This document shows, one piece after another, positions 1-64,000 of a stretch of 64,000 nt of DNA (positions within the stretch are counted from its first letter, which is position 1; each line of letters opens with the position of its first letter). The translations under genes were made by a program, and so were the position numbers. Where the stretch lies: IMG/VR virus record IMGVR_UViG_3300028862_000012, positions 62,001 through 126,000 of that record. The stretch is one strand, 5' to 3'. The notes under the pieces were generated by a model that worked only from the letters and a program-made list of their open reading frames with translations, did no database searches and had not been told where the DNA came from.

Positions 1-451
1 AATTAGTACAATTCCTAAATGCATAATATAAGTAGTTAAATCCATCAAAGTTTTTTCCACCACCAAAATTAATTATTTTAGTAACAAGTAACCTATTTGA
101 ATCAACATCTGAAAAACTCCATCCAGTACAAGTTCCTGTAATACTTATATTATATGTACCTGCATTAGTATAAGTATGAACCCTATTAGCATCATTATAA
201 GCCGTAATAGAAGAGATACTATTATCACCCCAATCTACTGTGCAACTATAAACACATATCGGATTTTCTGATAACGGCAAAGTTACACTATCACCTGCAC
301 TAACTACCCATTGAGTTATAAAAGGACTGTTTTCATTTGCTTCATCTAAAGGAGATTCATTGTTATCTAAATAACTTATATTATCAACTTCAAAAAATCT
401 TGTATAGCCTTTTAATAAAAGTAGTCTTTTCTTAAAAAAGAAATTATTCAT
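1..451 (-). CDS. PKD-like/BspA-type repeat protein, N-terminal part only (runs off the window edge); likely tail fibre or receptor-binding protein
   Basis: Not in the ORF track. Hand translation from ATG at 451: MNNFFFKKR...FITQWVVSAGDSVTLPL...CTVDWGDNSISSITAYNDANRVHTYTNAGTYNISITGTC...FNYLYNAFRNCTN. DWGD...HTY..AGTY is the PKD signature, and AFRNCTN resembles the start of BspA-type repeats. Confidence 0.7.
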   Translation of the reverse strand, partial: MNNFFFKKRLLLLKGYTRFFEVDNISYLDNNESPLDEANENSPFITQWVVSAGDSVTLPLSENPICVYSCTVDWGDNSISSITAYNDANRVHTYTNAGTYNISITGTCTGWSFSDVDSNRLLVTKIINFGGGKNFDGFNYLYYAFRNCTN

Positions 452-472
452 ACTTTATGTTCCTAATATTAT

Positions 473-1471
473 TTATGTTCCTAACACTGTGTAACCAACA
501 TTCCAATTTATTCCATCAGAACACCATCCTATCAAATTAAAACGTAAAGTACCTATAGGAGAACTTACGTTATTTATCCATTTCCAAGTACTCGGAAAAT
601 AAACTAATTTATTAAGATCATTGTAAATTGTTATATCAAACCAATTTTCTTTATTTACTCTAAAATTAATAGTAGCTAAAGTAAATGTAGTAGTTGCGGT
701 TAAAGTAACTGACTCTTTCACATTAAGCTTTATTTCATAATCAGCAGAGACATTTCCTATAGTAGTAAATGGAACACAAACATCATGTACATGATTTTCT
801 CGTGCAACTAAATTAGAGCTTCCCGCATTTGATAATCCTAGATCAGAAGCGTTTTGTGCAAAAGCTATAAAAGAAACAGGTAAAAATCCTAAATCTGAAG
901 TAAGTATTCCTTTATTTCCATAAGTACCTGAACCACCTACTTGTGTCATACTTGATGAAGGATATTTTGAGTTAATAGAGTTATTTAAATTTATAATAGC
1001 TGTATTTAATGCATCTGTATTGTCTGCTATAGCATTAGTCAATGTATCAAATATATTTAATGTTTTAACAGAATAATCAAAACTAACTAATACCCCACTT
1101 GAGTAAACCCCCCGTGCAAGTACTATATCCTTAGCTAGCAAGTAAGATTCAGAAACAGGAATTATATCTACATAATTATTTACTTGATTAAGCCAAGTTA
1201 ATCTCATAATTATATAATTACTTTCTTCACTTATAGCTAATGTAGCATTAGTGGTCGTTTGACAACGAATAGTTACATTTTCAGCCGGATCTGAAATAAC
1301 TACAACAGTAGGTGCTAATGAACACAAAACATCACTTATTCGAGTTAGTATCCCACCTTTATAGATTCCTTCAGAAATTAAATTATGTAATATAGTATTG
1401 AAACTTGCGCTACTTGCCGCATTTTCATAACAAAATGTATTTATCTGTGTTCCTGTATTTACTGATCCCAT
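473..1471 (-). CDS. Baseplate/tail-fibre-associated structural protein
   Basis: 332-aa ORF in the baseplate operon with its own TAACTATTA element and an AAGGA SD. Beta-rich N-terminus and a short coiled segment. Function inferred from position. Confidence 0.45.
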   Translation of the reverse strand: MGSVNTGTQINTFCYENAASSASFNTILHNLISEGIYKGGILTRISDVLCSLAPTVVVISDPAENVTIRCQTTTNATLAISEESNYIIMRLTWLNQVNNYVDIIPVSESYLLAKDIVLARGVYSSGVLVSFDYSVKTLNIFDTLTNAIADNTDALNTAIINLNNSINSKYPSSSMTQVGGSGTYGNKGILTSDLGFLPVSFIAFAQNASDLGLSNAGSSNLVARENHVHDVCVPFTTIGNVSADYEIKLNVKESVTLTATTTFTLATINFRVNKENWFDITIYNDLNKLVYFPSTWKWINNVSSPIGTLRFNLIGWCSDGINWNVGYTVLGT

Positions 1472-1504
1472 ACAAAAGTTCCTTTTATAATTACATTATA
1501 ATAG

Positions 1505-3229
1505 TTAGTTAAATCGTCTACTTCTATCAACACGTAAGAAAGGAGTATTATCAAAACGCTTTCCAATATCCAGACTATCTAAGTTAATTCCCGGTGCGCG
1601 AATTAAAAATTGTAATGAAACATGCTGGTCTAAATCCTGCATTTCTATATAAGGAAAAGTAGCATTTAATAAAAGTTTATTAGTGGCATAAACATCTGTA
1701 TAAATATTTACTTCTTTTAATTTAACATTATCATCTATTTGATAGTCTATCCAAATATGTGTAGGAGTTGAAGAATATATATAGTCATTACGAGAGCTAA
1801 AAGAAGAGTTACAATTAGTTATAGTATAAATCGTTTCAAAATATAAAACTCCTGTACTATAGACTATAGTACTATTTGTTAAATAAGGAGATATAATATG
1901 TCCATTACTATCATCCGATGCAGTATAGGTAGTTCCATCTATATCAAAACTTAATTTTAACGTTCCTTCTTTAATAACAGTATAACCTGTTTCATAGGTT
2001 AAATGATCAGTTATTTCTCCAATAACAGGATTTTTAGAGGTATAATTAAATAAATTTAGAGTAAAATTTCCAGTAGTATATTCAATTGTTCCACTTAAAA
2101 ATAAGTTATCTTTATTATATAAGCTCCCTGTTCCATCATCAATAAAAGTAACTTTACTACCATCTGAAAAAGATAAAGTTCCGCTTACTTTTGACTCTAC
2201 AATATTTTTAGTATTTAACGTAGAGCTATATGTTGTTATTATTCCAATATTTTTAAATATCTTACTCCCAATACGAGATTTAAATAGTCCCAAAATCATT
2301 ATAAACTCTTCATAATATAAAATTTCTTCAATAGTTACTGCATACAAACCTAACTCTGTTTCTGTACCATCTTCATATTCAACTATTCCTGTTATCATCA
2401 AGTCTTCAAATATATTATCATAAAAATCATACGTTGCTATATTCATGCTTAAATCAGGAATAAAATTAGTTGTCCCATTTCTAAAATCTATAGGAAAAGT
2501 TAAATTACAACCATAATGAGGAATATCAGTAACCTTCTTACAATAATTTCCATTATTTTTTAAATAGTCTAAATACTTTTTTTGAAATAAATATTTAACT
2601 CCTCTTACCTCTTCATAATTAATTAAGTTATATTCTAGTGCTAAATGCTTTGTAAGTTTCTCTATACTTTTATCAAGATAGTAAACTTCATCTCCGTCTA
2701 CGCCGTATAAATCAGAATCCAGAGTTGGAGTTTTTTGTAATAGATTTACTGATGTAGTTTTATCAGGTATAAACCAATAAAAAGGAGTAGTAAAATCATA
2801 GTAGTTATCTATTTTTCTACAAATAGCATCTTTATCTAAAAGTCTTAATAATTTAGAACTAGCACTACTAAAATACATCAAATAAACATATCCAGTCATT
2901 TCCAATGATTTAAATATAAAATCGAATGAAGAATAAACAGTTTTATTTATTATTAACCAAGGAATAGCTCTAAAAACTTTTTTAACAAAATCTAAATCAT
3001 TACTAATACTTAAATCTATTGTATATCCTAACATGTCTTGAGCCAAAGCACATATTTCTTCAGATGTTAAAGTATCTATATTAAACATATCTTGCTTTAA
3101 AAATTTTTCTTCATGCTCTACCCATATTTCAGAACTTATAGCTTCAATAAATTGAGTCCAAAAACTATTTTTAATACTTGGATGTAATCGTTTAGTAAGA
3201 TTATTAGTAAGTAATTCTTCTGTCATCAT
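1505..3229 (-). CDS. Baseplate wedge protein (T4 gp7-like / tail protein I-like N-terminus)
   Basis: 574 aa, directly after the gp6-like gene. Contains two DD-G-x-G...G-x-I-x-Y-x-TG beta modules typical of myovirus baseplate proteins. Confidence 0.55.
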   Translation of the reverse strand: MMTEELLTNNLTKRLHPSIKNSFWTQFIEAISSEIWVEHEEKFLKQDMFNIDTLTSEEICALAQDMLGYTIDLSISNDLDFVKKVFRAIPWLIINKTVYSSFDFIFKSLEMTGYVYLMYFSSASSKLLRLLDKDAICRKIDNYYDFTTPFYWFIPDKTTSVNLLQKTPTLDSDLYGVDGDEVYYLDKSIEKLTKHLALEYNLINYEEVRGVKYLFQKKYLDYLKNNGNYCKKVTDIPHYGCNLTFPIDFRNGTTNFIPDLSMNIATYDFYDNIFEDLMITGIVEYEDGTETELGLYAVTIEEILYYEEFIMILGLFKSRIGSKIFKNIGIITTYSSTLNTKNIVESKVSGTLSFSDGSKVTFIDDGTGSLYNKDNLFLSGTIEYTTGNFTLNLFNYTSKNPVIGEITDHLTYETGYTVIKEGTLKLSFDIDGTTYTASDDSNGHIISPYLTNSTIVYSTGVLYFETIYTITNCNSSFSSRNDYIYSSTPTHIWIDYQIDDNVKLKEVNIYTDVYATNKLLLNATFPYIEMQDLDQHVSLQFLIRAPGINLDSLDIGKRFDNTPFLRVDRSRRFN

Positions 3230-3233
3230 TTAT

Positions 3234-4982
3234 TTAAACTCCTGTATAATACAAACAATTTACATCACTATCAAAATAATTTATTATTTGTGCCCTACTT
3301 GTAAGTATTATATTTTCAGTATCAGCCACATTAAACTCAAAATAAAGACTATACTCACCATAGGGCTTATTTAAACCTGAATTAACTTTAAATTGTCCTG
3401 TTCCTGCTGCTAAATCAACAGCACTACCAGTAGTATCATAGCCATTTAAGCCAGTTATACTTCCATTAGAATTTACTTTTGCAATTTGTTTATATGAAGC
3501 ATCATCTTTATGCTTTATTAAAACTTTACAGACTGAATAATTAATTGGAACCATTGTTACAGTAAAGCTTCCAATATAAGTACTATCAAAAACAAAAGAC
3601 TGTAGTATAAGCACTTGTATATCTGCATATCTAACTCCACTCAAATTATCTATTAATGAATAAACATCAGAGCCATACAGATTTTGTTTAAATTCAAAAT
3701 TATCAATAATATAAGTTTCCTTCAATGTTTCTATAATTAAAGAATTCATATAATTAAGTGTCTTGCTTTTATCACTTATATAAGCAGTTACATAAAACTT
3801 TAAATTTATTAATTTCAAGTCCATATAAGATAAAATATCTGTAGGAGGTTTTTTTTGATAAATATCTTCTACTAACTGTGTTTTTTGAGAGGTAGTTAAA
3901 TCAGTTCCAGAATCATTAGCGGCAGTTATATAAACACAATTTTCTTCACCTGAAATGAATGTCCAAGGATCACGATTATTATCTATGTTTGTTTCATAGC
4001 TTCCCCAAACATTTGCTTTTTTTATATAGCTAAAACTATTTATAATTGTTTTATAGTCCTCAGAAGTTCCAGCGCGTTTACCTGCTTGATAAAATTTTGG
4101 AGATAAATCTCTTAGTTTATCTATATCAATTTCATCAGTTCCCCCTGAAATTTCAGAAGTATTTGTTACATATAGATCTACTAATTCACTACTTACATTA
4201 TAAATATTACTATCTATAGTATCTATTAAATTTGTAGAATATAAATTACCATTTAAACCAAGTGTTTCTACATACTGAATATAAACAATATCACCTGCTA
4301 TTAATTGTTTTCCAAATATTCCATCGCCAAATTTTATTTTTATACCTGTCATGTCAGGTAAAGAATCTATATAAAAACAATAAGCATCACTACTTGCATC
4401 ATAAATTGAGTCAACTGGTTTGGCTTGTATATTATTTACATAAATAAACAGAACAGTATTTTCTATACTATTATTGTTTAAAGGAATAGTTTCAAATTTC
4501 GATCCAGAAGCAGTGTAAGTATAAGATTTATAAATTCCTTGCATAACACTTACATCACAAAATAAAGCAGAAGTTGTATATAAAGTATCTTCTATACATA
4601 TATATTTTGTATCTTTATAACTAAAAGTTGTAAATAAGGGAATTGGAATATTTTTAGTAGGATACTCATAAGGAGTAGCTATATTAAAATCTTTAGAAAT
4701 GGAAACTCTACAAGTTCCTTTAGCTCCTATTTTTCTAGGAATTGCATAGTTATGAAAATAACTTTGAGTTACCAAGCTACTCATGTTTCGTGCTAACTTC
4801 CATTTATTTTCACGAGTTAAATACTCATCATATAACATTTCATATGCAAGCTCTGTAGCAATATCTTCCAATAATAAAACATTAGTTCCATATGAAGTCA
4901 TGTCCATATGATCTGCTTTTGTTTTTAGTGTATTATATAATCTATTAAAAATAGCGGTATAGTTAAAACTTGCTGTGCTCAT
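3234..4982 (-). CDS. Baseplate wedge subunit, T4 gp6-like / baseplate J
   Basis: Motifs IKFGDGIFGK..GD.V.IQYVETLGLNGN and SGGTDEIDIDKLR...YQAGKRAGTSEDYKTII match the gp6/baseplate-J pattern. Confidence 0.85.
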   Translation of the reverse strand: MSTASFNYTAIFNRLYNTLKTKADHMDMTSYGTNVLLLEDIATELAYEMLYDEYLTRENKWKLARNMSSLVTQSYFHNYAIPRKIGAKGTCRVSISKDFNIATPYEYPTKNIPIPLFTTFSYKDTKYICIEDTLYTTSALFCDVSVMQGIYKSYTYTASGSKFETIPLNNNSIENTVLFIYVNNIQAKPVDSIYDASSDAYCFYIDSLPDMTGIKIKFGDGIFGKQLIAGDIVYIQYVETLGLNGNLYSTNLIDTIDSNIYNVSSELVDLYVTNTSEISGGTDEIDIDKLRDLSPKFYQAGKRAGTSEDYKTIINSFSYIKKANVWGSYETNIDNNRDPWTFISGEENCVYITAANDSGTDLTTSQKTQLVEDIYQKKPPTDILSYMDLKLINLKFYVTAYISDKSKTLNYMNSLIIETLKETYIIDNFEFKQNLYGSDVYSLIDNLSGVRYADIQVLILQSFVFDSTYIGSFTVTMVPINYSVCKVLIKHKDDASYKQIAKVNSNGSITGLNGYDTTGSAVDLAAGTGQFKVNSGLNKPYGEYSLYFEFNVADTENIILTSRAQIINYFDSDVNCLYYTGV

Positions 4983-4991
4983 ACTTTATTC

Positions 4992-5378
4992 CTATGATCC
5001 TAAATTATTTACAGAATCGTCATAATTAAAAATTGTTTTAAATAATGGTACATAACCTATTAATTTAATTTTCCATTTTCTATTAGCATAATCAGGAGTA
5101 ACACTTAAACTTACTGGTTCTATAGTAGGATAAAAATCATTTTTTAATCCATCCTGAATTGCTCTTTTAAAACTTATTGCATTATCATCTGATAGTTGCT
5201 TTCCTAAATATTGTAAGATAGTTCCACCAGAAGTACTTTTAATACGACTAAATTTTGGGCTTACAATCCATTTAGTGAATGATTGCTTTAGAGCTTCAGA
5301 ATCATATATTTTTTTTACTTGCCCTTGTGAATCTTTTTCACCATACATGTCCAAATCAAAAACAACGTGTTCTACCAT
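4992..5378 (-). CDS. Baseplate wedge protein, gp25/GPW-like
   Basis: 128 aa between the gp5-like and gp6-like genes. DSEALKQS..W...PK..R....GG pattern and a C-terminal beta hairpin fit the gp25 family. Confidence 0.6.
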   Translation of the reverse strand: MVEHVVFDLDMYGEKDSQGQVKKIYDSEALKQSFTKWIVSPKFSRIKSTSGGTILQYLGKQLSDDNAISFKRAIQDGLKNDFYPTIEPVSLSVTPDYANRKWKIKLIGYVPLFKTIFNYDDSVNNLGS

Positions 5379-5397
5379 AATACAATAGTTATGTTTT

Positions 5398-5754
5398 TTA
5401 ATTTTTTTGAATTGTATACTTTTTAGAACTTGAAATATTAATACTTACAGGAAGTGAAGGATAAGGCTGTAATGAGCCATTTCCTACTATAGGTGTTGTT
5501 GTTAGAGCTGCAACAACTGAAGTCCAAAAGCTTGTTAATATACTCTGTAATTCTGTATGACTTACCACATCTAAAGTGCAATACTTTACTAAATGAGCTA
5601 TAATTTGTGTTGAATCTTCTTCCCATACAGTTTTAATTAAATTTTTAGATTTTATTTTTTCTTCATCTGAAATATTTAAAGCATCAATTTTATCACAAGT
5701 AACTTTAGCTATAGCATCCCCTAATTCATTTCCTGTTTCTGATATTCCTGCCAT
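5398..5754 (-). CDS. Hypothetical baseplate-operon protein
   Basis: Start moved from the track's 5781 to the ATG at 5754 (MAGISETG), which follows an AAGGAG SD. Confidence 0.55.
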   Translation of the reverse strand: MAGISETGNELGDAIAKVTCDKIDALNISDEEKIKSKNLIKTVWEEDSTQIIAHLVKYCTLDVVSHTELQSILTSFWTSVVAALTTTPIVGNGSLQPYPSLPVSINISSSKKYTIQKN

Positions 5755-5770
5755 AATATAGACTGCTCCT

Positions 5771-6472
5771 TTATGTTCCACTTATTGTATTACCAGTATG
5801 TAAAGTACCAGTAAAAGGATCAACTACCAGCGCACAAAATCCGCCTGTTCCTGTAGGAGCACAAGATCCATTAACTTCTAGTGATCCTCCAGTTACATTA
5901 ACTTTTAATCCATTAAGAGTTATACTTACTGAACTTTTTACTATTGCTTTTCCATCAGAAGGGAGTTCTATGCTTGATTTACTATTATAAACTTTTATTG
6001 CTTTATTAACAGTATTTGCAAATAAGTTCCCGTCTTTATCATGAAATACATAAGTTCCATCTTTATAAATTGTACCTCTTTCAGAGGTATTATTATTAAA
6101 AAAATCTAAACTTCCTTCAGAGTATAAATAAAAATCTAAATATTGATATTCCTTATTGGATACTTCTGATATACTTCCTAATGCTGTTGTTATAATATCA
6201 AAGTCAAAAAAAGATTTTCTATTAAAATAATCTAAGTAATATCTACGTTTCCAAATATCATCAATTAAACACCAAACTATTGTATCTTTTTTTGGGGTCT
6301 GCTTTTTCATTTCATCACCATTGGTTCCGAAAAAAGGCTCAAACCAAGGCAAATCATCATCTTTTAATTGCTTATCATATAATTCAGGTAATATACGTAT
6401 TTGTATTTTTCCTAACTTATCAGGATCATCTATATTAGATACTTTTCCTCTATATAATTTAAGTTGTATCAT
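5771..6472 (-). CDS. Baseplate central spike, gp5/gpV-like (OB-fold plus beta-helix, no lysozyme domain)
   Basis: N-terminal YRGKVSNIDDPDKLGKIQIRI is the Gp5 OB-fold signature. The C-terminus has a Cys/His-bearing tip (CAPTGTGGFCAL..DPFTGTLH). Confidence 0.8.
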   Translation of the reverse strand: MIQLKLYRGKVSNIDDPDKLGKIQIRILPELYDKQLKDDDLPWFEPFFGTNGDEMKKQTPKKDTIVWCLIDDIWKRRYYLDYFNRKSFFDFDIITTALGSISEVSNKEYQYLDFYLYSEGSLDFFNNNTSERGTIYKDGTYVFHDKDGNLFANTVNKAIKVYNSKSSIELPSDGKAIVKSSVSITLNGLKVNVTGGSLEVNGSCAPTGTGGFCALVVDPFTGTLHTGNTISGT

Positions 6473-6481
6473 TATAACCGC

Positions 6482-7672
6482 CTAACTTAAAAGTTTATCT
6501 TTCATATTAAAAGCAGAAGAATTAAGCTTTTTCATTGTTTTACGTGATATAACAAGTTTTGTATCAGCAGTATTCTTTTGTCCATTCCAAGTATGAAAAC
6601 TACGCTCTATCAAATACTCTCCAGAATAATTTAAACTTGCAGTAGTTTTATCACTACTAGTACTATCATAAATAGTTATATTTACATTTACTCCTGCTGT
6701 AAGTAATGGATTAAGCGGTAGTGTTATAAGAAAACGCTCAAGCGCAAAAGTATTCCTCATACTTTGAATTTTTATTCCTTTATTTATTTCTTTTAGCCCT
6801 GCTGTTTCTGTATCATCTAATAATTCAAGTACTCCTGTTATATTTTCTTTATCTCCAATAATAGGTAAATCACCATAACTTTCTGAAGGATAATCTGTTA
6901 TATAATCCTCTTCCAAATTAATTGTATTATCATCACCTAAATTAAATATTTTTCTATGACGCTTATCATATGTATATTCTGCTCCTGTTCTAAATCGAGA
7001 AATATTAGTAAAGGAATAAGGACTAATGTTAGCTAAATTACCATCACTATATTTTAATTCATATTTAGCGTTATCATTCATCATTGCTATATAATTTCTA
7101 AAATGAAAAGTATTATTATTATCTATAAAACAATAAAAAGGAGTATCTTTAGAATTATTAGAATAAGCAACAGGTAGTAAATAATTTTCTATAAAATCAA
7201 AATCATAAACATTAGGCTGAAAATATTTATCAGTACTTCCACTATCATTTATAACTATATGCTTATCATCAAAATAAGTACCTTGAATTATTTTTTTAAT
7301 AATTTTACTAATCATTTCATTGTAACTTTTTACTTTTCTACTCTGATTTAATTTATAAAAATGAACTAATTTTATATCTATAATTCCATTTACTTTTCCA
7401 GTAGATAAAGTTGACTTTAATTGATCTGAATCTATACAATAAGCATTAGTTATAAAATTATCTTTATATCCAAAAGATAATTCTATTTTTTGACCTTCAA
7501 CACTCAATAGATACTCTTGATATAAACCATCTGAATCATTAAAATATAAAGTACATTTAGGAAAAATAGAATAGATAGAATCACTCATTACAAATGATAT
7601 ATTTATAGGAGAAATTTCAATTACTTTATCATTCAATTTAAAATCTATTTCATAAATATCATTGAATACCAT
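6482..7672 (-). CDS. Baseplate hub protein (gp27/gpD-like)
   Basis: 396 aa upstream of the spike. Motifs FYCFIDNNNTFHF and SGEYLIERSFHTW resemble the hub family. Confidence 0.55.
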   Translation of the reverse strand: MVFNDIYEIDFKLNDKVIEISPINISFVMSDSIYSIFPKCTLYFNDSDGLYQEYLLSVEGQKIELSFGYKDNFITNAYCIDSDQLKSTLSTGKVNGIIDIKLVHFYKLNQSRKVKSYNEMISKIIKKIIQGTYFDDKHIVINDSGSTDKYFQPNVYDFDFIENYLLPVAYSNNSKDTPFYCFIDNNNTFHFRNYIAMMNDNAKYELKYSDGNLANISPYSFTNISRFRTGAEYTYDKRHRKIFNLGDDNTINLEEDYITDYPSESYGDLPIIGDKENITGVLELLDDTETAGLKEINKGIKIQSMRNTFALERFLITLPLNPLLTAGVNVNITIYDSTSSDKTTASLNYSGEYLIERSFHTWNGQKNTADTKLVISRKTMKKLNSSAFNMKDKLLS

Positions 7673-8037
7673 TATTTACTCACAATATTTTTTATATAAA
7701 AAGAATCAAAATCTTTCTTATCAGGTAAATTTAATGTAGTACCTATATCTTCCTTTGATAAAGAAAGTCTATTATTAAGCCATAATGTTAATTCATCATA
7801 TAAAAAGAAGTCTTTATAAAGATCATAAATTAAAATATCTAATCGATATACATCTCCTTGTCGTAAGCGCTCTTCATATACTTTTTCTGTATAATCAAAT
7901 TCTTCTATTTTAAAAGTACAAATATCAGGATAAAAATTACCTTCAGAGTCTGCTTGATCTGAGTCTTGCATAAATAAATATCTACTTGATGTGCTATTAG
8001 GATTTGAATTATTAGACACTTGTAGTACTTCCTCCAT
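7672..8037 (-). CDS. gp53/LysM-like baseplate wedge protein
   Basis: YRLDILIYDLY...LWLNN...DIGTTLNLPD follows the LysM-like gp53/tail X pattern, and the position is canonical. Confidence 0.5.
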   Translation of the reverse strand: MEEVLQVSNNSNPNSTSSRYLFMQDSDQADSEGNFYPDICTFKIEEFDYTEKVYEERLRQGDVYRLDILIYDLYKDFFLYDELTLWLNNRLSLSKEDIGTTLNLPDKKDFDSFYIKNIVSK

Positions 8038-8692
8038 TAGGAATTTCAGTTAGATTATCTATCATTTGAGTATTAGCAATATCAATAGTCTGAAACTCTA
8101 ATCGTAAGGAACCTTGCACAGGATATCCGTTTGAATCTACTGCCATAGAATAAGTAGGCTCAGCACTTGTTATAATAACACTAGATAAATAAATAAAGTT
8201 TCCAATGCGTAAAGATAAATTGCCTTTACTGGTAAGATGACCCCATACTCCATTTATTATTCCAGACGTTTCACCAAGCTCTTGTTTAAGTGCATCACGT
8301 ATAGTAGGGCCGGGAGCTTGTAAGGTATAAGCATCTTTACTACGAGTAGGAACTACTAATTTTAATACTTCACTCATTGGTTTTATTACATCTTCTTTAC
8401 CTGAAGTTCTCATATAAAAAATAGATTCAGTAGAAAAAGATATTGGATCAGTTTTTTCCCATACTTGAAATCCTGCCACTGAAACTACACCTGATCCTAA
8501 TTTCTGTAAAAAATCAATATTGGATAAAGTACTTATTAATGGATTTGACTCTGAACGCATTAGCTGTCTAAAACTTGAAGATATTTTTAAAGATATTTCT
8601 TCTGTATTTATAATTGTAGCATTAGAAGGTACTAATGTACCTGCAAGTCGAAGTTCTATTATATTTCCGCGAGGAATTTTCATTATGCTCAT
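8012..8692 (-). CDS. Tail tube initiator-like baseplate protein
   Basis: Lies immediately after the tape measure gene. C-terminal LRIGNFIYLSSVIITS..PTY.....GYPVQGSLRLEF resembles tube-fold proteins. Confidence 0.45.
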   Translation of the reverse strand: MSIMKIPRGNIIELRLAGTLVPSNATIINTEEISLKISSSFRQLMRSESNPLISTLSNIDFLQKLGSGVVSVAGFQVWEKTDPISFSTESIFYMRTSGKEDVIKPMSEVLKLVVPTRSKDAYTLQAPGPTIRDALKQELGETSGIINGVWGHLTSKGNLSLRIGNFIYLSSVIITSAEPTYSMAVDSNGYPVQGSLRLEFQTIDIANTQMIDNLTEIPNGGSTTSV

Positions 8693-8694
8693 AC

Positions 8695-11055
8695 TTACAC
8701 CTTAAAAATATCTAAGTTAATTTCATTACCAGAAGAAGGAGCTACTATAATTTTTGAACTACTAATTATTGCCTCTCGTATCTCATCTAATTTTTCAAGT
8801 ATTCTATCAATACTAATAGTTGATTTACTATTATTATTTATATTTGTAGAACTTAAATCTTTCTTTGTTGCATAAACATTATCATCAGGAGATATACGAA
8901 CAAAACTTCCATCAGAACGAACAATACCATCATTTATACTTGCTTTAGCTCCACTTGCTGCTTCTCGTTCTTTTTGTTTATCTGTAACATAGCTGGTAAA
9001 ATTAGAAGTTAAATCAGCTTTCTTTTTATCATTAAATAATGACCCTATTAAATCTCCTATGTTAATTTTACCTGAAAATATAAATCCAAATATATTAGAT
9101 AAAAAACTAAAACTATCTTGTATTGGAGTTAAAATATATTTATTAAATAAATCGGGAACAGTTGTGGTAACTTTATTAAATATATCTCCTATAAATTTTC
9201 CTAATGGAGTAAATAAAACAGTCTCAGCCCATTTAGCTACATTCTTTATACCGCCCCAAGCCCGTGTGAAAAATCCACCCAAAGGAGATAATACATAAGT
9301 CGATATCCAAGTACCTATGCTTAAAAAAGCATTACTAATTCCTGATATAGCACGAGTGAAAAACTTTCCAACAGGAACTATCATGTTATTAAATAAAAAT
9401 GACCCTATTAAACCACCCATTTTTACTATATTTTTAATTACTACTTTATATAAAAATAATCCTACTTTTTTTCCAATTCCTTTTATTCCTTCAATCATTT
9501 CACCAATCATAAAAAATTTATAAAACCATTTCCCAGCATTTACAATAAAATTCCCAATAGGTGATATTATATGATCATATATAAAACTTCCAATAAATGA
9601 AAAGAACTTTCCTATAGGGGTTATTATCCACTTATAAGCAAAGCCACCTATAGCATCTAAAGCTTTGGCAATACGCTCTCCACCAATAAAACCAATTATT
9701 CCACCTACTACAGCACCAATTAAACCACCTAAGACTGTACCTACTACTGGAACAAAACTTCCTACTCCTGCACCAATAAGTGCCCATTTTCCCATATTTT
9801 TAAATGCGCCTTTTATTCCCTTATCTGCTCCTCCTAAAAATCCTCCAATAAATCCACTTATTTTAGAGGTCTTCCAGCCTGCAAGCATTCCTTTTATCCC
9901 GTCTATTACCATCATAATAAGACCAGAGATAATCATAGCCTTAGGGCCAGCTTTTCCTAAAAAGTTAGCAAATTCTTTACCAAATAAAGAAGGAAACTTT
10001 TTAGCAAGCAAGTTACCTATATTTTGAAATAGGTTTCCTTTAAATATAACTTCAAAAAGTTTACCAAAAAATCCACCAATTAACGGAAGTAGTTTTTTAC
10101 CTAAGTCTTTTAATCCACCACCAAAGGCAGTACTTAAAAGATTTGAAAAAAATCCACCTTTTTTTTCTTCATCATTTTTTCCTTTTTTTCCTTTTATTAA
10201 ATGATATAATAACAAACTACCCATATCTCCAATTTTAGCAACATCTTTAAGAGTAGGCTTTGTTTTAACTATTTTTTTTGCTTCTGGATCTGGCAGTAAA
10301 TTATTAATTGCTTCTGGAACAAAGGAATGACTTTGACTTGGTTCATCATCAAAATCATCAGGAATTTCTTTCTTTCTAAAAGGTGACCTGCTTGAAGATC
10401 TGTAAGAATCTTTTTTAGAACTGCCTTTCTTTCTATTTTTTATAGCCCCACCGATTTTTTCACCTATATCTATACCAAAACTATCTTCAACGGCAGTAGT
10501 AACTAAACTTAATGGCCCTAATAATGCTCCAGTAAAACCATCTTTATTCTTTTTTACTTGAGAGCCAATGGCTCCCATTACTCCCTTACCACCTGCAAGG
10601 ATGCCCTTTGCTACTGGATTAAGTAAACCTATAACTCCTTTAGTTTCCCACAAGTATTTTCGTGTTTGCTTTTTATCTATTTTTTCTAATCGCTTATCAT
10701 ATATATTTTCTTTCTTTTCAAGTTTTTTTATTTGTTTATTTATCTTTTCTATACTTAAACGTGCCTCAGCAGAGTTAGAAATTTCTAATTCTTTTTTAAA
10801 TAATTTTACTTCATCATTAAGCTCTTTAATTTTCTGATCTGCATTTTTTTTATTAATTATTGTAGCAACTTTCTTCTTATCAGATAAATCCTTTTCAACT
10901 CGGCGTTCAGCTTCTTCCATACGTTTTATACTTTTTTCAGCATCTAATCCAGACTTTCTAATCATTTTAGTAAAAGCGTCTAACCTTTCAGCTAATAGCT
11001 CATTAGTCTGTTCTTGAGTAACTTGATTCTTTTTTAATACTGGAATAAGTGCCAT
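8695..11055 (-). CDS. Tape measure protein
   Basis: 786 aa. Charged coiled-coil N-terminus, Gly-rich hydrophobic core (GAGVGSFVPVVGTVLGGLIGAVVGGIIG), about 11-residue aromatic/Pro repeats, first gene of the baseplate run. Confidence 0.75.
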   Translation of the reverse strand: MALIPVLKKNQVTQEQTNELLAERLDAFTKMIRKSGLDAEKSIKRMEEAERRVEKDLSDKKKVATIINKKNADQKIKELNDEVKLFKKELEISNSAEARLSIEKINKQIKKLEKKENIYDKRLEKIDKKQTRKYLWETKGVIGLLNPVAKGILAGGKGVMGAIGSQVKKNKDGFTGALLGPLSLVTTAVEDSFGIDIGEKIGGAIKNRKKGSSKKDSYRSSSRSPFRKKEIPDDFDDEPSQSHSFVPEAINNLLPDPEAKKIVKTKPTLKDVAKIGDMGSLLLYHLIKGKKGKNDEEKKGGFFSNLLSTAFGGGLKDLGKKLLPLIGGFFGKLFEVIFKGNLFQNIGNLLAKKFPSLFGKEFANFLGKAGPKAMIISGLIMMVIDGIKGMLAGWKTSKISGFIGGFLGGADKGIKGAFKNMGKWALIGAGVGSFVPVVGTVLGGLIGAVVGGIIGFIGGERIAKALDAIGGFAYKWIITPIGKFFSFIGSFIYDHIISPIGNFIVNAGKWFYKFFMIGEMIEGIKGIGKKVGLFLYKVVIKNIVKMGGLIGSFLFNNMIVPVGKFFTRAISGISNAFLSIGTWISTYVLSPLGGFFTRAWGGIKNVAKWAETVLFTPLGKFIGDIFNKVTTTVPDLFNKYILTPIQDSFSFLSNIFGFIFSGKINIGDLIGSLFNDKKKADLTSNFTSYVTDKQKEREAASGAKASINDGIVRSDGSFVRISPDDNVYATKKDLSSTNINNNSKSTISIDRILEKLDEIREAIISSSKIIVAPSSGNEINLDIFKV

Positions 11056-11086
11056 AGAATATAAAATCCTTTAAATATAAAACTAT

Positions 11087-11500
11087 TTATTTTTCTTTAG
11101 CTTTTTCTTTATCATTCTTTGCTTGTAAAATTTCTTTAGCTTTTTCTACTTTATCAACAATAGACTTATCTATATTTTTTCCATTTCTATTGATGAAAAA
11201 TTGTAAAGCTTTTATAGCTCCTGATAAATCATCGTGATTCTTCTCAGCTTCGCTCGCGATTTTTTGTGCAGAACTGTCTTTGAAAAAACCCTCTCCCGGT
11301 TTCCATCCCTTATCTTTTTCTGCATCCTGAATAAATTTTTCATCTTCCTGAAATTTATTCATATGAGACTCTAATAAAGTGGAAACATACTTTTTGTTAG
11401 TTAATTCTGAAAGAATGTTTAAATTAATATTTATAGTTTCAACTATTCTTTTAGCTTCTGATTTGCATACTTCTAATTCAACTTCTTCTAATACTGTCAT
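11087..11500 (-). CDS. Hypothetical protein, candidate internal head protein
   Basis: 137 aa, preceded by TAACTATTA (11521-11529). N-terminal VLEE/LSE/LLES motifs. Confidence 0.55.
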   Translation of the reverse strand: MTVLEEVELEVCKSEAKRIVETININLNILSELTNKKYVSTLLESHMNKFQEDEKFIQDAEKDKGWKPGEGFFKDSSAQKIASEAEKNHDDLSGAIKALQFFINRNGKNIDKSIVDKVEKAKEILQAKNDKEKAKEK

Positions 11501-11641
11501 ACTTACCTACTTACTTACTCTAATAGTTAGTAAATTGATAATAGAAAAATTTATTTATTAAATATTAAAAGACAGATATACCATGAAGAAAACTTTGAGA
11601 TTGAATTTTTTTAAAAAAAAGATGTGCCAAAATTTATTTTA

Positions 11642-13864
11642 TCATCCGGTATCACTATAACAGATATTAAGAGATAATAATGGCCCCCCTATATTTAATA
11701 AAGGCGGTGGGTTTGATTTTGTAATTATAGAATTTTTTTTAGTTATATTAGTATTATTTATATTTTTAGAAACTTTGTGTAAATTACAAGTTTTAGTATT
11801 AAAAAATTTATCTTTGATATGATTATTATTAATAAAAGTATGTAATTTCATTAAACTTATGTATTTATCTGAAATAATAGAATTATAAATTTTATTAAAA
11901 TTTAAATTAATCATTCGAGTATTAGTACTATACATAAAATATAAACTAACAATATCTTTTAAATTTATAGAATTAACATAATTAGTTATAAACTTGGTAT
12001 AGTGAATAACCTTATTATCGAGTATTTTATTAAAATAAATATCATTAGTATAGAAATTTGAGATATCAAGATTATTATGATTAGTAATATTTTTAATGTT
12101 TTTATAATTAGTGCAATAAGTAGAAATAATAAACTTTCTAAAATCAATTCCATTAGTATTTAAATTATGAAAAATTCTAGTTCGAGAAATTTCAGTATAG
12201 CTTGATTGAATATGTTTAATATATTCATTATCTGAATTATATTGTTGTTTAAAGTTTAAAACGCTTTTAATAGTAGCTTGTTTCATAAAAACAGAAGCTA
12301 TATCTTTAAACTCTTTAGATACATAGAAAGCATCAAAGACAGTAATATAGGGTATATGATAATTTTTACAAAACTTTAATATTTCAATGCTATAATAATA
12401 ATCAATTTCTTCATCTATATACCAATTAGATTTCCATAAGAAATTCTTAATAGGTAAAAAGAAACTTTCAATAGAAGAAATTAAATAATCAACAGAGATA
12501 TTAATATTGCCTTTATAAGTGTTAGCATAATCTAAATATTTGTAATAAAGTTTATAATCATGTTTGTGTAATTTAGTATTAGTTTTAATACTTTTTAGAA
12601 AATTAGATTTTCTTATATTTTGTAAATATCTATAACTTGTTTTTGCTAATTCTTCTTTATCGAATTCAGTAGTGAATTTATAACATAGACTATCATGATA
12701 AGGTTTTTTAGCAGTATATCGATCATTGGCTGTATTATATAATCCTAATTCAACTAATTCTTTTTCAATTTTATACTTAAAAGTATTGATATCTGTATTT
12801 ACTGCTGTAATAATAATAGGCTTCAATACAGTATATAAATAGTCAAAAAGTATTTGATCTTGAATATCAAACTTTTTTAATAAATATTTAATAAACTCTT
12901 TGACTGGATGTTTAATATCATCAAAAGTTTTACCTGTATTTATTATATACAATTTATTAATCTTACTTGCAGTCTGATCTAATTCAATCATGTTTTCTGA
13001 TTTAATTATAAGTTCTCGATTTTGTTTACTCATATGAGTTATTTCTGAATATAATCGTCCATGGGAGACAGCATGAGTTATATCATTAACATTTTCATAG
13101 CTTCGAGTATAGTATTTTAGATTATGAGTAAGAGGGAAATTTTTATTATAATTGTTTATATTATCAACGTGCTTATCATGAATAATTTCGTATTTTTCAT
13201 TTTTTGTTTTAATCATACTAACGGGACTATCTAAGCAAGAACTAAATATTTTTTTATAAAAATCACTATACTCTTTAGTACCAAACATAGCGACTATTGA
13301 AATTTTATACAGGCTATCGATTGACTTAATAAAGTCAGCATTCCATTGCTCTAATGGATTTATAGTAACTTGAGACAATACCTTAGTTCCGTCAGGTAGT
13401 AATCCACCTATTTCTAGATTAATTATGTGAAGAAATTGAAGCATATCTTGAGCTATAGTAAAGTTTGCAAAATTATAAATTTCATACTTATGAAATAAAT
13501 TAATATAATATTCTGGTTCTACTACTTTTGTTTGTAGATAATTTGCATCTTTCGGGCGCGGAACATAAATAGAAAATTTATCTTCATCAGTTACTGTGTA
13601 ATTTTTAACTCGTTCAGGATTAGTATGAAATGTTTCAATAATCTTTTTTTTACTATCTAATTGCATTTTAGCTAATACTATTAATAAAGCCATAGAAGTA
13701 ATGCTTTCATTAACGTTTTTTAGAGTAGCAATACTTCTATCATTATTTGCTTTATTAAATAATTTTACCATATAGGGTATATTTGAATTAAATACCTTAT
13801 AGGGTAAAGAGGATTGTAATAGTTCAGGGGTCAATTGATCCCTGTTATATTGAGACATTCGCAT
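11642..13864 (-). CDS. Divergent family-A DNA polymerase / T7-RNAP superfamily (TV-Pol-like) protein
   Basis: Motifs in the expected order: HGRLYSEITHMSKQNR, MIELDQTAS (motif A Asp) and EEID....ILKFCKNYHIPYITVFDAFYV (motif C Asp). Low-complexity Asn/Ile/Lys-rich C-terminus. Confidence 0.6.
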   Translation of the reverse strand: MRMSQYNRDQLTPELLQSSLPYKVFNSNIPYMVKLFNKANNDRSIATLKNVNESITSMALLIVLAKMQLDSKKKIIETFHTNPERVKNYTVTDEDKFSIYVPRPKDANYLQTKVVEPEYYINLFHKYEIYNFANFTIAQDMLQFLHIINLEIGGLLPDGTKVLSQVTINPLEQWNADFIKSIDSLYKISIVAMFGTKEYSDFYKKIFSSCLDSPVSMIKTKNEKYEIIHDKHVDNINNYNKNFPLTHNLKYYTRSYENVNDITHAVSHGRLYSEITHMSKQNRELIIKSENMIELDQTASKINKLYIINTGKTFDDIKHPVKEFIKYLLKKFDIQDQILFDYLYTVLKPIIITAVNTDINTFKYKIEKELVELGLYNTANDRYTAKKPYHDSLCYKFTTEFDKEELAKTSYRYLQNIRKSNFLKSIKTNTKLHKHDYKLYYKYLDYANTYKGNINISVDYLISSIESFFLPIKNFLWKSNWYIDEEIDYYYSIEILKFCKNYHIPYITVFDAFYVSKEFKDIASVFMKQATIKSVLNFKQQYNSDNEYIKHIQSSYTEISRTRIFHNLNTNGIDFRKFIISTYCTNYKNIKNITNHNNLDISNFYTNDIYFNKILDNKVIHYTKFITNYVNSINLKDIVSLYFMYSTNTRMINLNFNKIYNSIISDKYISLMKLHTFINNNHIKDKFFNTKTCNLHKVSKNINNTNITKKNSIITKSNPPPLLNIGGPLLSLNICYSDTG

Positions 13865-13870
13865 ATAAAA

Positions 13871-14326
13871 TTACAGACTTATCTTTGTATAATTCTTTTC
13901 TGTTTTGATATCTGTATTAAATGGATATATCCGAACAATTGAAGTATTGTGTTCAGGATAGAATACCTTAATACTGCTACTGTCGATTATAGTTAAAAAC
14001 TCACTTGCTTTGTCTGTTTTAAACAATAAAAGAATATCATTTATTTCTGATTCAGAAATTGTTGTTATAAACAGTTCGGAATGCTTTGAATAAACTCCAA
14101 TTAAATGATTAGTAAAATCAATAAATTCCAAACCTTTTGGAAAAACTTTAATATTAAACTTTACTTTAATATAATTATTATTCTTTGTAATTCCTACTGT
14201 TAGGGTCTTTCCTACTGCCTTTACAATTTTAGCAATATCTTTTTCAATAGCTGATTCATCGATCATTTCAAAAACTGCATAAAAACAATGAGGGTTACGA
14301 AAGGGGATAATCTTTTTTGAATCCAT
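13871..14326 (-). CDS. Hypothetical protein
   Basis: 151-aa ORF with an AAGGA SD. Confidence 0.6.
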   Translation of the reverse strand: MDSKKIIPFRNPHCFYAVFEMIDESAIEKDIAKIVKAVGKTLTVGITKNNNYIKVKFNIKVFPKGLEFIDFTNHLIGVYSKHSELFITTISESEINDILLLFKTDKASEFLTIIDSSSIKVFYPEHNTSIVRIYPFNTDIKTEKNYTKISL

Positions 14327-14338
14327 ATAATTTCCTTT

Positions 14339-14779
14339 TTATATTTTGAATATATTATGTTGTATTTTAGAAACTTTGTCAATAACTGAACTAAATAAAT
14401 CAGTCTTTTTTTCATCTTTTTTCATTGCATCTTTATAAAAGGAATATTTTTCTAAATCTTCTTCAATATTTTCTAATAAATGTATTTCGTTTTCTTCAAC
14501 CATTATTATAAATTGCTTAAAGCTTTTAGTATACTCTTGTATATTAGTAACTTTTGGAGCTAATTCAGCAATATATTGTGGAACATCATATCTATCTACT
14601 AATTCAGAGTTATTGACATCATTGATAGAAATAGAATAGTATTGTTCTGATATTGGTTTACAAATCAATATATAGATATTTGAATCATGTTTAATGGTTA
14701 GTTCCAAAGCTGGAGATTTGTCTTTTTTGCTATTTCTTTCTAAAGCTAGTAATAAAGCTTTATTTTTATTTTTTGCCAT
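14339..14779 (-). CDS. Hypothetical protein
   Basis: 146-aa ORF. The ATG lies 4 nt after a TAACTATAG element. Confidence 0.6.
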   Translation of the reverse strand: MAKNKNKALLLALERNSKKDKSPALELTIKHDSNIYILICKPISEQYYSISINDVNNSELVDRYDVPQYIAELAPKVTNIQEYTKSFKQFIIMVEENEIHLLENIEEDLEKYSFYKDAMKKDEKKTDLFSSVIDKVSKIQHNIFKI

Positions 14780-14833
14780 ACACCTATAGTTAGATTTACA
14801 GAATTTATCTAACTATCATAAAATGAGGATTAT

Positions 14834-15493
14834 ATGACAGTAAAAAAGTTTTTATTTATTTTGTTGTTTTCTTGTATTCCGATTGGTATTGGAATAAGCA
14901 GTATGTATCATGCTAATAGTATTACCTATAAAACAGGTGCAGTATGTAACTATCCTATGACTTATAAAGACTATTGTTTAGAAAAAATGTTTAAGAAAGG
15001 AATTCCTTCTGAAATTGACTTGTATGTATTAGATGTATGTATACAAGAAAAAGTAAATCCTTTTGAAATGCTATCTATATTAAATAACGAAAATCCTGAA
15101 CAAGACCCTTTTGTTGATAGTCCTAACTATGGATTTGAAAAGATATATAATAAAAAATTAAAAAAATATTATAAAGTAAAAACTCTTTTATCTACTGATT
15201 CTGGATTATTTCAACTAAACTCAAAACCTATGACTTATTTTATTGAAACCTTTTGGGTAAAGTGTAATGAAACAGAAACTTTTAATGTACATAATTATAA
15301 ACATAATACTCGTATGGCAGTTCGTATTTACAAGAGTTTAAGAAACTCAGTAGCTTTTAAAAATTCTGGATGGTATTATCCAGTCATGTGTTATAATGCA
15401 GGATATGGAAAAGTTATTAATAAAAAAGTTTCTAAAAAAACTTCTATTGACTATGTAAATAAGTTTAAAGAAAACATGAAAAAATATGAATAA
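14834..15493 (+). CDS. Lytic transglycosylase (SLT domain) with N-terminal hydrophobic anchor; candidate endolysin
   Basis: ILNNENP (catalytic Glu), DSGLFQLNS and YNAGYG are the SLT motifs. N-terminal KKFLFILLFSCIPIGIGI. Confidence 0.8.
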   Translation: MTVKKFLFILLFSCIPIGIGISSMYHANSITYKTGAVCNYPMTYKDYCLEKMFKKGIPSEIDLYVLDVCIQEKVNPFEMLSILNNENPEQDPFVDSPNYGFEKIYNKKLKKYYKVKTLLSTDSGLFQLNSKPMTYFIETFWVKCNETETFNVHNYKHNTRMAVRIYKSLRNSVAFKNSGWYYPVMCYNAGYGKVINKKVSKKTSIDYVNKFKENMKKYE

Positions 15494-15503
15494 CTTTAGA
15501 TAA

Positions 15504-15532
15504 TTGACATACTGTAAACTTTTCTCTATAAT
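15504..15532 (+). promoter_or_regulatory. sigma70-type promoter
   Basis: Perfect TTGACA-N17-TATAAT upstream of the clamp gene. Confidence 0.85.
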
Positions 15533-15566
15533 GACTTTAGTATAAAAATATACTAAAGGGAAATAT

Positions 15567-16652
15567 ATGAAAATTTTTACAAAATCTTTTACAGACAACA
15601 AAGCATTGATTAACTACTGCAGAACTAATAATTCTGAAATTTCAGAAGGAATGTATTTCAACTTTACTGACTCAAAAATCAGTATTAAAAATACTATTAC
15701 TAAGTATTTTATTAACTTTCCATTTGAGTTTAAACTTGAGGGTAATGAGGAACTTCCAAAGAACTTTCTTATCAATTCAGAACAGTTTTTAGGAATAATT
15801 TCAGGAATTAGTGAAATTGAATATAAAGATGATTCATTTTTCTTTGAAAAGAATATTTTTAAAATTAGAGTAAATAATACTATTGTATTTCCTTCCAATG
15901 AAATTGAAGATAACTATGAAAATAGTTTTAAAATGACACAGAAGTTTATTAGTTTACTTACTAAAGCAACAACTGTTTTTTATGCAGACAAGCCAGAAGA
16001 TAAATATAAAACTGCTTATTTTGATAAGGGCTACATCTATAGCTTAAATAATTATCGTGGATATATTGTTAAAGCATCTGATGAAGAAATAAATATTAAG
16101 CTTGACTTTCATACTACTTTGATTGACTTAATTAAATGTATTAATGATAAAGATTTTACTATCTTTTATGATTCAAATAAAAGTAGTAGAAAGATAGTTA
16201 CTGAATCAGGGCTGACTATTTATACTCCTGTAAATCGTTGCATAATTCCTGACTTTGGAACAAAGATTTTTGAGTTTGTAAACAATGATCATAAGACTTT
16301 AGTAAATCGAGATAAAGTTTTAAGCACATTAAGTACTCTAAAAAATTTATTTGATTCAAAAGATTTGGAAAAGAAAGTTTCTTTATCAGTTAATGAAAAA
16401 GAAATGATTTTTGAATTAAAGGATACAGTTAATCCTTACATTAAACTGGTAATGGAAAGTGTAGAAAATACTGAGAAATGTACAAAGATTATTGATTATG
16501 AAAATTTAGTAAAAGTAATTAAGCTTATTGATGGAGAAAATATTGAATTAAAACTTTCTGATGAAATTCCCCTACTTATTGTAAAGACTACTTTAGAAAA
16601 TATTTTTGAAGTCTCTGTTTTAAGTATCCCTCGAATTGTGGCAAAAGTATAA
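15567..16652 (+). CDS. DNA sliding clamp, bacterial beta-clamp (DnaN)-like
   Basis: 361 aa, the size of a three-domain beta clamp. Repeated beta-alpha-beta pattern (FLINSEQFLGIISGI; LVNRDKVLSTLSTLKNLF; IIDYENLVKVIKLIDGENIEL). Confidence 0.6.
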   Translation: MKIFTKSFTDNKALINYCRTNNSEISEGMYFNFTDSKISIKNTITKYFINFPFEFKLEGNEELPKNFLINSEQFLGIISGISEIEYKDDSFFFEKNIFKIRVNNTIVFPSNEIEDNYENSFKMTQKFISLLTKATTVFYADKPEDKYKTAYFDKGYIYSLNNYRGYIVKASDEEINIKLDFHTTLIDLIKCINDKDFTIFYDSNKSSRKIVTESGLTIYTPVNRCIIPDFGTKIFEFVNNDHKTLVNRDKVLSTLSTLKNLFDSKDLEKKVSLSVNEKEMIFELKDTVNPYIKLVMESVENTEKCTKIIDYENLVKVIKLIDGENIELKLSDEIPLLIVKTTLENIFEVSVLSIPRIVAKV

Positions 16653-16716
16653 AAAATAACTATCATAGTATGATTGTGTAACAATTAAAAACGATAATTA
16701 AAAGGGAAACGTAAAC

Positions 16717-17244
16717 ATGGAAAATTTTACAGAAGAGTTGTACAAAAAAGAGTTAACAAAAAAGCTTCATAACTTTGCATCTAAACTACCTATCTTTGAT
16801 TTAGACGTAAAAGTAGCAGGGAATTACATTTATTATTCTTCATTAGTATGCAATCTCATTGGAAAGAAACTTGAGATTGATTATAGCTTAACAGAAAAAA
16901 TGAATGTGCGCCGATTGAAAGAAATTTTAATTGATTTCTTCCCCGTACTTTATGGTTATGAAGAAAAAGAAAAGTCTGTTGATGATCTTTTAAAAGGTGA
17001 GATTTCAGAAGAAACAATTTTGAGTAAAAGCATTGTCAAGCGAGATATGTATCAGGTAGAACGAAAGCTTGATCCCTATAATGAAATTATTGTTCGTAAT
17101 CTTGATACTAATGAACTTGAAATGTACAAGATGGAATGTCCTTTAGTATTTTTCTTATCAGATATGTTTAGAGATAAGGATTTAGCATCAGCTACTTTTA
17201 AGGATAAAGCAAAGTTTATTAAAATTTTGGAACAAAGAGCATAA
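16717..17244 (+). CDS. Hypothetical protein
   Basis: 175-aa ORF followed by a terminator. Confidence 0.6.
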   Translation: MENFTEELYKKELTKKLHNFASKLPIFDLDVKVAGNYIYYSSLVCNLIGKKLEIDYSLTEKMNVRRLKEILIDFFPVLYGYEEKEKSVDDLLKGEISEETILSKSIVKRDMYQVERKLDPYNEIIVRNLDTNELEMYKMECPLVFFLSDMFRDKDLASATFKDKAKFIKILEQRA

Positions 17245-17247
17245 TAG

Positions 17248-17281
17248 AAAAAGAGCCTTGCTGTATGTAAGGCTCTTTTTT
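17248..17281 (+). terminator. Intrinsic terminator (possibly bidirectional)
   Basis: AAAAAGAGCCTT-loop-AAGGCTCTTTTTT. Confidence 0.85.
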
Positions 17282-17307
17282 AATAAAAAGTTTTTATTAA
17301 GGTACAT

Positions 17308-18567
17308 ATGTCTAAAAAAGAATGGATCATAAAAAATTTATATGAAAATAATATGGATAAGCAAATAGTTTATTCCATGTTTGATGATTATAAAAAAGAA
17401 TTTGGTAGTGATATATTACAAGATAGTTTTCGTCGGTTAGTCTGCCATATATATGAAACTGTTTCTGATACTGTTGATCTAAAAGATTTTACAGAAGAGT
17501 CAGTTATGAAACTTGAAGCATCTAAGCAAAAGCTTCAAGATTTAAATAACCAAGTTCGTAAAACAAACCGAGAGCAGTTTAGAATTTATAATAATGTAGA
17601 GGAAATGTATACAGAATTATCTTCTGTATTAGAAAATATTGATTTAACTAAATTTAAGATTAAAGAGCATAAAGATACTTCAAAAAAAGTATTAATAGCT
17701 CAGTTTAGTGATACTCATATGAATCGAATAATTGAGCGATCAGAGAGTAATGGAAATTGTTATGATTTTATTATTGCAAGCAAACGATTAAAAAAATATG
17801 TAAGTAAATTAATTCAAGTTGGTAAAGATAATAAAATTACTATTATGCATATCTTTCAAACCGGGGATCTATTAACGTCGAATCGTCGTCTGAGTGAACA
17901 AACGCAACAATGCTGTTCACTCATTTCAGCCTCTGTGCTTGCTACTTATTTATTTGAGCAAGCTATTATTGAACTATCTAAGTATTTTAATATTACAATT
18001 TCAAGTGTAGTAGGTAATGAAAGTAGATTAGATGATTTTATGGAAACTACTACTTTAATGCAAACACAAAATTATGACTATCTTATTTTCAATAACTTGA
18101 GAATGCTGTTTAGTAAAACACCAATTAAGTTTAATGATGATAAAAATATATCAATGCAAGTAGTTAAAGTAACTGATAATTTTAATGCTCTTATTTTACA
18201 TGGACATCAATTACATATGCCTAATCCTGATAAAGATATAGCAAAGCTGTTACAAACTTTTTCCTATAATGGTGTAAAAATTTCAGGTATTTTTTATGGA
18301 CATTATCACACTCCAAGCGGAAGTAGTATTTTTAATCGAAGCGGTAGTATGTGTGGATCAGATGGATATAGTACAGAACTAGGATTCTTAACTCGTGCAT
18401 CACAAAATTATTATATTGTCAATGCTGATGGAAGTTTAGATACTACTATTGTCGATTTACAGAATACAGACACTATAGAAGGTTATGATATTAAAAATGA
18501 GTTGGAACGTTATAATGTAAAAAACAGTAGTTACAATAATATTGTTACTATAAAAAATTTAGTTTAA
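17308..18567 (+). CDS. Calcineurin-like metallophosphoesterase / nuclease
   Basis: Motifs FSDTH, TGDL, VGNE, LHGH and GHYH in the canonical order. Confidence 0.85.
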   Translation: MSKKEWIIKNLYENNMDKQIVYSMFDDYKKEFGSDILQDSFRRLVCHIYETVSDTVDLKDFTEESVMKLEASKQKLQDLNNQVRKTNREQFRIYNNVEEMYTELSSVLENIDLTKFKIKEHKDTSKKVLIAQFSDTHMNRIIERSESNGNCYDFIIASKRLKKYVSKLIQVGKDNKITIMHIFQTGDLLTSNRRLSEQTQQCCSLISASVLATYLFEQAIIELSKYFNITISSVVGNESRLDDFMETTTLMQTQNYDYLIFNNLRMLFSKTPIKFNDDKNISMQVVKVTDNFNALILHGHQLHMPNPDKDIAKLLQTFSYNGVKISGIFYGHYHTPSGSSIFNRSGSMCGSDGYSTELGFLTRASQNYYIVNADGSLDTTIVDLQNTDTIEGYDIKNELERYNVKNSSYNNIVTIKNLV

Positions 18568-18576
18568 GGAGCTAAA

Positions 18577-18921
18577 ATGATTTTGTTTATTAGAAATGAA
18601 AATAATGATACTATAATTGATATAGAAATCTATAAGGCAAAAGAAGATAATTATGAATATGTAGAGGTATCTAGTGTAGTTGATATTCTGCATTATACTG
18701 ATTTTCTATTAGATAAAATAGAAAAAGGATTAGATAAAGATGAAATTGCTTCATCTTTTTATTTCTTTCAAGAAATACGAGGATGGTTCTATGAAGTTTA
18801 TCTAAAAAATGGTAAAAATATTTATTCAGATGAATTATTAGATGATGTTATAAAAGAAATAAAAAACTTAATGCTATCATTATGTGATGAGTATTCAGGT
18901 TTATATTATATGGAGGACTAA
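18577..18921 (+). CDS. Hypothetical protein
   Basis: 114-aa ORF with an AAGGAG SD. Confidence 0.6.
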   Translation: MILFIRNENNDTIIDIEIYKAKEDNYEYVEVSSVVDILHYTDFLLDKIEKGLDKDEIASSFYFFQEIRGWFYEVYLKNGKNIYSDELLDDVIKEIKNLMLSLCDEYSGLYYMED

Positions 18922-18922
18922 A

Positions 18923-19630
18923 ATGCAAATTTTAACGGGAAAAATAGGTACTGGAAAGACAATTGGCTTAATTGAGTTAGCTCATAAGAATAATGGAATA
19001 CTGGTAGTGTGGAATAATGATCAAGGTCATCTAATGAAGGATAATTTAAAATGTTTATCCTCATACTATAATGATATTACTTTTGAAAATATTCCAGTTA
19101 TAACATATAATGAATTAATTAATAAAAAGCTAAGTGGTAAGAATAAAGATGATGCTAAATATTATATAGATCGCATTGAATTATTTTTAGAAATGTTTAA
19201 AGTTTCTGGTTTTAGTTGCGATGGCGAGAATGTAATTATCAGGGAAAAGACTTTTTCTGAACCTAATAATATTTATTCAAATCATCTGCTTATTAAAGCT
19301 AACTATTACATACAAGAGGTACCTATTATGATTGGCAAAATTATTGATTTCTGTAAAAGTAAGATTGTTGTAGAGATTAGCATTATTGTATTTGCTATTG
19401 TTTCTTCAATTTTAATTATTGGTGGTGTTTCAGAAGGACAGCTTGCAGGTGTAGTCGAAGCAGTAATTGGTGTTATTGGCGCGATTGCTACTCTCATCAA
19501 GCTTATTGGATCTTTGACAGTAAAAGACGTAGCTGATAGTATTAATAGTGCTACAAAGACTGTAGCTACTGATGCTAAAGAAGCGGTAGATACCGTTGCC
19601 TCTGCTGTTGCCTCTGCTGTAAAGAAGTAA
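18923..19630 (+). CDS. Small P-loop protein reading in frame into a downstream membrane protein
   Basis: GGAGG SD and ATG at 18923. Walker A GKIGTGKT. No stop before the in-frame ATG at 19328. Confidence 0.6.
   Translation: MQILTGKIGTGKTIGLIELAHKNNGILVVWNNDQGHLMKDNLKCLSSYYNDITFENIPVITYNELINKKLSGKNKDDAKYYIDRIELFLEMFKVSGFSCDGENVIIREKTFSEPNNIYSNHLLIKANYYIQEVPIMIGKIIDFCKSKIVVEISIIVFAIVSSILIIGGVSEGQLAGVVEAVIGVIGAIATLIKLIGSLTVKDVADSINSATKTVATDAKEAVDTVASAVASAVKK
19328..19630 (+). CDS. Two-TM membrane protein, holin-like, with its own start
   Basis: TAACTATTA at 19300-19308, then a GAGG SD, then ATG 19328. Two hydrophobic helices, an Ala/Val/Thr-rich amphipathic tail and a KK end. Confidence 0.55.
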   Translation: MIGKIIDFCKSKIVVEISIIVFAIVSSILIIGGVSEGQLAGVVEAVIGVIGAIATLIKLIGSLTVKDVADSINSATKTVATDAKEAVDTVASAVASAVKK

Positions 19631-19696
19631 GCAAAGTTTACCTCTTCTATCATTAAATAATTAATAGAAGAGGTAAAATAATAGAAGGAAGGTAAT

Positions 19697-19945
19697 ATGA
19701 CAGATACAGATATTATGAATTACTTAAACAAGTGCTATCAAAATCATACATTTAATATCATAAATAGATTAGAAGTAGTTAATTTTAATAATAAGAAAGA
19801 AGTTCTTATTGATAATAAAGAAACACATATCTGGTTTCAGCAGATGATGAATACAGAACTAATGAATAAAAATTTAGTGTTATCTGCTGATGAAGCATTA
19901 TTAGAAGAAATTTCAAATAAAGTTGTAAGTTATCTAACAAAATAA
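19697..19945 (+). CDS. Hypothetical protein
   Basis: 82-aa ORF with an AAGGAAGG SD. Confidence 0.55.
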   Translation: MTDTDIMNYLNKCYQNHTFNIINRLEVVNFNNKKEVLIDNKETHIWFQQMMNTELMNKNLVLSADEALLEEISNKVVSYLTK

Positions 19946-19968
19946 TTTTATAAAAGGATTATTAAAAC

Positions 19969-20706
19969 ATGGGAAATGGGAAAGCATATGCCAATCGAAA
20001 ACAAGAATCAGAACGTCCAGAGGCAGATTTTTATAGTACACCAAAATCAATAACACAATTAATTTGTGATACAAAAGAGTTTTCTAAATATAAAACAATA
20101 TATGAACCTATGTCTGGAGAGAATGCTATAGCAAAAGTTCTTATAGAAAATGGCCATGAAGTTATTACTGATGATATTAGAACTACAAAAAAGGATTTTC
20201 TTAAATGTAATGAAAAAGTGGATTATATATGTACAAATCCAGCTTTCAGCATCTTTACTGAAACAGTAGAAAAATGTCATGAAATTACTAATTATGGGTT
20301 TACATTATTAGGTAAGACTAATTTTTTTGCGGCTCATAGTAGAACCAAAATGAATCTATGGAGAAATCTTAAACATGTTTATATTTTTGATCGCATGATT
20401 GACTATCGTACCCCTTATAGGGAAGATGGATGCTTCTTTTTAGGTAATTTAGTAACGTGTTGGATGTGTTTTGATAAATCATGGCATGAACCTTATTGGA
20501 ATACATCAATTATGGACGTGCAAAAATGGGCTACTTTAGGAAGTTATGATAATTATATCAAAAAAGAATATTACAAAGTTCATAATAAATGTCCTGTTTG
20601 TAATACAGAATTAAAGTTCAAGCAGAAGCAGAAAGATTTTCCCGATTTACAAAGCATTAACTGTAGTACTTGTAACTGGGAAGGAATAGTAGATAAATTA
20701 ATTTAG
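19969..20706 (+). CDS. DNA amino-methyltransferase with C-terminal zinc ribbon
   Basis: DFYSTP (motif X), YEPMSGENAI (motif I) and TNPAF (NPPF-like motif IV). CPVC...CSTC at the C-terminus. Confidence 0.75.
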   Translation: MGNGKAYANRKQESERPEADFYSTPKSITQLICDTKEFSKYKTIYEPMSGENAIAKVLIENGHEVITDDIRTTKKDFLKCNEKVDYICTNPAFSIFTETVEKCHEITNYGFTLLGKTNFFAAHSRTKMNLWRNLKHVYIFDRMIDYRTPYREDGCFFLGNLVTCWMCFDKSWHEPYWNTSIMDVQKWATLGSYDNYIKKEYYKVHNKCPVCNTELKFKQKQKDFPDLQSINCSTCNWEGIVDKLI

Positions 20707-20714
20707 GAGAGTAT

Positions 20715-21026
20715 ATGAGCAAACGTAAAAGTATTGGGTTATTTAAACTCATAATGGGTAAGTATAATTATAGTGAAGTACAGCCAAATAAACCGTGGCC
20801 TAGACCAGAAGAGCAAACTTATAGTAAAGAATGTTATGACTTTTATCCTGCTTGTATTGATAGCTTAATAGTCTTAGTAAATTCATTAGGAGCAAATGAT
20901 TTAAAATGTGGAATAATCAATTTGTTAGAATTAGAAAAAGATGAGCCTTATAAATATGTTACTTCTAATGTGACCAAGTTTTTAAGTAAGACTGCTAATA
21001 GTGTTATTCAAGAGATTATAAAGTAA
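20715..21026 (+). CDS. Hypothetical protein
   Basis: 103-aa ORF with an AGGAG SD. Confidence 0.55.
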   Translation: MSKRKSIGLFKLIMGKYNYSEVQPNKPWPRPEEQTYSKECYDFYPACIDSLIVLVNSLGANDLKCGIINLLELEKDEPYKYVTSNVTKFLSKTANSVIQEIIK

Positions 21027-21080
21027 AATATAAATAATTATATTTTAGTTAAATGAATTAAAGTAAAATAAGGAAATAAT

Positions 21081-21542
21081 ATGAAAGAGAAAATTGCTTA
21101 TTTAATTGGCTCTGTAAATAATGGAAAGATTATTCTTGATGAAGATACTGCTGTTCTTTATGCTAGATCAACTAATCAAGCAATCAATGAATTAAAATTA
21201 GTGGATTATAAAGTAGAAGTTTATCAGGGTACTTGTATATTTTATAATATACATACGCATGAATACAAATTTCAAAAGTATGAATTTAATAATGTTGATA
21301 GATTAAGTAAGTCATATTTTGATGCAAGTTGTGGGAAATATGATCTACGAATTTTTATATGTGTAGATATTAAAGTTGTTAGAAAAAACATACAAAAGGT
21401 ACTTGACTTTTTACTAACACTTAATATAGAAAAGATAAACTGTTTTCTATATTGCCGACAAGGACAGGACTATACAACATCACTTTGTAAAGAATATTCA
21501 GAAGAGTATTTAAATAAACTAAGTCAGTTAGTAATTGAATAA
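21081..21542 (+). CDS. Hypothetical protein
   Basis: 153-aa ORF with an AAGGA SD. Confidence 0.55.
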   Translation: MKEKIAYLIGSVNNGKIILDEDTAVLYARSTNQAINELKLVDYKVEVYQGTCIFYNIHTHEYKFQKYEFNNVDRLSKSYFDASCGKYDLRIFICVDIKVVRKNIQKVLDFLLTLNIEKINCFLYCRQGQDYTTSLCKEYSEEYLNKLSQLVIE

Positions 21543-21580
21543 AGTTTGTAATTAGAATATGATAGATATAGGGAAAAAAT

Positions 21581-22378
21581 ATGAGTAAAATAATTGGTGT
21601 TTTATGGTCAGGTGGTTTAGATAGTACTTATTTAATTTATAAAAATTTGAGTGAAGGTAATACAGTATATGCTTACTATGTTGAATTAGAAAATAATGCA
21701 AATAAAGTTATTGAAGAAAAGAAAGCAATTGAAAAATTGCAAGTTTTATTTGAAAAATACTTTTATAATAAGTTTCTTTATAAGGGTATTTTAACTGAAG
21801 TAGGTATAAATGGTTATGATAATTGTTTAAGCTTTAAACAAATGCCTACATGGATTTATGCTCTACAGTGGATTGACTCACAAATAGATGAGGTACAGAT
21901 AGGATATATTCTAAATGACGATGCCCTTTCATGGCTTCCTGATATTCAAAATATTTATAATAGTTTTAATGCAATAAAAACAAAAGAAATACCGCTTACT
22001 TTTCCACTTATTAAAATTTCAAAACAACAGGAAAAAGAGGGGTTGCCAGCGGAATTTTATTCAAATATTTGGTATTGTGAAGATCCTATAAATGGAAAAC
22101 CTTGCGGAACTTGTCATAGTTGCTTGCGCTATAAGTTTAAAGGACTAGCATCATATGGTTCTGTTGAAGTACCTAAATATGATGACAGTATAAAAGCTAT
22201 AAGTAAAGGTACTTCTTTAGTAGTAAAAGAAGTAAATAGTGTAGACTGTATTTCAATAGATTTGAAAGCAGAGGAAAGCACTATTGATCCTTTAGATAAT
22301 ATTTTAAATAAAATAGAGGATATAAAGAAAGATATAAGTACTAGCTTAGTAATTGACATACTTACAGAAAAGTACTAA
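21581..22378 (+). CDS. QueC-like PP-loop ATPase (7-cyano-7-deazaguanine synthase-like)
   Basis: VLWSGGLDSTY PP-loop and a C-terminal WYC...PCGTCHSC zinc cluster. Confidence 0.7.
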   Translation: MSKIIGVLWSGGLDSTYLIYKNLSEGNTVYAYYVELENNANKVIEEKKAIEKLQVLFEKYFYNKFLYKGILTEVGINGYDNCLSFKQMPTWIYALQWIDSQIDEVQIGYILNDDALSWLPDIQNIYNSFNAIKTKEIPLTFPLIKISKQQEKEGLPAEFYSNIWYCEDPINGKPCGTCHSCLRYKFKGLASYGSVEVPKYDDSIKAISKGTSLVVKEVNSVDCISIDLKAEESTIDPLDNILNKIEDIKKDISTSLVIDILTEKY

Positions 22379-22381
22379 ACT
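22353..22381 (+). promoter_or_regulatory. Possible sigma70 promoter
   Basis: TTGACA-N17-TAAACT upstream of the nucleotidase gene. Confidence 0.45.
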
Positions 22382-22410
22382 CATACAAAATATGATAAAT
22401 AGGAAAAAAG

Positions 22411-22995
22411 ATGAATACGATTATTATTGATATGGATTGTGTAACAAATGATTTTGTACCTTTCTTTTGTGAGATAGCCTATACAAAGTTTAAAATGAAC
22501 TTTGAAGGTGATGTGTATGCTAACTATAACCTAACTAGTTGTATGGTAGGTACAAACAATCAGAAGCAAAAAGTACTAGCTGATATATTCAGTATGCCTT
22601 ACTTTTGGCAAAATTTGCCTGTAATGAAAGATAGTTATGATACTTTAATGAAGTTATCTAATAAAGGTTATCAGCTAGACATTGCTTCAATGACTCCACC
22701 TAAAGCAGATATTAAAATTAAAGATATGGTTAAACGAGAAAAGTATAAGTGGCTTGATCGAGTATATCCTACTATAAATTTTAATCATATATATCTTGAT
22801 GTACCAAAGCATACTTTATGTGGAACTTATATTATAGATGATAATCCTGCTAATATTTATGGAGAGACCTACCATTTTAAAGGCGAATATATCAAGTATA
22901 ACTATAAGTACAATGAATCTGCTAGATCAGATTATTCAGTTTCTAATTGGAAGCAGATTGATAATTTATTTAAAGAAATAGAAGGTAGAAAATGA
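22411..22995 (+). CDS. 5'(3')-deoxyribonucleotidase (HAD, NT5C-like)
   Basis: IIIDMDCVTNDF (DxD motif), FWQNLPVM and IIDDNP. Confidence 0.85.
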   Translation: MNTIIIDMDCVTNDFVPFFCEIAYTKFKMNFEGDVYANYNLTSCMVGTNNQKQKVLADIFSMPYFWQNLPVMKDSYDTLMKLSNKGYQLDIASMTPPKADIKIKDMVKREKYKWLDRVYPTINFNHIYLDVPKHTLCGTYIIDDNPANIYGETYHFKGEYIKYNYKYNESARSDYSVSNWKQIDNLFKEIEGRK

Positions 22996-23585
22996 TATTA
23001 GCAATATCAGGCGGTCGCCATGCAGGTAAAGATACTTTTTTTGATACAATAAAAGAAAGATATAAGTATAACTATAATTTTATTCAAAAAAAGTTTAGTT
23101 ATAATATGAAACTTTGTGCTTGTATTATATTTGGCTGGACAATGGAACAAATAGAAGATCAAACTTTTAAGGAAACTATTGATCCTATATATGGTATAAG
23201 TCCCAGAATGTTTTTAGATGACTTTGGAACTATCTATGGTCGTCAGCATCTATGTGAAGTATTTCCAGAGTTTAAAAGATTAGTTGGTGAGCGTATTTGG
23301 TCAATGGGAACAATACGTGATTGTGTAAAAGAAGCCACAAATAATAATATTGTTTGCATAACTGACTTTCGATATCCTGTAGAAGAAGTTGAATTAGAAA
23401 GCTGTAATCATGAAGTTATAGTTCTAAATATAGATCGTCCAGAGTTTCCTATTAATCCAAAATCTGCTGATAAATTAGTTCCATTATTGGAATGGAATTA
23501 TAAACTGATAAATAATAAAAGCTTAGAAGAATATAGAGATGATTGTATTTCTATGTTTGATAAAATTATGGAAGATAGAAAGTAA
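22992..23585 (+). CDS. Deoxynucleoside monophosphate kinase
   Basis: ISGGRHAGKDT P-loop, SPRMFL...GT..GR, IWS and ITDFRYPVE, as in phage dNMP kinases. Confidence 0.85.
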   Translation: MILAISGGRHAGKDTFFDTIKERYKYNYNFIQKKFSYNMKLCACIIFGWTMEQIEDQTFKETIDPIYGISPRMFLDDFGTIYGRQHLCEVFPEFKRLVGERIWSMGTIRDCVKEATNNNIVCITDFRYPVEEVELESCNHEVIVLNIDRPEFPINPKSADKLVPLLEWNYKLINNKSLEEYRDDCISMFDKIMEDRK

Positions 23586-23588
23586 TCT

Positions 23589-23798
23589 ATGGAATTGTAT
23601 TTAGTTATTGAAAATATATTAAAATTATATGATCATGACTTAATAGAAAAGGAATTAAATAAGTTAGAAGAAAGCAAGGTTATAAAGAAATGGGATTTTT
23701 ATACTTGTAATACATGGTTTATAAAATCAAGGGAATATGAAGTAACTGATATAAATGGAAAGAAAATAAATAGATTTGTTTATAAAAGAAGATGTTAA
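23589..23798 (+). CDS. Hypothetical protein
   Basis: 69-aa ORF tightly packed in the operon. Confidence 0.5.
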   Translation: MELYLVIENILKLYDHDLIEKELNKLEESKVIKKWDFYTCNTWFIKSREYEVTDINGKKINRFVYKRRC

Positions 23799-24281
23799 AT
23801 GTCAAAATTAGAAGAGCTAAATGAAGCGAAAGATCGATTGGAAACAGTAACTAATTTAGTGAATACTGGATTTAATATTAAGTTTTGTGGTTATAGATAT
23901 CCACATGGATTAATAGTAGAGTCATCAATATTAGGTAATCAGAATTATGAAGTATTAAAAGATTTAATAAATGAATTTAGTAAGAAAGTTACAAATATAA
24001 TGGAAGCTGAATATAATGAAGCAAGTACTAAATATCACACTTTAGATGAAACACCTGTAGAATTATTTCAAGATAGAGAAAAAAATTATATAGAAAATTA
24101 CATTATGCCTGAGTTAGCTAAAATGTTATCTATTAAACAAAGAATTTCTTTTTTAGAAGCTTTAGTAAAAGAAAAGAAAATAGACAGATTAGAGTATAAT
24201 GATAGTTTACATGAAAAGATGGAAGTAAAGATTTGGATTAATGGAAAAGAAGCTACAATTAAAAGGTACAAATTTAATTAA
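23799..24281 (+). CDS. Hypothetical protein
   Basis: 160-aa ORF abutting the previous stop codon. Confidence 0.55.
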   Translation: MSKLEELNEAKDRLETVTNLVNTGFNIKFCGYRYPHGLIVESSILGNQNYEVLKDLINEFSKKVTNIMEAEYNEASTKYHTLDETPVELFQDREKNYIENYIMPELAKMLSIKQRISFLEALVKEKKIDRLEYNDSLHEKMEVKIWINGKEATIKRYKFN

Positions 24282-24305
24282 GAGTTTGAAAAAGGATAAA
24301 AACAT

Positions 24306-26528
24306 ATGATACTTCATTCAGCAACTATGGAAGGATACAAGACTTATAAAGAGCGTACTGTTGTTAATTTTTCAACAGGATTAAATTTACTTTCTGGTCG
24401 TTCAGGTAAAGGTAAATCTTCTATATTTGATTTAATTAGTTTACATCTGCTTGATAAGTCAGAAGCAAGTTTGGAAGCTAATCTAAATTGGGACTCCAAT
24501 TATTTTTATACAGAAGTATGTTTTGAACATAATAATGATGAATATAAAAGTGTATTGGAATATACAAAATCTGATACAGCTAAAGTAGGTAAGTCTACCC
24601 GAAAGCTTTATAAGAATGACATGACTACACCTGTGGCTGAAAATGCAAGTGTAAAGGAAGTATTATCAGAGTTGCTTGATCCAATGACTACTGATGCTGG
24701 ATTGTTTTTTAAGCAGGATAGCCGACCGTTTTTGGATATAAATGATGGTGATAGACTTGCACTTATGCGTAAGATTCAGAAAGTTGATTTTGATAGCAAT
24801 ATCAAAGCTATTGATAACTATATTAAGCAGTTGAATGAAAAAGTAATTGAATTAGATAATAAGATTTATAGCTATGAAAATAAGAAATATGAGTTTAAAA
24901 CTATTTCAGAATTAGAATATTCCGAAGATCAGATTCAAATAATGGAAAAGGATTGTTCAATTCTTTTAAATGACATTACTAAAGTAAATGAATTAAAAAA
25001 GCAGAAAGAAGAATATCAGAAAAAAATTATTGAATTAAATGCAAGTATTACTAAAGCACAATCTGAAGTATCTAACACTAAAACTAAATTAGACAATAAA
25101 CAAAAAGAATTAGAAGCATATCAAGATACAGGTGTAAATGAGTCTTTGAATAAATTGGATTCTGAAATTTCTGTATTAAATTTGAAGGAAGTACAGGATG
25201 CTACTGAAAGCATTGTAGTATCTTTTAATTCAAATAAAGAAGCTATTGAAAAAAAGATAGAAGCACTTGTTAGTGACAAAACTAATTATCCTGTTACTCG
25301 ATTAGTTAAATATGATGAAACAAAAATAAATGAAATTATTACTAAATTGGCTGGTTTAAAAGCTGATAAACAGTCAGAAGAAAAACAACTTGCTTTTTGT
25401 AAGTCAGGTAATTGTCCTACTTGTGGACATTTATTTGAAACAAATGAAATAGAATTACATGAAAAGAAAATTAATGAGCTTACTTGGTCTATTGAAGATC
25501 AAAATACCGCACTTGCACAACTATATAAAGAAAAAGAAGAGCATGAAAATAAAGTAAAACAGAATGATGATAATAGAAATAAATGCTTATTGATTGATAA
25601 AGATATTTCTGTAGAAAAAGAAAAGTTGCTAAACTTTACTGATGAAAAATTGTCTGAATTAAAACAAGCAGAAGCAAGTAGAGTCGAAACACTAAAGAAG
25701 GATATTCAAACTGCTATTGAAGCAAAGAAAACAGAAAAAGGTTATATTACTTCTAACTTTGAAACAAAATGTAAATTGCTTGAAACAGAGGTAGACCGAT
25801 TTAAGGATATAAAAGACAGTAAAGAATTAGAAGTATCTAAATACTCCGATAACTTAAAAGAAATAATTACCAAGTTTAATGCTATTACTATTACCGATAT
25901 TTCTTCAACAGAAACACAATACTCTGATTTACAAACTAAAATTAATAATTACAAAAGTATAGTTGCGGTTAACAAGTCTAATACAGAACACAACAGGTTG
26001 TTGACTTTAGAAAAAGAAAACGATAGTATTGAACTTGAAAAATTACAAATGGAAAAAAATGAAATTATGATTGATAAACTTAATCATGAAAGTGCAAAAA
26101 CAATTTTGCAGAAAGATTTTCCAAACTATGTAATTGGTAAAGTAATTAAGTTTATTGAAGGTTCAATGAATAGGTTTATTGAGTCAATTTATAAACCATT
26201 AGATGTAGAGCTTGCTAATTCTAAAACAGGAATTCCTTTAATGTATGGAACAGGTAAACGAAAGATTCCTGCAAAGAGTGGTTTAAGTGGTGCAGAAAAA
26301 TGTATAGTTCAACTGTCATTTAATGATATCTTTAATAAGAAGAATAAGCTTGGTGTTATGCTGATAGATGAAAGCGATAGTGCTACTGATGAGTTAACTT
26401 CACAGAGTTTATTTGAAGTAATAGGAAATATGTTAAAGGAGTACAAACAGATTGTAGTAATAAGTCATAATAATAACATGAAAGATTATATGATTGCTAA
26501 TTATAATGCAAATATAATTAATTTATAA
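24306..26528 (+). CDS. SbcC/Rad50/T4 gp46-like recombination ATPase
   Basis: Walker A GRSGKGKS, long coiled coil, CPTCG zinc hook, signature LSGAE and Walker B MLIDE. Confidence 0.92.
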   Translation: MILHSATMEGYKTYKERTVVNFSTGLNLLSGRSGKGKSSIFDLISLHLLDKSEASLEANLNWDSNYFYTEVCFEHNNDEYKSVLEYTKSDTAKVGKSTRKLYKNDMTTPVAENASVKEVLSELLDPMTTDAGLFFKQDSRPFLDINDGDRLALMRKIQKVDFDSNIKAIDNYIKQLNEKVIELDNKIYSYENKKYEFKTISELEYSEDQIQIMEKDCSILLNDITKVNELKKQKEEYQKKIIELNASITKAQSEVSNTKTKLDNKQKELEAYQDTGVNESLNKLDSEISVLNLKEVQDATESIVVSFNSNKEAIEKKIEALVSDKTNYPVTRLVKYDETKINEIITKLAGLKADKQSEEKQLAFCKSGNCPTCGHLFETNEIELHEKKINELTWSIEDQNTALAQLYKEKEEHENKVKQNDDNRNKCLLIDKDISVEKEKLLNFTDEKLSELKQAEASRVETLKKDIQTAIEAKKTEKGYITSNFETKCKLLETEVDRFKDIKDSKELEVSKYSDNLKEIITKFNAITITDISSTETQYSDLQTKINNYKSIVAVNKSNTEHNRLLTLEKENDSIELEKLQMEKNEIMIDKLNHESAKTILQKDFPNYVIGKVIKFIEGSMNRFIESIYKPLDVELANSKTGIPLMYGTGKRKIPAKSGLSGAEKCIVQLSFNDIFNKKNKLGVMLIDESDSATDELTSQSLFEVIGNMLKEYKQIVVISHNNNMKDYMIANYNANIINL

Positions 26529-26543
26529 ACTAACTATTATAGT

Positions 26544-27956
26544 GTGCATAGCACATTTAATAACGCCATAGGCAAAGTAAAGGAAACAAGTATGGAAAAA
26601 GCAATGTCTCGAAAGGATCTGTTTAAAAAACTTAAAGCAGAAAAAGAAGAAGCAAACACCAATTTTCAGGGTTTTGAAAATCCTGAATATGTAGCACTAT
26701 CAGACGATGAATATCGTTTAATTAGGCTCATGGGAAATGAGTTGCAGTCAAAGGATCACTGTCCTACTGATGCACATTTATTCAAGACTATTTTTATTAA
26801 GGGTGATGATGGAAAGAAGATGAAAACTATTCTTAATCCAGACAGGGATCATCCATTTAATAAGATGGTATACTTTTTAGGTAAGGGTAAATGGATTGAT
26901 GATGAAAATACTGGAAAGAAAAAGAAAGTCTATGATCACGAGGGAAGCCCGTCTCTTGCTATCATGAATAGTAATTATCATGATGATGGCCCGTATCCTC
27001 AGTCATGGGACTCTCCGCAGAAGTATGTAGCTATTAATTGTATTGATCGTATGGATGATTGGTGTAAAACTAATAATCATACTAAGGTACTGATTCACAG
27101 TGTAAATGTTGATGGTGATAAAGTTTATCCTGAAATTGGAATTAAAAAGACCTTGTATGATATAATTTGGGAACAACTTTGTACCGAATATGAATTACAT
27201 TTTGAAGATTTTGATATTGCAGTAAAGCGTATTCCAACTTCAAAGGATAAGTCTAAAAAGCAGACTGTTTACTTTAAGGCTGTTCGTGCTGATCGTGCTG
27301 AAAAGGATTTGATTGAGTTTGGCAATAAGATTGGTGTTGACTATGCCTCTCGAATTGTAGCTGAAGGCGCTCCGACCGACGCTGAGTATGCATATGAACA
27401 GTATAACTTTGAAACAATGCCTTGCTTTCTGCCTACTTCTGCAAAACGTTTATATAATCACATTAAGAACTTTGTGAAGAAAGTTGATACAGAGTTTGGT
27501 TCCGATTATGTAGGCGATTTTACCGCTTATATTGAAAAAGAAGAAGCAGAGCGTAAGATTTTTTGGGCAGAGTATAAGAAAGCTCATGCAACAGAAGAAT
27601 CAGAAGATAAAGTAACTAAGCCAGCAAGCAAGGAAACTACTTCAAAAGAAACTACTGTTTCTAAGGAGTCTGTTCGCCGGTCTGTTGTGAAAAAGGAAGA
27701 GCCAAAGAAGGAAGAGCCAGCTTTTGATACTTCAGAGCTTGATCCTGAAATTTATACTGGTATTAGTAAAATGTCTGATGAAGATAAGGCACTGATTATT
27801 GGTGTAGATGAGGATTCAGGAGAGCTTAAATTCCGTGCTGACTGCCAGCTTGTAGAGTGTGCTAATAATAATGGCCCTGATGATGAAGAAGGCTGTCACT
27901 TTATGACTCCTTCTACTTATACTATTTGCCCATATTGTGCCGCCGAGTTTCAGTAA
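26544..27956 (+). CDS. Single-stranded DNA-binding protein, T4 gp32-like, with C-terminal zinc ribbon
   Basis: YRLIRLMG, YVAINCIDR and DFDIAVKR patterns. Acidic/Lys low-complexity linker and terminal CHF...CPYC. The start may be GTG 26544 or a later ATG. Confidence 0.65.
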   Translation: MHSTFNNAIGKVKETSMEKAMSRKDLFKKLKAEKEEANTNFQGFENPEYVALSDDEYRLIRLMGNELQSKDHCPTDAHLFKTIFIKGDDGKKMKTILNPDRDHPFNKMVYFLGKGKWIDDENTGKKKKVYDHEGSPSLAIMNSNYHDDGPYPQSWDSPQKYVAINCIDRMDDWCKTNNHTKVLIHSVNVDGDKVYPEIGIKKTLYDIIWEQLCTEYELHFEDFDIAVKRIPTSKDKSKKQTVYFKAVRADRAEKDLIEFGNKIGVDYASRIVAEGAPTDAEYAYEQYNFETMPCFLPTSAKRLYNHIKNFVKKVDTEFGSDYVGDFTAYIEKEEAERKIFWAEYKKAHATEESEDKVTKPASKETTSKETTVSKESVRRSVVKKEEPKKEEPAFDTSELDPEIYTGISKMSDEDKALIIGVDEDSGELKFRADCQLVECANNNGPDDEEGCHFMTPSTYTICPYCAAEFQ

Positions 27957-27975
27957 TTAAAAAATAATAGTTATT

Positions 27976-28011
27976 AAAAAAAGCAGAGTCAGCGATGATT
28001 CTGCTTTTTTT
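27976..28011 (+). terminator. Intrinsic terminator
   Basis: AAAAAAAGCAGAGTC-loop-GATTCTGCTTTTTTT. Confidence 0.85.
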
Positions 28012-28051
28012 ATAACTATTATATAAGATTATATTAAAGGAATATCTTTTT

Positions 28052-28510
28052 ATGGAAATAATTTTAGCAGAGGGTCAAGAAGTTGTAAGTAAAGAAGGAA
28101 AAGTTTATTTAACTGAAAAAGGTGATAAAATAGAAGAAAATATTTTTAATGATGATAAAGAAATACTTTCCACATTAAAAGAAAGAACTATTGCATTAGT
28201 TAAATATATAGAGCATCTTGTTAAAACGGGAATAGATATTCATAAAGTTAAGTATGAAGAAGACAAAGATTTTATAGATTTTTATTTTGTAGATGGTTAT
28301 GGTAATGATTTATGGGTTACTTATGCTTTTAAGAAAAGTAAAGCTTCAATTAAAGTTGATTACTATTATAAGCCCTATGATAGCTTGTCAGGTGGTTTAT
28401 GTAATGAAGCTGTTTCTTTAAGTACTGAAGATATAGGATGGGAATATATTTCAGATAAAGTTATAGACTATTTAGCAACCAGTATTTACAAACAAACAAA
28501 GAAGGTATAG
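28052..28510 (+). CDS. Hypothetical protein, candidate internal head protein
   Basis: Preceded by TAACTATTA. The N-terminal 27-aa motif is shared with the next gene. Confidence 0.6.
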   Translation: MEIILAEGQEVVSKEGKVYLTEKGDKIEENIFNDDKEILSTLKERTIALVKYIEHLVKTGIDIHKVKYEEDKDFIDFYFVDGYGNDLWVTYAFKKSKASIKVDYYYKPYDSLSGGLCNEAVSLSTEDIGWEYISDKVIDYLATSIYKQTKKV

Positions 28511-28513
28511 AGC

Positions 28514-29716
28514 ATGAGTAAGTTTAATGAAGGGCCGGGAGCAGGATATACAGTTAAAGTAGAAAAGTTTTATGGAAAGTTTGAAACAAGTATTAAACGT
28601 GTTTTCATAAATAAGCATCAGATTATAGCTGATATAGTTCAGACCTCTCATAATTTTGAGTTTGATGCTACTTGGTCAGGATATGATTGGTCAGGTGAAG
28701 AAAAAGATATTAAGGGTGAAGAGTTTAATTTAGAGTGTGCAGTAGAAATATTAACAGATAAATATAATATAAATGAGACTATTGATTTATTTATAGAATT
28801 ATTTAAGGATATGAATGTATATGATAATTTTACTGATTACTGTTTAAAGAATAGAATTGATATTAATAATCTCACTATAGAAGATATCATTGATCGATAC
28901 TTAGATATGAACCCTCACTTTCTATTAGAAAAAGATTTTAAAGATTTTGTTGAATATAATAGTAAAAATATTGATCTTGATTTAGTTCAATTAGTAGATT
29001 ACGAAGAGATGATTGGTGGTGGATATAGTCATGTAGACATGAAACAACTTTCTGCTGATGCTCATGATATGGAACGACAAGCTGACTACGAGTATGCAGT
29101 TATGTGGGGTAATGCCTTTTTACTTAAAAGTAAAAAATTAAATGATCTAGTAGATGACAGTTATAATGCTAAAGATAATTATGATGAATCTATTGAAATA
29201 GCTGAAGGTCAGGAACTTGTAGGTAATGATGGTAAGGTTTATTTATCAGAGAAAGGCGATATAATAAAGCAAGGAAAAGTAGTTAAAGAATATTTATCGA
29301 ATAACTATTCTGATGAAGAATTTTTGGTAGGATATTATACTTCAGGTGATAAATATTATAAGGAATATTTTAAGGATAAAAAGCATAGAGGATATAGCTA
29401 TAGTACAGACAGTGGTGGTGGTGGAATAGAATCTGATAATGATTTATATGCAGATATAGTTAGTACTGTCTTTTTTAGTAGTTATATGTCTAAAATAAAC
29501 TATAAAAAAACGGAAGGAACTATTTTAAAAAATAAAGAAGTAGCCATGTTCTATGATCCAAAGGGAAGCTGGAAAAAGTTTCAGATTTTTTCTTTAGATG
29601 ATGAACGATATCTGCATAACAAAGATATTCTGGATGTAGTAGAACTAGACTTAGACTTTAACTCTATTATGAAAACTTGTTATGCCTATTTAGATTCTAA
29701 AGGTGCAAAATATTAA
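28514..29716 (+). CDS. Acidic hypothetical protein, candidate internal head protein
   Basis: 400 aa. Starts MSKFNEG and carries an internal copy of the AEGQE.V...GKVYL.EKGD motif. Confidence 0.6.
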   Translation: MSKFNEGPGAGYTVKVEKFYGKFETSIKRVFINKHQIIADIVQTSHNFEFDATWSGYDWSGEEKDIKGEEFNLECAVEILTDKYNINETIDLFIELFKDMNVYDNFTDYCLKNRIDINNLTIEDIIDRYLDMNPHFLLEKDFKDFVEYNSKNIDLDLVQLVDYEEMIGGGYSHVDMKQLSADAHDMERQADYEYAVMWGNAFLLKSKKLNDLVDDSYNAKDNYDESIEIAEGQELVGNDGKVYLSEKGDIIKQGKVVKEYLSNNYSDEEFLVGYYTSGDKYYKEYFKDKKHRGYSYSTDSGGGGIESDNDLYADIVSTVFFSSYMSKINYKKTEGTILKNKEVAMFYDPKGSWKKFQIFSLDDERYLHNKDILDVVELDLDFNSIMKTCYAYLDSKGAKY

Positions 29717-29738
29717 AATAGATTAAAACTTTTATATA

Positions 29739-29764
29739 ATCCTGCCAGAAATGGCGGGATTTTT
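29739..29764 (+). terminator. Intrinsic terminator
   Basis: ATCCTGCCA-GAAA-TGGCGGGAT-TTTT. Confidence 0.8.
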
Positions 29765-29809
29765 CATTTATAACTATTAGAATATCTAAATATTAAAAGG
29801 AAACTATTT

Positions 29810-30031
29810 ATGCTGTATGATTTTAAGTGTTCTAAGTGTAAGCATATCACTATTCTAAATCAGTCAATAAAAGAAACATTGCCAAAGGTTGTACCTTGTG
29901 AAAAATGCAATGCTGATGCTTTGTATGATTGGAGCAAATTAAAAGATAATATTATTATTCCCGATAAGTTTAAGGCATTAGGTGATTATCAAAAAATAGA
30001 TTGGAATAAACATGATAAAGAAATCTGGTAA
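29810..30031 (+). CDS. FmdB-family zinc-ribbon protein
   Basis: MLYDFKCSKCKH...PCEKC. Confidence 0.7.
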   Translation: MLYDFKCSKCKHITILNQSIKETLPKVVPCEKCNADALYDWSKLKDNIIIPDKFKALGDYQKIDWNKHDKEIW

Positions 30032-30076
30032 AGTAAAAAGTATTTACAATATAACTATTACTTTATAGGAATTACT

Positions 30077-31975
30077 ATGACAAAAGAAGAACGTAATCTT
30101 AAAAAATTACAAAAGTATTTTAGAATATATAAAGATAAAGATAAGAATACTGTATCAATGGGTAAGGTTACTTATCCAAAAGATAAAGTAGATAAAGACG
30201 GACATATTAATATTGATGACATAACAATAAAACCTATTGAAATGCCGTCAGATGTTCGTAAAGCTTATAATTATTTTCGTTCAGATTACTTTAGTATTTC
30301 TCATAACAAAAAAGATAGATTTGATAGGTATCTTGATCTTGATTTTATGACAAAAAATGAAGGACTCATGGGTACTGCTTGTCAAATTTATGCTGACGAA
30401 ACAGTTCAGTGCGATGAACAAAATAGAGTTATTGTAATAAATGCTCGAAAAAAAGAGATAGAGAAAAATTTTTATGAATGGTTTAATGATGTAGGTTTTA
30501 CTAAAAATCTTTTACATGACATTGCATGGAATGTTACTTTATATGGTGATAGTTTTTTAATAAACTCAATTGATTTAAATAATGGTGGAGTAACAGAAGT
30601 AGTTCCTATTTCTGTTTATAATGTTTATGATCGTATGGAGTTCAATAGTGTAAAAATAAAAGAGTTTATGAAGAATAGTGGTTATATGTCAAACTTTGCC
30701 TCATTCTTAGGAAAAAATAACTCTTTTAAAGATTTATATAATATGATGACTAAAAGCGGACATGAAGATTATGCAAGTTCTTTTAAAAGTTATTTATTTG
30801 GATACAATATAAATGATGACTATATGTTACCTCCTTGGATGGTAACTCATTTTAGATTATATACTACTGATGATGTTTTTCATCCGTTTGGTATGCCTAT
30901 TTTTATTAAAAGTATAGCTCGATATAAAAGTTTCAAAACTACAGAGCTATTAATGGATATGGCTCGTGTTGCTACATTTCCTAAAGAAATTTATAAGATA
31001 GCAACAGTACCGGGAATGACATTAGTAGAAATATTTAATCGTGTTAATATGGTTCGTGAGCAGTTTTTAAATATAACTAAAGATACTCGCAATCCCGATG
31101 AACTTTCAGTAGGTGAACCTATATTTACTGTTGATGGTTTGTTTGAATATGAGCTTATTCAGACTGATATTGATATTGACAAGATATCTGATTATGAAAA
31201 AAAGCGCGAAGACTTAATTATAAGTACAGGAATTCCAGAAGGTTATCTTATTCTTTCTGATAGAAGCTCCTTTGGTCAATCTGGAAAGTCGTTAATTCAG
31301 CAATCAAAACTCTTTGGTAGACGTGTATATACAATTCAGACTGCAATGCTTGAAGAGATAAGTAATTTATATCGTGTTCATTTACTTATTTCAGGTCAAT
31401 ATGATTTGGAAGCTACTGATTTTGAATTATCTATGAACTTTCCAGTAACAGAAGAAACTGACGAAAAAATAGAAAGTCAAAAGAATTCATTAGAATTAGC
31501 TAGTGATCTTGTTGCTAAAATAACTGAATTAATGGGATTAGATGCTGATGAACACCTTCCATTAGATGTAATAAAAGATATTTATTCTAAGTATTCTTTC
31601 TTAGATGATAATCGCTTAGATGGTTGGATAAAGTCTATAGAAAAATCGAGAGTTGAAAAAGATAAACAAAGTACAGAAAGTAGCGATTCCAATGCAGAGT
31701 TTAATTTTGAAGAAAGAAAGTTAAAAGAAAAAAAGATTAGAGAAAAAATAAAAGAAAGAATGTTATCAGAAGATATGATACGAGAAACATTTTTTAATGT
31801 TAAAAAACAAAACTCTTATAATGAAGGAATTTATTCTGGTAGACATTTTTATACAAGTTGGAGCAGAGGTGATAGAATGTTTGAAGAAAGCTTAACTTTA
31901 TTGAAAAAAGATATGGTTTCAAGACGCTTAAAAGAAAGAAATATACAGAGTGATCAAAAGGAATTAGAGTTTTAA
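30077..31975 (+). CDS. Portal protein (T4 gp20-like)
   Basis: 632 aa at the head of the capsid module. IAWNVTLYGDSFL, LPPWMVTHFRL, PFGMPIFIKSI...LLMDMARVATFPKEIYKI and IISTGIPEGYL match gp20-type portals. Confidence 0.85.
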   Translation: MTKEERNLKKLQKYFRIYKDKDKNTVSMGKVTYPKDKVDKDGHINIDDITIKPIEMPSDVRKAYNYFRSDYFSISHNKKDRFDRYLDLDFMTKNEGLMGTACQIYADETVQCDEQNRVIVINARKKEIEKNFYEWFNDVGFTKNLLHDIAWNVTLYGDSFLINSIDLNNGGVTEVVPISVYNVYDRMEFNSVKIKEFMKNSGYMSNFASFLGKNNSFKDLYNMMTKSGHEDYASSFKSYLFGYNINDDYMLPPWMVTHFRLYTTDDVFHPFGMPIFIKSIARYKSFKTTELLMDMARVATFPKEIYKIATVPGMTLVEIFNRVNMVREQFLNITKDTRNPDELSVGEPIFTVDGLFEYELIQTDIDIDKISDYEKKREDLIISTGIPEGYLILSDRSSFGQSGKSLIQQSKLFGRRVYTIQTAMLEEISNLYRVHLLISGQYDLEATDFELSMNFPVTEETDEKIESQKNSLELASDLVAKITELMGLDADEHLPLDVIKDIYSKYSFLDDNRLDGWIKSIEKSRVEKDKQSTESSDSNAEFNFEERKLKEKKIREKIKERMLSEDMIRETFFNVKKQNSYNEGIYSGRHFYTSWSRGDRMFEESLTLLKKDMVSRRLKERNIQSDQKELEF

Positions 31976-31978
31976 TTA

Positions 31979-32007
31979 TTGACATAAAGATTAAAAAAAG
32001 GTATCAT
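31979..32007 (+). promoter_or_regulatory. sigma70-type promoter of the endonuclease-methyltransferase gene (leaderless geometry)
   Basis: TTGACA-N17-TATCAT. The ATG starts after a 5-nt gap and has no SD. Confidence 0.75.
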
Positions 32008-32012
32008 ATTTA

Positions 32013-34214
32013 ATGATTAAAAAAGGACAAACATTAAAATTATCTTTAGCTACTTTATCAAGGCATAAAAAGCGATATGAGGTTTTAGGTTATAATATAA
32101 ATAAGATTAAGGAAGATAATCCTAATATCCCACTAAATGATATTTACTTAGATATTCCTGCTGAGTTCATACACTCTTCTGGATCTGATTTACCTTTATA
32201 TATGATTTGTGATTTTTGTAATCAGGAATATGAAACTACTTGGAGAAAATATACTAAACTACCGCAAGGGAAGGATGCATGTAATTCTTGTAAAGAATTA
32301 AAAAGAACAAATACTTGTATAGAAAAATATGGAGTAACTAATGTTTTTCAAGAGTTTTCTGTTAAAGAAAAAAGTAAAATAACTTGTTTAGAAAAATATG
32401 GTGTTGAACATGCTATTCAAAATAAAGAAATAATGAATAAAGCAGAAAATAATAAAAAAGTATCTAATAAGAAAAAATATGGTGTTGAGAGTGTATTTAG
32501 CTTATCTTCAGTACAACAAAAATCAAAAGAAACTAATTTAGAAAGATATGGATGTGAATATTCCTGTCAAAATAAAGATATAATAGCTAAAAGATGTCTT
32601 ACAGTAAAAGAAAAATATTCTGATCCTGTTGAGATTAAGAAGGTTTCAGACAAGTTAAAAAATACTATGATGAAAAGATATGGATATACTTCTGCTTTAA
32701 AAAATCCTGAAATATTAGCTAAGAAAACACAAACTATGTTTGATTTATATGGAGAAATAGGCTCTGAAGCAAGAAAAGAATTAGAAGAAAAACGAAAACA
32801 ATCGAATATAGAAAAATATGGTGTAGAGTATCTGCTTCAAAATAAAGAACTTGGAGAAAAAGCAAAGGTAAATAGAAAAGCTTATCTTATGAAAGAGTAT
32901 GGAGTAACTAATAATCTTATTATACCAGAAGTAAAAGAAAAAATAAAGCAAAAGAATATAGAAAAATATGGTGTAGACAGTCCTTTTAAGCTTCCTACTT
33001 TTCAAGAAAAGATTAGACAAATAAATATATTAAAATATGGCACTCCCTATCCTATGCAAAATTCAGAAGTGCGAAGAAAAGTATTTAAGCATAAAGGAAA
33101 GTCAGTACCTGAGTCTAAGTTTGAAGAGATGTTAAAAAATAGAGGCTTTATTTATAAATATGAACTTAATACAAATGGAAAATGCTTTGATTTTACTATT
33201 TATAATATAGATATGACAATAAATACAATTGTAGAAATTGATGGCGAATATAATCATGGACTAAAAAATGATTCAGATGGTTTTCATGTTCATGGAGAAA
33301 AAGATTGTGAACGATTTCAAAAAGTCCCAGATGGAGTTAAATATATAGTATGTAATTCCCTTAACATAGAAGAAGGTTTTTCACAGTTATGCTCAAACTT
33401 TGATGTCAATTATAGTGCTTGGATAAAAGAAATAATTGATGCATGTAATGTTGATTTTCCATATCCTGAATATTCTATTGAGCGTATGAAAAAAGAATAT
33501 AATAAATTAGCTGTTGCAGATTATAAACATAATTCATATGTAGGTCAGTCTATTATTAAGAATTTTCATAAATCAATTTATATTGCTCATGTATCTAATA
33601 AACCGTCCCCAGTTGAAGCTTGGAAGAATTCAGAGTTATTAAAAAAATGTATTGAAAATAGATTTATTTATGCAAACACACTAAGTTCTCAATCTATAGC
33701 TGATGGATTTAATGTTTGTAAAATAGCACCAAAAGTTTCTGTGTTTAGAGCTATTCTAGCGCGCGAGCTAATATTAAAATATTTAAATCAATATGACACA
33801 ATTTTTGATCCTTTTTCTGGATTTAGCGGTCGTATGTTAGGAACAACTTGTTTAAATAAAAAATATATTGGACAAGATATAAACAATACTTTTGTAAAAG
33901 AAAGTAATGAAATCATTAATTTTTTAAACTTAAATGCAAGTGTTTTAGAAAAAGATATTTTTGAAAGCTATGGAGAATATGACTGTTTATTTACTTGTTC
34001 TCCTTATAATTTAAAAGAAACATGGAATAACAGTAATCAAAAAAATCTAAGTTGCGATGAATGGATTGATATATGTTTATCTCATTTTAAATGTAAGTCA
34101 TATTTATTTGTAGTTGATGAAACTATTAAGTATAAAGATTACATTGTAGAGGAAATAAAAAATACAAGCCATTTTGGAAGAAATATAGAAAAAGTTATTC
34201 TTATAAGAAAATAA
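32013..34214 (+). CDS. Homing-endonuclease-like protein (Zn domain, EKYGV repeats, Vsr/DUF559-type PD-(D/E)xK nuclease) fused to a DNA amino-methyltransferase
   Basis: CDFC...CNSC, about 8 xxEKYGVx repeats, KSVPE...FDF...IVEIDGEYNHG nuclease, then IFDPFSGFSGRMLG (motif I) and LFTCSPY (motif IV variant). Confidence 0.75.
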   Translation: MIKKGQTLKLSLATLSRHKKRYEVLGYNINKIKEDNPNIPLNDIYLDIPAEFIHSSGSDLPLYMICDFCNQEYETTWRKYTKLPQGKDACNSCKELKRTNTCIEKYGVTNVFQEFSVKEKSKITCLEKYGVEHAIQNKEIMNKAENNKKVSNKKKYGVESVFSLSSVQQKSKETNLERYGCEYSCQNKDIIAKRCLTVKEKYSDPVEIKKVSDKLKNTMMKRYGYTSALKNPEILAKKTQTMFDLYGEIGSEARKELEEKRKQSNIEKYGVEYLLQNKELGEKAKVNRKAYLMKEYGVTNNLIIPEVKEKIKQKNIEKYGVDSPFKLPTFQEKIRQINILKYGTPYPMQNSEVRRKVFKHKGKSVPESKFEEMLKNRGFIYKYELNTNGKCFDFTIYNIDMTINTIVEIDGEYNHGLKNDSDGFHVHGEKDCERFQKVPDGVKYIVCNSLNIEEGFSQLCSNFDVNYSAWIKEIIDACNVDFPYPEYSIERMKKEYNKLAVADYKHNSYVGQSIIKNFHKSIYIAHVSNKPSPVEAWKNSELLKKCIENRFIYANTLSSQSIADGFNVCKIAPKVSVFRAILARELILKYLNQYDTIFDPFSGFSGRMLGTTCLNKKYIGQDINNTFVKESNEIINFLNLNASVLEKDIFESYGEYDCLFTCSPYNLKETWNNSNQKNLSCDEWIDICLSHFKCKSYLFVVDETIKYKDYIVEEIKNTSHFGRNIEKVILIRK

Positions 34215-34253
34215 TTTATTAAAATTTAACTAACTATTATATTAAGTATAACT

Positions 34254-35972
34254 ATGTATATAAAAGGCATATCAATGAGACAGAAATTAGTTGAAAAATT
34301 TAATAGAGACTGGAAAGAAACTAAATTAAAGCCTGTTTTTTTTCCTCTCACTGAATCTACTAAATTAGTAGAGGGAATAAACGGAGATAAATATAATTGT
34401 TTAAGTTGTTATCTTATTCCTATATGGAAGCTTGATGAAGAAAATCTAAATGGAAGGAAATATTCCCGATCTTTAGCGGAAAAAATTGTTAAAGAAAATA
34501 AAGTTACTGTATCATTAGATAGTCATCCAGAAGACGATAATTATGTTCCAGTAATTGCAGATGTTATAGCAATCGGAAAAGATCCTGTTATTAAAGATGG
34601 AATACTTTGGGCTTATGCTTATTTTGTATCAGAGGAAGTTGATAAGAAAGTCCATAGAATGCTTGATTTAGGGTTTCCTTTACAACAGTCTTCTTCTGGC
34701 CTAGGTGAAGTAGATTATAATAATGTAGTTATAACAGAAACTTATGACCTTGAACGATATTTTGACTTTTTGGTTCAGGATAGTAGCTATCAAGTTTATA
34801 CTACAAAAGAGAATGAAATAATAACAGATAAACCTCAGAAAATGGAAAGTACAGATATAAAAGAAAGTATAAAAGAAAGTATAGAGGAAAAAATTATTGA
34901 ACCGGTTCTTGAAAAATTAGAGGAATCTAAAAAAGAATATTTAAAAGAAAATGTAACTATTAGTAATATAGGTAAATCTATAAATATAAAGGAAAAAACT
35001 ATGGCAGAAAATAAAAGTTTAAGACTTAATGTAAAGAGTCTTATACGTGAGGCAAAGGCTAAAGAGGATCTTTCTGAAAAAAATATCTTGTTAAAAGAAG
35101 CTTTTGGTGCAATTAAGAACGAGTCTGGCTTTGAGGATATGAAGAAAGATATTGTTTTACTGTTAAAGGAAACAGATTTAAGTATTTCTAATCTTGCAAA
35201 GAAAGGTAAAACTGTTGACTCTGTTACTTCAAAGTACAATGAGTCTGCTAAGGAAGCAGTGGCTTTAAAAGCAGAACGTGAAATTTTTGTTGGTAAGATT
35301 CAAGAGTCTGCTAATAAGCTTAAACAGGTTTCTGCTACTGCTAAAGATCTTGCTAAAAAGTTTAAGGAAGCATCTACTAAGTTTAAAGAAAACTCTGACA
35401 AGAATAAAGATGCTTTTAATAAGTTAAAAGAGTCTGCTATAGCTAATGCTAAACTTATAGAGTCTAATGCTAAACTTGTAGAAAAATCTATTATAGCATT
35501 AGACCTTATTAAAGAGCGCTACAATACTTTAGAATTCCGTAATGAAGCACTTGCTCGTAAGGTAGAACAGCTTATTAATGAAAATAATAAGAAAGATCGT
35601 GAGATTCGTCGAATGTCTCGTCAGAATGAAGCACAGGAACCTCGTAGTCGTTCAGTTAGAGAATCAGTAAATGAAGATTCTTATAATACTGAAATGCCTG
35701 ATGAATATAAGCAGACTGAAGAAGTAACTCGCTATTATGAAGATACTGTTCGTCGAAAACCCTATTTAGCTCGTTTCAAAGAAAAGATATTGAATAGTAA
35801 AACTGTACAAGATGCAATGTATCGGGTTTTGCAGATTGACGGTGATGATTTTGATGAAAAAGCTGGGAAACATAATTCCATTAACGAGAGCATTGAAAAG
35901 ATCGATGATGGAAGAGAAGTAAAACAGTCAATGGGTTCAAGTCTCTTAGGAAAGCGCCCCGGCTGGAACTAA
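34254..35972 (+). CDS. Prohead protease (gp21-like) fused to a coiled-coil scaffold (gp22-like)
   Basis: ENLNGRKYS, LDSHP (catalytic His) and QSSSGLGEV (catalytic Ser region), followed by a long K/E coiled coil. Confidence 0.8.
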   Translation: MYIKGISMRQKLVEKFNRDWKETKLKPVFFPLTESTKLVEGINGDKYNCLSCYLIPIWKLDEENLNGRKYSRSLAEKIVKENKVTVSLDSHPEDDNYVPVIADVIAIGKDPVIKDGILWAYAYFVSEEVDKKVHRMLDLGFPLQQSSSGLGEVDYNNVVITETYDLERYFDFLVQDSSYQVYTTKENEIITDKPQKMESTDIKESIKESIEEKIIEPVLEKLEESKKEYLKENVTISNIGKSINIKEKTMAENKSLRLNVKSLIREAKAKEDLSEKNILLKEAFGAIKNESGFEDMKKDIVLLLKETDLSISNLAKKGKTVDSVTSKYNESAKEAVALKAEREIFVGKIQESANKLKQVSATAKDLAKKFKEASTKFKENSDKNKDAFNKLKESAIANAKLIESNAKLVEKSIIALDLIKERYNTLEFRNEALARKVEQLINENNKKDREIRRMSRQNEAQEPRSRSVRESVNEDSYNTEMPDEYKQTEEVTRYYEDTVRRKPYLARFKEKILNSKTVQDAMYRVLQIDGDDFDEKAGKHNSINESIEKIDDGREVKQSMGSSLLGKRPGWN

Positions 35973-36001
35973 TAATAAAAGGTTAATAAAAGGAAAAAAT
36001 A

Positions 36002-36619
36002 ATGGATAATCTTTATTCTTTAAAAAATACAAATGGCGTAAGTTGGGGTGCAGTTCACACTGTTGTTTCTGCTGATATAGCACAAGTAGAAGCAGTTGCA
36101 GAGGTAATAAAACTTACTATAGCTACTGGTTGTTCTGCTAATGGTAATATTACTGTTTCGTTGCGTGGTGCTACTCCTGTTACTATTGCAGTAACTACTA
36201 CTGCTGATTTGGCTACAGAAGTAGCTACATTGGTACAGGCTGGATCATTTACTGGATGGACTCCCACTGTTAATAGTGCGGAGGTTACTTTCACTGCAAC
36301 AGTAGCTGGTTTAAAAACGGGAGCTAATGCCTTAGTGGTTAATAGCACTGGTGTTACTGGGACCTTTACTGTTGTTACTGCTGGTTCTAATGAAGTAGTT
36401 AACACTATGAAGTTTGTTACTACTTTGTCTAATATCGATTTGGCAGTTTCTTGTCAGATTTATACTTCTACCGGCGCTCTTAGGTCATTTACTGGAACTG
36501 TGGTGGTTTCAAAAGATTCTAATGGACTTGAAGTTATTACTGTAAAAGATAATAGTACTGCTTCTTTGTCTGTTGGCGATGTAGTGCATCTTATAGTTAA
36601 TAAGGTTCACCTGTATTAA
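36002..36619 (+). CDS. Head decoration protein (Ig-like/beta-rich)
   Basis: 205 aa, Thr/Val/Ala-rich beta protein between the scaffold and MCP, with the codon usage of a highly expressed gene. Confidence 0.5.
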   Translation: MDNLYSLKNTNGVSWGAVHTVVSADIAQVEAVAEVIKLTIATGCSANGNITVSLRGATPVTIAVTTTADLATEVATLVQAGSFTGWTPTVNSAEVTFTATVAGLKTGANALVVNSTGVTGTFTVVTAGSNEVVNTMKFVTTLSNIDLAVSCQIYTSTGALRSFTGTVVVSKDSNGLEVITVKDNSTASLSVGDVVHLIVNKVHLY

Positions 36620-36818
36620 GTAATCGGATGTTAGTAAAAATGTAAAACAATATTTTATATTTTTACTAACTATTATAATGAAAGAAAAAAGTATTTATTA
36701 AAAATGATTAATACTAATTTAATTGAAAATGATTAAATAAACTATTGCTGTATATGGCTATAAAAAACCTTTCAAAAAATATTTTAATTAAATTCTTTAA
36801 AAAGAAGAGGAAGTTTTT

Positions 36819-38315
36819 ATGGGTTTTGATAATGAGACTCGCAGACCGTTGCGGGAAATGCGCGGTCGTTCACTTAGAGAAAGTAATAAGCGTTTAAATG
36901 ATTCTGCTATTAGGGGTCAGTATGATGATTATACTCGTGAGCTTGATGAGAAGAATCAAAAGTTAGTAGAGTCTTGGTCACAGGAAGATGGTCTTGAACT
37001 TGATGGTGGTCGTTTACAGGCTATGGGTGAAAAGAAAGCTACTGCACTGGTTAATTTACTTGAAGAGACTAAACGTGGTTTTAAGAACTTACGTGAGTAT
37101 CAGACTAGCTCTTTAGGTGGTTTGTTACCGCAGGAAATTGTTAAGGCAGTTCGTTATGGATATCCTAACTCTGTAATGTTCGATCTTTTCGATGTTTGGC
37201 AGATGAGTTCCGTAAAGGATACCTTCTATAAGTTAACGACTAAGTATGGAAGTACTCAGCGTGGAGCTACGGAAGGTCAGATAATCTACGAGAAGTATAA
37301 CAATGGTGATTATCCATCAGAGTACGAGACTGATACTGTTACTGTTAGTACGGGTACTGCTCAGAGCGGTGATCTTACTTACGAAAATATTCGTGAGTAC
37401 CATGTTATGGTGTATCTCAACGGTGCATTGGTTGCTCGTGACGATGGTGCAGGAAAGCTTGTTTCTACTGATGAAAAGTTTACTTCTGGTACGCTTGTTT
37501 ATGCAACTGGTGTTTATAATTTAACGTTTGCTCAGTCTATTACTGCTGGTACTGATGTTGTTACTATTCGTTATGCTTCTAGTTCAGAACCGTTAGCTTA
37601 TAATCGTCAGGGAACTGCAATACTGGATCTTGAAGCATATGATTTCCGTGCAACGTTCTTTAGCCTTAATGCTATGTGGAATCAGATGACTGAAGAGATT
37701 TTGCAGTCTAAGCTCAAGATGAGCGCTCGTGAGAATTTACTCATGGGTATTGCTGATCTTATTAAAAAGTCATTAGACGAAATGGCTATTTTCTACGGAA
37801 AGGCCGCTTCTAAATGGGCTACTCCTGAAGAGTTTGATACCAACTGGTCTAATGCTGGTGCCGATAGTGATTACGCTAACGCGCAGTCTTTAATTGGTGC
37901 TATCGAAAATGCAAAAGCTAAAACGTATGAGGCTCTTGGTCGTGAAGCCCCGAAGACTAATATTCTTTGTGGTTCTCGTGCTTTCGTGTATGTACAGAAG
38001 CACAAGTTATTTACTCCTGATAACTCTATGCCCCGTATTGGTGTGTATAAGTTTGGAAACATTAATGGTCAGGACTTGTACAAGGCTCCTAACGATATTT
38101 GTGATAAGGACATGATGTACATGTTTGGTAAGGGCGATGACTCCATAAACGTGGACTCCCCGGTTTCGATCGGAATGTGGAAGATGGGTATTGAATCTCA
38201 AGAGATTCAGCATTCTAACTTTGTTAGTGAGAAGGGTATTGGTGTAATGGCTGACTTCCAGATCAATAACAAAAAGTTTGCTACCTCGTTGAAGCTCAAG
38301 AACTTAATCGCTTAG
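36819..38315 (+). CDS. Major capsid protein (T4 gp23-like, HK97 fold)
   Basis: 498 aa. Cleavable N-terminal leader, LLPQEIVKAVRYGYPNSVMFDLFDVWQM (gp23-like P..i..vr...p.....l..vqpm), higher GC, strong terminator downstream. Confidence 0.88.
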   Translation: MGFDNETRRPLREMRGRSLRESNKRLNDSAIRGQYDDYTRELDEKNQKLVESWSQEDGLELDGGRLQAMGEKKATALVNLLEETKRGFKNLREYQTSSLGGLLPQEIVKAVRYGYPNSVMFDLFDVWQMSSVKDTFYKLTTKYGSTQRGATEGQIIYEKYNNGDYPSEYETDTVTVSTGTAQSGDLTYENIREYHVMVYLNGALVARDDGAGKLVSTDEKFTSGTLVYATGVYNLTFAQSITAGTDVVTIRYASSSEPLAYNRQGTAILDLEAYDFRATFFSLNAMWNQMTEEILQSKLKMSARENLLMGIADLIKKSLDEMAIFYGKAASKWATPEEFDTNWSNAGADSDYANAQSLIGAIENAKAKTYEALGREAPKTNILCGSRAFVYVQKHKLFTPDNSMPRIGVYKFGNINGQDLYKAPNDICDKDMMYMFGKGDDSINVDSPVSIGMWKMGIESQEIQHSNFVSEKGIGVMADFQINNKKFATSLKLKNLIA

Positions 38316-38334
38316 ATTAATGAATTAATTAGCG

Positions 38335-38366
38335 AAGACCGTAGAGAAATCTACGGTCTTTTTTTT
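38335..38366 (+). terminator. Intrinsic terminator after MCP
   Basis: AAGACCGTAGA-GAAA-TCTACGGTCTT-TTTTT. Confidence 0.9.
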
Positions 38367-38370
38367 GTTA

Positions 38371-38399
38371 TTGACAACATTAGTAAATAAATATAGAAT
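38371..38399 (+). promoter_or_regulatory. sigma70-type promoter of the Hef-like endonuclease gene
   Basis: TTGACA-N17-TAGAAT. Confidence 0.75.
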
Positions 38400-38420
38400 A
38401 GTAAAAAAGGTATATAAAAA

Positions 38421-40184
38421 ATGATAGATTACAATCAAGTTGTAAATGTTAGTTTACATTCAATTTTAAATAAAAGAGTTTATTATGAAAAACAAGGATT
38501 TAATGTAGACAACTTAAAACTCAAAGTAAATGAATTAACATGCAGAACTTATACAAATAAAGATTATTCTAATGTATCTATTGAAATGCCTTTATGTAAA
38601 GTATTTCCATCAGCAAGTTCACAAATTAAAGTAAAAGTAGTATGTGATTATTGCCACACTGAATATGAAACTATGTATATGATAGTATTATCTCGTTCTG
38701 GTAAAAATTGTTGTAAAAATTGTATTCACGCTAAGTCTGCTGAAAGCTTAAAGAAAGAATTTGGTGTAACAAATGTGTCTCAATTAGACTCTATAAAGTT
38801 AAAGAAAAAAGAATTAAGCTTACAGAAGTTTGGAACAATAACCCCATTACAAAATAAAGAGATTAAAGAAAAAATAGTTAAAACAAACATAGAAAAATAT
38901 GGTGTTAAATATGCATCTATGCTAAAAGAAAAAGTAGATTATACTAAAGAAGCATGGAAAAATAAAACAGAAGAGGAACTATCTGACATAAGGTATAGAC
39001 GAGACAAAACTTGGTTATTAAATAGAGGATTTTTAGAAGAGACTTTAGCTCAGGCTGAAAAAGATAAAGTTTCCTTTACTGAAATTAAAAGAAACTTTAA
39101 TAGAAAAGTTAGTTATTCTACTTTAAGTAATTTTGCTATATCTCAAAACTTTTCTATACTCACTTCATTTGAAGAGTTTAAATCTTTTATTTATGAAAAA
39201 GGTAAGACAATCAGATTTAAGTGTAATACTTGTGATACTGAATTTTTTCAGTATATGAATTATGGATTTGTATCAGATGATAGTAGAATTGAATGTCCTA
39301 AATGTCCTTCTGCTATTGGAAGTCGCGAAGAAAATGAAGTTCTTGATTATATTAAATCTATTTATTTTAATGAAATTATTCATAGCTATAAATTAATTAA
39401 TAGAAAAGAAATAGATATAGTTATTCCAGAATTCAATTTAGGAATAGAATATAATGGATCATATTGGCATAATGATAAGTTTCGCGGAAAATATTATCAT
39501 ATAGAAAAATACAATTCAGCTAAAGAAGAAAAAATAGACCTTATTTTTATTAATGATTTTGAATGGAAGTATAAGCAGGATATAGTTAAATCAATTATAA
39601 AGAATAGATTAAAGATAGTCGATAAACGACTATATGCTCGTAAGGGAATTATTAGCTTAGTTGATTCATCTACTGCTAAAGAATTTTTCTATGTTAATCA
39701 TATTCAGGGTAGTAAAAGTATAAACTCTAAAATGATTTCTATTGGATTATACATAGATTCTGAACTTGTTTCTTTAGTAAGTTTTAATAAAACAAAGTAT
39801 AGAAAAGATTATGAATATGATTTAGTACGTTATGCAAATAAATTAGGCTATCAAGTTATAGGCGGGTTTAGTAAAATACTTTCGTTTTTTGAAAAAGCTT
39901 ATAAACCATCAAGTATAGTAACCTTTTCTGAAATACGGTTGTTTAAGTCCTCTGTTTATGAAAAAGCAGGGTTTACTTTAGACCATATTACCAGACCAAA
40001 TTACTTTTATACAAAAAATAATATATTTGCTGGTTCTCGTCAAAACTTTCAAAAAAGTAAGTTAAAGAAATTATTTGATGATTATACTGACTCTAAAACA
40101 GAAAGTGAAATGATGGCAGAACATAATTACGATAAAATTTGGGATTGCGGAGTACGAGTTTTTGTAAAAAAGTATCAAAAGTAA
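38421..40184 (+). CDS. Hef-like homing endonuclease (Zn domain, repeats, PD-(D/E)xK nuclease, C-terminal GNAT-like domain)
   Basis: GSREENEV...EIDIVIPEFNLGIEYNGSYWH, NHIQG, IGGFSKIL..F and YEKAGF...PNY form the Hef-like pattern of T4-like phages. Confidence 0.75.
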   Translation: MIDYNQVVNVSLHSILNKRVYYEKQGFNVDNLKLKVNELTCRTYTNKDYSNVSIEMPLCKVFPSASSQIKVKVVCDYCHTEYETMYMIVLSRSGKNCCKNCIHAKSAESLKKEFGVTNVSQLDSIKLKKKELSLQKFGTITPLQNKEIKEKIVKTNIEKYGVKYASMLKEKVDYTKEAWKNKTEEELSDIRYRRDKTWLLNRGFLEETLAQAEKDKVSFTEIKRNFNRKVSYSTLSNFAISQNFSILTSFEEFKSFIYEKGKTIRFKCNTCDTEFFQYMNYGFVSDDSRIECPKCPSAIGSREENEVLDYIKSIYFNEIIHSYKLINRKEIDIVIPEFNLGIEYNGSYWHNDKFRGKYYHIEKYNSAKEEKIDLIFINDFEWKYKQDIVKSIIKNRLKIVDKRLYARKGIISLVDSSTAKEFFYVNHIQGSKSINSKMISIGLYIDSELVSLVSFNKTKYRKDYEYDLVRYANKLGYQVIGGFSKILSFFEKAYKPSSIVTFSEIRLFKSSVYEKAGFTLDHITRPNYFYTKNNIFAGSRQNFQKSKLKKLFDDYTDSKTESEMMAEHNYDKIWDCGVRVFVKKYQK

Positions 40185-40206
40185 CTATTATATAAAGAGG
40201 AATAGT

Positions 40207-40387
40207 ATGGATGAAAATAAATCAGAAGATCTTTCTATGGCAGAGAACTATAAACAGAAAGAATTATTTGATGCAATAAGAAGCTTAGGATTTGATATAA
40301 CTTTTTTTTAAAGAAACATATCCTGATGAGCATAGTTTTTCTGAAGGATATATTACTTTAGATTTAGCATTACGCTATAATAACTAA
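40207..40387 (+). pseudogene. Small ORF broken at a T8 run
   Basis: TAACTATTA, GAGG SD and ATG 40207. Stop after 34 codons in ACT TTT TTT TAA. Removing one T extends the frame to TAA 40385-40387 (about 59 aa). Confidence 0.35.
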
Positions 40388-40454
40388 AAAATAATTCTGT
40401 AAATATATAACTATTATAATAGAAGTTAACTAACTTTATAAGGATATAATAATT

Positions 40455-40862
40455 ATGGTATTAACAGATTTAGCTAATGTAATTAATTTTGTTTACAATG
40501 ACGTTCGCTATGTGCATTTACATGCTATTGGTGATAAGTTTGATAGCTTGCATGGAATTGCAAAAGAATACTATGAACAGCTTCAAGATGATTATGATAC
40601 TATAGCTGAGAAAGCTCTTGAATTAGGTGAAGAAGTACTTGCTTTAAATAATTTAAATAATGATGATTGGACTATTCCACAAGGTAACTATCCTTTTCAT
40701 GAAGGAATTGAGTTTATGTATCATGATATAGACTATTTAATTGAAACATTAAGTTCCATTCGTGCTGATCCTAAATATGCTTGTTGTGGAAACTTACTTG
40801 ATCAAATTATAGACTATTGGTCTAAAGAAAATAACTTTAAGAATAAAGCTCGTTTAGCATAA
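40455..40862 (+). CDS. Dps/ferritin-like protein
   Basis: HLHAIGDKFDSLHGIAKEYYEQLQDDYDTIAEKALELG matches the Dps H..v.G..F..lH...e......D.iAEr...lG pattern. Confidence 0.75.
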   Translation: MVLTDLANVINFVYNDVRYVHLHAIGDKFDSLHGIAKEYYEQLQDDYDTIAEKALELGEEVLALNNLNNDDWTIPQGNYPFHEGIEFMYHDIDYLIETLSSIRADPKYACCGNLLDQIIDYWSKENNFKNKARLA

Positions 40863-40876
40863 TTAAAGGTCGCATT

Positions 40877-41632
40877 ATGGATTCTGAAGTTGTAGTCTCT
40901 GCTTCTGATATGAAGCTAATATACTCTTATGTAGGAGCTCCTTTTGTTAAAGTAGAGGAAGTTGAAATAACTGAAGAGGAAATAAAAGAATATGTAATAC
41001 GTCCTTGTTTACAAACCTATTTTAGCTATTTTCCAATATTTAATAAAGTAACAGTAGGTGTAAATAATTCATTAATAACTATGGACTATCCTAATGATAC
41101 AACATATGGAGTAGGTGGATATCAGGTAGTAAAATATATTAATCAATTGGGTGCTGGTATGAGTGGTATGATTCCAGTAGTCGGCGCGAATGTTTTTAAT
41201 ACTACGGCAATGATAAATGGAAATACTAATAGAGGCTATGGTACTCGTTATGGCTTTGGAACACAAATATCTAGTTTTGCTACAGAAAAATTAACTAATG
41301 ATGCATTTAGTAATAAGTTTCAAGTAAAGCATTTTCAAGATATTCAAAATAAACGTCAAGTAGAATTTTATTCTAATATGGCAGGAGTTATTGAAATAAA
41401 TTTTTGTGAGTTTAGCTATAATGTAGATGATGTTTATTTCCAACGAAAACAGGAATTTTTAAAATATACTGGAAGTAACTTATTATTATACATTGCGGGA
41501 TTGCGTGAGATGATAGTAGAAGATTTTCCTACTGGTTTTAATTTAGATAACTTGGTTGAAAAAGCAAATAAGATAATTGATAAAGTAGAAGAGCGTTGGG
41601 AAGGTAGTTCAAATGCCGTAGCATTACGATAG
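40877..41632 (+). CDS. Neck / head-tail adaptor protein (gp13-like)
   Basis: IYSYVGAPFVKVEEVEITEEEI..YV...LQTYF matches gp13-like N-termini (LG.P.i.vEl...Q). Confidence 0.6.
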   Translation: MDSEVVVSASDMKLIYSYVGAPFVKVEEVEITEEEIKEYVIRPCLQTYFSYFPIFNKVTVGVNNSLITMDYPNDTTYGVGGYQVVKYINQLGAGMSGMIPVVGANVFNTTAMINGNTNRGYGTRYGFGTQISSFATEKLTNDAFSNKFQVKHFQDIQNKRQVEFYSNMAGVIEINFCEFSYNVDDVYFQRKQEFLKYTGSNLLLYIAGLREMIVEDFPTGFNLDNLVEKANKIIDKVEERWEGSSNAVALR

Positions 41633-41655
41633 CTATTAAGTAGGATATATATATT

Positions 41656-42093
41656 ATGAAAAACTATTCTAATTTATCTTTTGAAGAAAGAAATATTGTA
41701 TTAAAAATTAATAGTATAGAAGATAGTTTTATTCTTTATTTTATACCAACTAGAGATAGACATGATATAGAGTTATATAAAGAATTATTAACAGAATGGT
41801 GTTTATCTTATAAATTATATAAATATCATTCAGATTTTGAATTATTAACTGACTTTAATATAGCTACTTGCTACTACTATTTTTATAGAGTTGTTTATAA
41901 TGCTCGTAAAAATATATTAGAATTTTTAGGAAATAGTATACAAGCCGACAAGCATTTTAGTATATGTAAGTTAGAAAATGATGATAGCATATTAGGTTAT
42001 AGTTATGTAAATGAAAAAACAAATGAAACATATATATCAAAGTTTGCTTATATTAAGTTAAATAATAAAAAGTATTTAGAGCAGAGGGAATAA
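41656..42093 (+). CDS. Hypothetical protein
   Basis: 145-aa ORF with an AGGA SD. Confidence 0.55.
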   Translation: MKNYSNLSFEERNIVLKINSIEDSFILYFIPTRDRHDIELYKELLTEWCLSYKLYKYHSDFELLTDFNIATCYYYFYRVVYNARKNILEFLGNSIQADKHFSICKLENDDSILGYSYVNEKTNETYISKFAYIKLNNKKYLEQRE

Positions 42094-42094
42094 A

Positions 42095-42844
42095 ATGCCA
42101 ACAATTATTCCTTATGGAGCTCTAAGTTTATATGATGTTATTCAGTTTACCTATAGAAGTGAAGTAGTTCGTAGTAGATTTTATAATATGGATAGAGATG
42201 TAATTCGTACACGAGTAATAATAAAAAAAATAAATAAATTATCAGTAGATCATTTAAATCAGCCAACAGTTAAATATGAAATATTTAGTTCAAGTTATCC
42301 TCAGTATAAACCATATAATTTGCATAAATTAAGGGAAGCTAAAAGAAAAGTTACAGAGGTTCATAAACAAAGAAAATATAAGCATACTTATAGTTTTGTG
42401 TTAGAATTAGAAGAATTAAAAATAAGCAGTTTCTATAGAACACGTACAGGAAGTCAGTTAAAATGGGTAGATCGGCCCCCTCAACGGGATATAAAAACTA
42501 TTTATAAAGATACCCGAGAAAAAATAATAAAACGGCATACTGATAGAAAGACTAAAAAAATAGATAAAGCAGAAGTAAAAAAAGATATTGAAATATTAAA
42601 AAAACACGCAAAGTATTTAGATGTTGGTGATTGGAATTCACAAGTAAAAGGAATTATGGGCGATTTCTATTATAGGGAAGCTCCTTTACTAAGAAAATAT
42701 GGAATGCTATATGGGAAATGTTGGTATACTGATTTACCTACTGGTATAAATTTACCTTTTATGAATAAACATGAATTATCAATTATATTTTATTTATTAA
42801 AAACTAAAAAAATAGAGAATGACAGTAAAGTAACTATTAGATAA
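42095..42844 (+). CDS. Basic hypothetical protein
   Basis: 249 aa, K/R-rich. Possibly nucleic-acid binding. Confidence 0.55.
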   Translation: MPTIIPYGALSLYDVIQFTYRSEVVRSRFYNMDRDVIRTRVIIKKINKLSVDHLNQPTVKYEIFSSSYPQYKPYNLHKLREAKRKVTEVHKQRKYKHTYSFVLELEELKISSFYRTRTGSQLKWVDRPPQRDIKTIYKDTREKIIKRHTDRKTKKIDKAEVKKDIEILKKHAKYLDVGDWNSQVKGIMGDFYYREAPLLRKYGMLYGKCWYTDLPTGINLPFMNKHELSIIFYLLKTKKIENDSKVTIR

Positions 42845-42856
42845 AGGGATAATTAT

Positions 42857-43141
42857 ATGGATGATAATATAGAATTGGATAGCATAGTTGATGATGTTGA
42901 AGCAGATATTTTTGATACAGAAGTAGTGCGGTTTGAATTAACTGATGATGTTTATATTGAAAGTGTTTTAGATTCTGATGAGTGGAATAGTTATTGTATT
43001 ACCGATGCGGGTGAGGAAATAGAAAAAAACTTTAATACAAATATTGATGAACCTATATATATTGGAAATAATATAACTATTAGTAAGGAAGATATGATAA
43101 AGTTTAATGATATTAAACAAGATTTTATTAAGGAATTATAA
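42857..43141 (+). CDS. Acidic hypothetical protein
   Basis: 94 aa, preceded by TAACTATTA (42831-42839). Confidence 0.55.
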   Translation: MDDNIELDSIVDDVEADIFDTEVVRFELTDDVYIESVLDSDEWNSYCITDAGEEIEKNFNTNIDEPIYIGNNITISKEDMIKFNDIKQDFIKEL

Positions 43142-43509
43142 TGATAACCCCATCTTTAAAAGTATCTTTTTATGGTGACGGAATAACAAAGTCTGATTTT
43201 ACTTATACTGTACCCATAGTTGAAAAAATAGAGTCATCATTTCAGATACGAGATACTATATCTAAAGAAATAGTATTAGATACTATTACTACTCCAGAAT
43301 TATTAGTTATAAGTGCAGAGACAGCTATAAACTTAGTTATTACTAATATTAGCAATGTTAGTATGGAAATAGGAGTTAGTGCAAACTTTCCCTTTATATT
43401 GCCACTTACTTCTGCTTTTATTGCTACATTAAAAACTTTAGTTTTAAGTACTACAAGTTTAACTTTAGTAGATGTTTCTGTTAGAGCCTATGGAAGTCAG
43501 ACTACTTAA
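43141..43509 (+). CDS. Beta-rich hypothetical (possibly structural) protein
   Basis: 122 aa, Thr/Ser/Ile-rich. Confidence 0.55.
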   Translation: MITPSLKVSFYGDGITKSDFTYTVPIVEKIESSFQIRDTISKEIVLDTITTPELLVISAETAINLVITNISNVSMEIGVSANFPFILPLTSAFIATLKTLVLSTTSLTLVDVSVRAYGSQTT

Positions 43510-43547
43510 TAGTAGTCTTAAAAAATAAATTATAAAAGGAAAATTTT

Positions 43548-43898
43548 ATGGAAAAGATTAGTTTTATTAAAAGAAATCATTATGATACTCCTCATATTAA
43601 TGAAAAAAAAGAACTTGATGAGAAAGATCAGTTTGATGAGGATATGAATGTAACTATGGATAAGCTTCGTCGTCGTGGTTCTCTATCTGGTTGGCAGAAA
43701 GCATTATATCGTTTTATAGTTGTTAAACTTGGTAATAATTACCTTGAAAAAGTTTGCAATTATATTTATGATTATTTAGCAGATCAGGATTTAGCTGAAA
43801 CTGCTTCTGATGAAGAGCTAGTTGAAATTGTCCAGATTGCTTTAATGGATTATGCAAAGGCATTTATTACTGGTGATAACTCTGGATTAGAAATATAA
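43548..43898 (+). CDS. Hypothetical protein, candidate internal head protein
   Basis: 116 aa with N-terminal HINE/ELDE motifs. Confidence 0.55.
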   Translation: MEKISFIKRNHYDTPHINEKKELDEKDQFDEDMNVTMDKLRRRGSLSGWQKALYRFIVVKLGNNYLEKVCNYIYDYLADQDLAETASDEELVEIVQIALMDYAKAFITGDNSGLEI

Positions 43899-43915
43899 TA
43901 AGGATTGGTATTAGC

Positions 43916-44551
43916 ATGACAAGAGCAGAATATTATAAATCTACTGGTAGATTTAATGAAAGTAGATTTAATGAATCAACCAGTGACTATGAATTTACTT
44001 TAATTTTTACTAATAATTCAGACGACTTTTCTGTAAAACTAGATAGACATAATTATAAAAATGTAAAAGAAATTCAAAAAGAAATGACTAAACAATCAGA
44101 ATTACATAATGGGAGTGACGATGTTTGGGTCGATGAAGTTATGTTAAATAAAGGGGTAAGTGAGTCCGATGAAGAAGTAGACTGGACTGATTTGATAAAA
44201 GACTTAGATCAAAAAATAATTAACTTAATTTTTGAGGAAGATGATATTGCTTTAAAAATATCTTTTTTAAAAGATTATCATGGAAGTAGACTTGAAGCAG
44301 ATGATATTTTAAAAGAATCAGATAAAATTAAAGTAATGAAGTTTGGTAATAATGCAGTTTATGATAGATACAATGAAAAATATCCCGAAGAGTTTGTTAA
44401 TGAAACTTTTGGTCTTAAATACCCTAGTTTATTGAAAGAACTAGAAAAATCTAATACAGAAAGTTATTTTGATAAAATTTCAGTTATTAGTGATATGGAT
44501 GCTAATGGTGAGTTTAGAAGTTTGGCTATTTATAGTATGTCTTTGGTATAG
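43916..44551 (+). CDS. Hypothetical protein, candidate internal head protein
   Basis: 211 aa with a duplicated RFNES-RFNES at the N-terminus. Confidence 0.55.
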   Translation: MTRAEYYKSTGRFNESRFNESTSDYEFTLIFTNNSDDFSVKLDRHNYKNVKEIQKEMTKQSELHNGSDDVWVDEVMLNKGVSESDEEVDWTDLIKDLDQKIINLIFEEDDIALKISFLKDYHGSRLEADDILKESDKIKVMKFGNNAVYDRYNEKYPEEFVNETFGLKYPSLLKELEKSNTESYFDKISVISDMDANGEFRSLAIYSMSLV

Positions 44552-44554
44552 AAT

Positions 44555-44866
44555 ATGAGTGATATAATTAATGAAGGTCGTTTTTTAATTAAATCACAAA
44601 TATTTTATGATGAAGACGGCGATGGTGTGTATGAGATACTTCCTGAAAATGGGGGTACTCGTTTAGCTTTTAAAGCTTCTGATGAACAAATGATTAAGTT
44701 TTTAAGAAGAGTAAAAGCAAAAGATAGTGATACAAGTCCTCGTAGTTTTAAAGGACAGACTTACAATACTATGTTAAATTCAATAAAACATGGATCTAAT
44801 AATTGTGTTTGGATATGGAGTAACTTTTATCCAAAAGCAAATAATATAAATGAAATATTGCAATAA
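44555..44866 (+). CDS. Hypothetical protein, candidate internal head protein
   Basis: 103 aa, starts MSDIINEG. Confidence 0.55.
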   Translation: MSDIINEGRFLIKSQIFYDEDGDGVYEILPENGGTRLAFKASDEQMIKFLRRVKAKDSDTSPRSFKGQTYNTMLNSIKHGSNNCVWIWSNFYPKANNINEILQ

Positions 44867-44924
44867 TATTTTATTTTTATTGTAACTATTAGTATATAGA
44901 TATAATCTATAAAGGAAATTTTTT

Positions 44925-45863
44925 ATGTCAAAGACTATTAACAAAGAAGTGTATACAGAAGCAGTGAAGATTTATCGTAAGGTTTATAAAAATAAGCCTT
45001 TGGATGAATCTGCTATTAAAAATATTATGGCTCGTATTGAGAGCAAACGTAATAAGAAACCCACAATGGATGAATCTATTGATAAGTTTCTTGAGGGGAA
45101 AAAGTTCTCTGCTCGTCAGTTCTTAAAAGAGTTTGAAGTGGCAGATGATTATGATCCGTCTAGTAATGGAGTGCCTGATTTTGCAGGTCAGAGTTCTAAT
45201 ACTCCTTTTGAAAATGCTCCCGAAGTTGGGAACGATGACTTTAAGGATGAACAGGCTATTCCTGAAACCAATCCTGATGTTGATACAGATATAAGTTCAC
45301 AGCTTATTGCAGAGCGAAAGAATAGAAAAAGTGAAGGATTTTATCGTAGAAATGAAGATGCAGAAACTAATGTAGATTCATTAATTAATGGTAATTATGT
45401 TACTCCTAATGAGTACGATTTTGTTGATGATTTTACCTATGATGAAGATATTGATAAAGCAATTGATGATCTAAATATTGTTGAAGGTGAGGAAGAAATT
45501 AGTTATGATACTCCCCTTACGTATAATGATTCTATTGATGCCCCTATTATCAATGAACCTATTTTTGATAATCCTATAGTTGATCCTATTATTGATGCTC
45601 CTTTTGTTGATCCGTATGCAGATTTAGATTATGAAGACTACATTATAACTGATGATTATCTTTTTGAGGATGCAGAAAAAGATGAGGATGAGGATGAGGA
45701 AGAAGGTAAGGGTGTAGTTGCTGAAGGTAAAAAGAAAACTGTAAAAGAAGATGATGAAGAAAAGAAAGATGATGAAAAAGATGCAGAAGATAAAGAAAAG
45801 AAAGATGCTAAAGACGACGATGAAAAAAAAGATGATAAGAAAGAAGAAAAGTGTAAAAAATAA
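44925..45863 (+). CDS. Highly acidic low-complexity protein, candidate prohead core protein
   Basis: 312 aa. LDES/MDES/FLKE motifs, (I/V)DxP repeats and a D/E/K-rich tail. Preceded by TAACTATTA, followed by a terminator. Confidence 0.6.
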   Translation: MSKTINKEVYTEAVKIYRKVYKNKPLDESAIKNIMARIESKRNKKPTMDESIDKFLEGKKFSARQFLKEFEVADDYDPSSNGVPDFAGQSSNTPFENAPEVGNDDFKDEQAIPETNPDVDTDISSQLIAERKNRKSEGFYRRNEDAETNVDSLINGNYVTPNEYDFVDDFTYDEDIDKAIDDLNIVEGEEEISYDTPLTYNDSIDAPIINEPIFDNPIVDPIIDAPFVDPYADLDYEDYIITDDYLFEDAEKDEDEDEEEGKGVVAEGKKKTVKEDDEEKKDDEKDAEDKEKKDAKDDDEKKDDKKEEKCKK

Positions 45864-45885
45864 TAATTAAAAATTTTTTTTATAT

Positions 45886-45912
45886 AAAGCCAGTAGCAAT
45901 ACTGGCTTTTTT
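45886..45912 (+). terminator. Intrinsic terminator
   Basis: AAAGCCAGTA-GCAA-TACTGGCTTTTTT. Confidence 0.85.
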
Positions 45913-45921
45913 AATTACTAA

Positions 45922-45950
45922 TTGACAAAGATTTATGTTTATGCTATTTT
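45922..45950 (+). promoter_or_regulatory. sigma70-type promoter
   Basis: TTGACA-N17-TATTTT with an extended TGn. Confidence 0.55.
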
Positions 45951-46523
45951 ATGATAAATAGGAATATAAAAATGGAAACACAGGAAATAGATGTAATTAA
46001 AAGTTATATGGAATTCATTGAACAAGCTTATGAAAAACGCCGCAAAAGTGTTAGTATATTAAATGAATTGGATCAAGTTACTCCAGAAAGGATAAACTTT
46101 TGTTTAGCCTCATTTACAGAAGTAAGTGATACCTTACTTTCTGAATATAGTAAGGAATTAGTCAGGTGCGAGGATTTTAAAAAAGAGTTTAATCACTGGA
46201 AAGATGAAAAGTTTTTACTTGCGCGGTCTAAGCTTCGAGCTGATATTGCAAAAAGTCAAGCACTATCTCAAAGGGAAATTGATGCACAGGCATATGTGGA
46301 CAATAAAGAAGAGTGGAAAAGGCAGGAAGATAAGCTTTTTTTCATGGAAGCAAAATGTGATTTATATAGACGATTACGAGAGAATTGGACTAATCAAAGT
46401 TTTATGCTAAAAGAAATTTCAGAAAATATGAAAGTAGAAATGCATACACTTAATGCAGATAGAATAGTAAATAAATCTGATGCTAAAGTTATAATACCAC
46501 TAAGAAGACAGTTAAAGAGCTGA
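45951..46523 (+). CDS. UvsY-like recombination mediator (tentative)
   Basis: All-helical. LSQREIDAQAYVDNKEEW...KCDLYRRLRENWTNQSFMLKEI resembles the UvsY-like helical pattern. Confidence 0.4.
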   Translation: MINRNIKMETQEIDVIKSYMEFIEQAYEKRRKSVSILNELDQVTPERINFCLASFTEVSDTLLSEYSKELVRCEDFKKEFNHWKDEKFLLARSKLRADIAKSQALSQREIDAQAYVDNKEEWKRQEDKLFFMEAKCDLYRRLRENWTNQSFMLKEISENMKVEMHTLNADRIVNKSDAKVIIPLRRQLKS

Positions 46524-46556
46524 TAATAGCCTTGCTAGTCTGATAACTATTAGTAT

Positions 46557-47126
46557 ATGGAAAGTTATCAGACTAGAATAAGCAGACATTTAAGACCATT
46601 AAAAAAACGTTTACATGATAATTATATGAATAGAATAGGGCTTGATCTAGAGTTATTTGCTTTATCTATTGAAAATAATAGTCATGATGATGAAGTAAAA
46701 ATTGATTTAACCAATACAAAAAAGATATTAGGATTTATAAAATATCCCGAAGATGAAATTCCTATTTCAAATAGTTATAACAATAACAATAATTCTATGA
46801 GTTTTCATATGTATGACATATTACCTATAGAGTTTTATTGTAAATGGGAAGATAAAATAAAAATAAGTGATATTATAATTCAAAAAATTATAATGCCTGA
46901 TGACAGTGTTAAAGCAATGATACTGCAAGTAGTTGATTTAATAGCTCGTGCAGATACCGATTTTATGTTTGCAAAATATATAGTAGCTCCTTATACTTTT
47001 AACTTAAAGAATACTTCACACATGGAAATAAAAAATGAAATAGAAAAGTACTTAAAAGAGCCAGTAATAGTAAATAGTACTATAGAGCTTACTGCAAATT
47101 TAACTCCTGAACCTGATGAATATTAA
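46557..47126 (+). CDS. Head closure / neck protein (gp14-like, tentative)
   Basis: TAACTATTA-N4-ATG. Beta-rich with a KIKISDIII...LQVVD...YIVAP pattern. Confidence 0.4.
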   Translation: MESYQTRISRHLRPLKKRLHDNYMNRIGLDLELFALSIENNSHDDEVKIDLTNTKKILGFIKYPEDEIPISNSYNNNNNSMSFHMYDILPIEFYCKWEDKIKISDIIIQKIIMPDDSVKAMILQVVDLIARADTDFMFAKYIVAPYTFNLKNTSHMEIKNEIEKYLKEPVIVNSTIELTANLTPEPDEY

Positions 47127-47221
47127 TATTACTAATTGATTAAACTCCTTAATTCTGTTACTATATTAACAGAATTATCTAACTATTATAATCCCACTAA
47201 ATTGGGAAAGGAAAATTAATT

Positions 47222-47437
47222 ATGGAAATTACAGTGTATAGTACAACAAGTTGTAATGTATGTAAAATGATTAAAAAGAAAATGATAGAAAAAAATATTA
47301 TTTTTACAGAGATTAATGATGAATCTAAAACTATAGCTTTAGGACAAAGTTTAGGAATTATGAGTGTTCCCATATTTGAAATTAATGGAATTATCTATAA
47401 TTCAACAGATGGAATTTCAAAATTAGGGTTAAAATGA
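47222..47437 (+). CDS. Glutaredoxin-like (NrdH-like) protein
   Basis: ITVYSTTSCNVCKMIK (CxxC) and MSVPIFEING. Confidence 0.85.
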   Translation: MEITVYSTTSCNVCKMIKKKMIEKNIIFTEINDESKTIALGQSLGIMSVPIFEINGIIYNSTDGISKLGLK

Positions 47438-47901
47438 ATTATATTCCTGAACAGGTAATATTAGGATTATTAGAAGTACCTAATGAAATTAGTTTGATTA
47501 TTCCTATTACTGGATGTAGTCTGCATTGTAATGGTTGTCATAGTCCTGAAATGCAAAATGAAAAAAATGGTGAAGAGCTTACTGAAGAAAAATTTATATC
47601 CTTATTATTTAATTATAAAAATAAAGCCTCTTGTATATGCTTTTTTAGTGGTGAGTTTAAAATATCTCATTTAATTACTAGAGCAAAGAATGAAGGATTT
47701 AAAACCGCTCTTTATTCAGGATTTACTAATATAAAGGATATTCCTTTTAATATATTACAAAATATAGATTATTTAAAATTAGGTGAATATAATGAATTAA
47801 AGGGTGGTCTTCAAGAAAAGACTACCAATCAAAGAATATACAAAATAGACAATGGCAACTATGAAGATATAACACAATTATTTTGGAGAAATAAATTATG
47901 A
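47434..47901 (+). CDS. nrdG: Anaerobic ribonucleotide reductase activating protein (radical SAM)
   Basis: GCSLHCNGCHS (CxxxCxxC), DYLKLGEY and TNQRIY. Adjacent to nrdD. Confidence 0.92.
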   Translation: MNYIPEQVILGLLEVPNEISLIIPITGCSLHCNGCHSPEMQNEKNGEELTEEKFISLLFNYKNKASCICFFSGEFKISHLITRAKNEGFKTALYSGFTNIKDIPFNILQNIDYLKLGEYNELKGGLQEKTTNQRIYKIDNGNYEDITQLFWRNKL

Positions 47902-50126
47902 TTAAATTATCACAAAAAGACTTAAAAGAAAAGAATGACTATGCAAAGAATTATATGAGTAACGGTAACGCCGCTTCTAAATCTGAAGTAGATCCTAATG
48001 CTAATGTAAGTACAAAAAGTGTTGCAACATTAGATAATGAAATGTTTAAGGATATTAAAGTTCAAGTTAATAGATATGCTTTAGGAGAAAAGATAGCAGA
48101 ATTATTTGGAGAAGAAACAAAAGCAGAGTATTATCGACAATTAGAGTCTCATGAAATTTATAGTCATGATGAATCAGCTACTTATTGTAAACCTTATTGC
48201 GTGGCAATAGATCTTTATCCCTTTATTAATAATGGTAATAAGATGATAGGTGGCTCAAGCAAAGCTCCAACTAATTTACAATCCTTTTGTGGTAGCTATG
48301 TTAATTTAATATTTTTAATTGCTTCACAATTTGCTGGTGCTGTGGCTGATGTTTCTTTTTTGACTTATTTTGATTATTTTGCTAGAAAAGATTTTGGAGA
48401 TGATTATTTAAAAACTCATACTAAGCAGATAGAGCGGTACTTTAAGCAGGTAATATATACCTTAAATGATCCTTCAGTTGGAAGGGGTAATCAAGCTGTA
48501 TTTTATAATACCTCAATTTTTGATGAAAATTATTTTAAAGGATTATTTTCAAATGTAATTTTTCCTGATTTTACTAATCCAAAATGGGAAACAGTAAAAG
48601 AGTTACAAGTATTTTTTATGCATTGGTTTAATAAAGAGCGAAACAGAGCTTTACTTACTTTTCCAGTTATGACTTTTGCGTACCAGACAGAAGCAGGTGA
48701 GTCAAAAGATTTAGAGTTTAAGAACTTTATGGCACAGGAAATGTCGGAAGGTAATAGTTTCTTTATTTATCATTCTGATGATATTGACAGTTTAAGTTCT
48801 TGCTGTTTTGATAAGAGTCAAGAAATCATGTTCAGAATTTCTGAAAATTCTGAAACTATTGAAATGAACTTTCAGGATGCCTATGAAAAGTATACTGATT
48901 CTATTTATATTTATTTTAATAATTATTGGAAAAAGGCTAAAGTAGTAAAAATCGATAGAAATAATAAAAAAATGTTTATGATAACTACTGAAGCTGAAAA
49001 AAAGATTATAGTTACCGAAGATCATTTAAATCCTACAGAGTTTGGAGATGTAGAAACAAAATTTTTGATGTTAAGTGATAAACTAAAAACAGATTCAGGA
49101 TATGAAGAAATTGTTTTAATAAAAGAGATTAATAATTACAAAGAAGATTACGTGTATTGTCTTGAAATGGAGGACAAAGAGAATCCTTACTTTACACTTC
49201 CTAATGGGATAATTACTCATAATTGTCGTTTACGCAATGCTATTGAAAAAGATGTATTTGCTTATACTTTAGGTGGTACTGGAATTTCTACAGGTTCAAA
49301 AAAAGTATTTACTTTAAATATAAATCGTATGGTTCAAGATAATCATAATGTAGTAGAAGAAGTTAAAAAATTACATAAATATCTTTTTGCCTATGATGCT
49401 ATTCTTCGAGAGATGCAAGCTAAAGGAATGTTACCTGTTTATGATGCTGGTTTTATTTCGTTAGACAAACAATATTTAACTATTGGAATTAATGGAGTAG
49501 TAGAAGCGGCTGAATTTTTGGGATATGAAATATCTAATAATAAAGAGTATAAAGATTGGCTTATTGGATTATTAAGTTCTATTAAAGATGCTAATAAACA
49601 AGCATCTGATGAGCTTTCTTTCTATTCTAATTATAAAATAGCAATAAATTCTGAATTTGTGCCAGCAGAAAATTTGGGAGCAAAGAATGCTCAATGGGAT
49701 AAAAAAGCAGGATATGTTGTACCTAGAGATTGCTATAATTCTTACCTTTATATTGTTGAGGATGATGCACTCGATTTCGTTGATAAGTTTTATCTACATG
49801 GAAAAGAAGTAACTCAATTTCTTGATGGTGGCAGTGCCTATCATATGAATATTAAGGAAATTCCTACAAAAGAAACTTGGTTAAAAATTATTGATATTGG
49901 AAATAAGTCTGGTTGTAATTATTGGACTTATAATTGTTTAACTACCTGTTGTGAAAATCCTGAATGTGGTTATATTGATAAAAATACAACACATAAATGT
50001 GCAAAGTGTGGATCAGAGGATATATCTTGGGCAACAAGAGTTATTGGATATTTAAAAAAAATTAAAAGTTTTAGTGAAGCTAGACAGGCAGAAGCAAGTC
50101 TTAGATATTTACATAAATTAAATTGA
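47898..50126 (+). CDS. nrdD: Class III (anaerobic) ribonucleotide reductase containing an intein
   Basis: IYSHDE, SSC|CRL active-site loop, EFVPAENLG, zinc CENPECG...CAKCG and glycyl-radical TRVIGY. Confidence 0.93.
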   Translation: MIKLSQKDLKEKNDYAKNYMSNGNAASKSEVDPNANVSTKSVATLDNEMFKDIKVQVNRYALGEKIAELFGEETKAEYYRQLESHEIYSHDESATYCKPYCVAIDLYPFINNGNKMIGGSSKAPTNLQSFCGSYVNLIFLIASQFAGAVADVSFLTYFDYFARKDFGDDYLKTHTKQIERYFKQVIYTLNDPSVGRGNQAVFYNTSIFDENYFKGLFSNVIFPDFTNPKWETVKELQVFFMHWFNKERNRALLTFPVMTFAYQTEAGESKDLEFKNFMAQEMSEGNSFFIYHSDDIDSLSSCCFDKSQEIMFRISENSETIEMNFQDAYEKYTDSIYIYFNNYWKKAKVVKIDRNNKKMFMITTEAEKKIIVTEDHLNPTEFGDVETKFLMLSDKLKTDSGYEEIVLIKEINNYKEDYVYCLEMEDKENPYFTLPNGIITHNCRLRNAIEKDVFAYTLGGTGISTGSKKVFTLNINRMVQDNHNVVEEVKKLHKYLFAYDAILREMQAKGMLPVYDAGFISLDKQYLTIGINGVVEAAEFLGYEISNNKEYKDWLIGLLSSIKDANKQASDELSFYSNYKIAINSEFVPAENLGAKNAQWDKKAGYVVPRDCYNSYLYIVEDDALDFVDKFYLHGKEVTQFLDGGSAYHMNIKEIPTKETWLKIIDIGNKSGCNYWTYNCLTTCCENPECGYIDKNTTHKCAKCGSEDISWATRVIGYLKKIKSFSEARQAEASLRYLHKLN
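48804..49223 (+). mobile_element. 140-aa mini-intein in NrdD
   Basis: Begins CFD (C1), block B VTEDH, block F DYVYCLEM, ends THN followed by Cys+1. Too short for a homing endonuclease. Confidence 0.92.
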
Positions 50127-50165
50127 TATTCCTGCTGAGAGTATAACTAAAAACATTTTATATTC

Positions 50166-50197
50166 AAGGACTAGCCTTAATTGGTTAGTCCTTTTTT
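50166..50197 (+). terminator. Intrinsic terminator
   Basis: AAGGACTAGCC-loop-GGTTAGTCCTTTTTT. Confidence 0.85.
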
Positions 50198-50230
50198 ATT
50201 TTCTAACTATTATAATGTGAGGAAATAAAA

Positions 50231-50593
50231 ATGGGTACTAAAATTAAAGAATTTTTAAAGAAATATGGTGCATATATAATAACTGGTTTAGTTGGATTTT
50301 TTTCAGCTATAATTTATGTATTTTTCTTATCTAAAGAAAAAAATACTAAGCAGGTAATAAATAATACTGTTTCTGTTGAAAAGGCAAAAGATGTTATTAG
50401 TAGTGCTGAAAAAGTTATAGCCGAAGCACCTAAAGTAATTGATGATGCAAAGGCTCAAGTTAAAGAATCAGATGAAATAAGCAAAGTATCTGAACAGAAA
50501 ATAACTACGATAGAAAAAACAGTTGAAACAATAGATAGTAATATTGCTAAAAGAAATGAACAGGAAAAAGACTTGTTCAAGGAAGTGAAATAA
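50231..50593 (+). CDS. Single-TM coiled-coil protein, i-spanin-like
   Basis: N-terminal TM (YIITGLVGFFSAIIYVFFL) followed by a long amphipathic helix. Preceded by TAACTATTA. Confidence 0.5.
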   Translation: MGTKIKEFLKKYGAYIITGLVGFFSAIIYVFFLSKEKNTKQVINNTVSVEKAKDVISSAEKVIAEAPKVIDDAKAQVKESDEISKVSEQKITTIEKTVETIDSNIAKRNEQEKDLFKEVK

Positions 50594-51117
50594 TGAAGAA
50601 AATATTTATATTACTATTTATACTTAGTAGTTTTTCTATATTTTCTCAATCAATAGATAATCTTATTATACCTTCAGATTACGCAACTTTAAAAGCAAAG
50701 TATATAGAACTTGCTACTATGTATATAGATACAAAGAAGGATTTAAATACTACCTTAGCAAGTTTAAAAGATACAAAAGATCAATTAAAAATTGCTATTA
50801 CAAATAGTGATGAGTCTAATAAAACAATAACTACTATTATTGAAAAATATAATGAAAGTATTGGTTCAAATACTGATTTAGTAAAGTCTAGTAATGAACT
50901 TATAGAGCAATTAGAAAAATCTACAAAAATTATAAAATCAAATACCTATGACTTTTTTAGATTTGGTGTAGGAATGGAATACAGCTATAGTATTGCAGAT
51001 AATATAAATAAGTATTCTATATCTGGAAGTTGTTTAGTTGCTAATAAATTTTTTATATCAACAAAAGTATCTTATCCTATTGAAATTGGAATAGGTGCCG
51101 GATTTTATATTAATTAA
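50593..51117 (+). CDS. Secreted coiled-coil protein with four C-terminal amphipathic beta strands (outer-membrane anchor-like)
   Basis: Signal peptide MKKIFILLFILSSFSIFS, a coiled coil, then FRFGVGMEYSY / YSISGSCLV / FFISTKVSY / IGIGAGFYIN. Confidence 0.5.
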   Translation: MKKIFILLFILSSFSIFSQSIDNLIIPSDYATLKAKYIELATMYIDTKKDLNTTLASLKDTKDQLKIAITNSDESNKTITTIIEKYNESIGSNTDLVKSSNELIEQLEKSTKIIKSNTYDFFRFGVGMEYSYSIADNINKYSISGSCLVANKFFISTKVSYPIEIGIGAGFYIN

Positions 51118-51144
51118 AGGAATTATTTATTAAAGGACTTTATA

Positions 51145-52014
51145 TTGAAGTATGCAAAAACAAATCTTTCAGATTCAGAAAGAATATCAAATTCTAATTA
51201 TTACAAACAAGATACCAATGTAAGAAACTATCGAAATATTATTTATTACATAGAAATAGAGCTAGAGAAGTATTTAGCAAAGCTTTTAACAAAAAATCAA
51301 TTAGATAGAATTATCTGGTCAAGTTCTGATTTTGCATTGCGTAAGCGTGGAGGTAATGCACAAGAGGATGTAACAAATACTTTGGATCTTCCTTTTGTTA
51401 GCTACAAATTAACAGATGTAAATACAGATACACAGCGTCAATTATTTAACAACTATATGAATGTTAATGGCGTTTACTTATCAGATGCAGAAGTAATGGT
51501 AAAGACTGCACCAATGCATTTAGAGTATGAAGTAGTATTTTGGTGTAATCGAGATGAAGAGCTTGTGTATGCTACTCATAATTTTTTATTTGATATGAGT
51601 AATGAAACTTTAATTCATCCAAGTATTCCTTTAGAAACAGGTAAAAGTATAGTACTTCCTGCCTTTATTTCTTTTTCTGGAAGTTATAATGATGTATATA
51701 GTCAGTCTGATTATATAATTAGCAACAAAATTCGCACATTGTCTATGACTTTCTCTATAGATACTTATATTTTAAAAGAAGTAGGAAATACTTTAAATTC
51801 TGAAGGAATAGGCTCATTTGGTAGCATTAATATTCCATTAGTTAAAACAGTTATATTTGATTTTTTTAATAGTAAAAATATTAATACAGAAGCAATAAAA
51901 AATGGAGATATAAATATATATGATTCAGAAATGGAAATACTTTTGCGAGATTATTTTTCTGATGATGAAGAAATATTTCAAGAATTAAAGCCACCTGTAG
52001 TTGCTCCTACTTAA
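51145..52014 (+). CDS. Tail terminator / sheath stabiliser (gp15-like)
   Basis: LPFVSYKLTD...TAPMHLEYEVVFW...TLSMTFSIDTYI. Directly upstream of the sheath gene. Confidence 0.65.
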   Translation: MKYAKTNLSDSERISNSNYYKQDTNVRNYRNIIYYIEIELEKYLAKLLTKNQLDRIIWSSSDFALRKRGGNAQEDVTNTLDLPFVSYKLTDVNTDTQRQLFNNYMNVNGVYLSDAEVMVKTAPMHLEYEVVFWCNRDEELVYATHNFLFDMSNETLIHPSIPLETGKSIVLPAFISFSGSYNDVYSQSDYIISNKIRTLSMTFSIDTYILKEVGNTLNSEGIGSFGSINIPLVKTVIFDFFNSKNINTEAIKNGDINIYDSEMEILLRDYFSDDEEIFQELKPPVVAPT

Positions 52015-52089
52015 TAATATCTTATAAAAAAAGTAACTATTATAATACGAAGATATAAAATTTTTGATTAAGTTATAGGATGGAAAATA

Positions 52090-53907
52090 ATGGATAATTG
52101 GAGAATTCAAACTTTTTTTGAGGATAAATCAACAGTTGTAAAACCGACTACTTCTGCATTGGGTTTTACTGTTATAAAAGCCCCAAAGGGTACAGACTAT
52201 ATGTATTTTGATGTAGGACAAGCAGGATCAATTATTGATTGCTGTGGTTATCCTGCTTACAGTAACGGTGTTCAGGATGCAATAGACTATAATAAAAAAG
52301 CTCCATTATATGTAAATGCACCTTCTACTAATGGAAAATTTGGTGGTGTATTTGTAACAAAGACAGGTACTATCCCTTTTTATTCAGGTTATAGTAGTTG
52401 GGATACTTTTGATTTAAAGCTTATTCCTCAAAGCATGAATGCAGGTACAGGTGATGCTTCTAAAGTATTGTTTAATGTTACTTTAACTAATTTTGCTAAG
52501 TACAATGCAAGAAGTTTAACAATTTCTATAAACGGAACTCCTGATACTTTAGTATTTGATACTTCTGTTGCAGGAATTGAAACTATTACTGGTAGTCTTT
52601 GCACTGCTGTATTAACTAAATCAACGGGTGCTTTAGCAATTACATTTACTACTGCTCCTGCAATACTTGCTGTAGTGACTGTTGATTATACAATAAATAT
52701 TAATGATGATTGTTATTTTGTTTTAAGAAATTATAGTAAGTGTGTAGATGATATTGCTGTAAAAGTTTTAGGAAAGACTAATGGATTATTTAGTATTGCT
52801 GTTTATAAGAAAGATAAAAATAATGATTTTTCTGAAATAACAAACTCTCCTTTTGAAGTTTCCTTAAATCCTAAAGGAACAAATGCTAACGGTAAAAATA
52901 TCTATGTAGAGAATGTTTTCAAAGAAAGTAAATATCTTAAAGCACTTGATACTGAAACTGCATTTAGTACTTTTGCAGATGATACTGCTTTAGTAAATCT
53001 TGCTGGTGGTTCTCGTGGAGATACGGTAACAAATGCGGTAATTGCATCTTCTTATCTAGCTCTTACTGATAAAAATAAATATCCTGTTAAAGTTTTCTTT
53101 GATGGAAATGCAGACGCTACAATTGCTACGGCTTTTGAAACGCTACGCAATGGTATATTTAATCGTTCTCGTTTTATACTGACTACTCCTGATAGTACAG
53201 AAACTGAATTGATTTCAGGTGCGGCAACTTCGCGTTATAATTTAAGTAATCGTGGTATTTATGTTTATTGTTTAACTTGGGGAACACATGTAGATAGTTA
53301 TTATGGCAATGATTTTAATTGTTCAAATGTTGGTTTAATTGCAGGTCGTCATGCAGATAGTATAAATAAAAAACATGGTGGTATTGGCCCTATGTGGTAC
53401 GATGAAAATGAAGTTGGTGGACAACTAGGCTCTGCAATTACTAGCTTAAATCAAAGTGTTACTGAAATTAATTCTAAAGCATTAGATACACTAAGACTTA
53501 ATCCTGTTAAATGGGATATATCTGCTGGAGCGATGATAGTATCAGACAGAACAACCTTAATTACTGATGGTGACTACAGTTATATTGGCCCTTCTGGTTT
53601 AGCTGACTATATAGCTTTTAATATAGAAAAATTAGTATTACCTAACCAGCTTGGAAAGCTGAATGATATGTTCCATCGTAATAGTGTTAAGGCAAACGCA
53701 GAAACAATATTAAAAACTGTTTCTGATTTACTGTATGACTATTATGTAAAGTGTGATGAGGAAAATAATAATAGTGAAATACTTAATGCTAAAAAGTTTG
53801 TATTAACTGTAGGTGTTCAGTATACTCCACAATCTGAAATGATAGATTTTATATTTATCAATAGTTCAATTGGTGTTGATATAAAAGAAGTAGTTAACAA
53901 AGGATAA
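52090..53907 (+). CDS. Tail sheath protein (gp18-like)
   Basis: 605 aa. C-terminal LRLNPV...GAMIVSDRT, LGKLND...R and YVKCDEENNNSEI...FVLTVGVQYT. Confidence 0.9.
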   Translation: MDNWRIQTFFEDKSTVVKPTTSALGFTVIKAPKGTDYMYFDVGQAGSIIDCCGYPAYSNGVQDAIDYNKKAPLYVNAPSTNGKFGGVFVTKTGTIPFYSGYSSWDTFDLKLIPQSMNAGTGDASKVLFNVTLTNFAKYNARSLTISINGTPDTLVFDTSVAGIETITGSLCTAVLTKSTGALAITFTTAPAILAVVTVDYTININDDCYFVLRNYSKCVDDIAVKVLGKTNGLFSIAVYKKDKNNDFSEITNSPFEVSLNPKGTNANGKNIYVENVFKESKYLKALDTETAFSTFADDTALVNLAGGSRGDTVTNAVIASSYLALTDKNKYPVKVFFDGNADATIATAFETLRNGIFNRSRFILTTPDSTETELISGAATSRYNLSNRGIYVYCLTWGTHVDSYYGNDFNCSNVGLIAGRHADSINKKHGGIGPMWYDENEVGGQLGSAITSLNQSVTEINSKALDTLRLNPVKWDISAGAMIVSDRTTLITDGDYSYIGPSGLADYIAFNIEKLVLPNQLGKLNDMFHRNSVKANAETILKTVSDLLYDYYVKCDEENNNSEILNAKKFVLTVGVQYTPQSEMIDFIFINSSIGVDIKEVVNKG

Positions 53908-53913
53908 TAGAGT

Positions 53914-54429
53914 ATGAGTTTAGAATTAGAGAGTTTGCTTTTAACAGGTGAGGATGCATTAAGTAATCATTTTATGGTTACTATCCCTGCCTTTCTTGGT
54001 GCCAATGAATCAATTTTAAGTTTAAACTTACGAGTACTTACTATATCAAATGTAGGCCGTGAGTTATCTACTTATGAAATAACTAAACGAGGTCGTAAGT
54101 CTACTCGTCCCGGTGGAATTGATGATACTGCAAAGGAATTTACTTTTACTTTTAGACCTGATAAAAAATTACGTACTTACAATAGTTTAATAGCATGGAC
54201 TAATGTAATTAAGCATGAACAATTAGGAACAATGGTAGTCGATCCTTTATATCGCGTTATTATTACTGTAACTCCTGTGGATACTGCAAATATTCCTTTA
54301 GGTGGCCCTACTTATTATGAAGGATGTTGGCCTAGTTCTATAGATGGAATAGAATATGATGAAGAAAACGGTGATCCTTTAAACGTTAGTGTCACTATGC
54401 AATACACTAATCGTATTGCTCCTGTTTAA
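53914..54429 (+). CDS. Tail tube protein (gp19-like)
   Basis: 171 aa after the sheath. FTFTFRPD...W...YEGCWPSSIDGIEYD...VSVTMQY. Confidence 0.85.
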   Translation: MSLELESLLLTGEDALSNHFMVTIPAFLGANESILSLNLRVLTISNVGRELSTYEITKRGRKSTRPGGIDDTAKEFTFTFRPDKKLRTYNSLIAWTNVIKHEQLGTMVVDPLYRVIITVTPVDTANIPLGGPTYYEGCWPSSIDGIEYDEENGDPLNVSVTMQYTNRIAPV

Positions 54430-54476
54430 GTTAATAGTTATTTTTTAAGCCTGTTTTAAAAAGTAACTATTATAAT

Positions 54477-55100
54477 ATGATAAAGTTAAATAGTTCAGAT
54501 ATACCCTTATTAGATGATTATCTAAAAAGCTATAATTTTCAATTAGATAATTTATACTATTTTGTAATTGAAGGCAATAGTAAAGATGATTTAAAATCAA
54601 TAGATTTTTTTGCTAAATCTCACTCTATTCCTATGGATACTTTAGAAGTTGAATCTTTTCCTTTTGGGAAAAAGTTTTATAAAGGTTATACACAGGTAGA
54701 AGATTTTGAAATAACTTTTTTACTACCTGATGCCTATACTACAGGCTCCGAAAATCCATTGATTTATTTTACTGAATGGTTAAATATTATTTATGATTAT
54801 AAAAATAAATGTTTTAAGGTGTTAGAGTCTGAAGAAGACAAATATAGAAATGCAAGACTAACACTACTTACTTACGATTACGATGTAAACTCACAAATGA
54901 GTACTGCTGAAGTTTTTATAGGCTCTGGTTTTTCAAAATCTTTTGAAATAGTATTACAGAATTTGATGCCTTTAGGATTTGATAATATTGAGGTAGATGA
55001 TGAAACAGGTGATCCTATGCAAGTGACTATGAAGTTTGCTTGTGAAGGTGTTACTTTATACTCTCCTTATGGAGAGGTTTTAAAGCCATCTGGACTTTAG
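54477..55100 (+). CDS. Tube-fold baseplate/tube-cap protein (gp48/gp54-like)
   Basis: FEITFL...FTEW...LMPLGFDNIEVDDETGDPMQVTMKF is paralogous to the tube C-terminus (YDEENGDPLNVSVTM). Confidence 0.65.
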   Translation: MIKLNSSDIPLLDDYLKSYNFQLDNLYYFVIEGNSKDDLKSIDFFAKSHSIPMDTLEVESFPFGKKFYKGYTQVEDFEITFLLPDAYTTGSENPLIYFTEWLNIIYDYKNKCFKVLESEEDKYRNARLTLLTYDYDVNSQMSTAEVFIGSGFSKSFEIVLQNLMPLGFDNIEVDDETGDPMQVTMKFACEGVTLYSPYGEVLKPSGL

Positions 55101-55103
55101 TAA

Positions 55104-55132
55104 TTGACATAAAATCTAAAATAAGATATATT
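55104..55132 (+). promoter_or_regulatory. sigma70-type promoter
   Basis: TTGACA-N17-TATATT upstream of the dUTPase gene. Confidence 0.7.
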
Positions 55133-55152
55133 TCTGTACAAAGGATTTTTAT

Positions 55153-55593
55153 ATGAAAAACAGCTTAAAATTAATATTATTGAATGAAACCGCGATTATT
55201 CCTACTTATGCCCACGAAACGGATGCAGGGATGGATTTATATGCTAATGAAGATTATGATCTATCTCCAAATGAGCATCATCTTATTGGGACAGGGATTG
55301 CTATAGATATTCCTGTAAATTATGAAATACAAATTCGGCCTCGTAGTGGTTTAGCTTATAAAAATGGAATTACTGTTCTAAACTCTCCCGGTACTATTGA
55401 TAGTGGCTATCGAAATGAGATTAAGGTTAATTTAGTAAATCATTCTCCTTATATTTACTCTATAAAAAAAGGTGATAGAATAGCTCAAATGGTGTATGCT
55501 CCTGTTTATCATATTGATAGCTTTGAATTAGTTACTTCTTTTGAAGGTGAGACAGAACGTAACTTAAATGGCTATGGAAGTAGCGGAAAATAA
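55153..55593 (+). CDS. dut: Trimeric dUTPase
   Basis: DAGMDL, QIRPRSGLA, PGTIDSGYR, RIAQMV and RNLNGYGSSG (motifs 1-5). Confidence 0.95.
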   Translation: MKNSLKLILLNETAIIPTYAHETDAGMDLYANEDYDLSPNEHHLIGTGIAIDIPVNYEIQIRPRSGLAYKNGITVLNSPGTIDSGYRNEIKVNLVNHSPYIYSIKKGDRIAQMVYAPVYHIDSFELVTSFEGETERNLNGYGSSGK

Positions 55594-56539
55594 TATGCAG
55601 ATAAAATACGACTATCTGTTAATAGATATATATAATATTTATTTTAGAGCTTCATGGATAGAGACAGAAAGAACAGTAAGTTATAATAAAGAAAAAATAG
55701 AAACATCTGGAATTTGCGGTTCAATTAAAATAATTGAACGCCTTATAAGTTTGTATCTAAAACAAGATGGTCATGTATACTTTTTATTTGATAATGCTAA
55801 ATCAAAATCATTAAGAAGAAAAGCTTTATGCCCAGAGTATAAAGAGGACAGACAAGTTTATTCATCTTCCTTTTATAAAGGTATAGATTATCTTGAAATA
55901 ATTTTAAAAAATTATAGAAATAATTCTACTATTATTCGTATCCCTTCTTTTGAAGCAGATGATCATATAAAACCTGTATTGAAAATGCTTAGTGAAGATA
56001 GCATGAAACTATTAATATCTAATGATATGGATTGGGCGCGATCAATTAGTAATACTGTTCACTGGTTAAAGAAAGAAAATAAGCAGGATATAATTGTTAC
56101 TCCAGAATCTTTTTATTCAGAATATAAGTTTGAACCAAGTACTAGTAATATATGTTTTTTTAAATCATTTTATGGAGATGCAAGTGATAACATCACTGCT
56201 TTAATGAAGCAACTTTCTTTTGATAGATTTTTAAAAGTAATTTGCGATTGCAGAGATATGTATGACTTTATAGAAAAGAGTAGTCAACGTAAGTTGGATT
56301 ATTTAGATGATGGATGGATAACTCGTATAAGTAAGGACAAAGATAAATTACTTATGAATTGGACATTGGTTTCTTTTGCAGACTTATCAGAGTTTGATAT
56401 TAAAGATAATTCAGTACAGTGTAAAGAAAATCTGGCTACATTGAAAATGTATTATTATGCTCTAGGATTATCTCAAGATATAGATTCAAGGCTTGCGTTA
56501 TCTGATAAAAACTCAATGGATGAAATTTTAGGATTATAA
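55568..56539 (+). CDS. 5'-3' exonuclease / RNase H (FEN family, T4 rnh-like)
   Basis: LLIDIYN, FLFD, YKEDR, FEADD, SNDMDW and GDASDNI. The true start is probably ATG 55595. Confidence 0.85.
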   Translation: MAMEVAENNMQIKYDYLLIDIYNIYFRASWIETERTVSYNKEKIETSGICGSIKIIERLISLYLKQDGHVYFLFDNAKSKSLRRKALCPEYKEDRQVYSSSFYKGIDYLEIILKNYRNNSTIIRIPSFEADDHIKPVLKMLSEDSMKLLISNDMDWARSISNTVHWLKKENKQDIIVTPESFYSEYKFEPSTSNICFFKSFYGDASDNITALMKQLSFDRFLKVICDCRDMYDFIEKSSQRKLDYLDDGWITRISKDKDKLLMNWTLVSFADLSEFDIKDNSVQCKENLATLKMYYYALGLSQDIDSRLALSDKNSMDEILGL

Positions 56540-56541
56540 CT

Positions 56542-57240
56542 ATGCTACTAAAAGATTTATATAATGTTGCCTTTGATACAAATACTACTGTTATAAAAAT
56601 AGTAAGTTTTAATAAAACAATTGATGCTAATATAGGTGTATACAATAATATGATGACAGTAAACTTAGCTCCATCAAATAGCAAAATTGATTGGTTGATT
56701 AATTTTACTTTTTTACTTAAAACATTTCCAATGTTTAGACATTTAAAGAAACCAAGCTATGCAAAGAAAGATAGTAAAGTTCGAGTTCATTCTGGATATT
56801 TGAATGAGTGGATGAAATATCGGGAATCTTTTTTTAATATAATTAGAGCTGATACTACCTTAATGATTGCTTTATCTAATGGATTAATTGTAACAGGGCG
56901 ATCTAAAGGTGGTGGAGAAAGTTCTATTATTGCACTTGATATAGTTCGTAATTTTAATGTAGATAAAGAAAAATGTTATGTATTGCAAGCAGAAGCACCT
57001 AAAATTGGGAATAAAGAATATGTTAAATCTGTGTACAAGTATATAAACAAAAAGCATATTTATCATGTATGTTATGGAAATGATATAGTAACAAAGATAG
57101 TTCCTTGGTATTATAATCCCGGTTTGTATCTTCACTTTGGTAAAGGAAAATATTGGCTAAGTATACAGGATCATGTAACAGGATGCTTTTATAGAAATAT
57201 TTTAGATAAATATATTACTGAATATGATAATAGTAATTGA
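56542..57240 (+). CDS. Class 3 lipase-like alpha/beta hydrolase
   Basis: RVHSGY, TGRSKGG (GxSxG), APKIGN, NDIVT and C-terminal DH give a Ser-Asp-His triad. Confidence 0.8.
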   Translation: MLLKDLYNVAFDTNTTVIKIVSFNKTIDANIGVYNNMMTVNLAPSNSKIDWLINFTFLLKTFPMFRHLKKPSYAKKDSKVRVHSGYLNEWMKYRESFFNIIRADTTLMIALSNGLIVTGRSKGGGESSIIALDIVRNFNVDKEKCYVLQAEAPKIGNKEYVKSVYKYINKKHIYHVCYGNDIVTKIVPWYYNPGLYLHFGKGKYWLSIQDHVTGCFYRNILDKYITEYDNSN

Positions 57241-57265
57241 TACATATTTGTTTTTATGGTAGTAT
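57237..57265 (+). promoter_or_regulatory. sigma70-type promoter (leaderless geometry)
   Basis: TTGATA-N17-TAGTAT with TGn. The helicase ATG follows after a 6-nt gap. Confidence 0.6.
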
Positions 57266-57271
57266 AGTTAT

Positions 57272-59191
57272 ATGTTAAAAATAAATTATAATAAAGAATT
57301 AGATGAAGTTTACATACAAGTCTATAATTCGATATATTTTAATGAAATACAGGAAGTATTTCGTCAATATGGTGTAAGTTATGATAAAGAGTTTAAAATA
57401 AATTACTGCAATCCTAAAAACTTTTTGGATATGCGGAAAGCACTTTCTGACATAGAACCATTTAGATTAATGAAAGAAGATGAAGATGCACTTAAAACTT
57501 ATCTAACTAAACCTGCTGATATAAAAGTATACAGAAAAGCATTACATCCTGATAATTGGAAATATAAACCTTTAGATGATTATCAGACTGATGCAGTAAA
57601 GTTTATGGTAACTCATGAGGCAGGTATAATTAACTTACCGTGTGGTAGTGGTAAAACATGGGTGTATGAAACAGGAATAGAAGAATTATTAAATGATAAT
57701 ACTATTGAAAAAATATTGATTATCAGTACTCGATCAAGCTTGTATAATTGGCAACGAGAGATATTAAAGTTTAGTAAAACCTTAAAAGAAACAGATATTC
57801 AAATTGTAGTAAATGAAGATAATCGAAAAGTATTTGAAATCTATGCAGATAAAAAAATACTTATAACTGATTATGATACTTACAAACTTATATCAGAGCA
57901 TTATACTGCTTTGGTAGATACGCCTAAAAAAGAATTAAAAAAGCTAAAAGAAGATAATAGTAAAAAGTTTAAGAAAATACGAATAAGCAAGGATATACGA
58001 AAGACTCGGGTAGACTTGACTCCTTGGAATCCTAACAATAAAGCTTGTATACTGTTAGATTAAATTCATAAAATAAAAAACGACTCTGCACGTTCTGCTC
58101 ATATAAAAGCTATAGCTCCTAGCTTTATTCGGCGTTATGGAGGAAGTGGAACACTACTACCTCGTGACTTCTTAGATAGCTTTAATCCGGCTCATTTTTT
58201 AAGTCCTTCTATTTATTTCAATTATGGAAAAACTAAATGGAAAGAAGATTTTTGCTTATGTGAGAATAAAAACAATAAGTATGCAGTAACTGGCTATGAT
58301 GAAGAAAAATTAGAGATATATAAAAATCGATTTAGTAGGTATGTTTTTTCTAAGACAGAAGAGGAGTGTTTTAAAGGAACTTTGCCAGAATATATTCCTA
58401 AGAAGATTTATATTCCCATGACTGATGAAATGAGAGAATTGTATGATAACATAACAGAACTTAAATTTAGAGAAATTGAAGAAAAAATAGGTTATCTAAA
58501 AGCTCAAAAGTGTATGAACGTATTCCCTTATTTAATACTTATGTTATCAGATGTAAGCTTAATTAAGAATGAAATAATTCAGGATGAGAATACAAAGATA
58601 TTTAAGTCATGGAGTATAAAGCGTAATCCAAAATTTGACATCATGAATTCAATTATTGAAGATCATTTTGAGGACGATGAAGATTGTAAAATAGCTATAG
58701 GCGGGTTTCATCCAAAAGTATTGGATATGATTGGAGATAGTTGTAAGTATAAATATATGGTGTTACATGGAGAAAATACAAAAGGTAGTAATAAAGATAA
58801 AGTGCGCGATGATGCTATAGAAGAGTTTAAACATAATAAAGATATTAAATTGCTCATTTTACAACCACAAATTTTTAGTGAAGCAATAAATATTACAGAA
58901 GCAAACGTACAAATAAATTGGGATTTTTCGTGGGAGTTTGATAAGAACTTTCAATTCAGTCGCCGGTTCTATCGTAAAGGACAAACTAAAAAGACATATC
59001 GATATGATTTAATTATTGATAAATCAGTGGAGATACTTCAGCAGAAAGTTTTGAATGACAGATTTCTATTAAATAATATTACTAATAATTTTGAAATGCT
59101 TTCAATGGAAGAATGGAAAGGATTAAAAAATGGTGATGAAAGTGTTATTGATTTATTAATAGAAAAGGTAAAAGAAAAGCAGGGCTTATGA
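57272..59191 (+). CDS. SNF2/SF2 helicase interrupted by a single in-frame TAA at 58061-58063
   Basis: Walker A PCGSGKT, then CILLD*IHKIKN. The same frame stays open through GSGT (motif III), EAINITEAN and QFSRRFYRKGQ (motif VI) to the stop at 59191. The track splits it into 57272-58063 and 58382-59191. Confidence 0.85.
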
Positions 59192-59439
59192 GTACAGATT
59201 TTTGTTGTCCTGATTGTAAATGGTGGCCTCCTGATAGTTATTACTATATTAAAGAAAAGCAAGTTATTGAATGTAGTAACAATATAAAACATAATGTATA
59301 TCCAAAGTATTTAGAAATTTATACTGATTGGAAAAATCGTAGATGTTATCGGAAAGTATTTAAATGTGGAAAATGTTTTAAAGAGTTTGAACAAAGTATA
59401 GTAGAGGAAAACATTATTGTAGAGGAAAAAGATGATTAA
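59188..59439 (+). CDS. Small Cys-rich protein
   Basis: CPDC...C...CGKC. Overlaps the helicase stop (ATGA). Confidence 0.55.
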   Translation: MSTDFCCPDCKWWPPDSYYYIKEKQVIECSNNIKHNVYPKYLEIYTDWKNRRCYRKVFKCGKCFKEFEQSIVEENIIVEEKDD

Positions 59440-60199
59440 AAATAATAGTATACACGAAGGTGATTGTTTAGATATATTGCCATTAATTGAAGATAAATCT
59501 ATAGATATGGTTTTGGCAGATTTGCCTTTTGAGACAACTCAGAACTTTTGGGATGTATTAATTGATTTACCTAAACTTTGGATTCAGTATGAACGAGTAA
59601 TAAAAGATAACGGAGCTATACTTTTATTTGCTCAAACACCTTTTGATAAAATACTTGGATGTAGTAACTTAAAATTATTAAAATATGAATGGATATGGGA
59701 AAAAAGCAAAGCTACTGGATTTTTAAATGCTAAAAAGTTTCCATTAAAAGCCCATGAGAATATTTTAGTGTTCTATAAGCATCCTCATATTTATAACCCT
59801 CAAATGACTAAAGGTACACCTTATAATAAAGGATTAATTAAAGCACAAAATGGGAACGGTAGCTATTCAAACTATAATGAAAAGGTAGGGAAGAATGATA
59901 CAGGAGATAGATTACCTCGCGATGTTATTTATTTTAAGACAGCAGAAACAGAGGGTAAACAGACTCATAGTACTCAAAAGCCTGTAGCTTTATTAGAGTA
60001 TTTTATAAAGACTTATACTAACGAAAACATGCTAGTATTAGATAATTGCGCCGGAAGTTTTAGTACAGGGGTAGCTTGTTGTAATACAAATAGAAATTAT
60101 ATCTTGATTGAAAAAGATCATGATATTTTTTGTAAAGGGAAAGCTCGATTAGAAAAAGTGTTGGAAGATAAGCAAAATAGCTTATTAACTATTTTATAA
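59432..60199 (+). CDS. DNA N6-A/N4-C methyltransferase (beta class)
   Basis: GDCLD, ADLPF (DPPY-like), HSTQKPVALLEYFIKTYT and VLDNCAGSFSTG. Confidence 0.9.
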   Translation: MIKNNSIHEGDCLDILPLIEDKSIDMVLADLPFETTQNFWDVLIDLPKLWIQYERVIKDNGAILLFAQTPFDKILGCSNLKLLKYEWIWEKSKATGFLNAKKFPLKAHENILVFYKHPHIYNPQMTKGTPYNKGLIKAQNGNGSYSNYNEKVGKNDTGDRLPRDVIYFKTAETEGKQTHSTQKPVALLEYFIKTYTNENMLVLDNCAGSFSTGVACCNTNRNYILIEKDHDIFCKGKARLEKVLEDKQNSLLTIL

Positions 60200-60209
60200 G
60201 GAAAAAATA

Positions 60210-60908
60210 ATGTGTTATATGGGTGGAAAAAATAGAATTAGAAAACAAATATCAGTGTTTCTTGAAAGCGTAAGAAAACCAGAACAAACATATTTTGAGC
60301 CGTTTGTTGGCGGTGCGTGGGTTTTGCAGGAAATGAGTGGGAAGCGTATTGCAAGTGATGGAAATAATGCGTTAATAACTATGTATAAGGCTTTACAATC
60401 AGGATGGATACCTCCTGATGAAATAACTTTAGAACAATATAACTATTATAAAAAAATAAAAAATGAACAAGATCCTATGACTGCTTTTGTTGGTTTTGGA
60501 TGTAGTCATAGTGGAAAATGGTTTAATGGATTTGCACATAGTAATACTAGAAATTATTGTTATAATGCAAAAAATAGTTTATTGAAACAATTAGAATATA
60601 TTAAAGATGTAGAGTTTATATACGGAGATTTTAAAGATCATGAACCAAGGGACTGTTTAATTTATTGTGATCCGCCTTACAAAGATACTACAAGCTATGG
60701 TTATTTTAAATCATTTAATTATGAATTATATTATGAGACTATTAAATTATGGAGCTATAATAATACTGTAATTGTTTCTGAATATAATATGCCAGAAGAT
60801 TTTGAGTGTGTTTTAGAAATAAATACTAAAACAGACATGAGAACAAAAAACTTAGTAGAACAATCTAGAGTTGAAAAATTATTTAGATATAAAAGAGGTA
60901 TTAAATGA
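60210..60908 (+). CDS. Dam/D12-class N6-adenine methyltransferase (alpha class)
   Basis: YMGGK, YFEPFVGG and IYCDPPY. Confidence 0.9.
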   Translation: MCYMGGKNRIRKQISVFLESVRKPEQTYFEPFVGGAWVLQEMSGKRIASDGNNALITMYKALQSGWIPPDEITLEQYNYYKKIKNEQDPMTAFVGFGCSHSGKWFNGFAHSNTRNYCYNAKNSLLKQLEYIKDVEFIYGDFKDHEPRDCLIYCDPPYKDTTSYGYFKSFNYELYYETIKLWSYNNTVIVSEYNMPEDFECVLEINTKTDMRTKNLVEQSRVEKLFRYKRGIK

Positions 60909-61252
60909 GTTTTACAGTAAATGGAATTGGTGCAATTATTATATTAGTTGCCTTAGGTATAGATATTTGCTATAATATCTATAAGTTTATTAATTGGATA
61001 ATTACGCAAAGTAAGTCATTGAATGATGATCCTTTATTTAGAGCTAATGTAGACTATGTTAATAAAATACGTGACTATATAAAGCATGAAGATGCTATCA
61101 TTGATATAGTGAGTTTTACTACTCAAGCTATTCCTTTATATGAAAAAGATTATCCAGAGTTAGTACAAGATAATTTAAGAATGCAAAGAATAAAAGAAAA
61201 CTTATATACACTTTCTGAAATAATAATGAGGGATAATACTGTATGCTTATAG
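60905..61252 (+). CDS. Membrane-anchored hypothetical protein
   Basis: N-terminal hydrophobic helix. Confidence 0.55.
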   Translation: MSFTVNGIGAIIILVALGIDICYNIYKFINWIITQSKSLNDDPLFRANVDYVNKIRDYIKHEDAIIDIVSFTTQAIPLYEKDYPELVQDNLRMQRIKENLYTLSEIIMRDNTVCL

Positions 61253-61548
61253 AAATAAAAGACTTTTGGTATGTAGAGACTTCTACTGTAGACGGAATTC
61301 GATTAGATGTTCGTGGATGGTGGCGTAATAAATATCCGGTAATTATTATAGAACGATTCAAAGCAAAGAATATTATTCTATCTGATTTTGATAATAGTGA
61401 AGCACTTCAAAAAGAGTTTGAGCGATTAGTAAAGCTGTTTAATGAATGGGAAGTGTTTTTAAATAAGCATCATGATATAAATAAAACAATTAGACAGGTA
61501 AATAAAGTTACTACTAAGCAAGTTAGTAATAAGGAAAGTAAAATATAA
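61243..61548 (+). CDS. Hypothetical protein
   Basis: 101-aa ORF ending before the convergent terminator. Confidence 0.55.
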   Translation: MLIEIKDFWYVETSTVDGIRLDVRGWWRNKYPVIIIERFKAKNIILSDFDNSEALQKEFERLVKLFNEWEVFLNKHHDINKTIRQVNKVTTKQVSNKESKI

Positions 61549-61549
61549 A

Positions 61550-61587
61550 AGTAGCTACTGAAACATTTAAACTTTTCAGTAGCTACT
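61550..61587. terminator. Hairpin between convergent genes (bidirectional terminator-like)
   Basis: AGTAGCTACTGAAA-loop-TTTCAGTAGCTACT, 14-bp stem. Confidence 0.7.
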
Positions 61588-61593
61588 AATTAA

Positions 61594-61956
61594 TTACTGA
61601 ATATCTACAGTAACTTCAGCTTTCTTTTCTTCTTCACTCAGGGGTACAAACAGAGTAAGTATACCTGCATCAAGCTTAGTAGTAAGCTTTGTAATATCAT
61701 ACTTTTCACTGATGGAACCTTTACGAGTAACATCCTTAATTGAAACAGTAATAATATTCTTTTTATACGTTACTTTAATGTCTTCTTTCTTCTTGCGCGG
61801 AACCTCAAATTCAATAGTAAGTCCCTCAGTATCTTCCTTAATTGTCATAGGATACTTTTCTTTAGTTTCAAAATGGGTAATTTCATAATTACCAAGCGAA
61901 TCAACTAAATAAGAAAAAAGGTCATCAAAATCAGAAACTCCAGTAAATCTGTTCAT
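61594..61956 (-). CDS. Small heat-shock protein (Hsp20/alpha-crystallin)
   Basis: YPMTIKE...IEFEVP.KKKEDIKVT...ITVS...ITKLTTKLDAGILTLFVP...VTVDIQ. Start set at ATG 61956 after a GGAG SD. Confidence 0.85.
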   Translation of the reverse strand: MNRFTGVSDFDDLFSYLVDSLGNYEITHFETKEKYPMTIKEDTEGLTIEFEVPRKKKEDIKVTYKKNIITVSIKDVTRKGSISEKYDITKLTTKLDAGILTLFVPLSEEEKKAEVTVDIQ

Positions 61957-62010
61957 ACATAGCTCCAAAAAATATTAAATTATGTCTACATACATAGACA
62001 CTAATATACA

Positions 62011-62027
62011 AGCAATAATCGTGCCAA
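62011..62027 (-). promoter_or_regulatory. sigma54 (-24/-12) promoter upstream of hsp20
   Basis: Minus strand reads TTGGCACG-ATTA-TTGCT, an exact match to TGGCACG-N4-TTGCW, about 55 nt upstream of the start. Confidence 0.8.
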
Positions 62028-62196
62028 CTTTACAATAGTATAATTATATTAAAATATGTATATATAATAGAAGAAACTTGACAAAAAGTATAGTATTTCA
62101 TGTGCTTTTTATTAGATAAAAATTTATATACTATATTTTGACACACTATGACTAAAAGATGCGTTATTTTGACACATCTATTTTATACTATTTATG

Positions 62197-62225
62197 TTGA
62201 CAACAGAGTAAATCAGTGATAAAGT
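62197..62225 (+). promoter_or_regulatory. sigma70-type promoter (leaderless geometry)
   Basis: TTGACA-N17-TAAAGT with TGn. ATG 62232 follows after a 6-nt gap. Confidence 0.65.
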
Positions 62226-62231
62226 TTAGTA

Positions 62232-62489
62232 ATGACTATTTTAATTACTACTTTTACTATTCGGAAAAAAGTATACGAAGTATATACAGGTGACTATATC
62301 CTGTTTAATGGTGCTTGTTATCAATTCTGTACAGGCAATAAACGAGCGTTAGGTTTTGAAGGATATCATAGTTACTATTCTATACCTTTAACAGCAAAAG
62401 TATTAAAATCTATTGACTTAAACTTATTACAGAAAGTTGAAATAGGACATAAAGAAGATAGATCATTACTTACTTATTATTATTTTTAG
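62232..62489 (+). CDS. Hypothetical protein
   Basis: 85-aa ORF. Confidence 0.6.
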   Translation: MTILITTFTIRKKVYEVYTGDYILFNGACYQFCTGNKRALGFEGYHSYYSIPLTAKVLKSIDLNLLQKVEIGHKEDRSLLTYYYF

Positions 62490-62515
62490 GAAATAGCTAT
62501 GAATGGAGAAATAAT

Positions 62516-63265
62516 ATGGTTATTATAATGTATGGACTTCCTGCCAGTGGTAAAACCACTATGGCTATGAAACTATTTGAAGAGTACTTCAATGAAAATG
62601 AAAAGAAATATGGGGATGATAAACAAAAAGTTGTCTATCTAAATGTAGATAAGCAGGATAAAAAAACCATTAGTAATACAACTAATTATGGCAGAAATGC
62701 TCGTACTATAGACATACTTATTGTAGATGGTTTTTTTAAATCAACTATTAATATAGCTGAAAAAGTATGGGATACAGGTAAGTATTTAAGTTTTGATATT
62801 AGAAATATTATCATAATTGAGTTTGATCAGAATATACAGGCTTGCTTATCAAATGATAAAAAGCGCAATAGAGACAATAAAGCCACTAATTCAATTACTG
62901 AAGGTATTGAACCTTTTAATATGGAAACTTTTAAAAGTACTTTCTTCAAAGATAGAATGTATTATTTGAAAGATGCACAGATCGAAGTTAAAAAACAAGA
63001 GGTAGTTAACTATGCTGATGTAGATATCTGTACTATATATTCTGACTGGAAGTATGGAAATGCTATAACAGACGATTTTGATGAACTTGATGAATGGCTT
63101 GAGAAAAACTATCCTACTCTTACTTTTTTGCAGTACAAGAAAATTTGCAAATTAATTCATACAGAAGAAGATTTTACTTCTGATTATTATGATGAGCATG
63201 ATACCCGTTCTATTCAGCGCAGTATAAAAATTTCTGATATATTGGAGATATTAAGTGGCTGTTAA
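62516..63265 (+). CDS. P-loop kinase-like protein (AAA_33 / polynucleotide-kinase-like)
   Basis: IMYGLPASGKTT, LIVDG and ACLSNDKKR. Confidence 0.7.
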   Translation: MVIIMYGLPASGKTTMAMKLFEEYFNENEKKYGDDKQKVVYLNVDKQDKKTISNTTNYGRNARTIDILIVDGFFKSTINIAEKVWDTGKYLSFDIRNIIIIEFDQNIQACLSNDKKRNRDNKATNSITEGIEPFNMETFKSTFFKDRMYYLKDAQIEVKKQEVVNYADVDICTIYSDWKYGNAITDDFDELDEWLEKNYPTLTFLQYKKICKLIHTEEDFTSDYYDEHDTRSIQRSIKISDILEILSGC

Positions 63266-63731
63266 ATCATGTTATAACTATGGCTATATTGATGAAAAAG
63301 ATTGTTATCATGTTTGTGGACATACTGTTAAGGGATACATAACTTACAGTCATGATCTTTTAATAAAGTCTCGACGAGTTCGTGGTATAAAGAATTCTGA
63401 GAGCGTAAATATTTTAGATCATAAATATATTGGTAAATCTTTTATTGATAGTGATAATAAAAAGAAAACAATAAAAGAAGTTTGGAAACACTTTGGATTT
63501 GGTGTTTACTATGTTGCTTTGTATGAAGATGAATTTAATTCACATGGAACCTTTGTATTGGAAAGTGAAGGAAATGCAATAGAAAAGTTATTTGATAATG
63601 GGCGCGGAAAGTATTATGAATTTAGAAGTAAAAGTAGTTTAAGTAACTTTGCTAATGTAGTGACAAGCTGGTATAAAGAAAACTTATATCAGCTTCCAAA
63701 AGATTTCAATGGAAAGATAAAAAGGATATAA
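63255..63731 (+). CDS. Hypothetical protein
   Basis: 158-aa ORF overlapping the previous stop. Confidence 0.55.
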   Translation: MAVKSCYNYGYIDEKDCYHVCGHTVKGYITYSHDLLIKSRRVRGIKNSESVNILDHKYIGKSFIDSDNKKKTIKEVWKHFGFGVYYVALYEDEFNSHGTFVLESEGNAIEKLFDNGRGKYYEFRSKSSLSNFANVVTSWYKENLYQLPKDFNGKIKRI

Positions 63732-63732
63732 T

Positions 63733-63978
63733 ATGTGGACAAAAGATAAGCCTATTGAATCTGGATTTTATTGGTTTTATGGTGATGTTTTTTGGGATCA
63801 ATTGCCTCATGATGAAGGTAGAAATCCATTTGAACCTAAGCTGGAATTAGTTCAGTTTAAAGTTATAAGAAATAATGATATATTATACATTTCCCACAAT
63901 ACTTTTTGTTATAATATGAAAGGTGTTTGGTGGGACGAAAAAATACAAGAACCAGAATTGCCAACAGGTATAATATGA
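63733..63978 (+). CDS. Hypothetical protein
   Basis: 81 aa, WTKDKP.ESGFYW motif common in small phage proteins. Confidence 0.55.
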   Translation: MWTKDKPIESGFYWFYGDVFWDQLPHDEGRNPFEPKLELVQFKVIRNNDILYISHNTFCYNMKGVWWDEKIQEPELPTGII

Positions 63979-64000
63979 GTTTACAAAACTATAGTAACTG

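What the first reader, a model, noticed from the sequence alone, without database searches (positions are those of the whole stretch)
50231..51117. Candidate non-canonical spanin pair: inner-membrane coiled coil plus a beta-strand-anchored outer-membrane partner
Seen: two overlapping late genes. The first is a TM + coiled-coil protein (i-spanin-like). The second has a cleavable-looking signal peptide with no lipobox Cys, a ~100-aa coiled coil and four amphipathic beta strands ending GAGFYIN, like a trimeric-autotransporter anchor. Known: o-spanins are lipoproteins, and u-spanins are single proteins with a lipoylated N-terminus and a C-terminal TM. Inference: outer-membrane disruption may use an integral beta-barrel partner. 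Alternatively the second gene is a superinfection-exclusion or surface protein.
Basis: partly seen in the sequence, partly recalled or inferred. Interest (0 to 1): 0.6.

Follow-up and report, generated by a model that had tools for sequence, protein, structure and literature searches.

The report
Phage envelope-spanning pair with beta-barrel anchor
An uncultured giant phage from peat carries two coupled late genes, for an inner-membrane coiled-coil protein and for an exported coiled-coil protein with an autotransporter-like outer-membrane anchor instead of a lipid anchor; they may be a new kind of cell-bursting "spanin", but no test here shows what they do.

Summary
p1 (50231-50593) has an N-terminal membrane helix and a charged helical domain. 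p2 (50593-51117, TAATG overlap) has a signal peptide without a lipobox Cys, about 90 helical residues and four C-terminal beta strands. The strands are modelled at pLDDT 84-90, and the best PDB matches are trimeric-autotransporter anchors (weak E-values).

Neither protein matches a curated family. p2 belongs to a small phage-only family. In 7 of 9 loci a p1-like gene sits directly upstream, mostly overlapping.

In sister phages the same genomic slot holds one longer gene: N-terminal membrane helix, charged helix, then mature p2 (hhalign 98.8%). These loci have no p1-like gene upstream. This pattern argues that the coiled coil lies in the periplasm between the two membranes.

The pair shares a phage promoter motif with the tail genes and with the holin-endolysin operon. 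No canonical spanin was found in the 224-kb genome.

Best reading: a spanin-like system anchored by a beta barrel, in two-gene and one-gene forms (confidence 0.4). No evidence shows lysis function, p1-p2 binding or barrel assembly, and the host is unknown. Phage-encoded true autotransporter anchors exist and coexist with ordinary spanins, so a surface-protein role stays open.

The parts
50166..50193 (+). Terminator-like hairpin (11 pairs plus a T run) that closes the upstream nrdH-nrdG-nrdD operon
   Evidence: 1 found against 0.4 expected from shuffles; sequence
50204..50216 (+). Phage-specific promoter-like motif TAACTATTATAAT, 27 nt before the p1 start codon
   Evidence: The 9-nt core TAACTAT[TC]A occurs 64 times in the 224-kb genome, mostly 13-60 nt upstream of genes on the same strand. 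These include the sheath gene (52034), the second tube gene (54464) and the holin-endolysin operon (G000 49113, - strand).
50231..50593 (+). p1: 120-aa predicted type II inner-membrane protein. It has a short K-rich N-terminus, a membrane helix and a charged helical domain of about 85 residues.
   Evidence: Family alignment A2 has 6 members of 95-120 aa. There is no significant Pfam or PHROG hit.
50264..50332 (+). p1 hydrophobic membrane segment, residues 12-34 (YGAYIITGLVGFFSAIIYVFFLS)
   Evidence: uninterrupted hydrophobic core of 23 residues, against 9-16 in the p2-type signal peptides
50540..50578 (+). p1 conserved C-terminal motif NIAKRNEQEKDLF; R108 is the only invariant residue of the family
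50593..51117 (+). p2: 174-aa exported protein made of a signal peptide, a coiled-coil stalk and a 4-strand C-terminal beta anchor
50593..50646 (+). p2 signal peptide, residues 1-18. The likely signal peptidase I site is IFS|QS. There is no lipobox Cys.
   Evidence: Sequence. Family members have matching sites IYA|Q, VFS|E, LHA|F, LVA|E and LKA|D. The cleavage site was read by eye, because no signal-peptide predictor was available.
50662..50742 (+). p2 conserved tip at the N-terminus of the mature protein (LIIPSDYATLKAKYIELATMYIDTKKD). P27, L33, Y44 and D50 are invariant in A1.
   Evidence: In the one-gene forms the same motif is KIIYKDGKLIIPEDYEELK.
50680..50940 (+). p2 helical stalk, residues 30-116 (helices 30-70 and 77-116)
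   Evidence: pLDDT only 50-68 in this part; heptad score
50956..51114 (+). p2 beta anchor, residues 122-174: four amphipathic strands. The motif GIGAGFYI fits the pattern x-G-x-x-hydrophobic-x-hydrophobic and is followed by an extra Asn. G170 is invariant.
   Evidence: (pLDDT 84-90)
51145..52014 (+). Conserved 289-aa gene (TTG start) directly downstream, with no terminator in between. It precedes the sheath gene. It served as the synteny anchor for finding sister loci.
   Evidence: There is no family hit; a role in the tail is only inferred from its position.

Best explanation

Proposed steps:
1. Both genes are made late from one promoter with coupled translation.
2. p1 sits in the inner membrane with its N-terminus inside and holds a charged helix of about 85 residues in the periplasm.
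3. p2 is exported by Sec and its signal peptide is cut off.
4. The BAM machinery inserts p2 into the outer membrane through its C-terminal beta signal. Several copies, most likely three with four strands each, form a small barrel like a trimeric-autotransporter anchor.
5. The p2 stalk of about 90 residues stays in the periplasm. Its conserved N-terminal tip (IPxDYxxLKxxY) meets the conserved C-terminal tip of p1.
6. After the holin and the amidase endolysin, encoded elsewhere in the genome, remove the cell wall, the bridges can move and collapse, and they disrupt the outer membrane.
7. Sister phages do the same with one chain that carries both anchors, the mirror image of the phage T1 unimolecular spanin.

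Shown here: the gene arrangement, the family conservation, the predicted secondary structure, the fold resemblance and the shared promoter motif.

Inferred only: membrane topology, barrel assembly, p1-p2 contact and any role in lysis.
For: 1. Anatomy: the features are as described.
2. Anchor: the beta domain resembles trimeric-autotransporter anchors. It ends in a beta-signal-like motif; the terminal residue is F in P0005, P0006 and P0008.
3. Pairing: a TM-plus-charged-helix gene lies directly upstream of the signal-peptide form of p2 in 7 of 9 distinct loci. The start and stop overlap (TAATG or ATGA) in five of them, and the gap is 2 to 19 nt in two.
4. One-gene forms: these are 186-222 aa, 13 sequences in A5 (12 protein clusters from the word search plus L023). 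They occupy the same slot between the gene of about 340 aa and the conserved gene that precedes the sheath. Their last ~120 residues are homologous to mature p2 (hhalign 98.8%, E 1.4e-16). Instead of a signal peptide they have a hydrophobic segment, mostly 19-21 residues, plus a charged helix of 55-85 residues. None of 5 such loci has a TM gene upstream. The contrast of 7/9 with 0/5 gives one-sided Fisher p = 0.0105; the loci are not phylogenetically independent. A chain anchored at its N-terminus in the inner membrane cannot export its stalk to the cell surface.
5. Length: the ~85 helical residues of p1 and the ~87 of p2 would reach about 25 nm if both were fully extended (my estimate at 0.15 nm per residue). 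That is of the order of the periplasm's width.
6. Regulation: the same promoter motif drives p1-p2, the tail genes and the holin-endolysin operon.
7. Missing canonical spanin: the genome has a 4-TM holin candidate and an Amidase_2 endolysin. It has no lipoprotein with a neighbouring type II membrane partner, apart from a pair that also occurs in a Clostridium phage. It also has no lipoprotein with a C-terminal TM.
8. Literature: Kongari et al. 2018 (PMC6139136, section 15) found about 13% of phages without a spanin and wrote that 'an OMP could act as an o-spanin'.
Against: - There is no functional or expression data.
- The p1-p2 co-fold gave no verdict.
- No trimer was modelled, so neither the barrel nor the direction of the stalk has been seen.
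- The pair never lies next to lysis genes. It travels with the tail module or with nrdD.
- Homology between p1 and the N-terminal part of the one-gene forms is not established. hhalign aligns only a 9-residue N-terminal motif at 35% probability.
- Two loci with the signal-peptide form lack a p1-like gene upstream (L006, L031).
- Known two-component spanins nearly all have periplasmic Cys residues (PMC6139136). p1 has none, and the single Cys of p2 is not conserved.
- In solved autotransporter anchors the helix runs through the barrel and the N-terminal part lies outside the cell. The Gly residues on one face of the last strand would fit a helix-filled lumen.
- Genuine YadA-anchor proteins in lytic phages coexist with ordinary spanins, as in phiEco32.
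- Two near-complete related giant phages (92% and 100% complete) lack p2.
- The host is unknown, so an outer membrane is itself an inference.
Confidence: 0.4

Rival explanations
1. p2 is a miniature trimeric autotransporter (type Vc secretion). After the barrel forms, the coiled coil passes through it and is displayed on the cell surface. There it would mask a receptor, block superinfection, keep progeny from sticking to debris, or clump cells. p1 would be an inner-membrane helper for its assembly, or an unrelated small membrane protein.
For: - The best structural matches are autotransporter anchors, whose N-terminal parts are exported.
- BFVD matches at E below 0.001 include phage proteins named as YadA-like anchor proteins, from Proteus, Salmonella, Yersinia, Erwinia and Escherichia phages.
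- phiEco32 phi32_119 is a true YadA_anchor protein (E 2.1e-21). It has a signal peptide and collagen-like repeats. It lies far from that phage's Rz-like spanin.
- Papers list such genes in N4-like, T4-like and phiEco32-like phages (PMC10654107, PMC3728262).
- Gly residues line one face of the last p2 strand.
- Helper genes next to autotransporter genes are known: SadB (my own knowledge) and TpgA (named in the title of entry 9vnj).
Against: - The one-gene forms keep an uncleaved-looking N-terminal membrane helix, which would hold the stalk in the periplasm.
- There is no sequence match to Pfam YadA_anchor, even at E up to 10, and none by hhalign to the phiEco32 anchor.
- The 'passenger' would be only about 100 residues with no head domain, and its most conserved part is the tip.
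- The promoter is shared with late structural and lysis genes, whereas phi32_119 sits among small genes in what looks like an early region.
Confidence: 0.2
2. The pair, or the single chain, does bridge the two membranes but does not serve lysis. It might hold the envelope together during a long infection, sense or block incoming phage DNA (exclusion or lysis inhibition), or serve as a membrane site for tail assembly.
For: - The same topology evidence applies as for the best explanation.
- Synteny with the tail module is constant: the gene of about 340 aa, then the pair or the one-gene form, then the conserved gene, then sheath and tube.
- The pair is never next to a holin or endolysin.
- It is absent from related giant phages, which suggests an accessory gene.
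Against: - No known phage system of this kind exists to compare with.
- In L008 the pair follows nrdD and is not next to tail genes. In the window it has its own terminator and promoter boundary on the upstream side.
- T4-type phages scatter their lysis genes, so position says little (PMC6139136).
- Exclusion genes are usually early (my own knowledge).
Confidence: 0.25
3. p2 is not an outer-membrane protein. Its C-terminal strands form a soluble trimerisation knot, like the foldon of T4 fibritin, in a secreted or virion-associated coiled-coil protein. Alternatively, the host has no outer membrane.
For: - A coiled coil followed by a C-terminal beta element is also the fibritin layout (my own knowledge).
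- The genes lie beside tail genes.
- The host is unknown: the source is a peat metagenome.
- The fold-search E-values against the PDB are weak.
Against: - Signal peptides or membrane helices are conserved in all family members, which is unusual for virion proteins.
- The strands are 8-12 residues long, alternate hydrophobic with small residues, and end in a beta-signal-like motif.
- Matches to autotransporter anchors rank first in both the PDB and BFVD.
- The endolysin is a single-domain 199-aa amidase without a wall-binding module. That is typical of phages of two-membrane hosts (my own knowledge).
Confidence: 0.1

Closest known systems
Two-component spanins (lambda Rz/Rz1; T4 PseT.3/PseT.2)
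   Same: - The first gene encodes a small type II inner-membrane protein with a helical periplasmic domain. p1 is 120 aa; T4 PseT.3 is 117 aa (PMC6139136).
- The second gene is coupled to it and encodes an exported partner bound for the outer membrane.
- As in T4, the genes are not in a lysis cassette.
- There is no detectable sequence similarity, which is also usual between different spanin families.
   Different: - The outer partner has no lipobox Cys and is not a lipoprotein.
- It is longer (156 mature residues, against 40 for Rz1), helical, and carries a membrane-spanning beta anchor.
- It has no conserved periplasmic Cys.
- Its function is untested.
Unimolecular spanin (phage T1 gp11)
   Same: The one-gene forms in sister phages (L023, L030, L032, P0009-P0020) are single chains predicted to be anchored in both membranes.
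   Different: The polarity is reversed. gp11 has an N-terminal lipid anchor in the outer membrane and a C-terminal inner-membrane helix. Here the N-terminal helix is in the inner membrane and the C-terminal beta anchor is in the outer membrane. The periplasmic part is helical here, whereas gp11's is mainly beta (PMC6139136).
Trimeric autotransporter anchors (YadA, Hia, AtaA), including phage-encoded ones such as phiEco32 phi32_119 and the prophage Eib proteins
   Same: A signal peptide, a coiled coil and a four-strand C-terminal anchor. These anchors are the best structural matches. The Gly-x-Gly-x-aromatic ending recalls ...LGAGVSYEW of phi32_119.
   Different: - There is no sequence-level match.
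- There is no head or neck domain.
- The final residue is N or L in many family members.
- A membrane partner gene or an N-terminal membrane helix is present, which argues that the stalk is not exported.
- That the Eib genes are prophage-borne is my own knowledge.
OmpM / SlpA-type outer-membrane tethers of two-membrane Firmicutes and Deinococcus (my own knowledge, not tested here)
   Same: A periplasmic coiled-coil stalk followed by a C-terminal outer-membrane beta barrel. This is a precedent for a stalk that stays in the periplasm.
   Different: Those proteins have an N-terminal SLH domain that binds the cell wall and a large barrel built by each chain. p2 has no SLH match and only four strands per chain.

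Membership tests
Two-component spanin (i-spanin plus o-spanin) | i-spanin: type II inner-membrane protein with an N-terminal membrane helix and a helical periplasmic domain | tested here: met
   p1 residues 12-34 are hydrophobic and the rest is a charged helix. This is a prediction only, and the positive-inside rule is ambiguous for p1.
Two-component spanin (i-spanin plus o-spanin) | o-spanin: outer-membrane lipoprotein with a lipobox and a lipoylated Cys | tested here: not met
   No Cys follows the signal peptide in p2 or in any family member.
Two-component spanin (i-spanin plus o-spanin) | The two genes are adjacent, overlapping or embedded | tested here: met
   TAATG overlap in the window. 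Overlap or a gap of at most 19 nt in 7 of 9 loci.
Two-component spanin (i-spanin plus o-spanin) | The two subunits bind each other through their periplasmic ends | tested here: inconclusive
   Complex prediction gave no verdict: score 0.54 against a control at 0.41. Conserved tips and the one-gene forms are indirect support.
Two-component spanin (i-spanin plus o-spanin) | Required for outer-membrane disruption in lysis (spherical cells when absent) | not testable with these tools
   The phage is uncultured and comes from a peat metagenome.
Unimolecular spanin | One chain with an N-terminal lipobox and a C-terminal membrane helix | tested here: not met
   No predicted lipoprotein of the genome has a C-terminal TM. 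The one-gene relatives have the opposite polarity.
Trimeric autotransporter adhesin (type Vc) | Sequence match to the YadA_anchor domain (PF03895) | tested here: not met
   There is no hit at E up to 10 for any of the 7 members. hhalign against the phiEco32 anchor finds nothing.
Trimeric autotransporter adhesin (type Vc) | Four C-terminal strands per chain, preceded by a helix, that form a 12-strand trimeric barrel | tested here: inconclusive
   The monomer model has a helix plus four strands at pLDDT 84-90, and anchor chains rank first in the fold searches. No trimer was modelled.
Trimeric autotransporter adhesin (type Vc) | N-terminal passenger exported to the cell surface | not testable with these tools
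   The N-terminal membrane helix of the one-gene forms argues against it indirectly.
OmpM/SlpA-type tether | N-terminal SLH domain that binds the cell wall | tested here: not met
   No SLH or other Pfam hit.

The most novel reading that the evidence does not exclude
This family would define a third architectural class of phage outer-membrane disruption proteins. The outer anchor would be a small oligomeric beta barrel inserted by BAM, not a lipid. The class would exist in two forms: a two-gene form (p1 plus p2) and a one-chain form with reversed polarity relative to T1 gp11. It would account for some phages now counted as lacking a spanin, and it would realise the 'OMP as o-spanin' possibility raised in PMC6139136.
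Probability: 0.35. Interest if true: 0.8.

Novelty: new variant of a known kind. Interest (0 to 1): 0.6.

Why it matters
About one phage in eight that infects two-membrane bacteria has no recognisable spanin (PMC6139136). Besides spanins, the only other route seen in the papers searched here is the cationic peptide gp28 of phage phiKT (bioRxiv 10.1101/515445, abstract listed).

A spanin whose outer half is an integral beta-barrel protein would widen the rules that annotation pipelines use, since they now require a lipobox. It would also show that anchoring in both membranes, not lipid attachment, is the essential feature. Having a two-gene form and a one-gene form side by side would give a natural experiment on how such systems evolve.

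If the stalk is instead displayed on the cell surface, the family would be the smallest autotransporter-like proteins known. It would add to the unexplained presence of such anchors in lytic phages.

Tried and rejected
- Family and sequence searches: Pfam, PHROG and PDB-sequence scans of p1, p2 and the whole family gave only coiled-coil noise. tblastn of p2 against 50,697 phage records found nothing. The word search found only p2 itself.
- Single-sequence AlphaFold2 of p2 was useless (pLDDT 41.6).
- Complex prediction on p2 19-117 with p1 36-120 gave no verdict: score 0.54 against a control at 0.41. It counts neither for nor against binding.
- p1 against the N-terminal part of the one-gene forms: hhalign aligned 2 columns in one test and 9 columns at 35% probability in the other, so homology is not shown.
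- I tested whether the p1 C-terminus matches the strand before the IPEDY motif in the one-gene forms, as a split hairpin would. The score was no better than shuffled sequences (z 0.58). Rejected.
- A rival 'true spanin' was considered: a TM protein plus a lipoprotein at G000 191349-192207. Its lipoprotein family, phrog_24725, is also present, with a small gene just upstream (not translated here), in Clostridium phage phi3626, whose host has no outer membrane, and in a Synechococcus phage. Rejected.
- The other five predicted lipoproteins have no type II membrane-protein neighbour.
- Scans of the whole genome with three Rz-like spanin PHROGs gave only weak hits. Two of them fell on p1 and p2 themselves. 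For those two PHROGs the same scan also matches in 13-14 of 14 control genomes, archaea included, so the hits are not specific.
- No endolysin was found in the sister contigs. They are only 8-18% complete.
- Five related giant-phage records have no p2 homologue. A lipoprotein scan of one complete relative, G004, did not settle whether it has a canonical spanin.
- The DUF6808 lead from the ESM Atlas led nowhere.
- Close-relative scans of IMG/VR with P0006, P0007 and P0008 found nothing.
- No RNA run holds the locus.
Full report
**Setting**

The window is bases 62001-126000 of a 223,865-bp IMG/VR virus record. CheckV puts it at 91% complete, and its G+C is 29%. The only sequencing run that holds the locus is a peat metagenome, and no RNA run was found.

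The phage is a very distant T4-type myovirus. Its sheath (52090-53907) is 22-24% identical to known sheaths, and it has two tube paralogues. No host could be assigned.

**Observation**

p1 (50231-50593, 120 aa) and p2 (50593-51117, 174 aa) are real ORFs whose stop and start share a base (TAATG).

p1 has a K-rich N-terminus and a 23-residue hydrophobic segment (residues 12-34). A charged helical domain of about 85 residues follows.

p2 begins with a classical signal peptide (MKKIFILLFILSSFSIFS|QS) and has no lipobox Cys.

Folded alone it gives a poor model. With its family alignment, AlphaFold2 places helices at 30-70 and 77-116. It places four strands at 122-133, 138-149, 153-161 and 164-171, at pLDDT 84-90.

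The top four Foldseek matches in the PDB are all trimeric-autotransporter anchors: AtaA, and three Hia constructs. E-values are 0.013-0.13. VIA-align gives Hia 1022-1098 Z 5.5 and rmsd 2.2 A over 52 residues.

In the viral library BFVD, five matches reach E below 0.001. The matches include phage proteins named as YadA-like anchor proteins.

The scores are weak singly but agree.

**No curated family**

Pfam, PHROGs and PDB sequences give only coiled-coil noise. YadA_anchor does not match at E up to 10. hhalign against the genuine anchor of phiEco32 finds nothing. The likeness to autotransporter anchors is one of predicted fold, not of sequence.

**The p2 family and its partner**

An exhaustive phmmer search of 1.84 billion representatives found six relatives of 143-168 aa. 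They share four features:
- a signal peptide;
- the motif IPEDYxTLKxxYIE right after the cleavage site;
- a coiled coil;
- a C-terminal YPxxxxIGxGxxF. This fits the pattern x-G-x-x-hydrophobic-x-hydrophobic that I take as the usual outer-membrane beta signal (my own knowledge). Three members end in F, and three carry one extra Asn.

In five of their six contigs a gene of 95-111 aa for a membrane helix plus a charged helix lies directly upstream, mostly overlapping. These p1 relatives share a C-terminal motif with one invariant Arg.

In L008 the signal peptide of the p2 relative is in another frame because of a one-base difference in an ATATAT run. I left it as it is.

**Sister loci found by synteny**

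I used the conserved gene downstream of p2 (51145-52014) as bait and fetched 19 IMG/VR loci.
- L020 and L021 carry the two-gene form.
- L031 has p2 without p1 upstream.
- L023, L030 and L032 carry one longer gene in the same slot.

A profile word search then found 12 more clusters of this long form, 186-222 aa. Their last ~120 residues are homologous to mature p2 (hhalign 98.8%, E 1.4e-16).

In place of the signal peptide they have a K-rich N-terminus and a hydrophobic segment, mostly 19-21 residues. It ends in aromatic residues and has no small-residue cleavage region. A charged helix of 55-85 residues follows, which is the layout of p1.

None of five long-form loci has a membrane-protein gene upstream, against 7 of 9 loci with the signal-peptide form. 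One-sided Fisher p is 0.0105, but the loci are related, so this overstates independence.

Homology between p1 and the N-terminal part of the long forms is not shown. The argument rests on architecture and position.

**What this implies**

If the long forms keep their N-terminal helix, one chain is fixed in the inner membrane at one end and carries an outer-membrane-type beta anchor at the other. The coiled coil must then lie in the periplasm.

By extension, the p2 stalk would be periplasmic, and p1 would supply the inner-membrane half in trans. If fully extended, the two helical domains would reach about 25 nm (my estimate). The conserved parts are the tips that would meet.

**Link to lysis**

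The genome has a holin-endolysin pair far from the window, at G000 48047-49083 on the - strand. It consists of a 145-aa four-helix membrane protein and a 199-aa Amidase_2 enzyme (phrog_9611, E 9.5e-45). Nothing spanin-like lies beside it.

The 9-nt core of the motif TAACTATTATAAT occurs 64 times in the genome. The full motif lies 27 nt before p1, just after a terminator-like hairpin that closes the nrdD operon. It also precedes the sheath and tube genes, and close variants precede baseplate-region genes and the holin-endolysin operon. p1-p2 therefore appears to belong to the same expression class as the virion and lysis genes.

No canonical spanin was found:
- Of six predicted lipoproteins, only one has a membrane-protein neighbour.
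- That pair also occurs in Clostridium phage phi3626, whose host has no outer membrane.
- No lipoprotein has a C-terminal membrane helix.
- Scans with the Rz-like PHROGs give only non-specific hits.

**Against the spanin reading**

- Nothing here shows function.
- The co-fold of p1 and p2 gave no verdict.
- No trimer was modelled.
- The pair never neighbours lysis genes.
- Conserved periplasmic Cys residues, typical of spanins (PMC6139136), are lacking.
- In solved autotransporter anchors the helix runs through the barrel and the rest of the protein is outside the cell.
- Real YadA-anchor proteins are found in lytic phages.
- In phiEco32 the anchor protein phi32_119 has a signal peptide and collagen-like repeats and ends ...GVSYEW. 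It sits among small genes far from that phage's Rz-like spanin. Autotransporter-like phage proteins as a class are therefore not spanins.
- Two near-complete related giant phages lack p2.

**Verdict**

The best-supported mechanism is a spanin-like bridge across the envelope whose outer anchor is a small oligomeric beta barrel, present in two-gene and one-gene forms (confidence 0.4). Kongari et al. named this possibility ('an OMP could act as an o-spanin', PMC6139136), and I found no report of one in the papers searched.

The rivals are:
- a surface-displayed mini-autotransporter (0.2);
- a bridge with a role other than lysis (0.25);
- no outer-membrane anchoring at all (0.1).

It fails the membership test for canonical spanins (no lipoprotein) and for autotransporters (no sequence match). 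I therefore file it as a new variant of a known kind of system, resting on an uncharacterised protein family.

Noticed in passing
window 48804-49223 (inside nrdD, 47898-50126): The anaerobic ribonucleotide reductase gene carries a 140-aa mini-intein-like insert. It starts CFDKSQ... and ends ...IITHN, followed by C. It splits the motif SSC|CRLRN. Pfam matches NRDD in two stretches and gives a partial Intein_splicing hit (E 2.5e-5, below the curated cut-off).
   Followed up: partly
window 50204, 52034 and 54464; G000 genome-wide: The 9-nt core of a phage-specific promoter-like motif, TAACTATTATAAT, occurs 64 times. In about ten cases the ATG starts 13 nt after the motif start (TAACTATTATAATATG), which suggests leaderless mRNAs; the second tube gene at 54477 is one example.
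   Followed up: partly
window about 15490-15566, 38340-38420, 45870-45950, 55100-55152: A second class of upstream regions looks like canonical sigma-70 promoters (TTGACA, 17 nt, TATAAT). This suggests the host uses ordinary sigma-70 signals, not the Bacteroidota type. I saw this by eye in the upstream sequences and did not test it statistically.
   Followed up: no
G000:C1:191349-192207 (- strand; L003 5350-6208): A 110-aa membrane protein plus a 174-aa lipoprotein (phrog_24725, E 8.7e-35). The lipoprotein family, with a small gene just upstream (not translated here), also occurs in Clostridium phage phi3626 (gp44/gp45) and in Synechococcus phage S-SRM01. The function is unknown, and it is probably not a spanin.
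   Followed up: partly
G000:C1:48047-49083 (- strand; L012 1444-2480): Lysis cassette outside the window: a 145-aa protein with four hydrophobic segments (holin candidate, no PHROG hit) overlaps the start of a 199-aa single-domain Amidase_2 endolysin.
   Followed up: partly
window 53914-54429 and 54477-55100: Two adjacent tail-tube paralogues, both matching phrog_45 (E 6e-11 and 7.6e-9). The second is apparently leaderless.
   Followed up: no
L047 6286-7494 and L048 6285-7493: In a sister phage an IS605 OrfB / Cas12f-like TnpB gene lies just after the sheath gene; in L048 the tube gene follows it. The same contigs carry a KwaA-like (Kiwa defence) membrane protein gene at 1210-1851, three genes upstream of the one-gene form.
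   Followed up: no
L008 1759-1830: The p2 relative here has its signal peptide (MKKIISLTILLLFSILYAQ...) in a different frame from the mature part, with the shift in an ATATAT run. This may be an assembly error or a real frameshift. I left it unrepaired.
   Followed up: partly
L051 3219-4016 (phiEco32 phi32_119): RefSeq calls this gene a 'tail protein'. It has a signal peptide, collagen-like GxY repeats and a strong YadA_anchor match (E 2.1e-21). It is a phage-encoded trimeric autotransporter of unknown role.
   Followed up: partly
G000: 22819-23166, 32171-32506, 33370-33639, 158789-159124, 212185-212625: Five further predicted lipoproteins of 89-146 aa; two of them, like the 191349-191873 lipoprotein listed above, have the lipobox LFTSC. 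They are scattered among small genes of unknown function.
   Followed up: partly

What the first reader, a model, noticed from the sequence alone, without database searches (positions are those of the whole stretch)
61594..62027. Phage Hsp20 driven by a perfect sigma54 promoter
Seen: TTGGCACG-ATTA-TTGCT about 55 nt upstream of the only minus-strand gene in the right-hand 49 kb. Known: sigma54 promoters need a host enhancer-binding ATPase, and some bacterial small heat-shock genes are sigma54-dependent. Inference: the gene was captured with its host promoter and ties phage chaperone expression to a host stress circuit. It also implies the host has RpoN. Together with SD usage and spanin-like genes, this points to a Gram-negative, anaerobic-capable, probably non-Bacteroidota host.
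Basis: partly seen in the sequence, partly recalled or inferred. Interest (0 to 1): 0.6.

Follow-up and report, generated by a model that had tools for sequence, protein, structure and literature searches.

The report
Phage chaperone gene with sigma-54 promoter
A 224-kb phage from peat carries a small heat-shock chaperone gene whose only recognisable promoter is a perfect, conserved sigma-54 promoter built like those of spirochaete hsp20 genes, so the phage appears to plug its chaperone into the host's enhancer-dependent stress switch.

Summary
TTGGCACGATTATTGCT lies at 62027-62011 on the minus strand. It is 56 nt upstream of the true ATG (61956) of a 120-aa small heat-shock protein, the only minus-strand gene between 14.8 and 64 kb. 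It is the only exact TGGCAC-N5-TTGCW in the 224-kb phage genome (0.05 expected).

It is very probably a working sigma-54 promoter:
- The -24 and -12 blocks are invariant in two diverged syntenic relatives, while the spacer and flanks change.
- Four further unrelated groups of viral contigs place the same box directly before an sHSP gene.
- Neither of the phage's two own promoter classes occurs upstream on that strand.

The architecture matches bacterial hsp20 promoters of Spirochaetota, and of one Fibrobacter. Shared features are the AAAG prefix, GTGT nine nt after TTGCT, repeated upstream TGTGTCAAAA boxes and a stem-loop at the transcript's 5' end. A sigma-54-type box precedes hsp20 in 17/30 Spirochaetota, 4/30 Bacteroidota and 0/15 Bacillota loci.

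The phage encodes neither RpoN nor an activator ATPase, so it must borrow both from the host. A recent capture of gene plus promoter is not supported, because the protein has no close bacterial relative. The host is unidentified; a spirochaete is the best guess. No RNA data exist.

The parts
62165..62176 (-). Upstream box copy 1. It reads TGTGTCAAAATA in the hsp20 direction, about -165 to -176 from the predicted start. Candidate enhancer (UAS) half-site.
   Evidence: It is one of two identical 12-mers 31 nt apart. The 12-mer occurs 3 times in 224 kb against 0.12 expected. TGTGTCA/TGACACA is present upstream of 8/15 bacterial and 6/10 phage hsp20-linked sigma-54 promoters, against 8/124 and 22/223 other motif sites.
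62134..62145 (-). Upstream box copy 2 (TGTGTCAAAATA), about -134 to -145 from the predicted start.
   Evidence: On the plus strand it reads TATTTTGACACA; no usable -10 follows this copy.
62011..62031 (-). Sigma-54 promoter core AAAG-TTGGCACG-ATTA-TTGCT, with -24 GG at 62025-62024 and -12 GC at 62013-62012.
   Evidence: Sequence. It is unique in the genome. The blocks are invariant in L002-L004 and L006 while the spacer differs. An identical 17-mer occurs in a spirochaete genome (L369).
61998..62001 (-). Predicted start-site tetranucleotide GTGT, exactly 9 nt after TTGCT.
   Evidence: GTGT at this spacing is found in 7/13 bacterial hsp20-linked promoters, 9/107 other bacterial sites and 0/223 other viral sites. 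The stretch TTGTATATTAGTGTC matches L385's TTGTATATAAGTGAC at 13/15 positions.
61982..62001 (-). Stem-loop at the 5' end of the transcript, built on the palindrome GTCTATGTATGTAGAC.
   Evidence: Free energy is -8.1 kcal/mol. The z-score is -3.7 for the first 32 nt, and the feature is shared by bacterial hsp20 transcripts (mean z -1.84 against -0.10 for other sigma-54 sites). It is kept in L002 with a G-U pair.
61963..61966 (-). Shine-Dalgarno GGAG, 6 nt before the ATG.
   Evidence: Sequence. It is unpaired in the predicted fold.
61594..61956 (-). hsp20 coding sequence (120 aa plus stop): disordered N-terminus, alpha-crystallin domain at about residues 37-106, C-terminal V-D-I.
61545..61587 (.). 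Intrinsic terminator hairpin with a U-tract, lying between hsp20 and the convergent plus-strand gene 61243-61548.
   Evidence: Free energy -19.2 kcal/mol, z -4.9, 0 of 200 shuffles as stable.
62169..62225 (+). Two sigma-70-like promoters for the divergent gene 62232-62489. They are neighbours, not part of the hsp20 unit, and the first overlaps box copy 1.
   Evidence: TTGACA-18-TATGTT and TTGACA-17-TAAAGT, each 10/12.

Best explanation
The phage hsp20 is a self-contained, one-gene transcription unit read by host RNA polymerase carrying sigma-54. The unit runs: upstream TGTGTCAAAATA boxes, a -24/-12 promoter, a GTGT start region, a 5' stem-loop, a free Shine-Dalgarno sequence, the coding sequence and a strong terminator.

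Sigma-54 holoenzyme cannot open DNA without help, and the phage encodes no activator. Expression must therefore wait for a host enhancer-binding ATPase in its active state. That makes the chaperone a stress-gated gene, kept apart from the phage's own sigma-70-type and phage-specific promoter programmes.

The unit copies the design of Spirochaetota hsp20 promoters. The most likely host is therefore a spirochaete-like, Shine-Dalgarno-using, anaerobic diderm. The most likely activator is its NtrC/Rrp2-type response regulator.

Shown here: the motif, its uniqueness, its conservation, its recurrence, the lack of other promoters, the sHSP fold and the shared architecture.
Inferred: that it fires, which activator acts on it, the role of the boxes, the host, and the chaperone's role as a holdase for phage or host proteins during infection.
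For: Motif and conservation
- The match is exact and unique: one in 224 kb against 0.047 expected.
- It has the right orientation and sits 56 nt before the ATG.
- TTGGCAC and TTGCT are invariant while 3-4 of 5 spacer bases and the flanks differ, both in a relative with 70% aa identity (L002-L004) and in a syntenic relative with about 31-41% identity (L006).

Recurrence
- The same box lies directly before sHSP ORFs in four further groups of IMG/VR contigs: L021/L183/L171/L161, L043, L193 and L169. Their GC ranges from 28 to 50%.

No alternative promoter
- No sigma-70-like site lies on that strand.
- The best score for the phage-specific promoter class is 2.8, against 12 or more for real sites.

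Dependence on the host
- No RpoN DNA-binding domain and no sigma-54 activator domain is found in the 91%-complete genome.

The motif hits are real sigma-54 promoters
- Of 95 ORFs behind the extended motif in bacterial genomes, HSP20 is the commonest family (13). Classical sigma-54 targets follow: GlnA, PTS EIIA-Man, P-II and flagellin.
- 11 of those 13 are Spirochaetota, 1 is Fibrobacter and 1 is an unnamed bacterium.

Taxonomic bias
- A sigma-54-type box lies upstream of hsp20 in 17/30 Spirochaetota loci, 4/30 Bacteroidota and 0/15 Bacillota.

Shared extras
- GTGT at N9, TGTGTCA boxes and a 5' hairpin.

Host machinery in the comparison genomes
- All 10 bacterial genomes tested have rpoN.
- One Treponema genome has a single strong activator, REC-AAA+-HTH_8, encoded next to a PAS histidine kinase.
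- T. denticola Hsp20 is among the most strongly heat-induced genes listed in that study, at 9.5- to 9.8-fold (PMC2965109).
Against: - There is no transcript evidence. The only public run holding the sequence is a DNA run kept as contigs.
- The host is unknown.
  - Phage GC (29%) is below most Treponema.
  - LigA is only 41% identical to one spirochaete genome and 26-32% to nine other genomes: seven more spirochaetes, a Clostridium and a Campylobacter.
  - NrdD and the GmhA-like protein found nothing in five genomes.
- The boxes are direct repeats, and on the other strand they read as -35-like TTGACA. One overlaps a plausible promoter of the divergent gene.
- The hexamer enrichment (p = 1.1e-3) would not survive correction for all hexamers.
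- L002 has TATCA/GATCA in place of TGTCA.
- L169 and L043 lack the exact box.
Confidence: 0.78

Rival explanations
1. The box binds sigma-54 holoenzyme but is not the hsp20 promoter. It might act as a stable closed-complex roadblock, insulator or sigma-54 sink in the divergent control region, while hsp20 is read from an unrecognised phage promoter.
For: Sigma-54 holoenzyme sits on DNA in an inactive state, and many non-promoter binding sites are known in E. coli (PMC4591121, listed). No activator gene is on the phage. A weak look-alike of the phage-specific promoter, TATACTATTGTAAAG, abuts the -24 block.
Against: Orientation and distance to the start codon are kept in seven phage variants and about 30 bacterial hsp20 loci. 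The look-alike scores 0.4 or less against 12 or more for true sites. In several contigs there is no divergent gene to insulate (L043, L021 group, L169).
Confidence: 0.08
2. The promoter works as proposed, but the host is not a spirochaete. It belongs to another phylum in which heat-shock genes are sigma-54 dependent, such as Bacteroidota, Planctomycetota, Fibrobacterota or an uncultured low-GC lineage.
For: A regulon survey finds sigma-54 promoters before groEL, ibpA-type sHSP, grpE and dnaK enriched in Bacteroidota and Planctomycetota (PMC12316311). One Fibrobacter and one unnamed bacterium show the same promoter. A few Bacteroidota hsp20 loci have a box (4/30). The host tests were inconclusive.
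Against: Strong Shine-Dalgarno use and TTGACA-N17-TATAAT early promoters argue against Bacteroidota. Planctomycetota are GC-rich. The start-region match (13/15 to L385) and the TGTGTCAAAA boxes were seen only in Spirochaetota loci. The best bacterial sHSP hit in my samples is a 30%-GC spirochaete (L396).
Confidence: 0.3
3. It is a recently captured host cassette, gene plus promoter taken together.
For: The whole architecture, from boxes to 5' hairpin, resembles bacterial hsp20 units. A spirochaete locus has the identical 17-nt core (L369).
Against: No bacterial sHSP is closer than about 35% identity among 1.84 billion representatives. The word search finds only three family members. The unit's GC equals the phage's. 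The module is already present in relatives whose sHSP is only about 31-41% identical. L369's downstream gene is not an sHSP.
Confidence: 0.07
4. It is a chance match with no function.
For: The genome is AT-rich and the intergenic region holds many promoter-like strings. With one mismatch allowed, the window holds 2 matches against 0.75 expected.
Against: The exact match has an expectation of 0.013 per window. The blocks are conserved while the spacer is free. It recurs before sHSP genes in unrelated contigs.
Confidence: 0.02

Closest known systems
Spirochaetota hsp20 promoters (found here; for example, loci L385, L275, L319, L365 and L404; T. denticola Hsp20 TDE1029 is a known strongly heat-induced gene, PMC2965109)
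   Same: TTGGCA(C/T)-N-TTGC(T/A) 40-110 nt before hsp20; an AAAG prefix; (T)ATAT(T/A)AGTG at the start site; TGTGTCAAAA/TTTTGACACA boxes 60-200 nt upstream; a 5' stem-loop; a free Shine-Dalgarno sequence.
   Different: The phage protein is only distantly related to these sHSPs (best 37.7 bits). The phage boxes are direct rather than inverted repeats. The unit sits in a 29%-GC phage genome. In the papers I searched, sigma-54 control of spirochaete hsp20 is not described.
E. coli ibpB sigma-54 promoter
   Same: An sHSP gene read from a sigma-54 promoter (stated in bioRxiv 10.1101/2022.10.13.511849).
   Different: ibpB also lies in the sigma-32 ibpAB operon and is a chromosomal gene. I made no sequence comparison of the promoters.
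Borrelia Hk2-Rrp2-RpoN-RpoS cascade
   Same: A spirochaete sigma-54 system driven by a REC-AAA+-HTH response regulator encoded next to a PAS histidine kinase (PMC3037356, PMC2940757, PMC7649798). The same gene pair is the only strong activator in Treponema genome G001. The same motif precedes sigma-70-family factor genes in other Spirochaetota.
   Different: The known target there is rpoS, not hsp20. A link between this regulator and hsp20 or the boxes is my inference.
hsp20 of T4-like cyanophages
   Same: A phage-borne small heat-shock gene in large myoviruses (PMC1079782, PMC3037559). This phage's sheath is distantly T4-like.
   Different: Cyanobacteria lack sigma-54: Synechococcus did not ring in the RpoN control. 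Those genes therefore cannot use this promoter type. There was no detectable tblastn match to any INPHARED phage.
Phage-shock (PspF/sigma-54) response
   Same: A host sigma-54 activator that switches on under phage-inflicted stress (general knowledge).
   Different: In that system the promoter and the genes are the host's. Here the sigma-54 promoter sits on the phage.

Membership tests
Small heat-shock protein (Hsp20/alpha-crystallin) | Alpha-crystallin domain, a seven- or eight-stranded beta-sandwich | tested here: met
   Pfam HSP20 E 3e-7, covering residues 39-73 only. A PDB profile matches sHSPs over residues 36-119. The model has pLDDT above 90 for about residues 40-110 and seven strands. 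Foldseek gives 35 PDB matches at E <= 0.001, and every listed row is a small heat-shock or alpha-crystallin protein.
Small heat-shock protein (Hsp20/alpha-crystallin) | Conserved G-x-L near the end of the domain and a C-terminal I/V-x-I/V anchoring motif | tested here: met
   G98 is invariant, and L100 and P105 nearly so, in 30 sequences. The C-terminus reads V-D-I; relatives read V-E-I, F-E-I and I-E-I.
Small heat-shock protein (Hsp20/alpha-crystallin) | Oligomeric, ATP-independent holdase activity | not testable with these tools
   This needs purified protein and aggregation assays.
Sigma-54 (RpoN)-dependent promoter | GG and GC doublets exactly 10 nt apart within TGGCAC-N5-TTGCW | tested here: met
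   Exact match at 62026-62011. It also fits the longer published consensus mrNrYTGGCACG-N4-TTGCWNNw, which I recall from Barrios et al. 1999 and did not check against the paper.
Sigma-54 (RpoN)-dependent promoter | Lies upstream of a gene in the right orientation and is kept by selection | tested here: met
   56 nt before the ATG. The blocks are invariant and the spacer free in L002-L004 and L006. The box recurs before sHSP genes in four other contig groups.
Sigma-54 (RpoN)-dependent promoter | Transcription starts about 12 nt after the GC and needs RpoN | not testable with these tools
   No RNA run holds the sequence, and the host is unknown.
Sigma-54 (RpoN)-dependent promoter | An upstream activator sequence bound by an enhancer-binding ATPase | tested here: inconclusive
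   There are two identical TGTGTCAAAATA boxes at about -140 and -170. The box is enriched upstream of hsp20-linked promoters: 8/15 and 6/10 against 8/124 and 22/223. No binding data exist. The boxes can also be read as -35 elements of the divergent gene. No activator is encoded on the phage.
RNA thermometer (ROSE/fourU type) in an sHSP leader | Shine-Dalgarno sequence or start codon sequestered in a temperature-labile helix | tested here: not met
   The Shine-Dalgarno sequence and the AUG are unpaired in the predicted folds of the window and L002. In L006 the predicted fold (-3.9 kcal/mol, no better than shuffles) pairs two bases of the Shine-Dalgarno sequence. Whole-leader z-scores are -0.24, -0.27 and +0.67.
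The phage's own promoter classes (sigma-70-like TTGACA-N17-TATAAT; phage-specific TAACTATTA) | A match to either consensus upstream of hsp20 on its own strand | tested here: not met
   No minus-strand sigma-70-like site lies between 61969 and 62231. The best score for the phage-specific matrix is 2.8, rank 557, against 12 or more for 58 true-looking sites.

The most novel reading that the evidence does not exclude
Phage small heat-shock genes are repeatedly wired to the host's sigma-54 enhancer-dependent stress regulon. They reproduce the whole hsp20 control region of Spirochaetota: enhancer boxes, -24/-12 promoter, start site and 5' hairpin.

If this is right, three things follow:
1. Spirochaetes, which lack RpoH, would run their hsp20, grpE and stress-sigma genes through sigma-54 and an Rrp2-like activator. 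The papers I searched do not describe such a regulon.
2. This 224-kb T4-like phage and several other contigs would be among the first large phages assignable to Spirochaetota, recognisable by promoter mimicry.
3. A sigma-54 promoter would give a lytic phage an expression channel that escapes its own take-over of sigma-70.
Probability: 0.35. Interest if true: 0.75.

Novelty: new variant of a known kind. Interest (0 to 1): 0.62.

Why it matters
Phage gene expression is normally explained by host sigma-70, by phage-made sigma factors or by phage polymerases. I found no report of a sigma-54 promoter carried on a phage genome in my literature searches. Such a promoter would make one phage gene conditional on a host signalling ATPase, so that it reads out host stress.

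The same module turns up in at least five unrelated groups of viral contigs. It mirrors a hsp20 control region that is common in Spirochaetota, where neither this regulon nor large phages are well described.

It offers three practical things:
- a testable handle on how these bacteria sense proteotoxic stress;
- a sequence-based clue for assigning hosts to uncultured phages;
- a natural example of an orthogonal promoter channel on a phage.

Tried and rejected
RNA evidence
- The only public run holding the region is a peat DNA run kept as contigs.

Relatives among isolated phages
- None was found by DNA or by protein.

More relatives
- The neighbouring gene and a five-sequence alignment found only the same phage in IMG/VR.

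Second sigma-54 promoter in the phage
- None. The looser matches lie in coding sequence.

RNA thermometer
- Rejected.

Phage promoter look-alike next to the -24 block
- Rejected by matrix score.

Host identification
- LigA gives 41% identity to one spirochaete genome (G238) and 26-32% to nine other genomes.
- NrdD and the GmhA-like protein found nothing in five genomes.
- Sheath and NrdD point only to distant T4-like and assorted phages.
- Result: inconclusive.

Failed or wasted calls
- Wrong coordinates for L193 and a locus given where a genome handle was needed were plain slips.

Not attempted
- A complete census of viral sHSP genes.
- Complex prediction.

Full report
WHAT IS THERE

The window is bases 62001-126000 of a 223,865-bp IMG/VR virus record, 91% complete and 29% GC. 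The only public run that holds it is a peat metagenome.

On the minus strand, one search shows AAAG-TTGGCACG-ATTA-TTGCT at 62031-62011. GGAG follows at 61966-61963 and an in-frame ATG at 61956. The listed TTG at 61968 is probably not the start. The 120-aa product ends at 61594. A hairpin follows at 61587-61550 (-19.2 kcal/mol, z -4.9) with a U-tract. This makes a compact one-gene unit set convergently against the plus-strand gene 61243-61548.

In my ORF map it is the only minus-strand ORF between 14834 and 64000.

THE PROTEIN

- Pfam HSP20 matches at E 3e-7.
- An exhaustive HMMER search returns 106 hits at E <= 0.001. Almost all are of sHSP size (about 88-290 aa), and those I looked at further carry HSP20 domains. 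None is close: the best non-self hit is E 2.6e-8 at 35% identity.
- A profile hits solved sHSP structures.
- An AlphaFold model has a confident seven-strand sandwich. Foldseek gives 35 PDB matches at E <= 0.001, and every listed row is a small heat-shock or alpha-crystallin protein.
- G-x-L and a C-terminal V-x-I are present.
- The close family has three members only.
- The few relatives whose surroundings I fetched look phage-like or are uninformative.

IS THE MOTIF MORE THAN CHANCE?

Base composition predicts 0.013 exact TGGCAC-N5-TTGCW per window and 0.047 per genome. There is exactly one in the whole genome. The looser matches elsewhere lie inside genes.

IS IT UNDER SELECTION?

- A relative whose sHSP is 70% identical (L002-L004, three Logan assemblies) has TTGGCAC-ACTTC-TTGCT.
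- A syntenic relative at about 31-41% identity (L006) has TTGGCAC-GAAAC-TTGCT, 51 nt before its ATG.
- The two blocks never change, while the spacer and flanks do.

In seven further contigs an sHSP ORF follows directly. They fall into four groups: L021/L183/L171/L161, L043, L193 and L169, with GC from 28 to 50%.

ARE THERE OTHER PROMOTERS?

The phage has two abundant promoter classes:
- sigma-70-like TTTAGTAATTGACAT-N17-TATAAT;
- a phage-specific T-AACTATTA-[TG]A, found 12-66 nt before about 40 ORFs.

Neither occurs upstream of hsp20 on its strand. The genome has no RpoN DNA-binding domain and no sigma-54 activator domain. The leader is not a thermometer, since the Shine-Dalgarno sequence is free.

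THE BACTERIAL COUNTERPART

A scan of one genome per species for AAAGTTGGCAC-N5-TTGCT was cut at 120 rows. Among the 95 downstream ORFs, HSP20 was the commonest family (13). It came ahead of the textbook sigma-54 targets GlnA, PTS EIIA-Man, P-II and flagellin.

Of the 13 hsp20 loci, eleven are Treponema, Spirochaetales or Spirochaetia, one is Fibrobacter and one is unnamed.

In even samples of hsp20 loci, a sigma-54-type box lies within 420 nt upstream in:
- 17/30 Spirochaetota, including genomes of 23-32% GC;
- 4/30 Bacteroidota;
- 0/15 Bacillota.

In Spirochaetota the same motif also precedes grpE and sigma-70-family factor genes.

These bacterial promoters share four further features with the window:
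- GTGT nine nt after TTGCT: 7/13 against 9/107 other bacterial and 0/223 other viral sites. L385's TTGTATATAAGTGAC matches the window's TTGTATATTAGTGTC at 13/15 positions.
- TGTGTCA/TGACACA boxes upstream: 8/15 and 6/10 against 8/124 and 22/223. This was also the top hexamer in an unbiased scan, though at an uncorrected p of 1.1e-3.
- A 5' stem-loop: mean z -1.84 against -0.10.
- The AAAG prefix.

The window carries two identical copies of the box, 31 nt apart, at about -140 and -170. The 12-mer occurs 3 times in the genome against 0.12 expected.

All ten bacterial genomes I tested have rpoN. Treponema genome G001 has one strong activator, a REC-AAA+-HTH_8 protein encoded beside a PAS histidine kinase. 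G004 has the same pair. This is the Hk2/Rrp2 arrangement known from Borrelia.

T. denticola Hsp20 is among the most strongly heat-induced genes listed in that study. Leptospira interrogans lacks RpoH. None of the papers I searched links sigma-54 to spirochaete hsp20, or places a sigma-54 promoter on a phage. A 2025 survey reports sigma-54 chaperone promoters mainly in Bacteroidota and Planctomycetota.

HOW IT MOST LIKELY WORKS

Host sigma-54 holoenzyme sits on the box as a closed complex. A host activator, switched on by stress, then opens it. My best guess for that activator is an Rrp2-like response regulator acting from the TGTGTCAAAA boxes.

The transcript starts at about 62000 with a protective hairpin and is translated from a free Shine-Dalgarno sequence. 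The chaperone is thus made only when the infected cell signals stress, independently of the phage's sigma-70-type and phage-specific programmes.

The motif, its conservation, its recurrence, the absence of rival promoters and the shared design are shown here. Firing, the activator, the role of the boxes, the host and the benefit to the phage are inferred.

THE HOST

The promoter design points to Spirochaetota.

The direct tests were inconclusive, so I put a spirochaete host at about one half.

'Captured with its host promoter' is not supported as a recent event, because the protein is far from every bacterial sHSP. An old capture, or mimicry maintained by selection, fits better.

LIMITS

- There are no RNA data.
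- The statistics on the boxes rest on small and partly related sets.

Noticed in passing
window 26532, 28014, 29772, 30053, 34232, 40409, 44884, 50205, 52035 and about 30 more sites genome-wide: A phage-specific promoter-like motif, T-AACTATTA-[TG]A, lies 12-66 nt before about 40 ORF starts. It is probably the middle or late promoter of this distantly T4-like phage. The factor that reads it was not sought.
   Followed up: partly
window 15504, 31979, 38371, 45922, 55104, 62197 and elsewhere: About 30 intergenic sigma-70-type promoters share the extended form TTTAGTAATTGACAT-N17-TATAAT. This implies a host with a canonical sigma-70.
   Followed up: partly
G000 24860-27262 (L010:4860-7262, minus strand; outside the window): An 800-aa ORF has a C-terminal match to the PHROG for the PurZ-type adenylosuccinate synthetase (E 2e-46). 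This raises the possibility that the phage DNA carries 2-aminoadenine.
   Followed up: no
window 47898-50126: The anaerobic ribonucleotide reductase NrdD matches its relatives in two or three pieces and gives a weak intein-splicing hit. It may hold an intein or an insertion.
   Followed up: no
G000 7327-8991 and 45125-46729 (outside the window): Large homing/HNH endonuclease ORFs lie beside the DNA polymerase and in the replication module.
   Followed up: no
G000 about 28.7-34.3 kb (L010:8682-14269): A cluster of ten tRNA genes lies here. One ARAGORN call has a four-base anticodon (aatt).
   Followed up: no
L006:544-546: The sHSP gene of this distant relative has an in-frame TAG where relatives have Ala or Tyr. 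The gene caller read it as Gln. It is either stop-codon recoding or a nonsense change.
   Followed up: no
P0003: A 2931-aa protein in the representative library matches the phage sHSP in about 20 separate stretches. It looks like a giant tandem array of alpha-crystallin domains.
   Followed up: no
L110:6269-6673, L119:1307-1711, L168:268-672, L182:1278-1682, L212:11310-11714: Five viral contigs carry a 135-aa ORF family with no Pfam match at a fixed 22 nt behind the same sigma-54 motif. This may be a second recurrent phage target of sigma-54.
   Followed up: partly
L358, L364, L367, L368 (Spirochaetota genomes): The same extended sigma-54 motif precedes grpE and three sigma-70-family factor genes. 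This hints that the spirochaete stress regulon as a whole runs through sigma-54.
   Followed up: partly
window 32013-34214 and 38421-40184: Two large ORFs carry DUF7487. One is fused to an N6/N4 DNA methylase domain. Two further methylase genes lie at 59432-60908, just before the hsp20 unit.
   Followed up: no
G000 202758 (minus strand; outside the window): The third genomic copy of the 12-mer TATTTTGACACA overlaps the TTG start of an ORF. It is probably a coincidence.
   Followed up: yes
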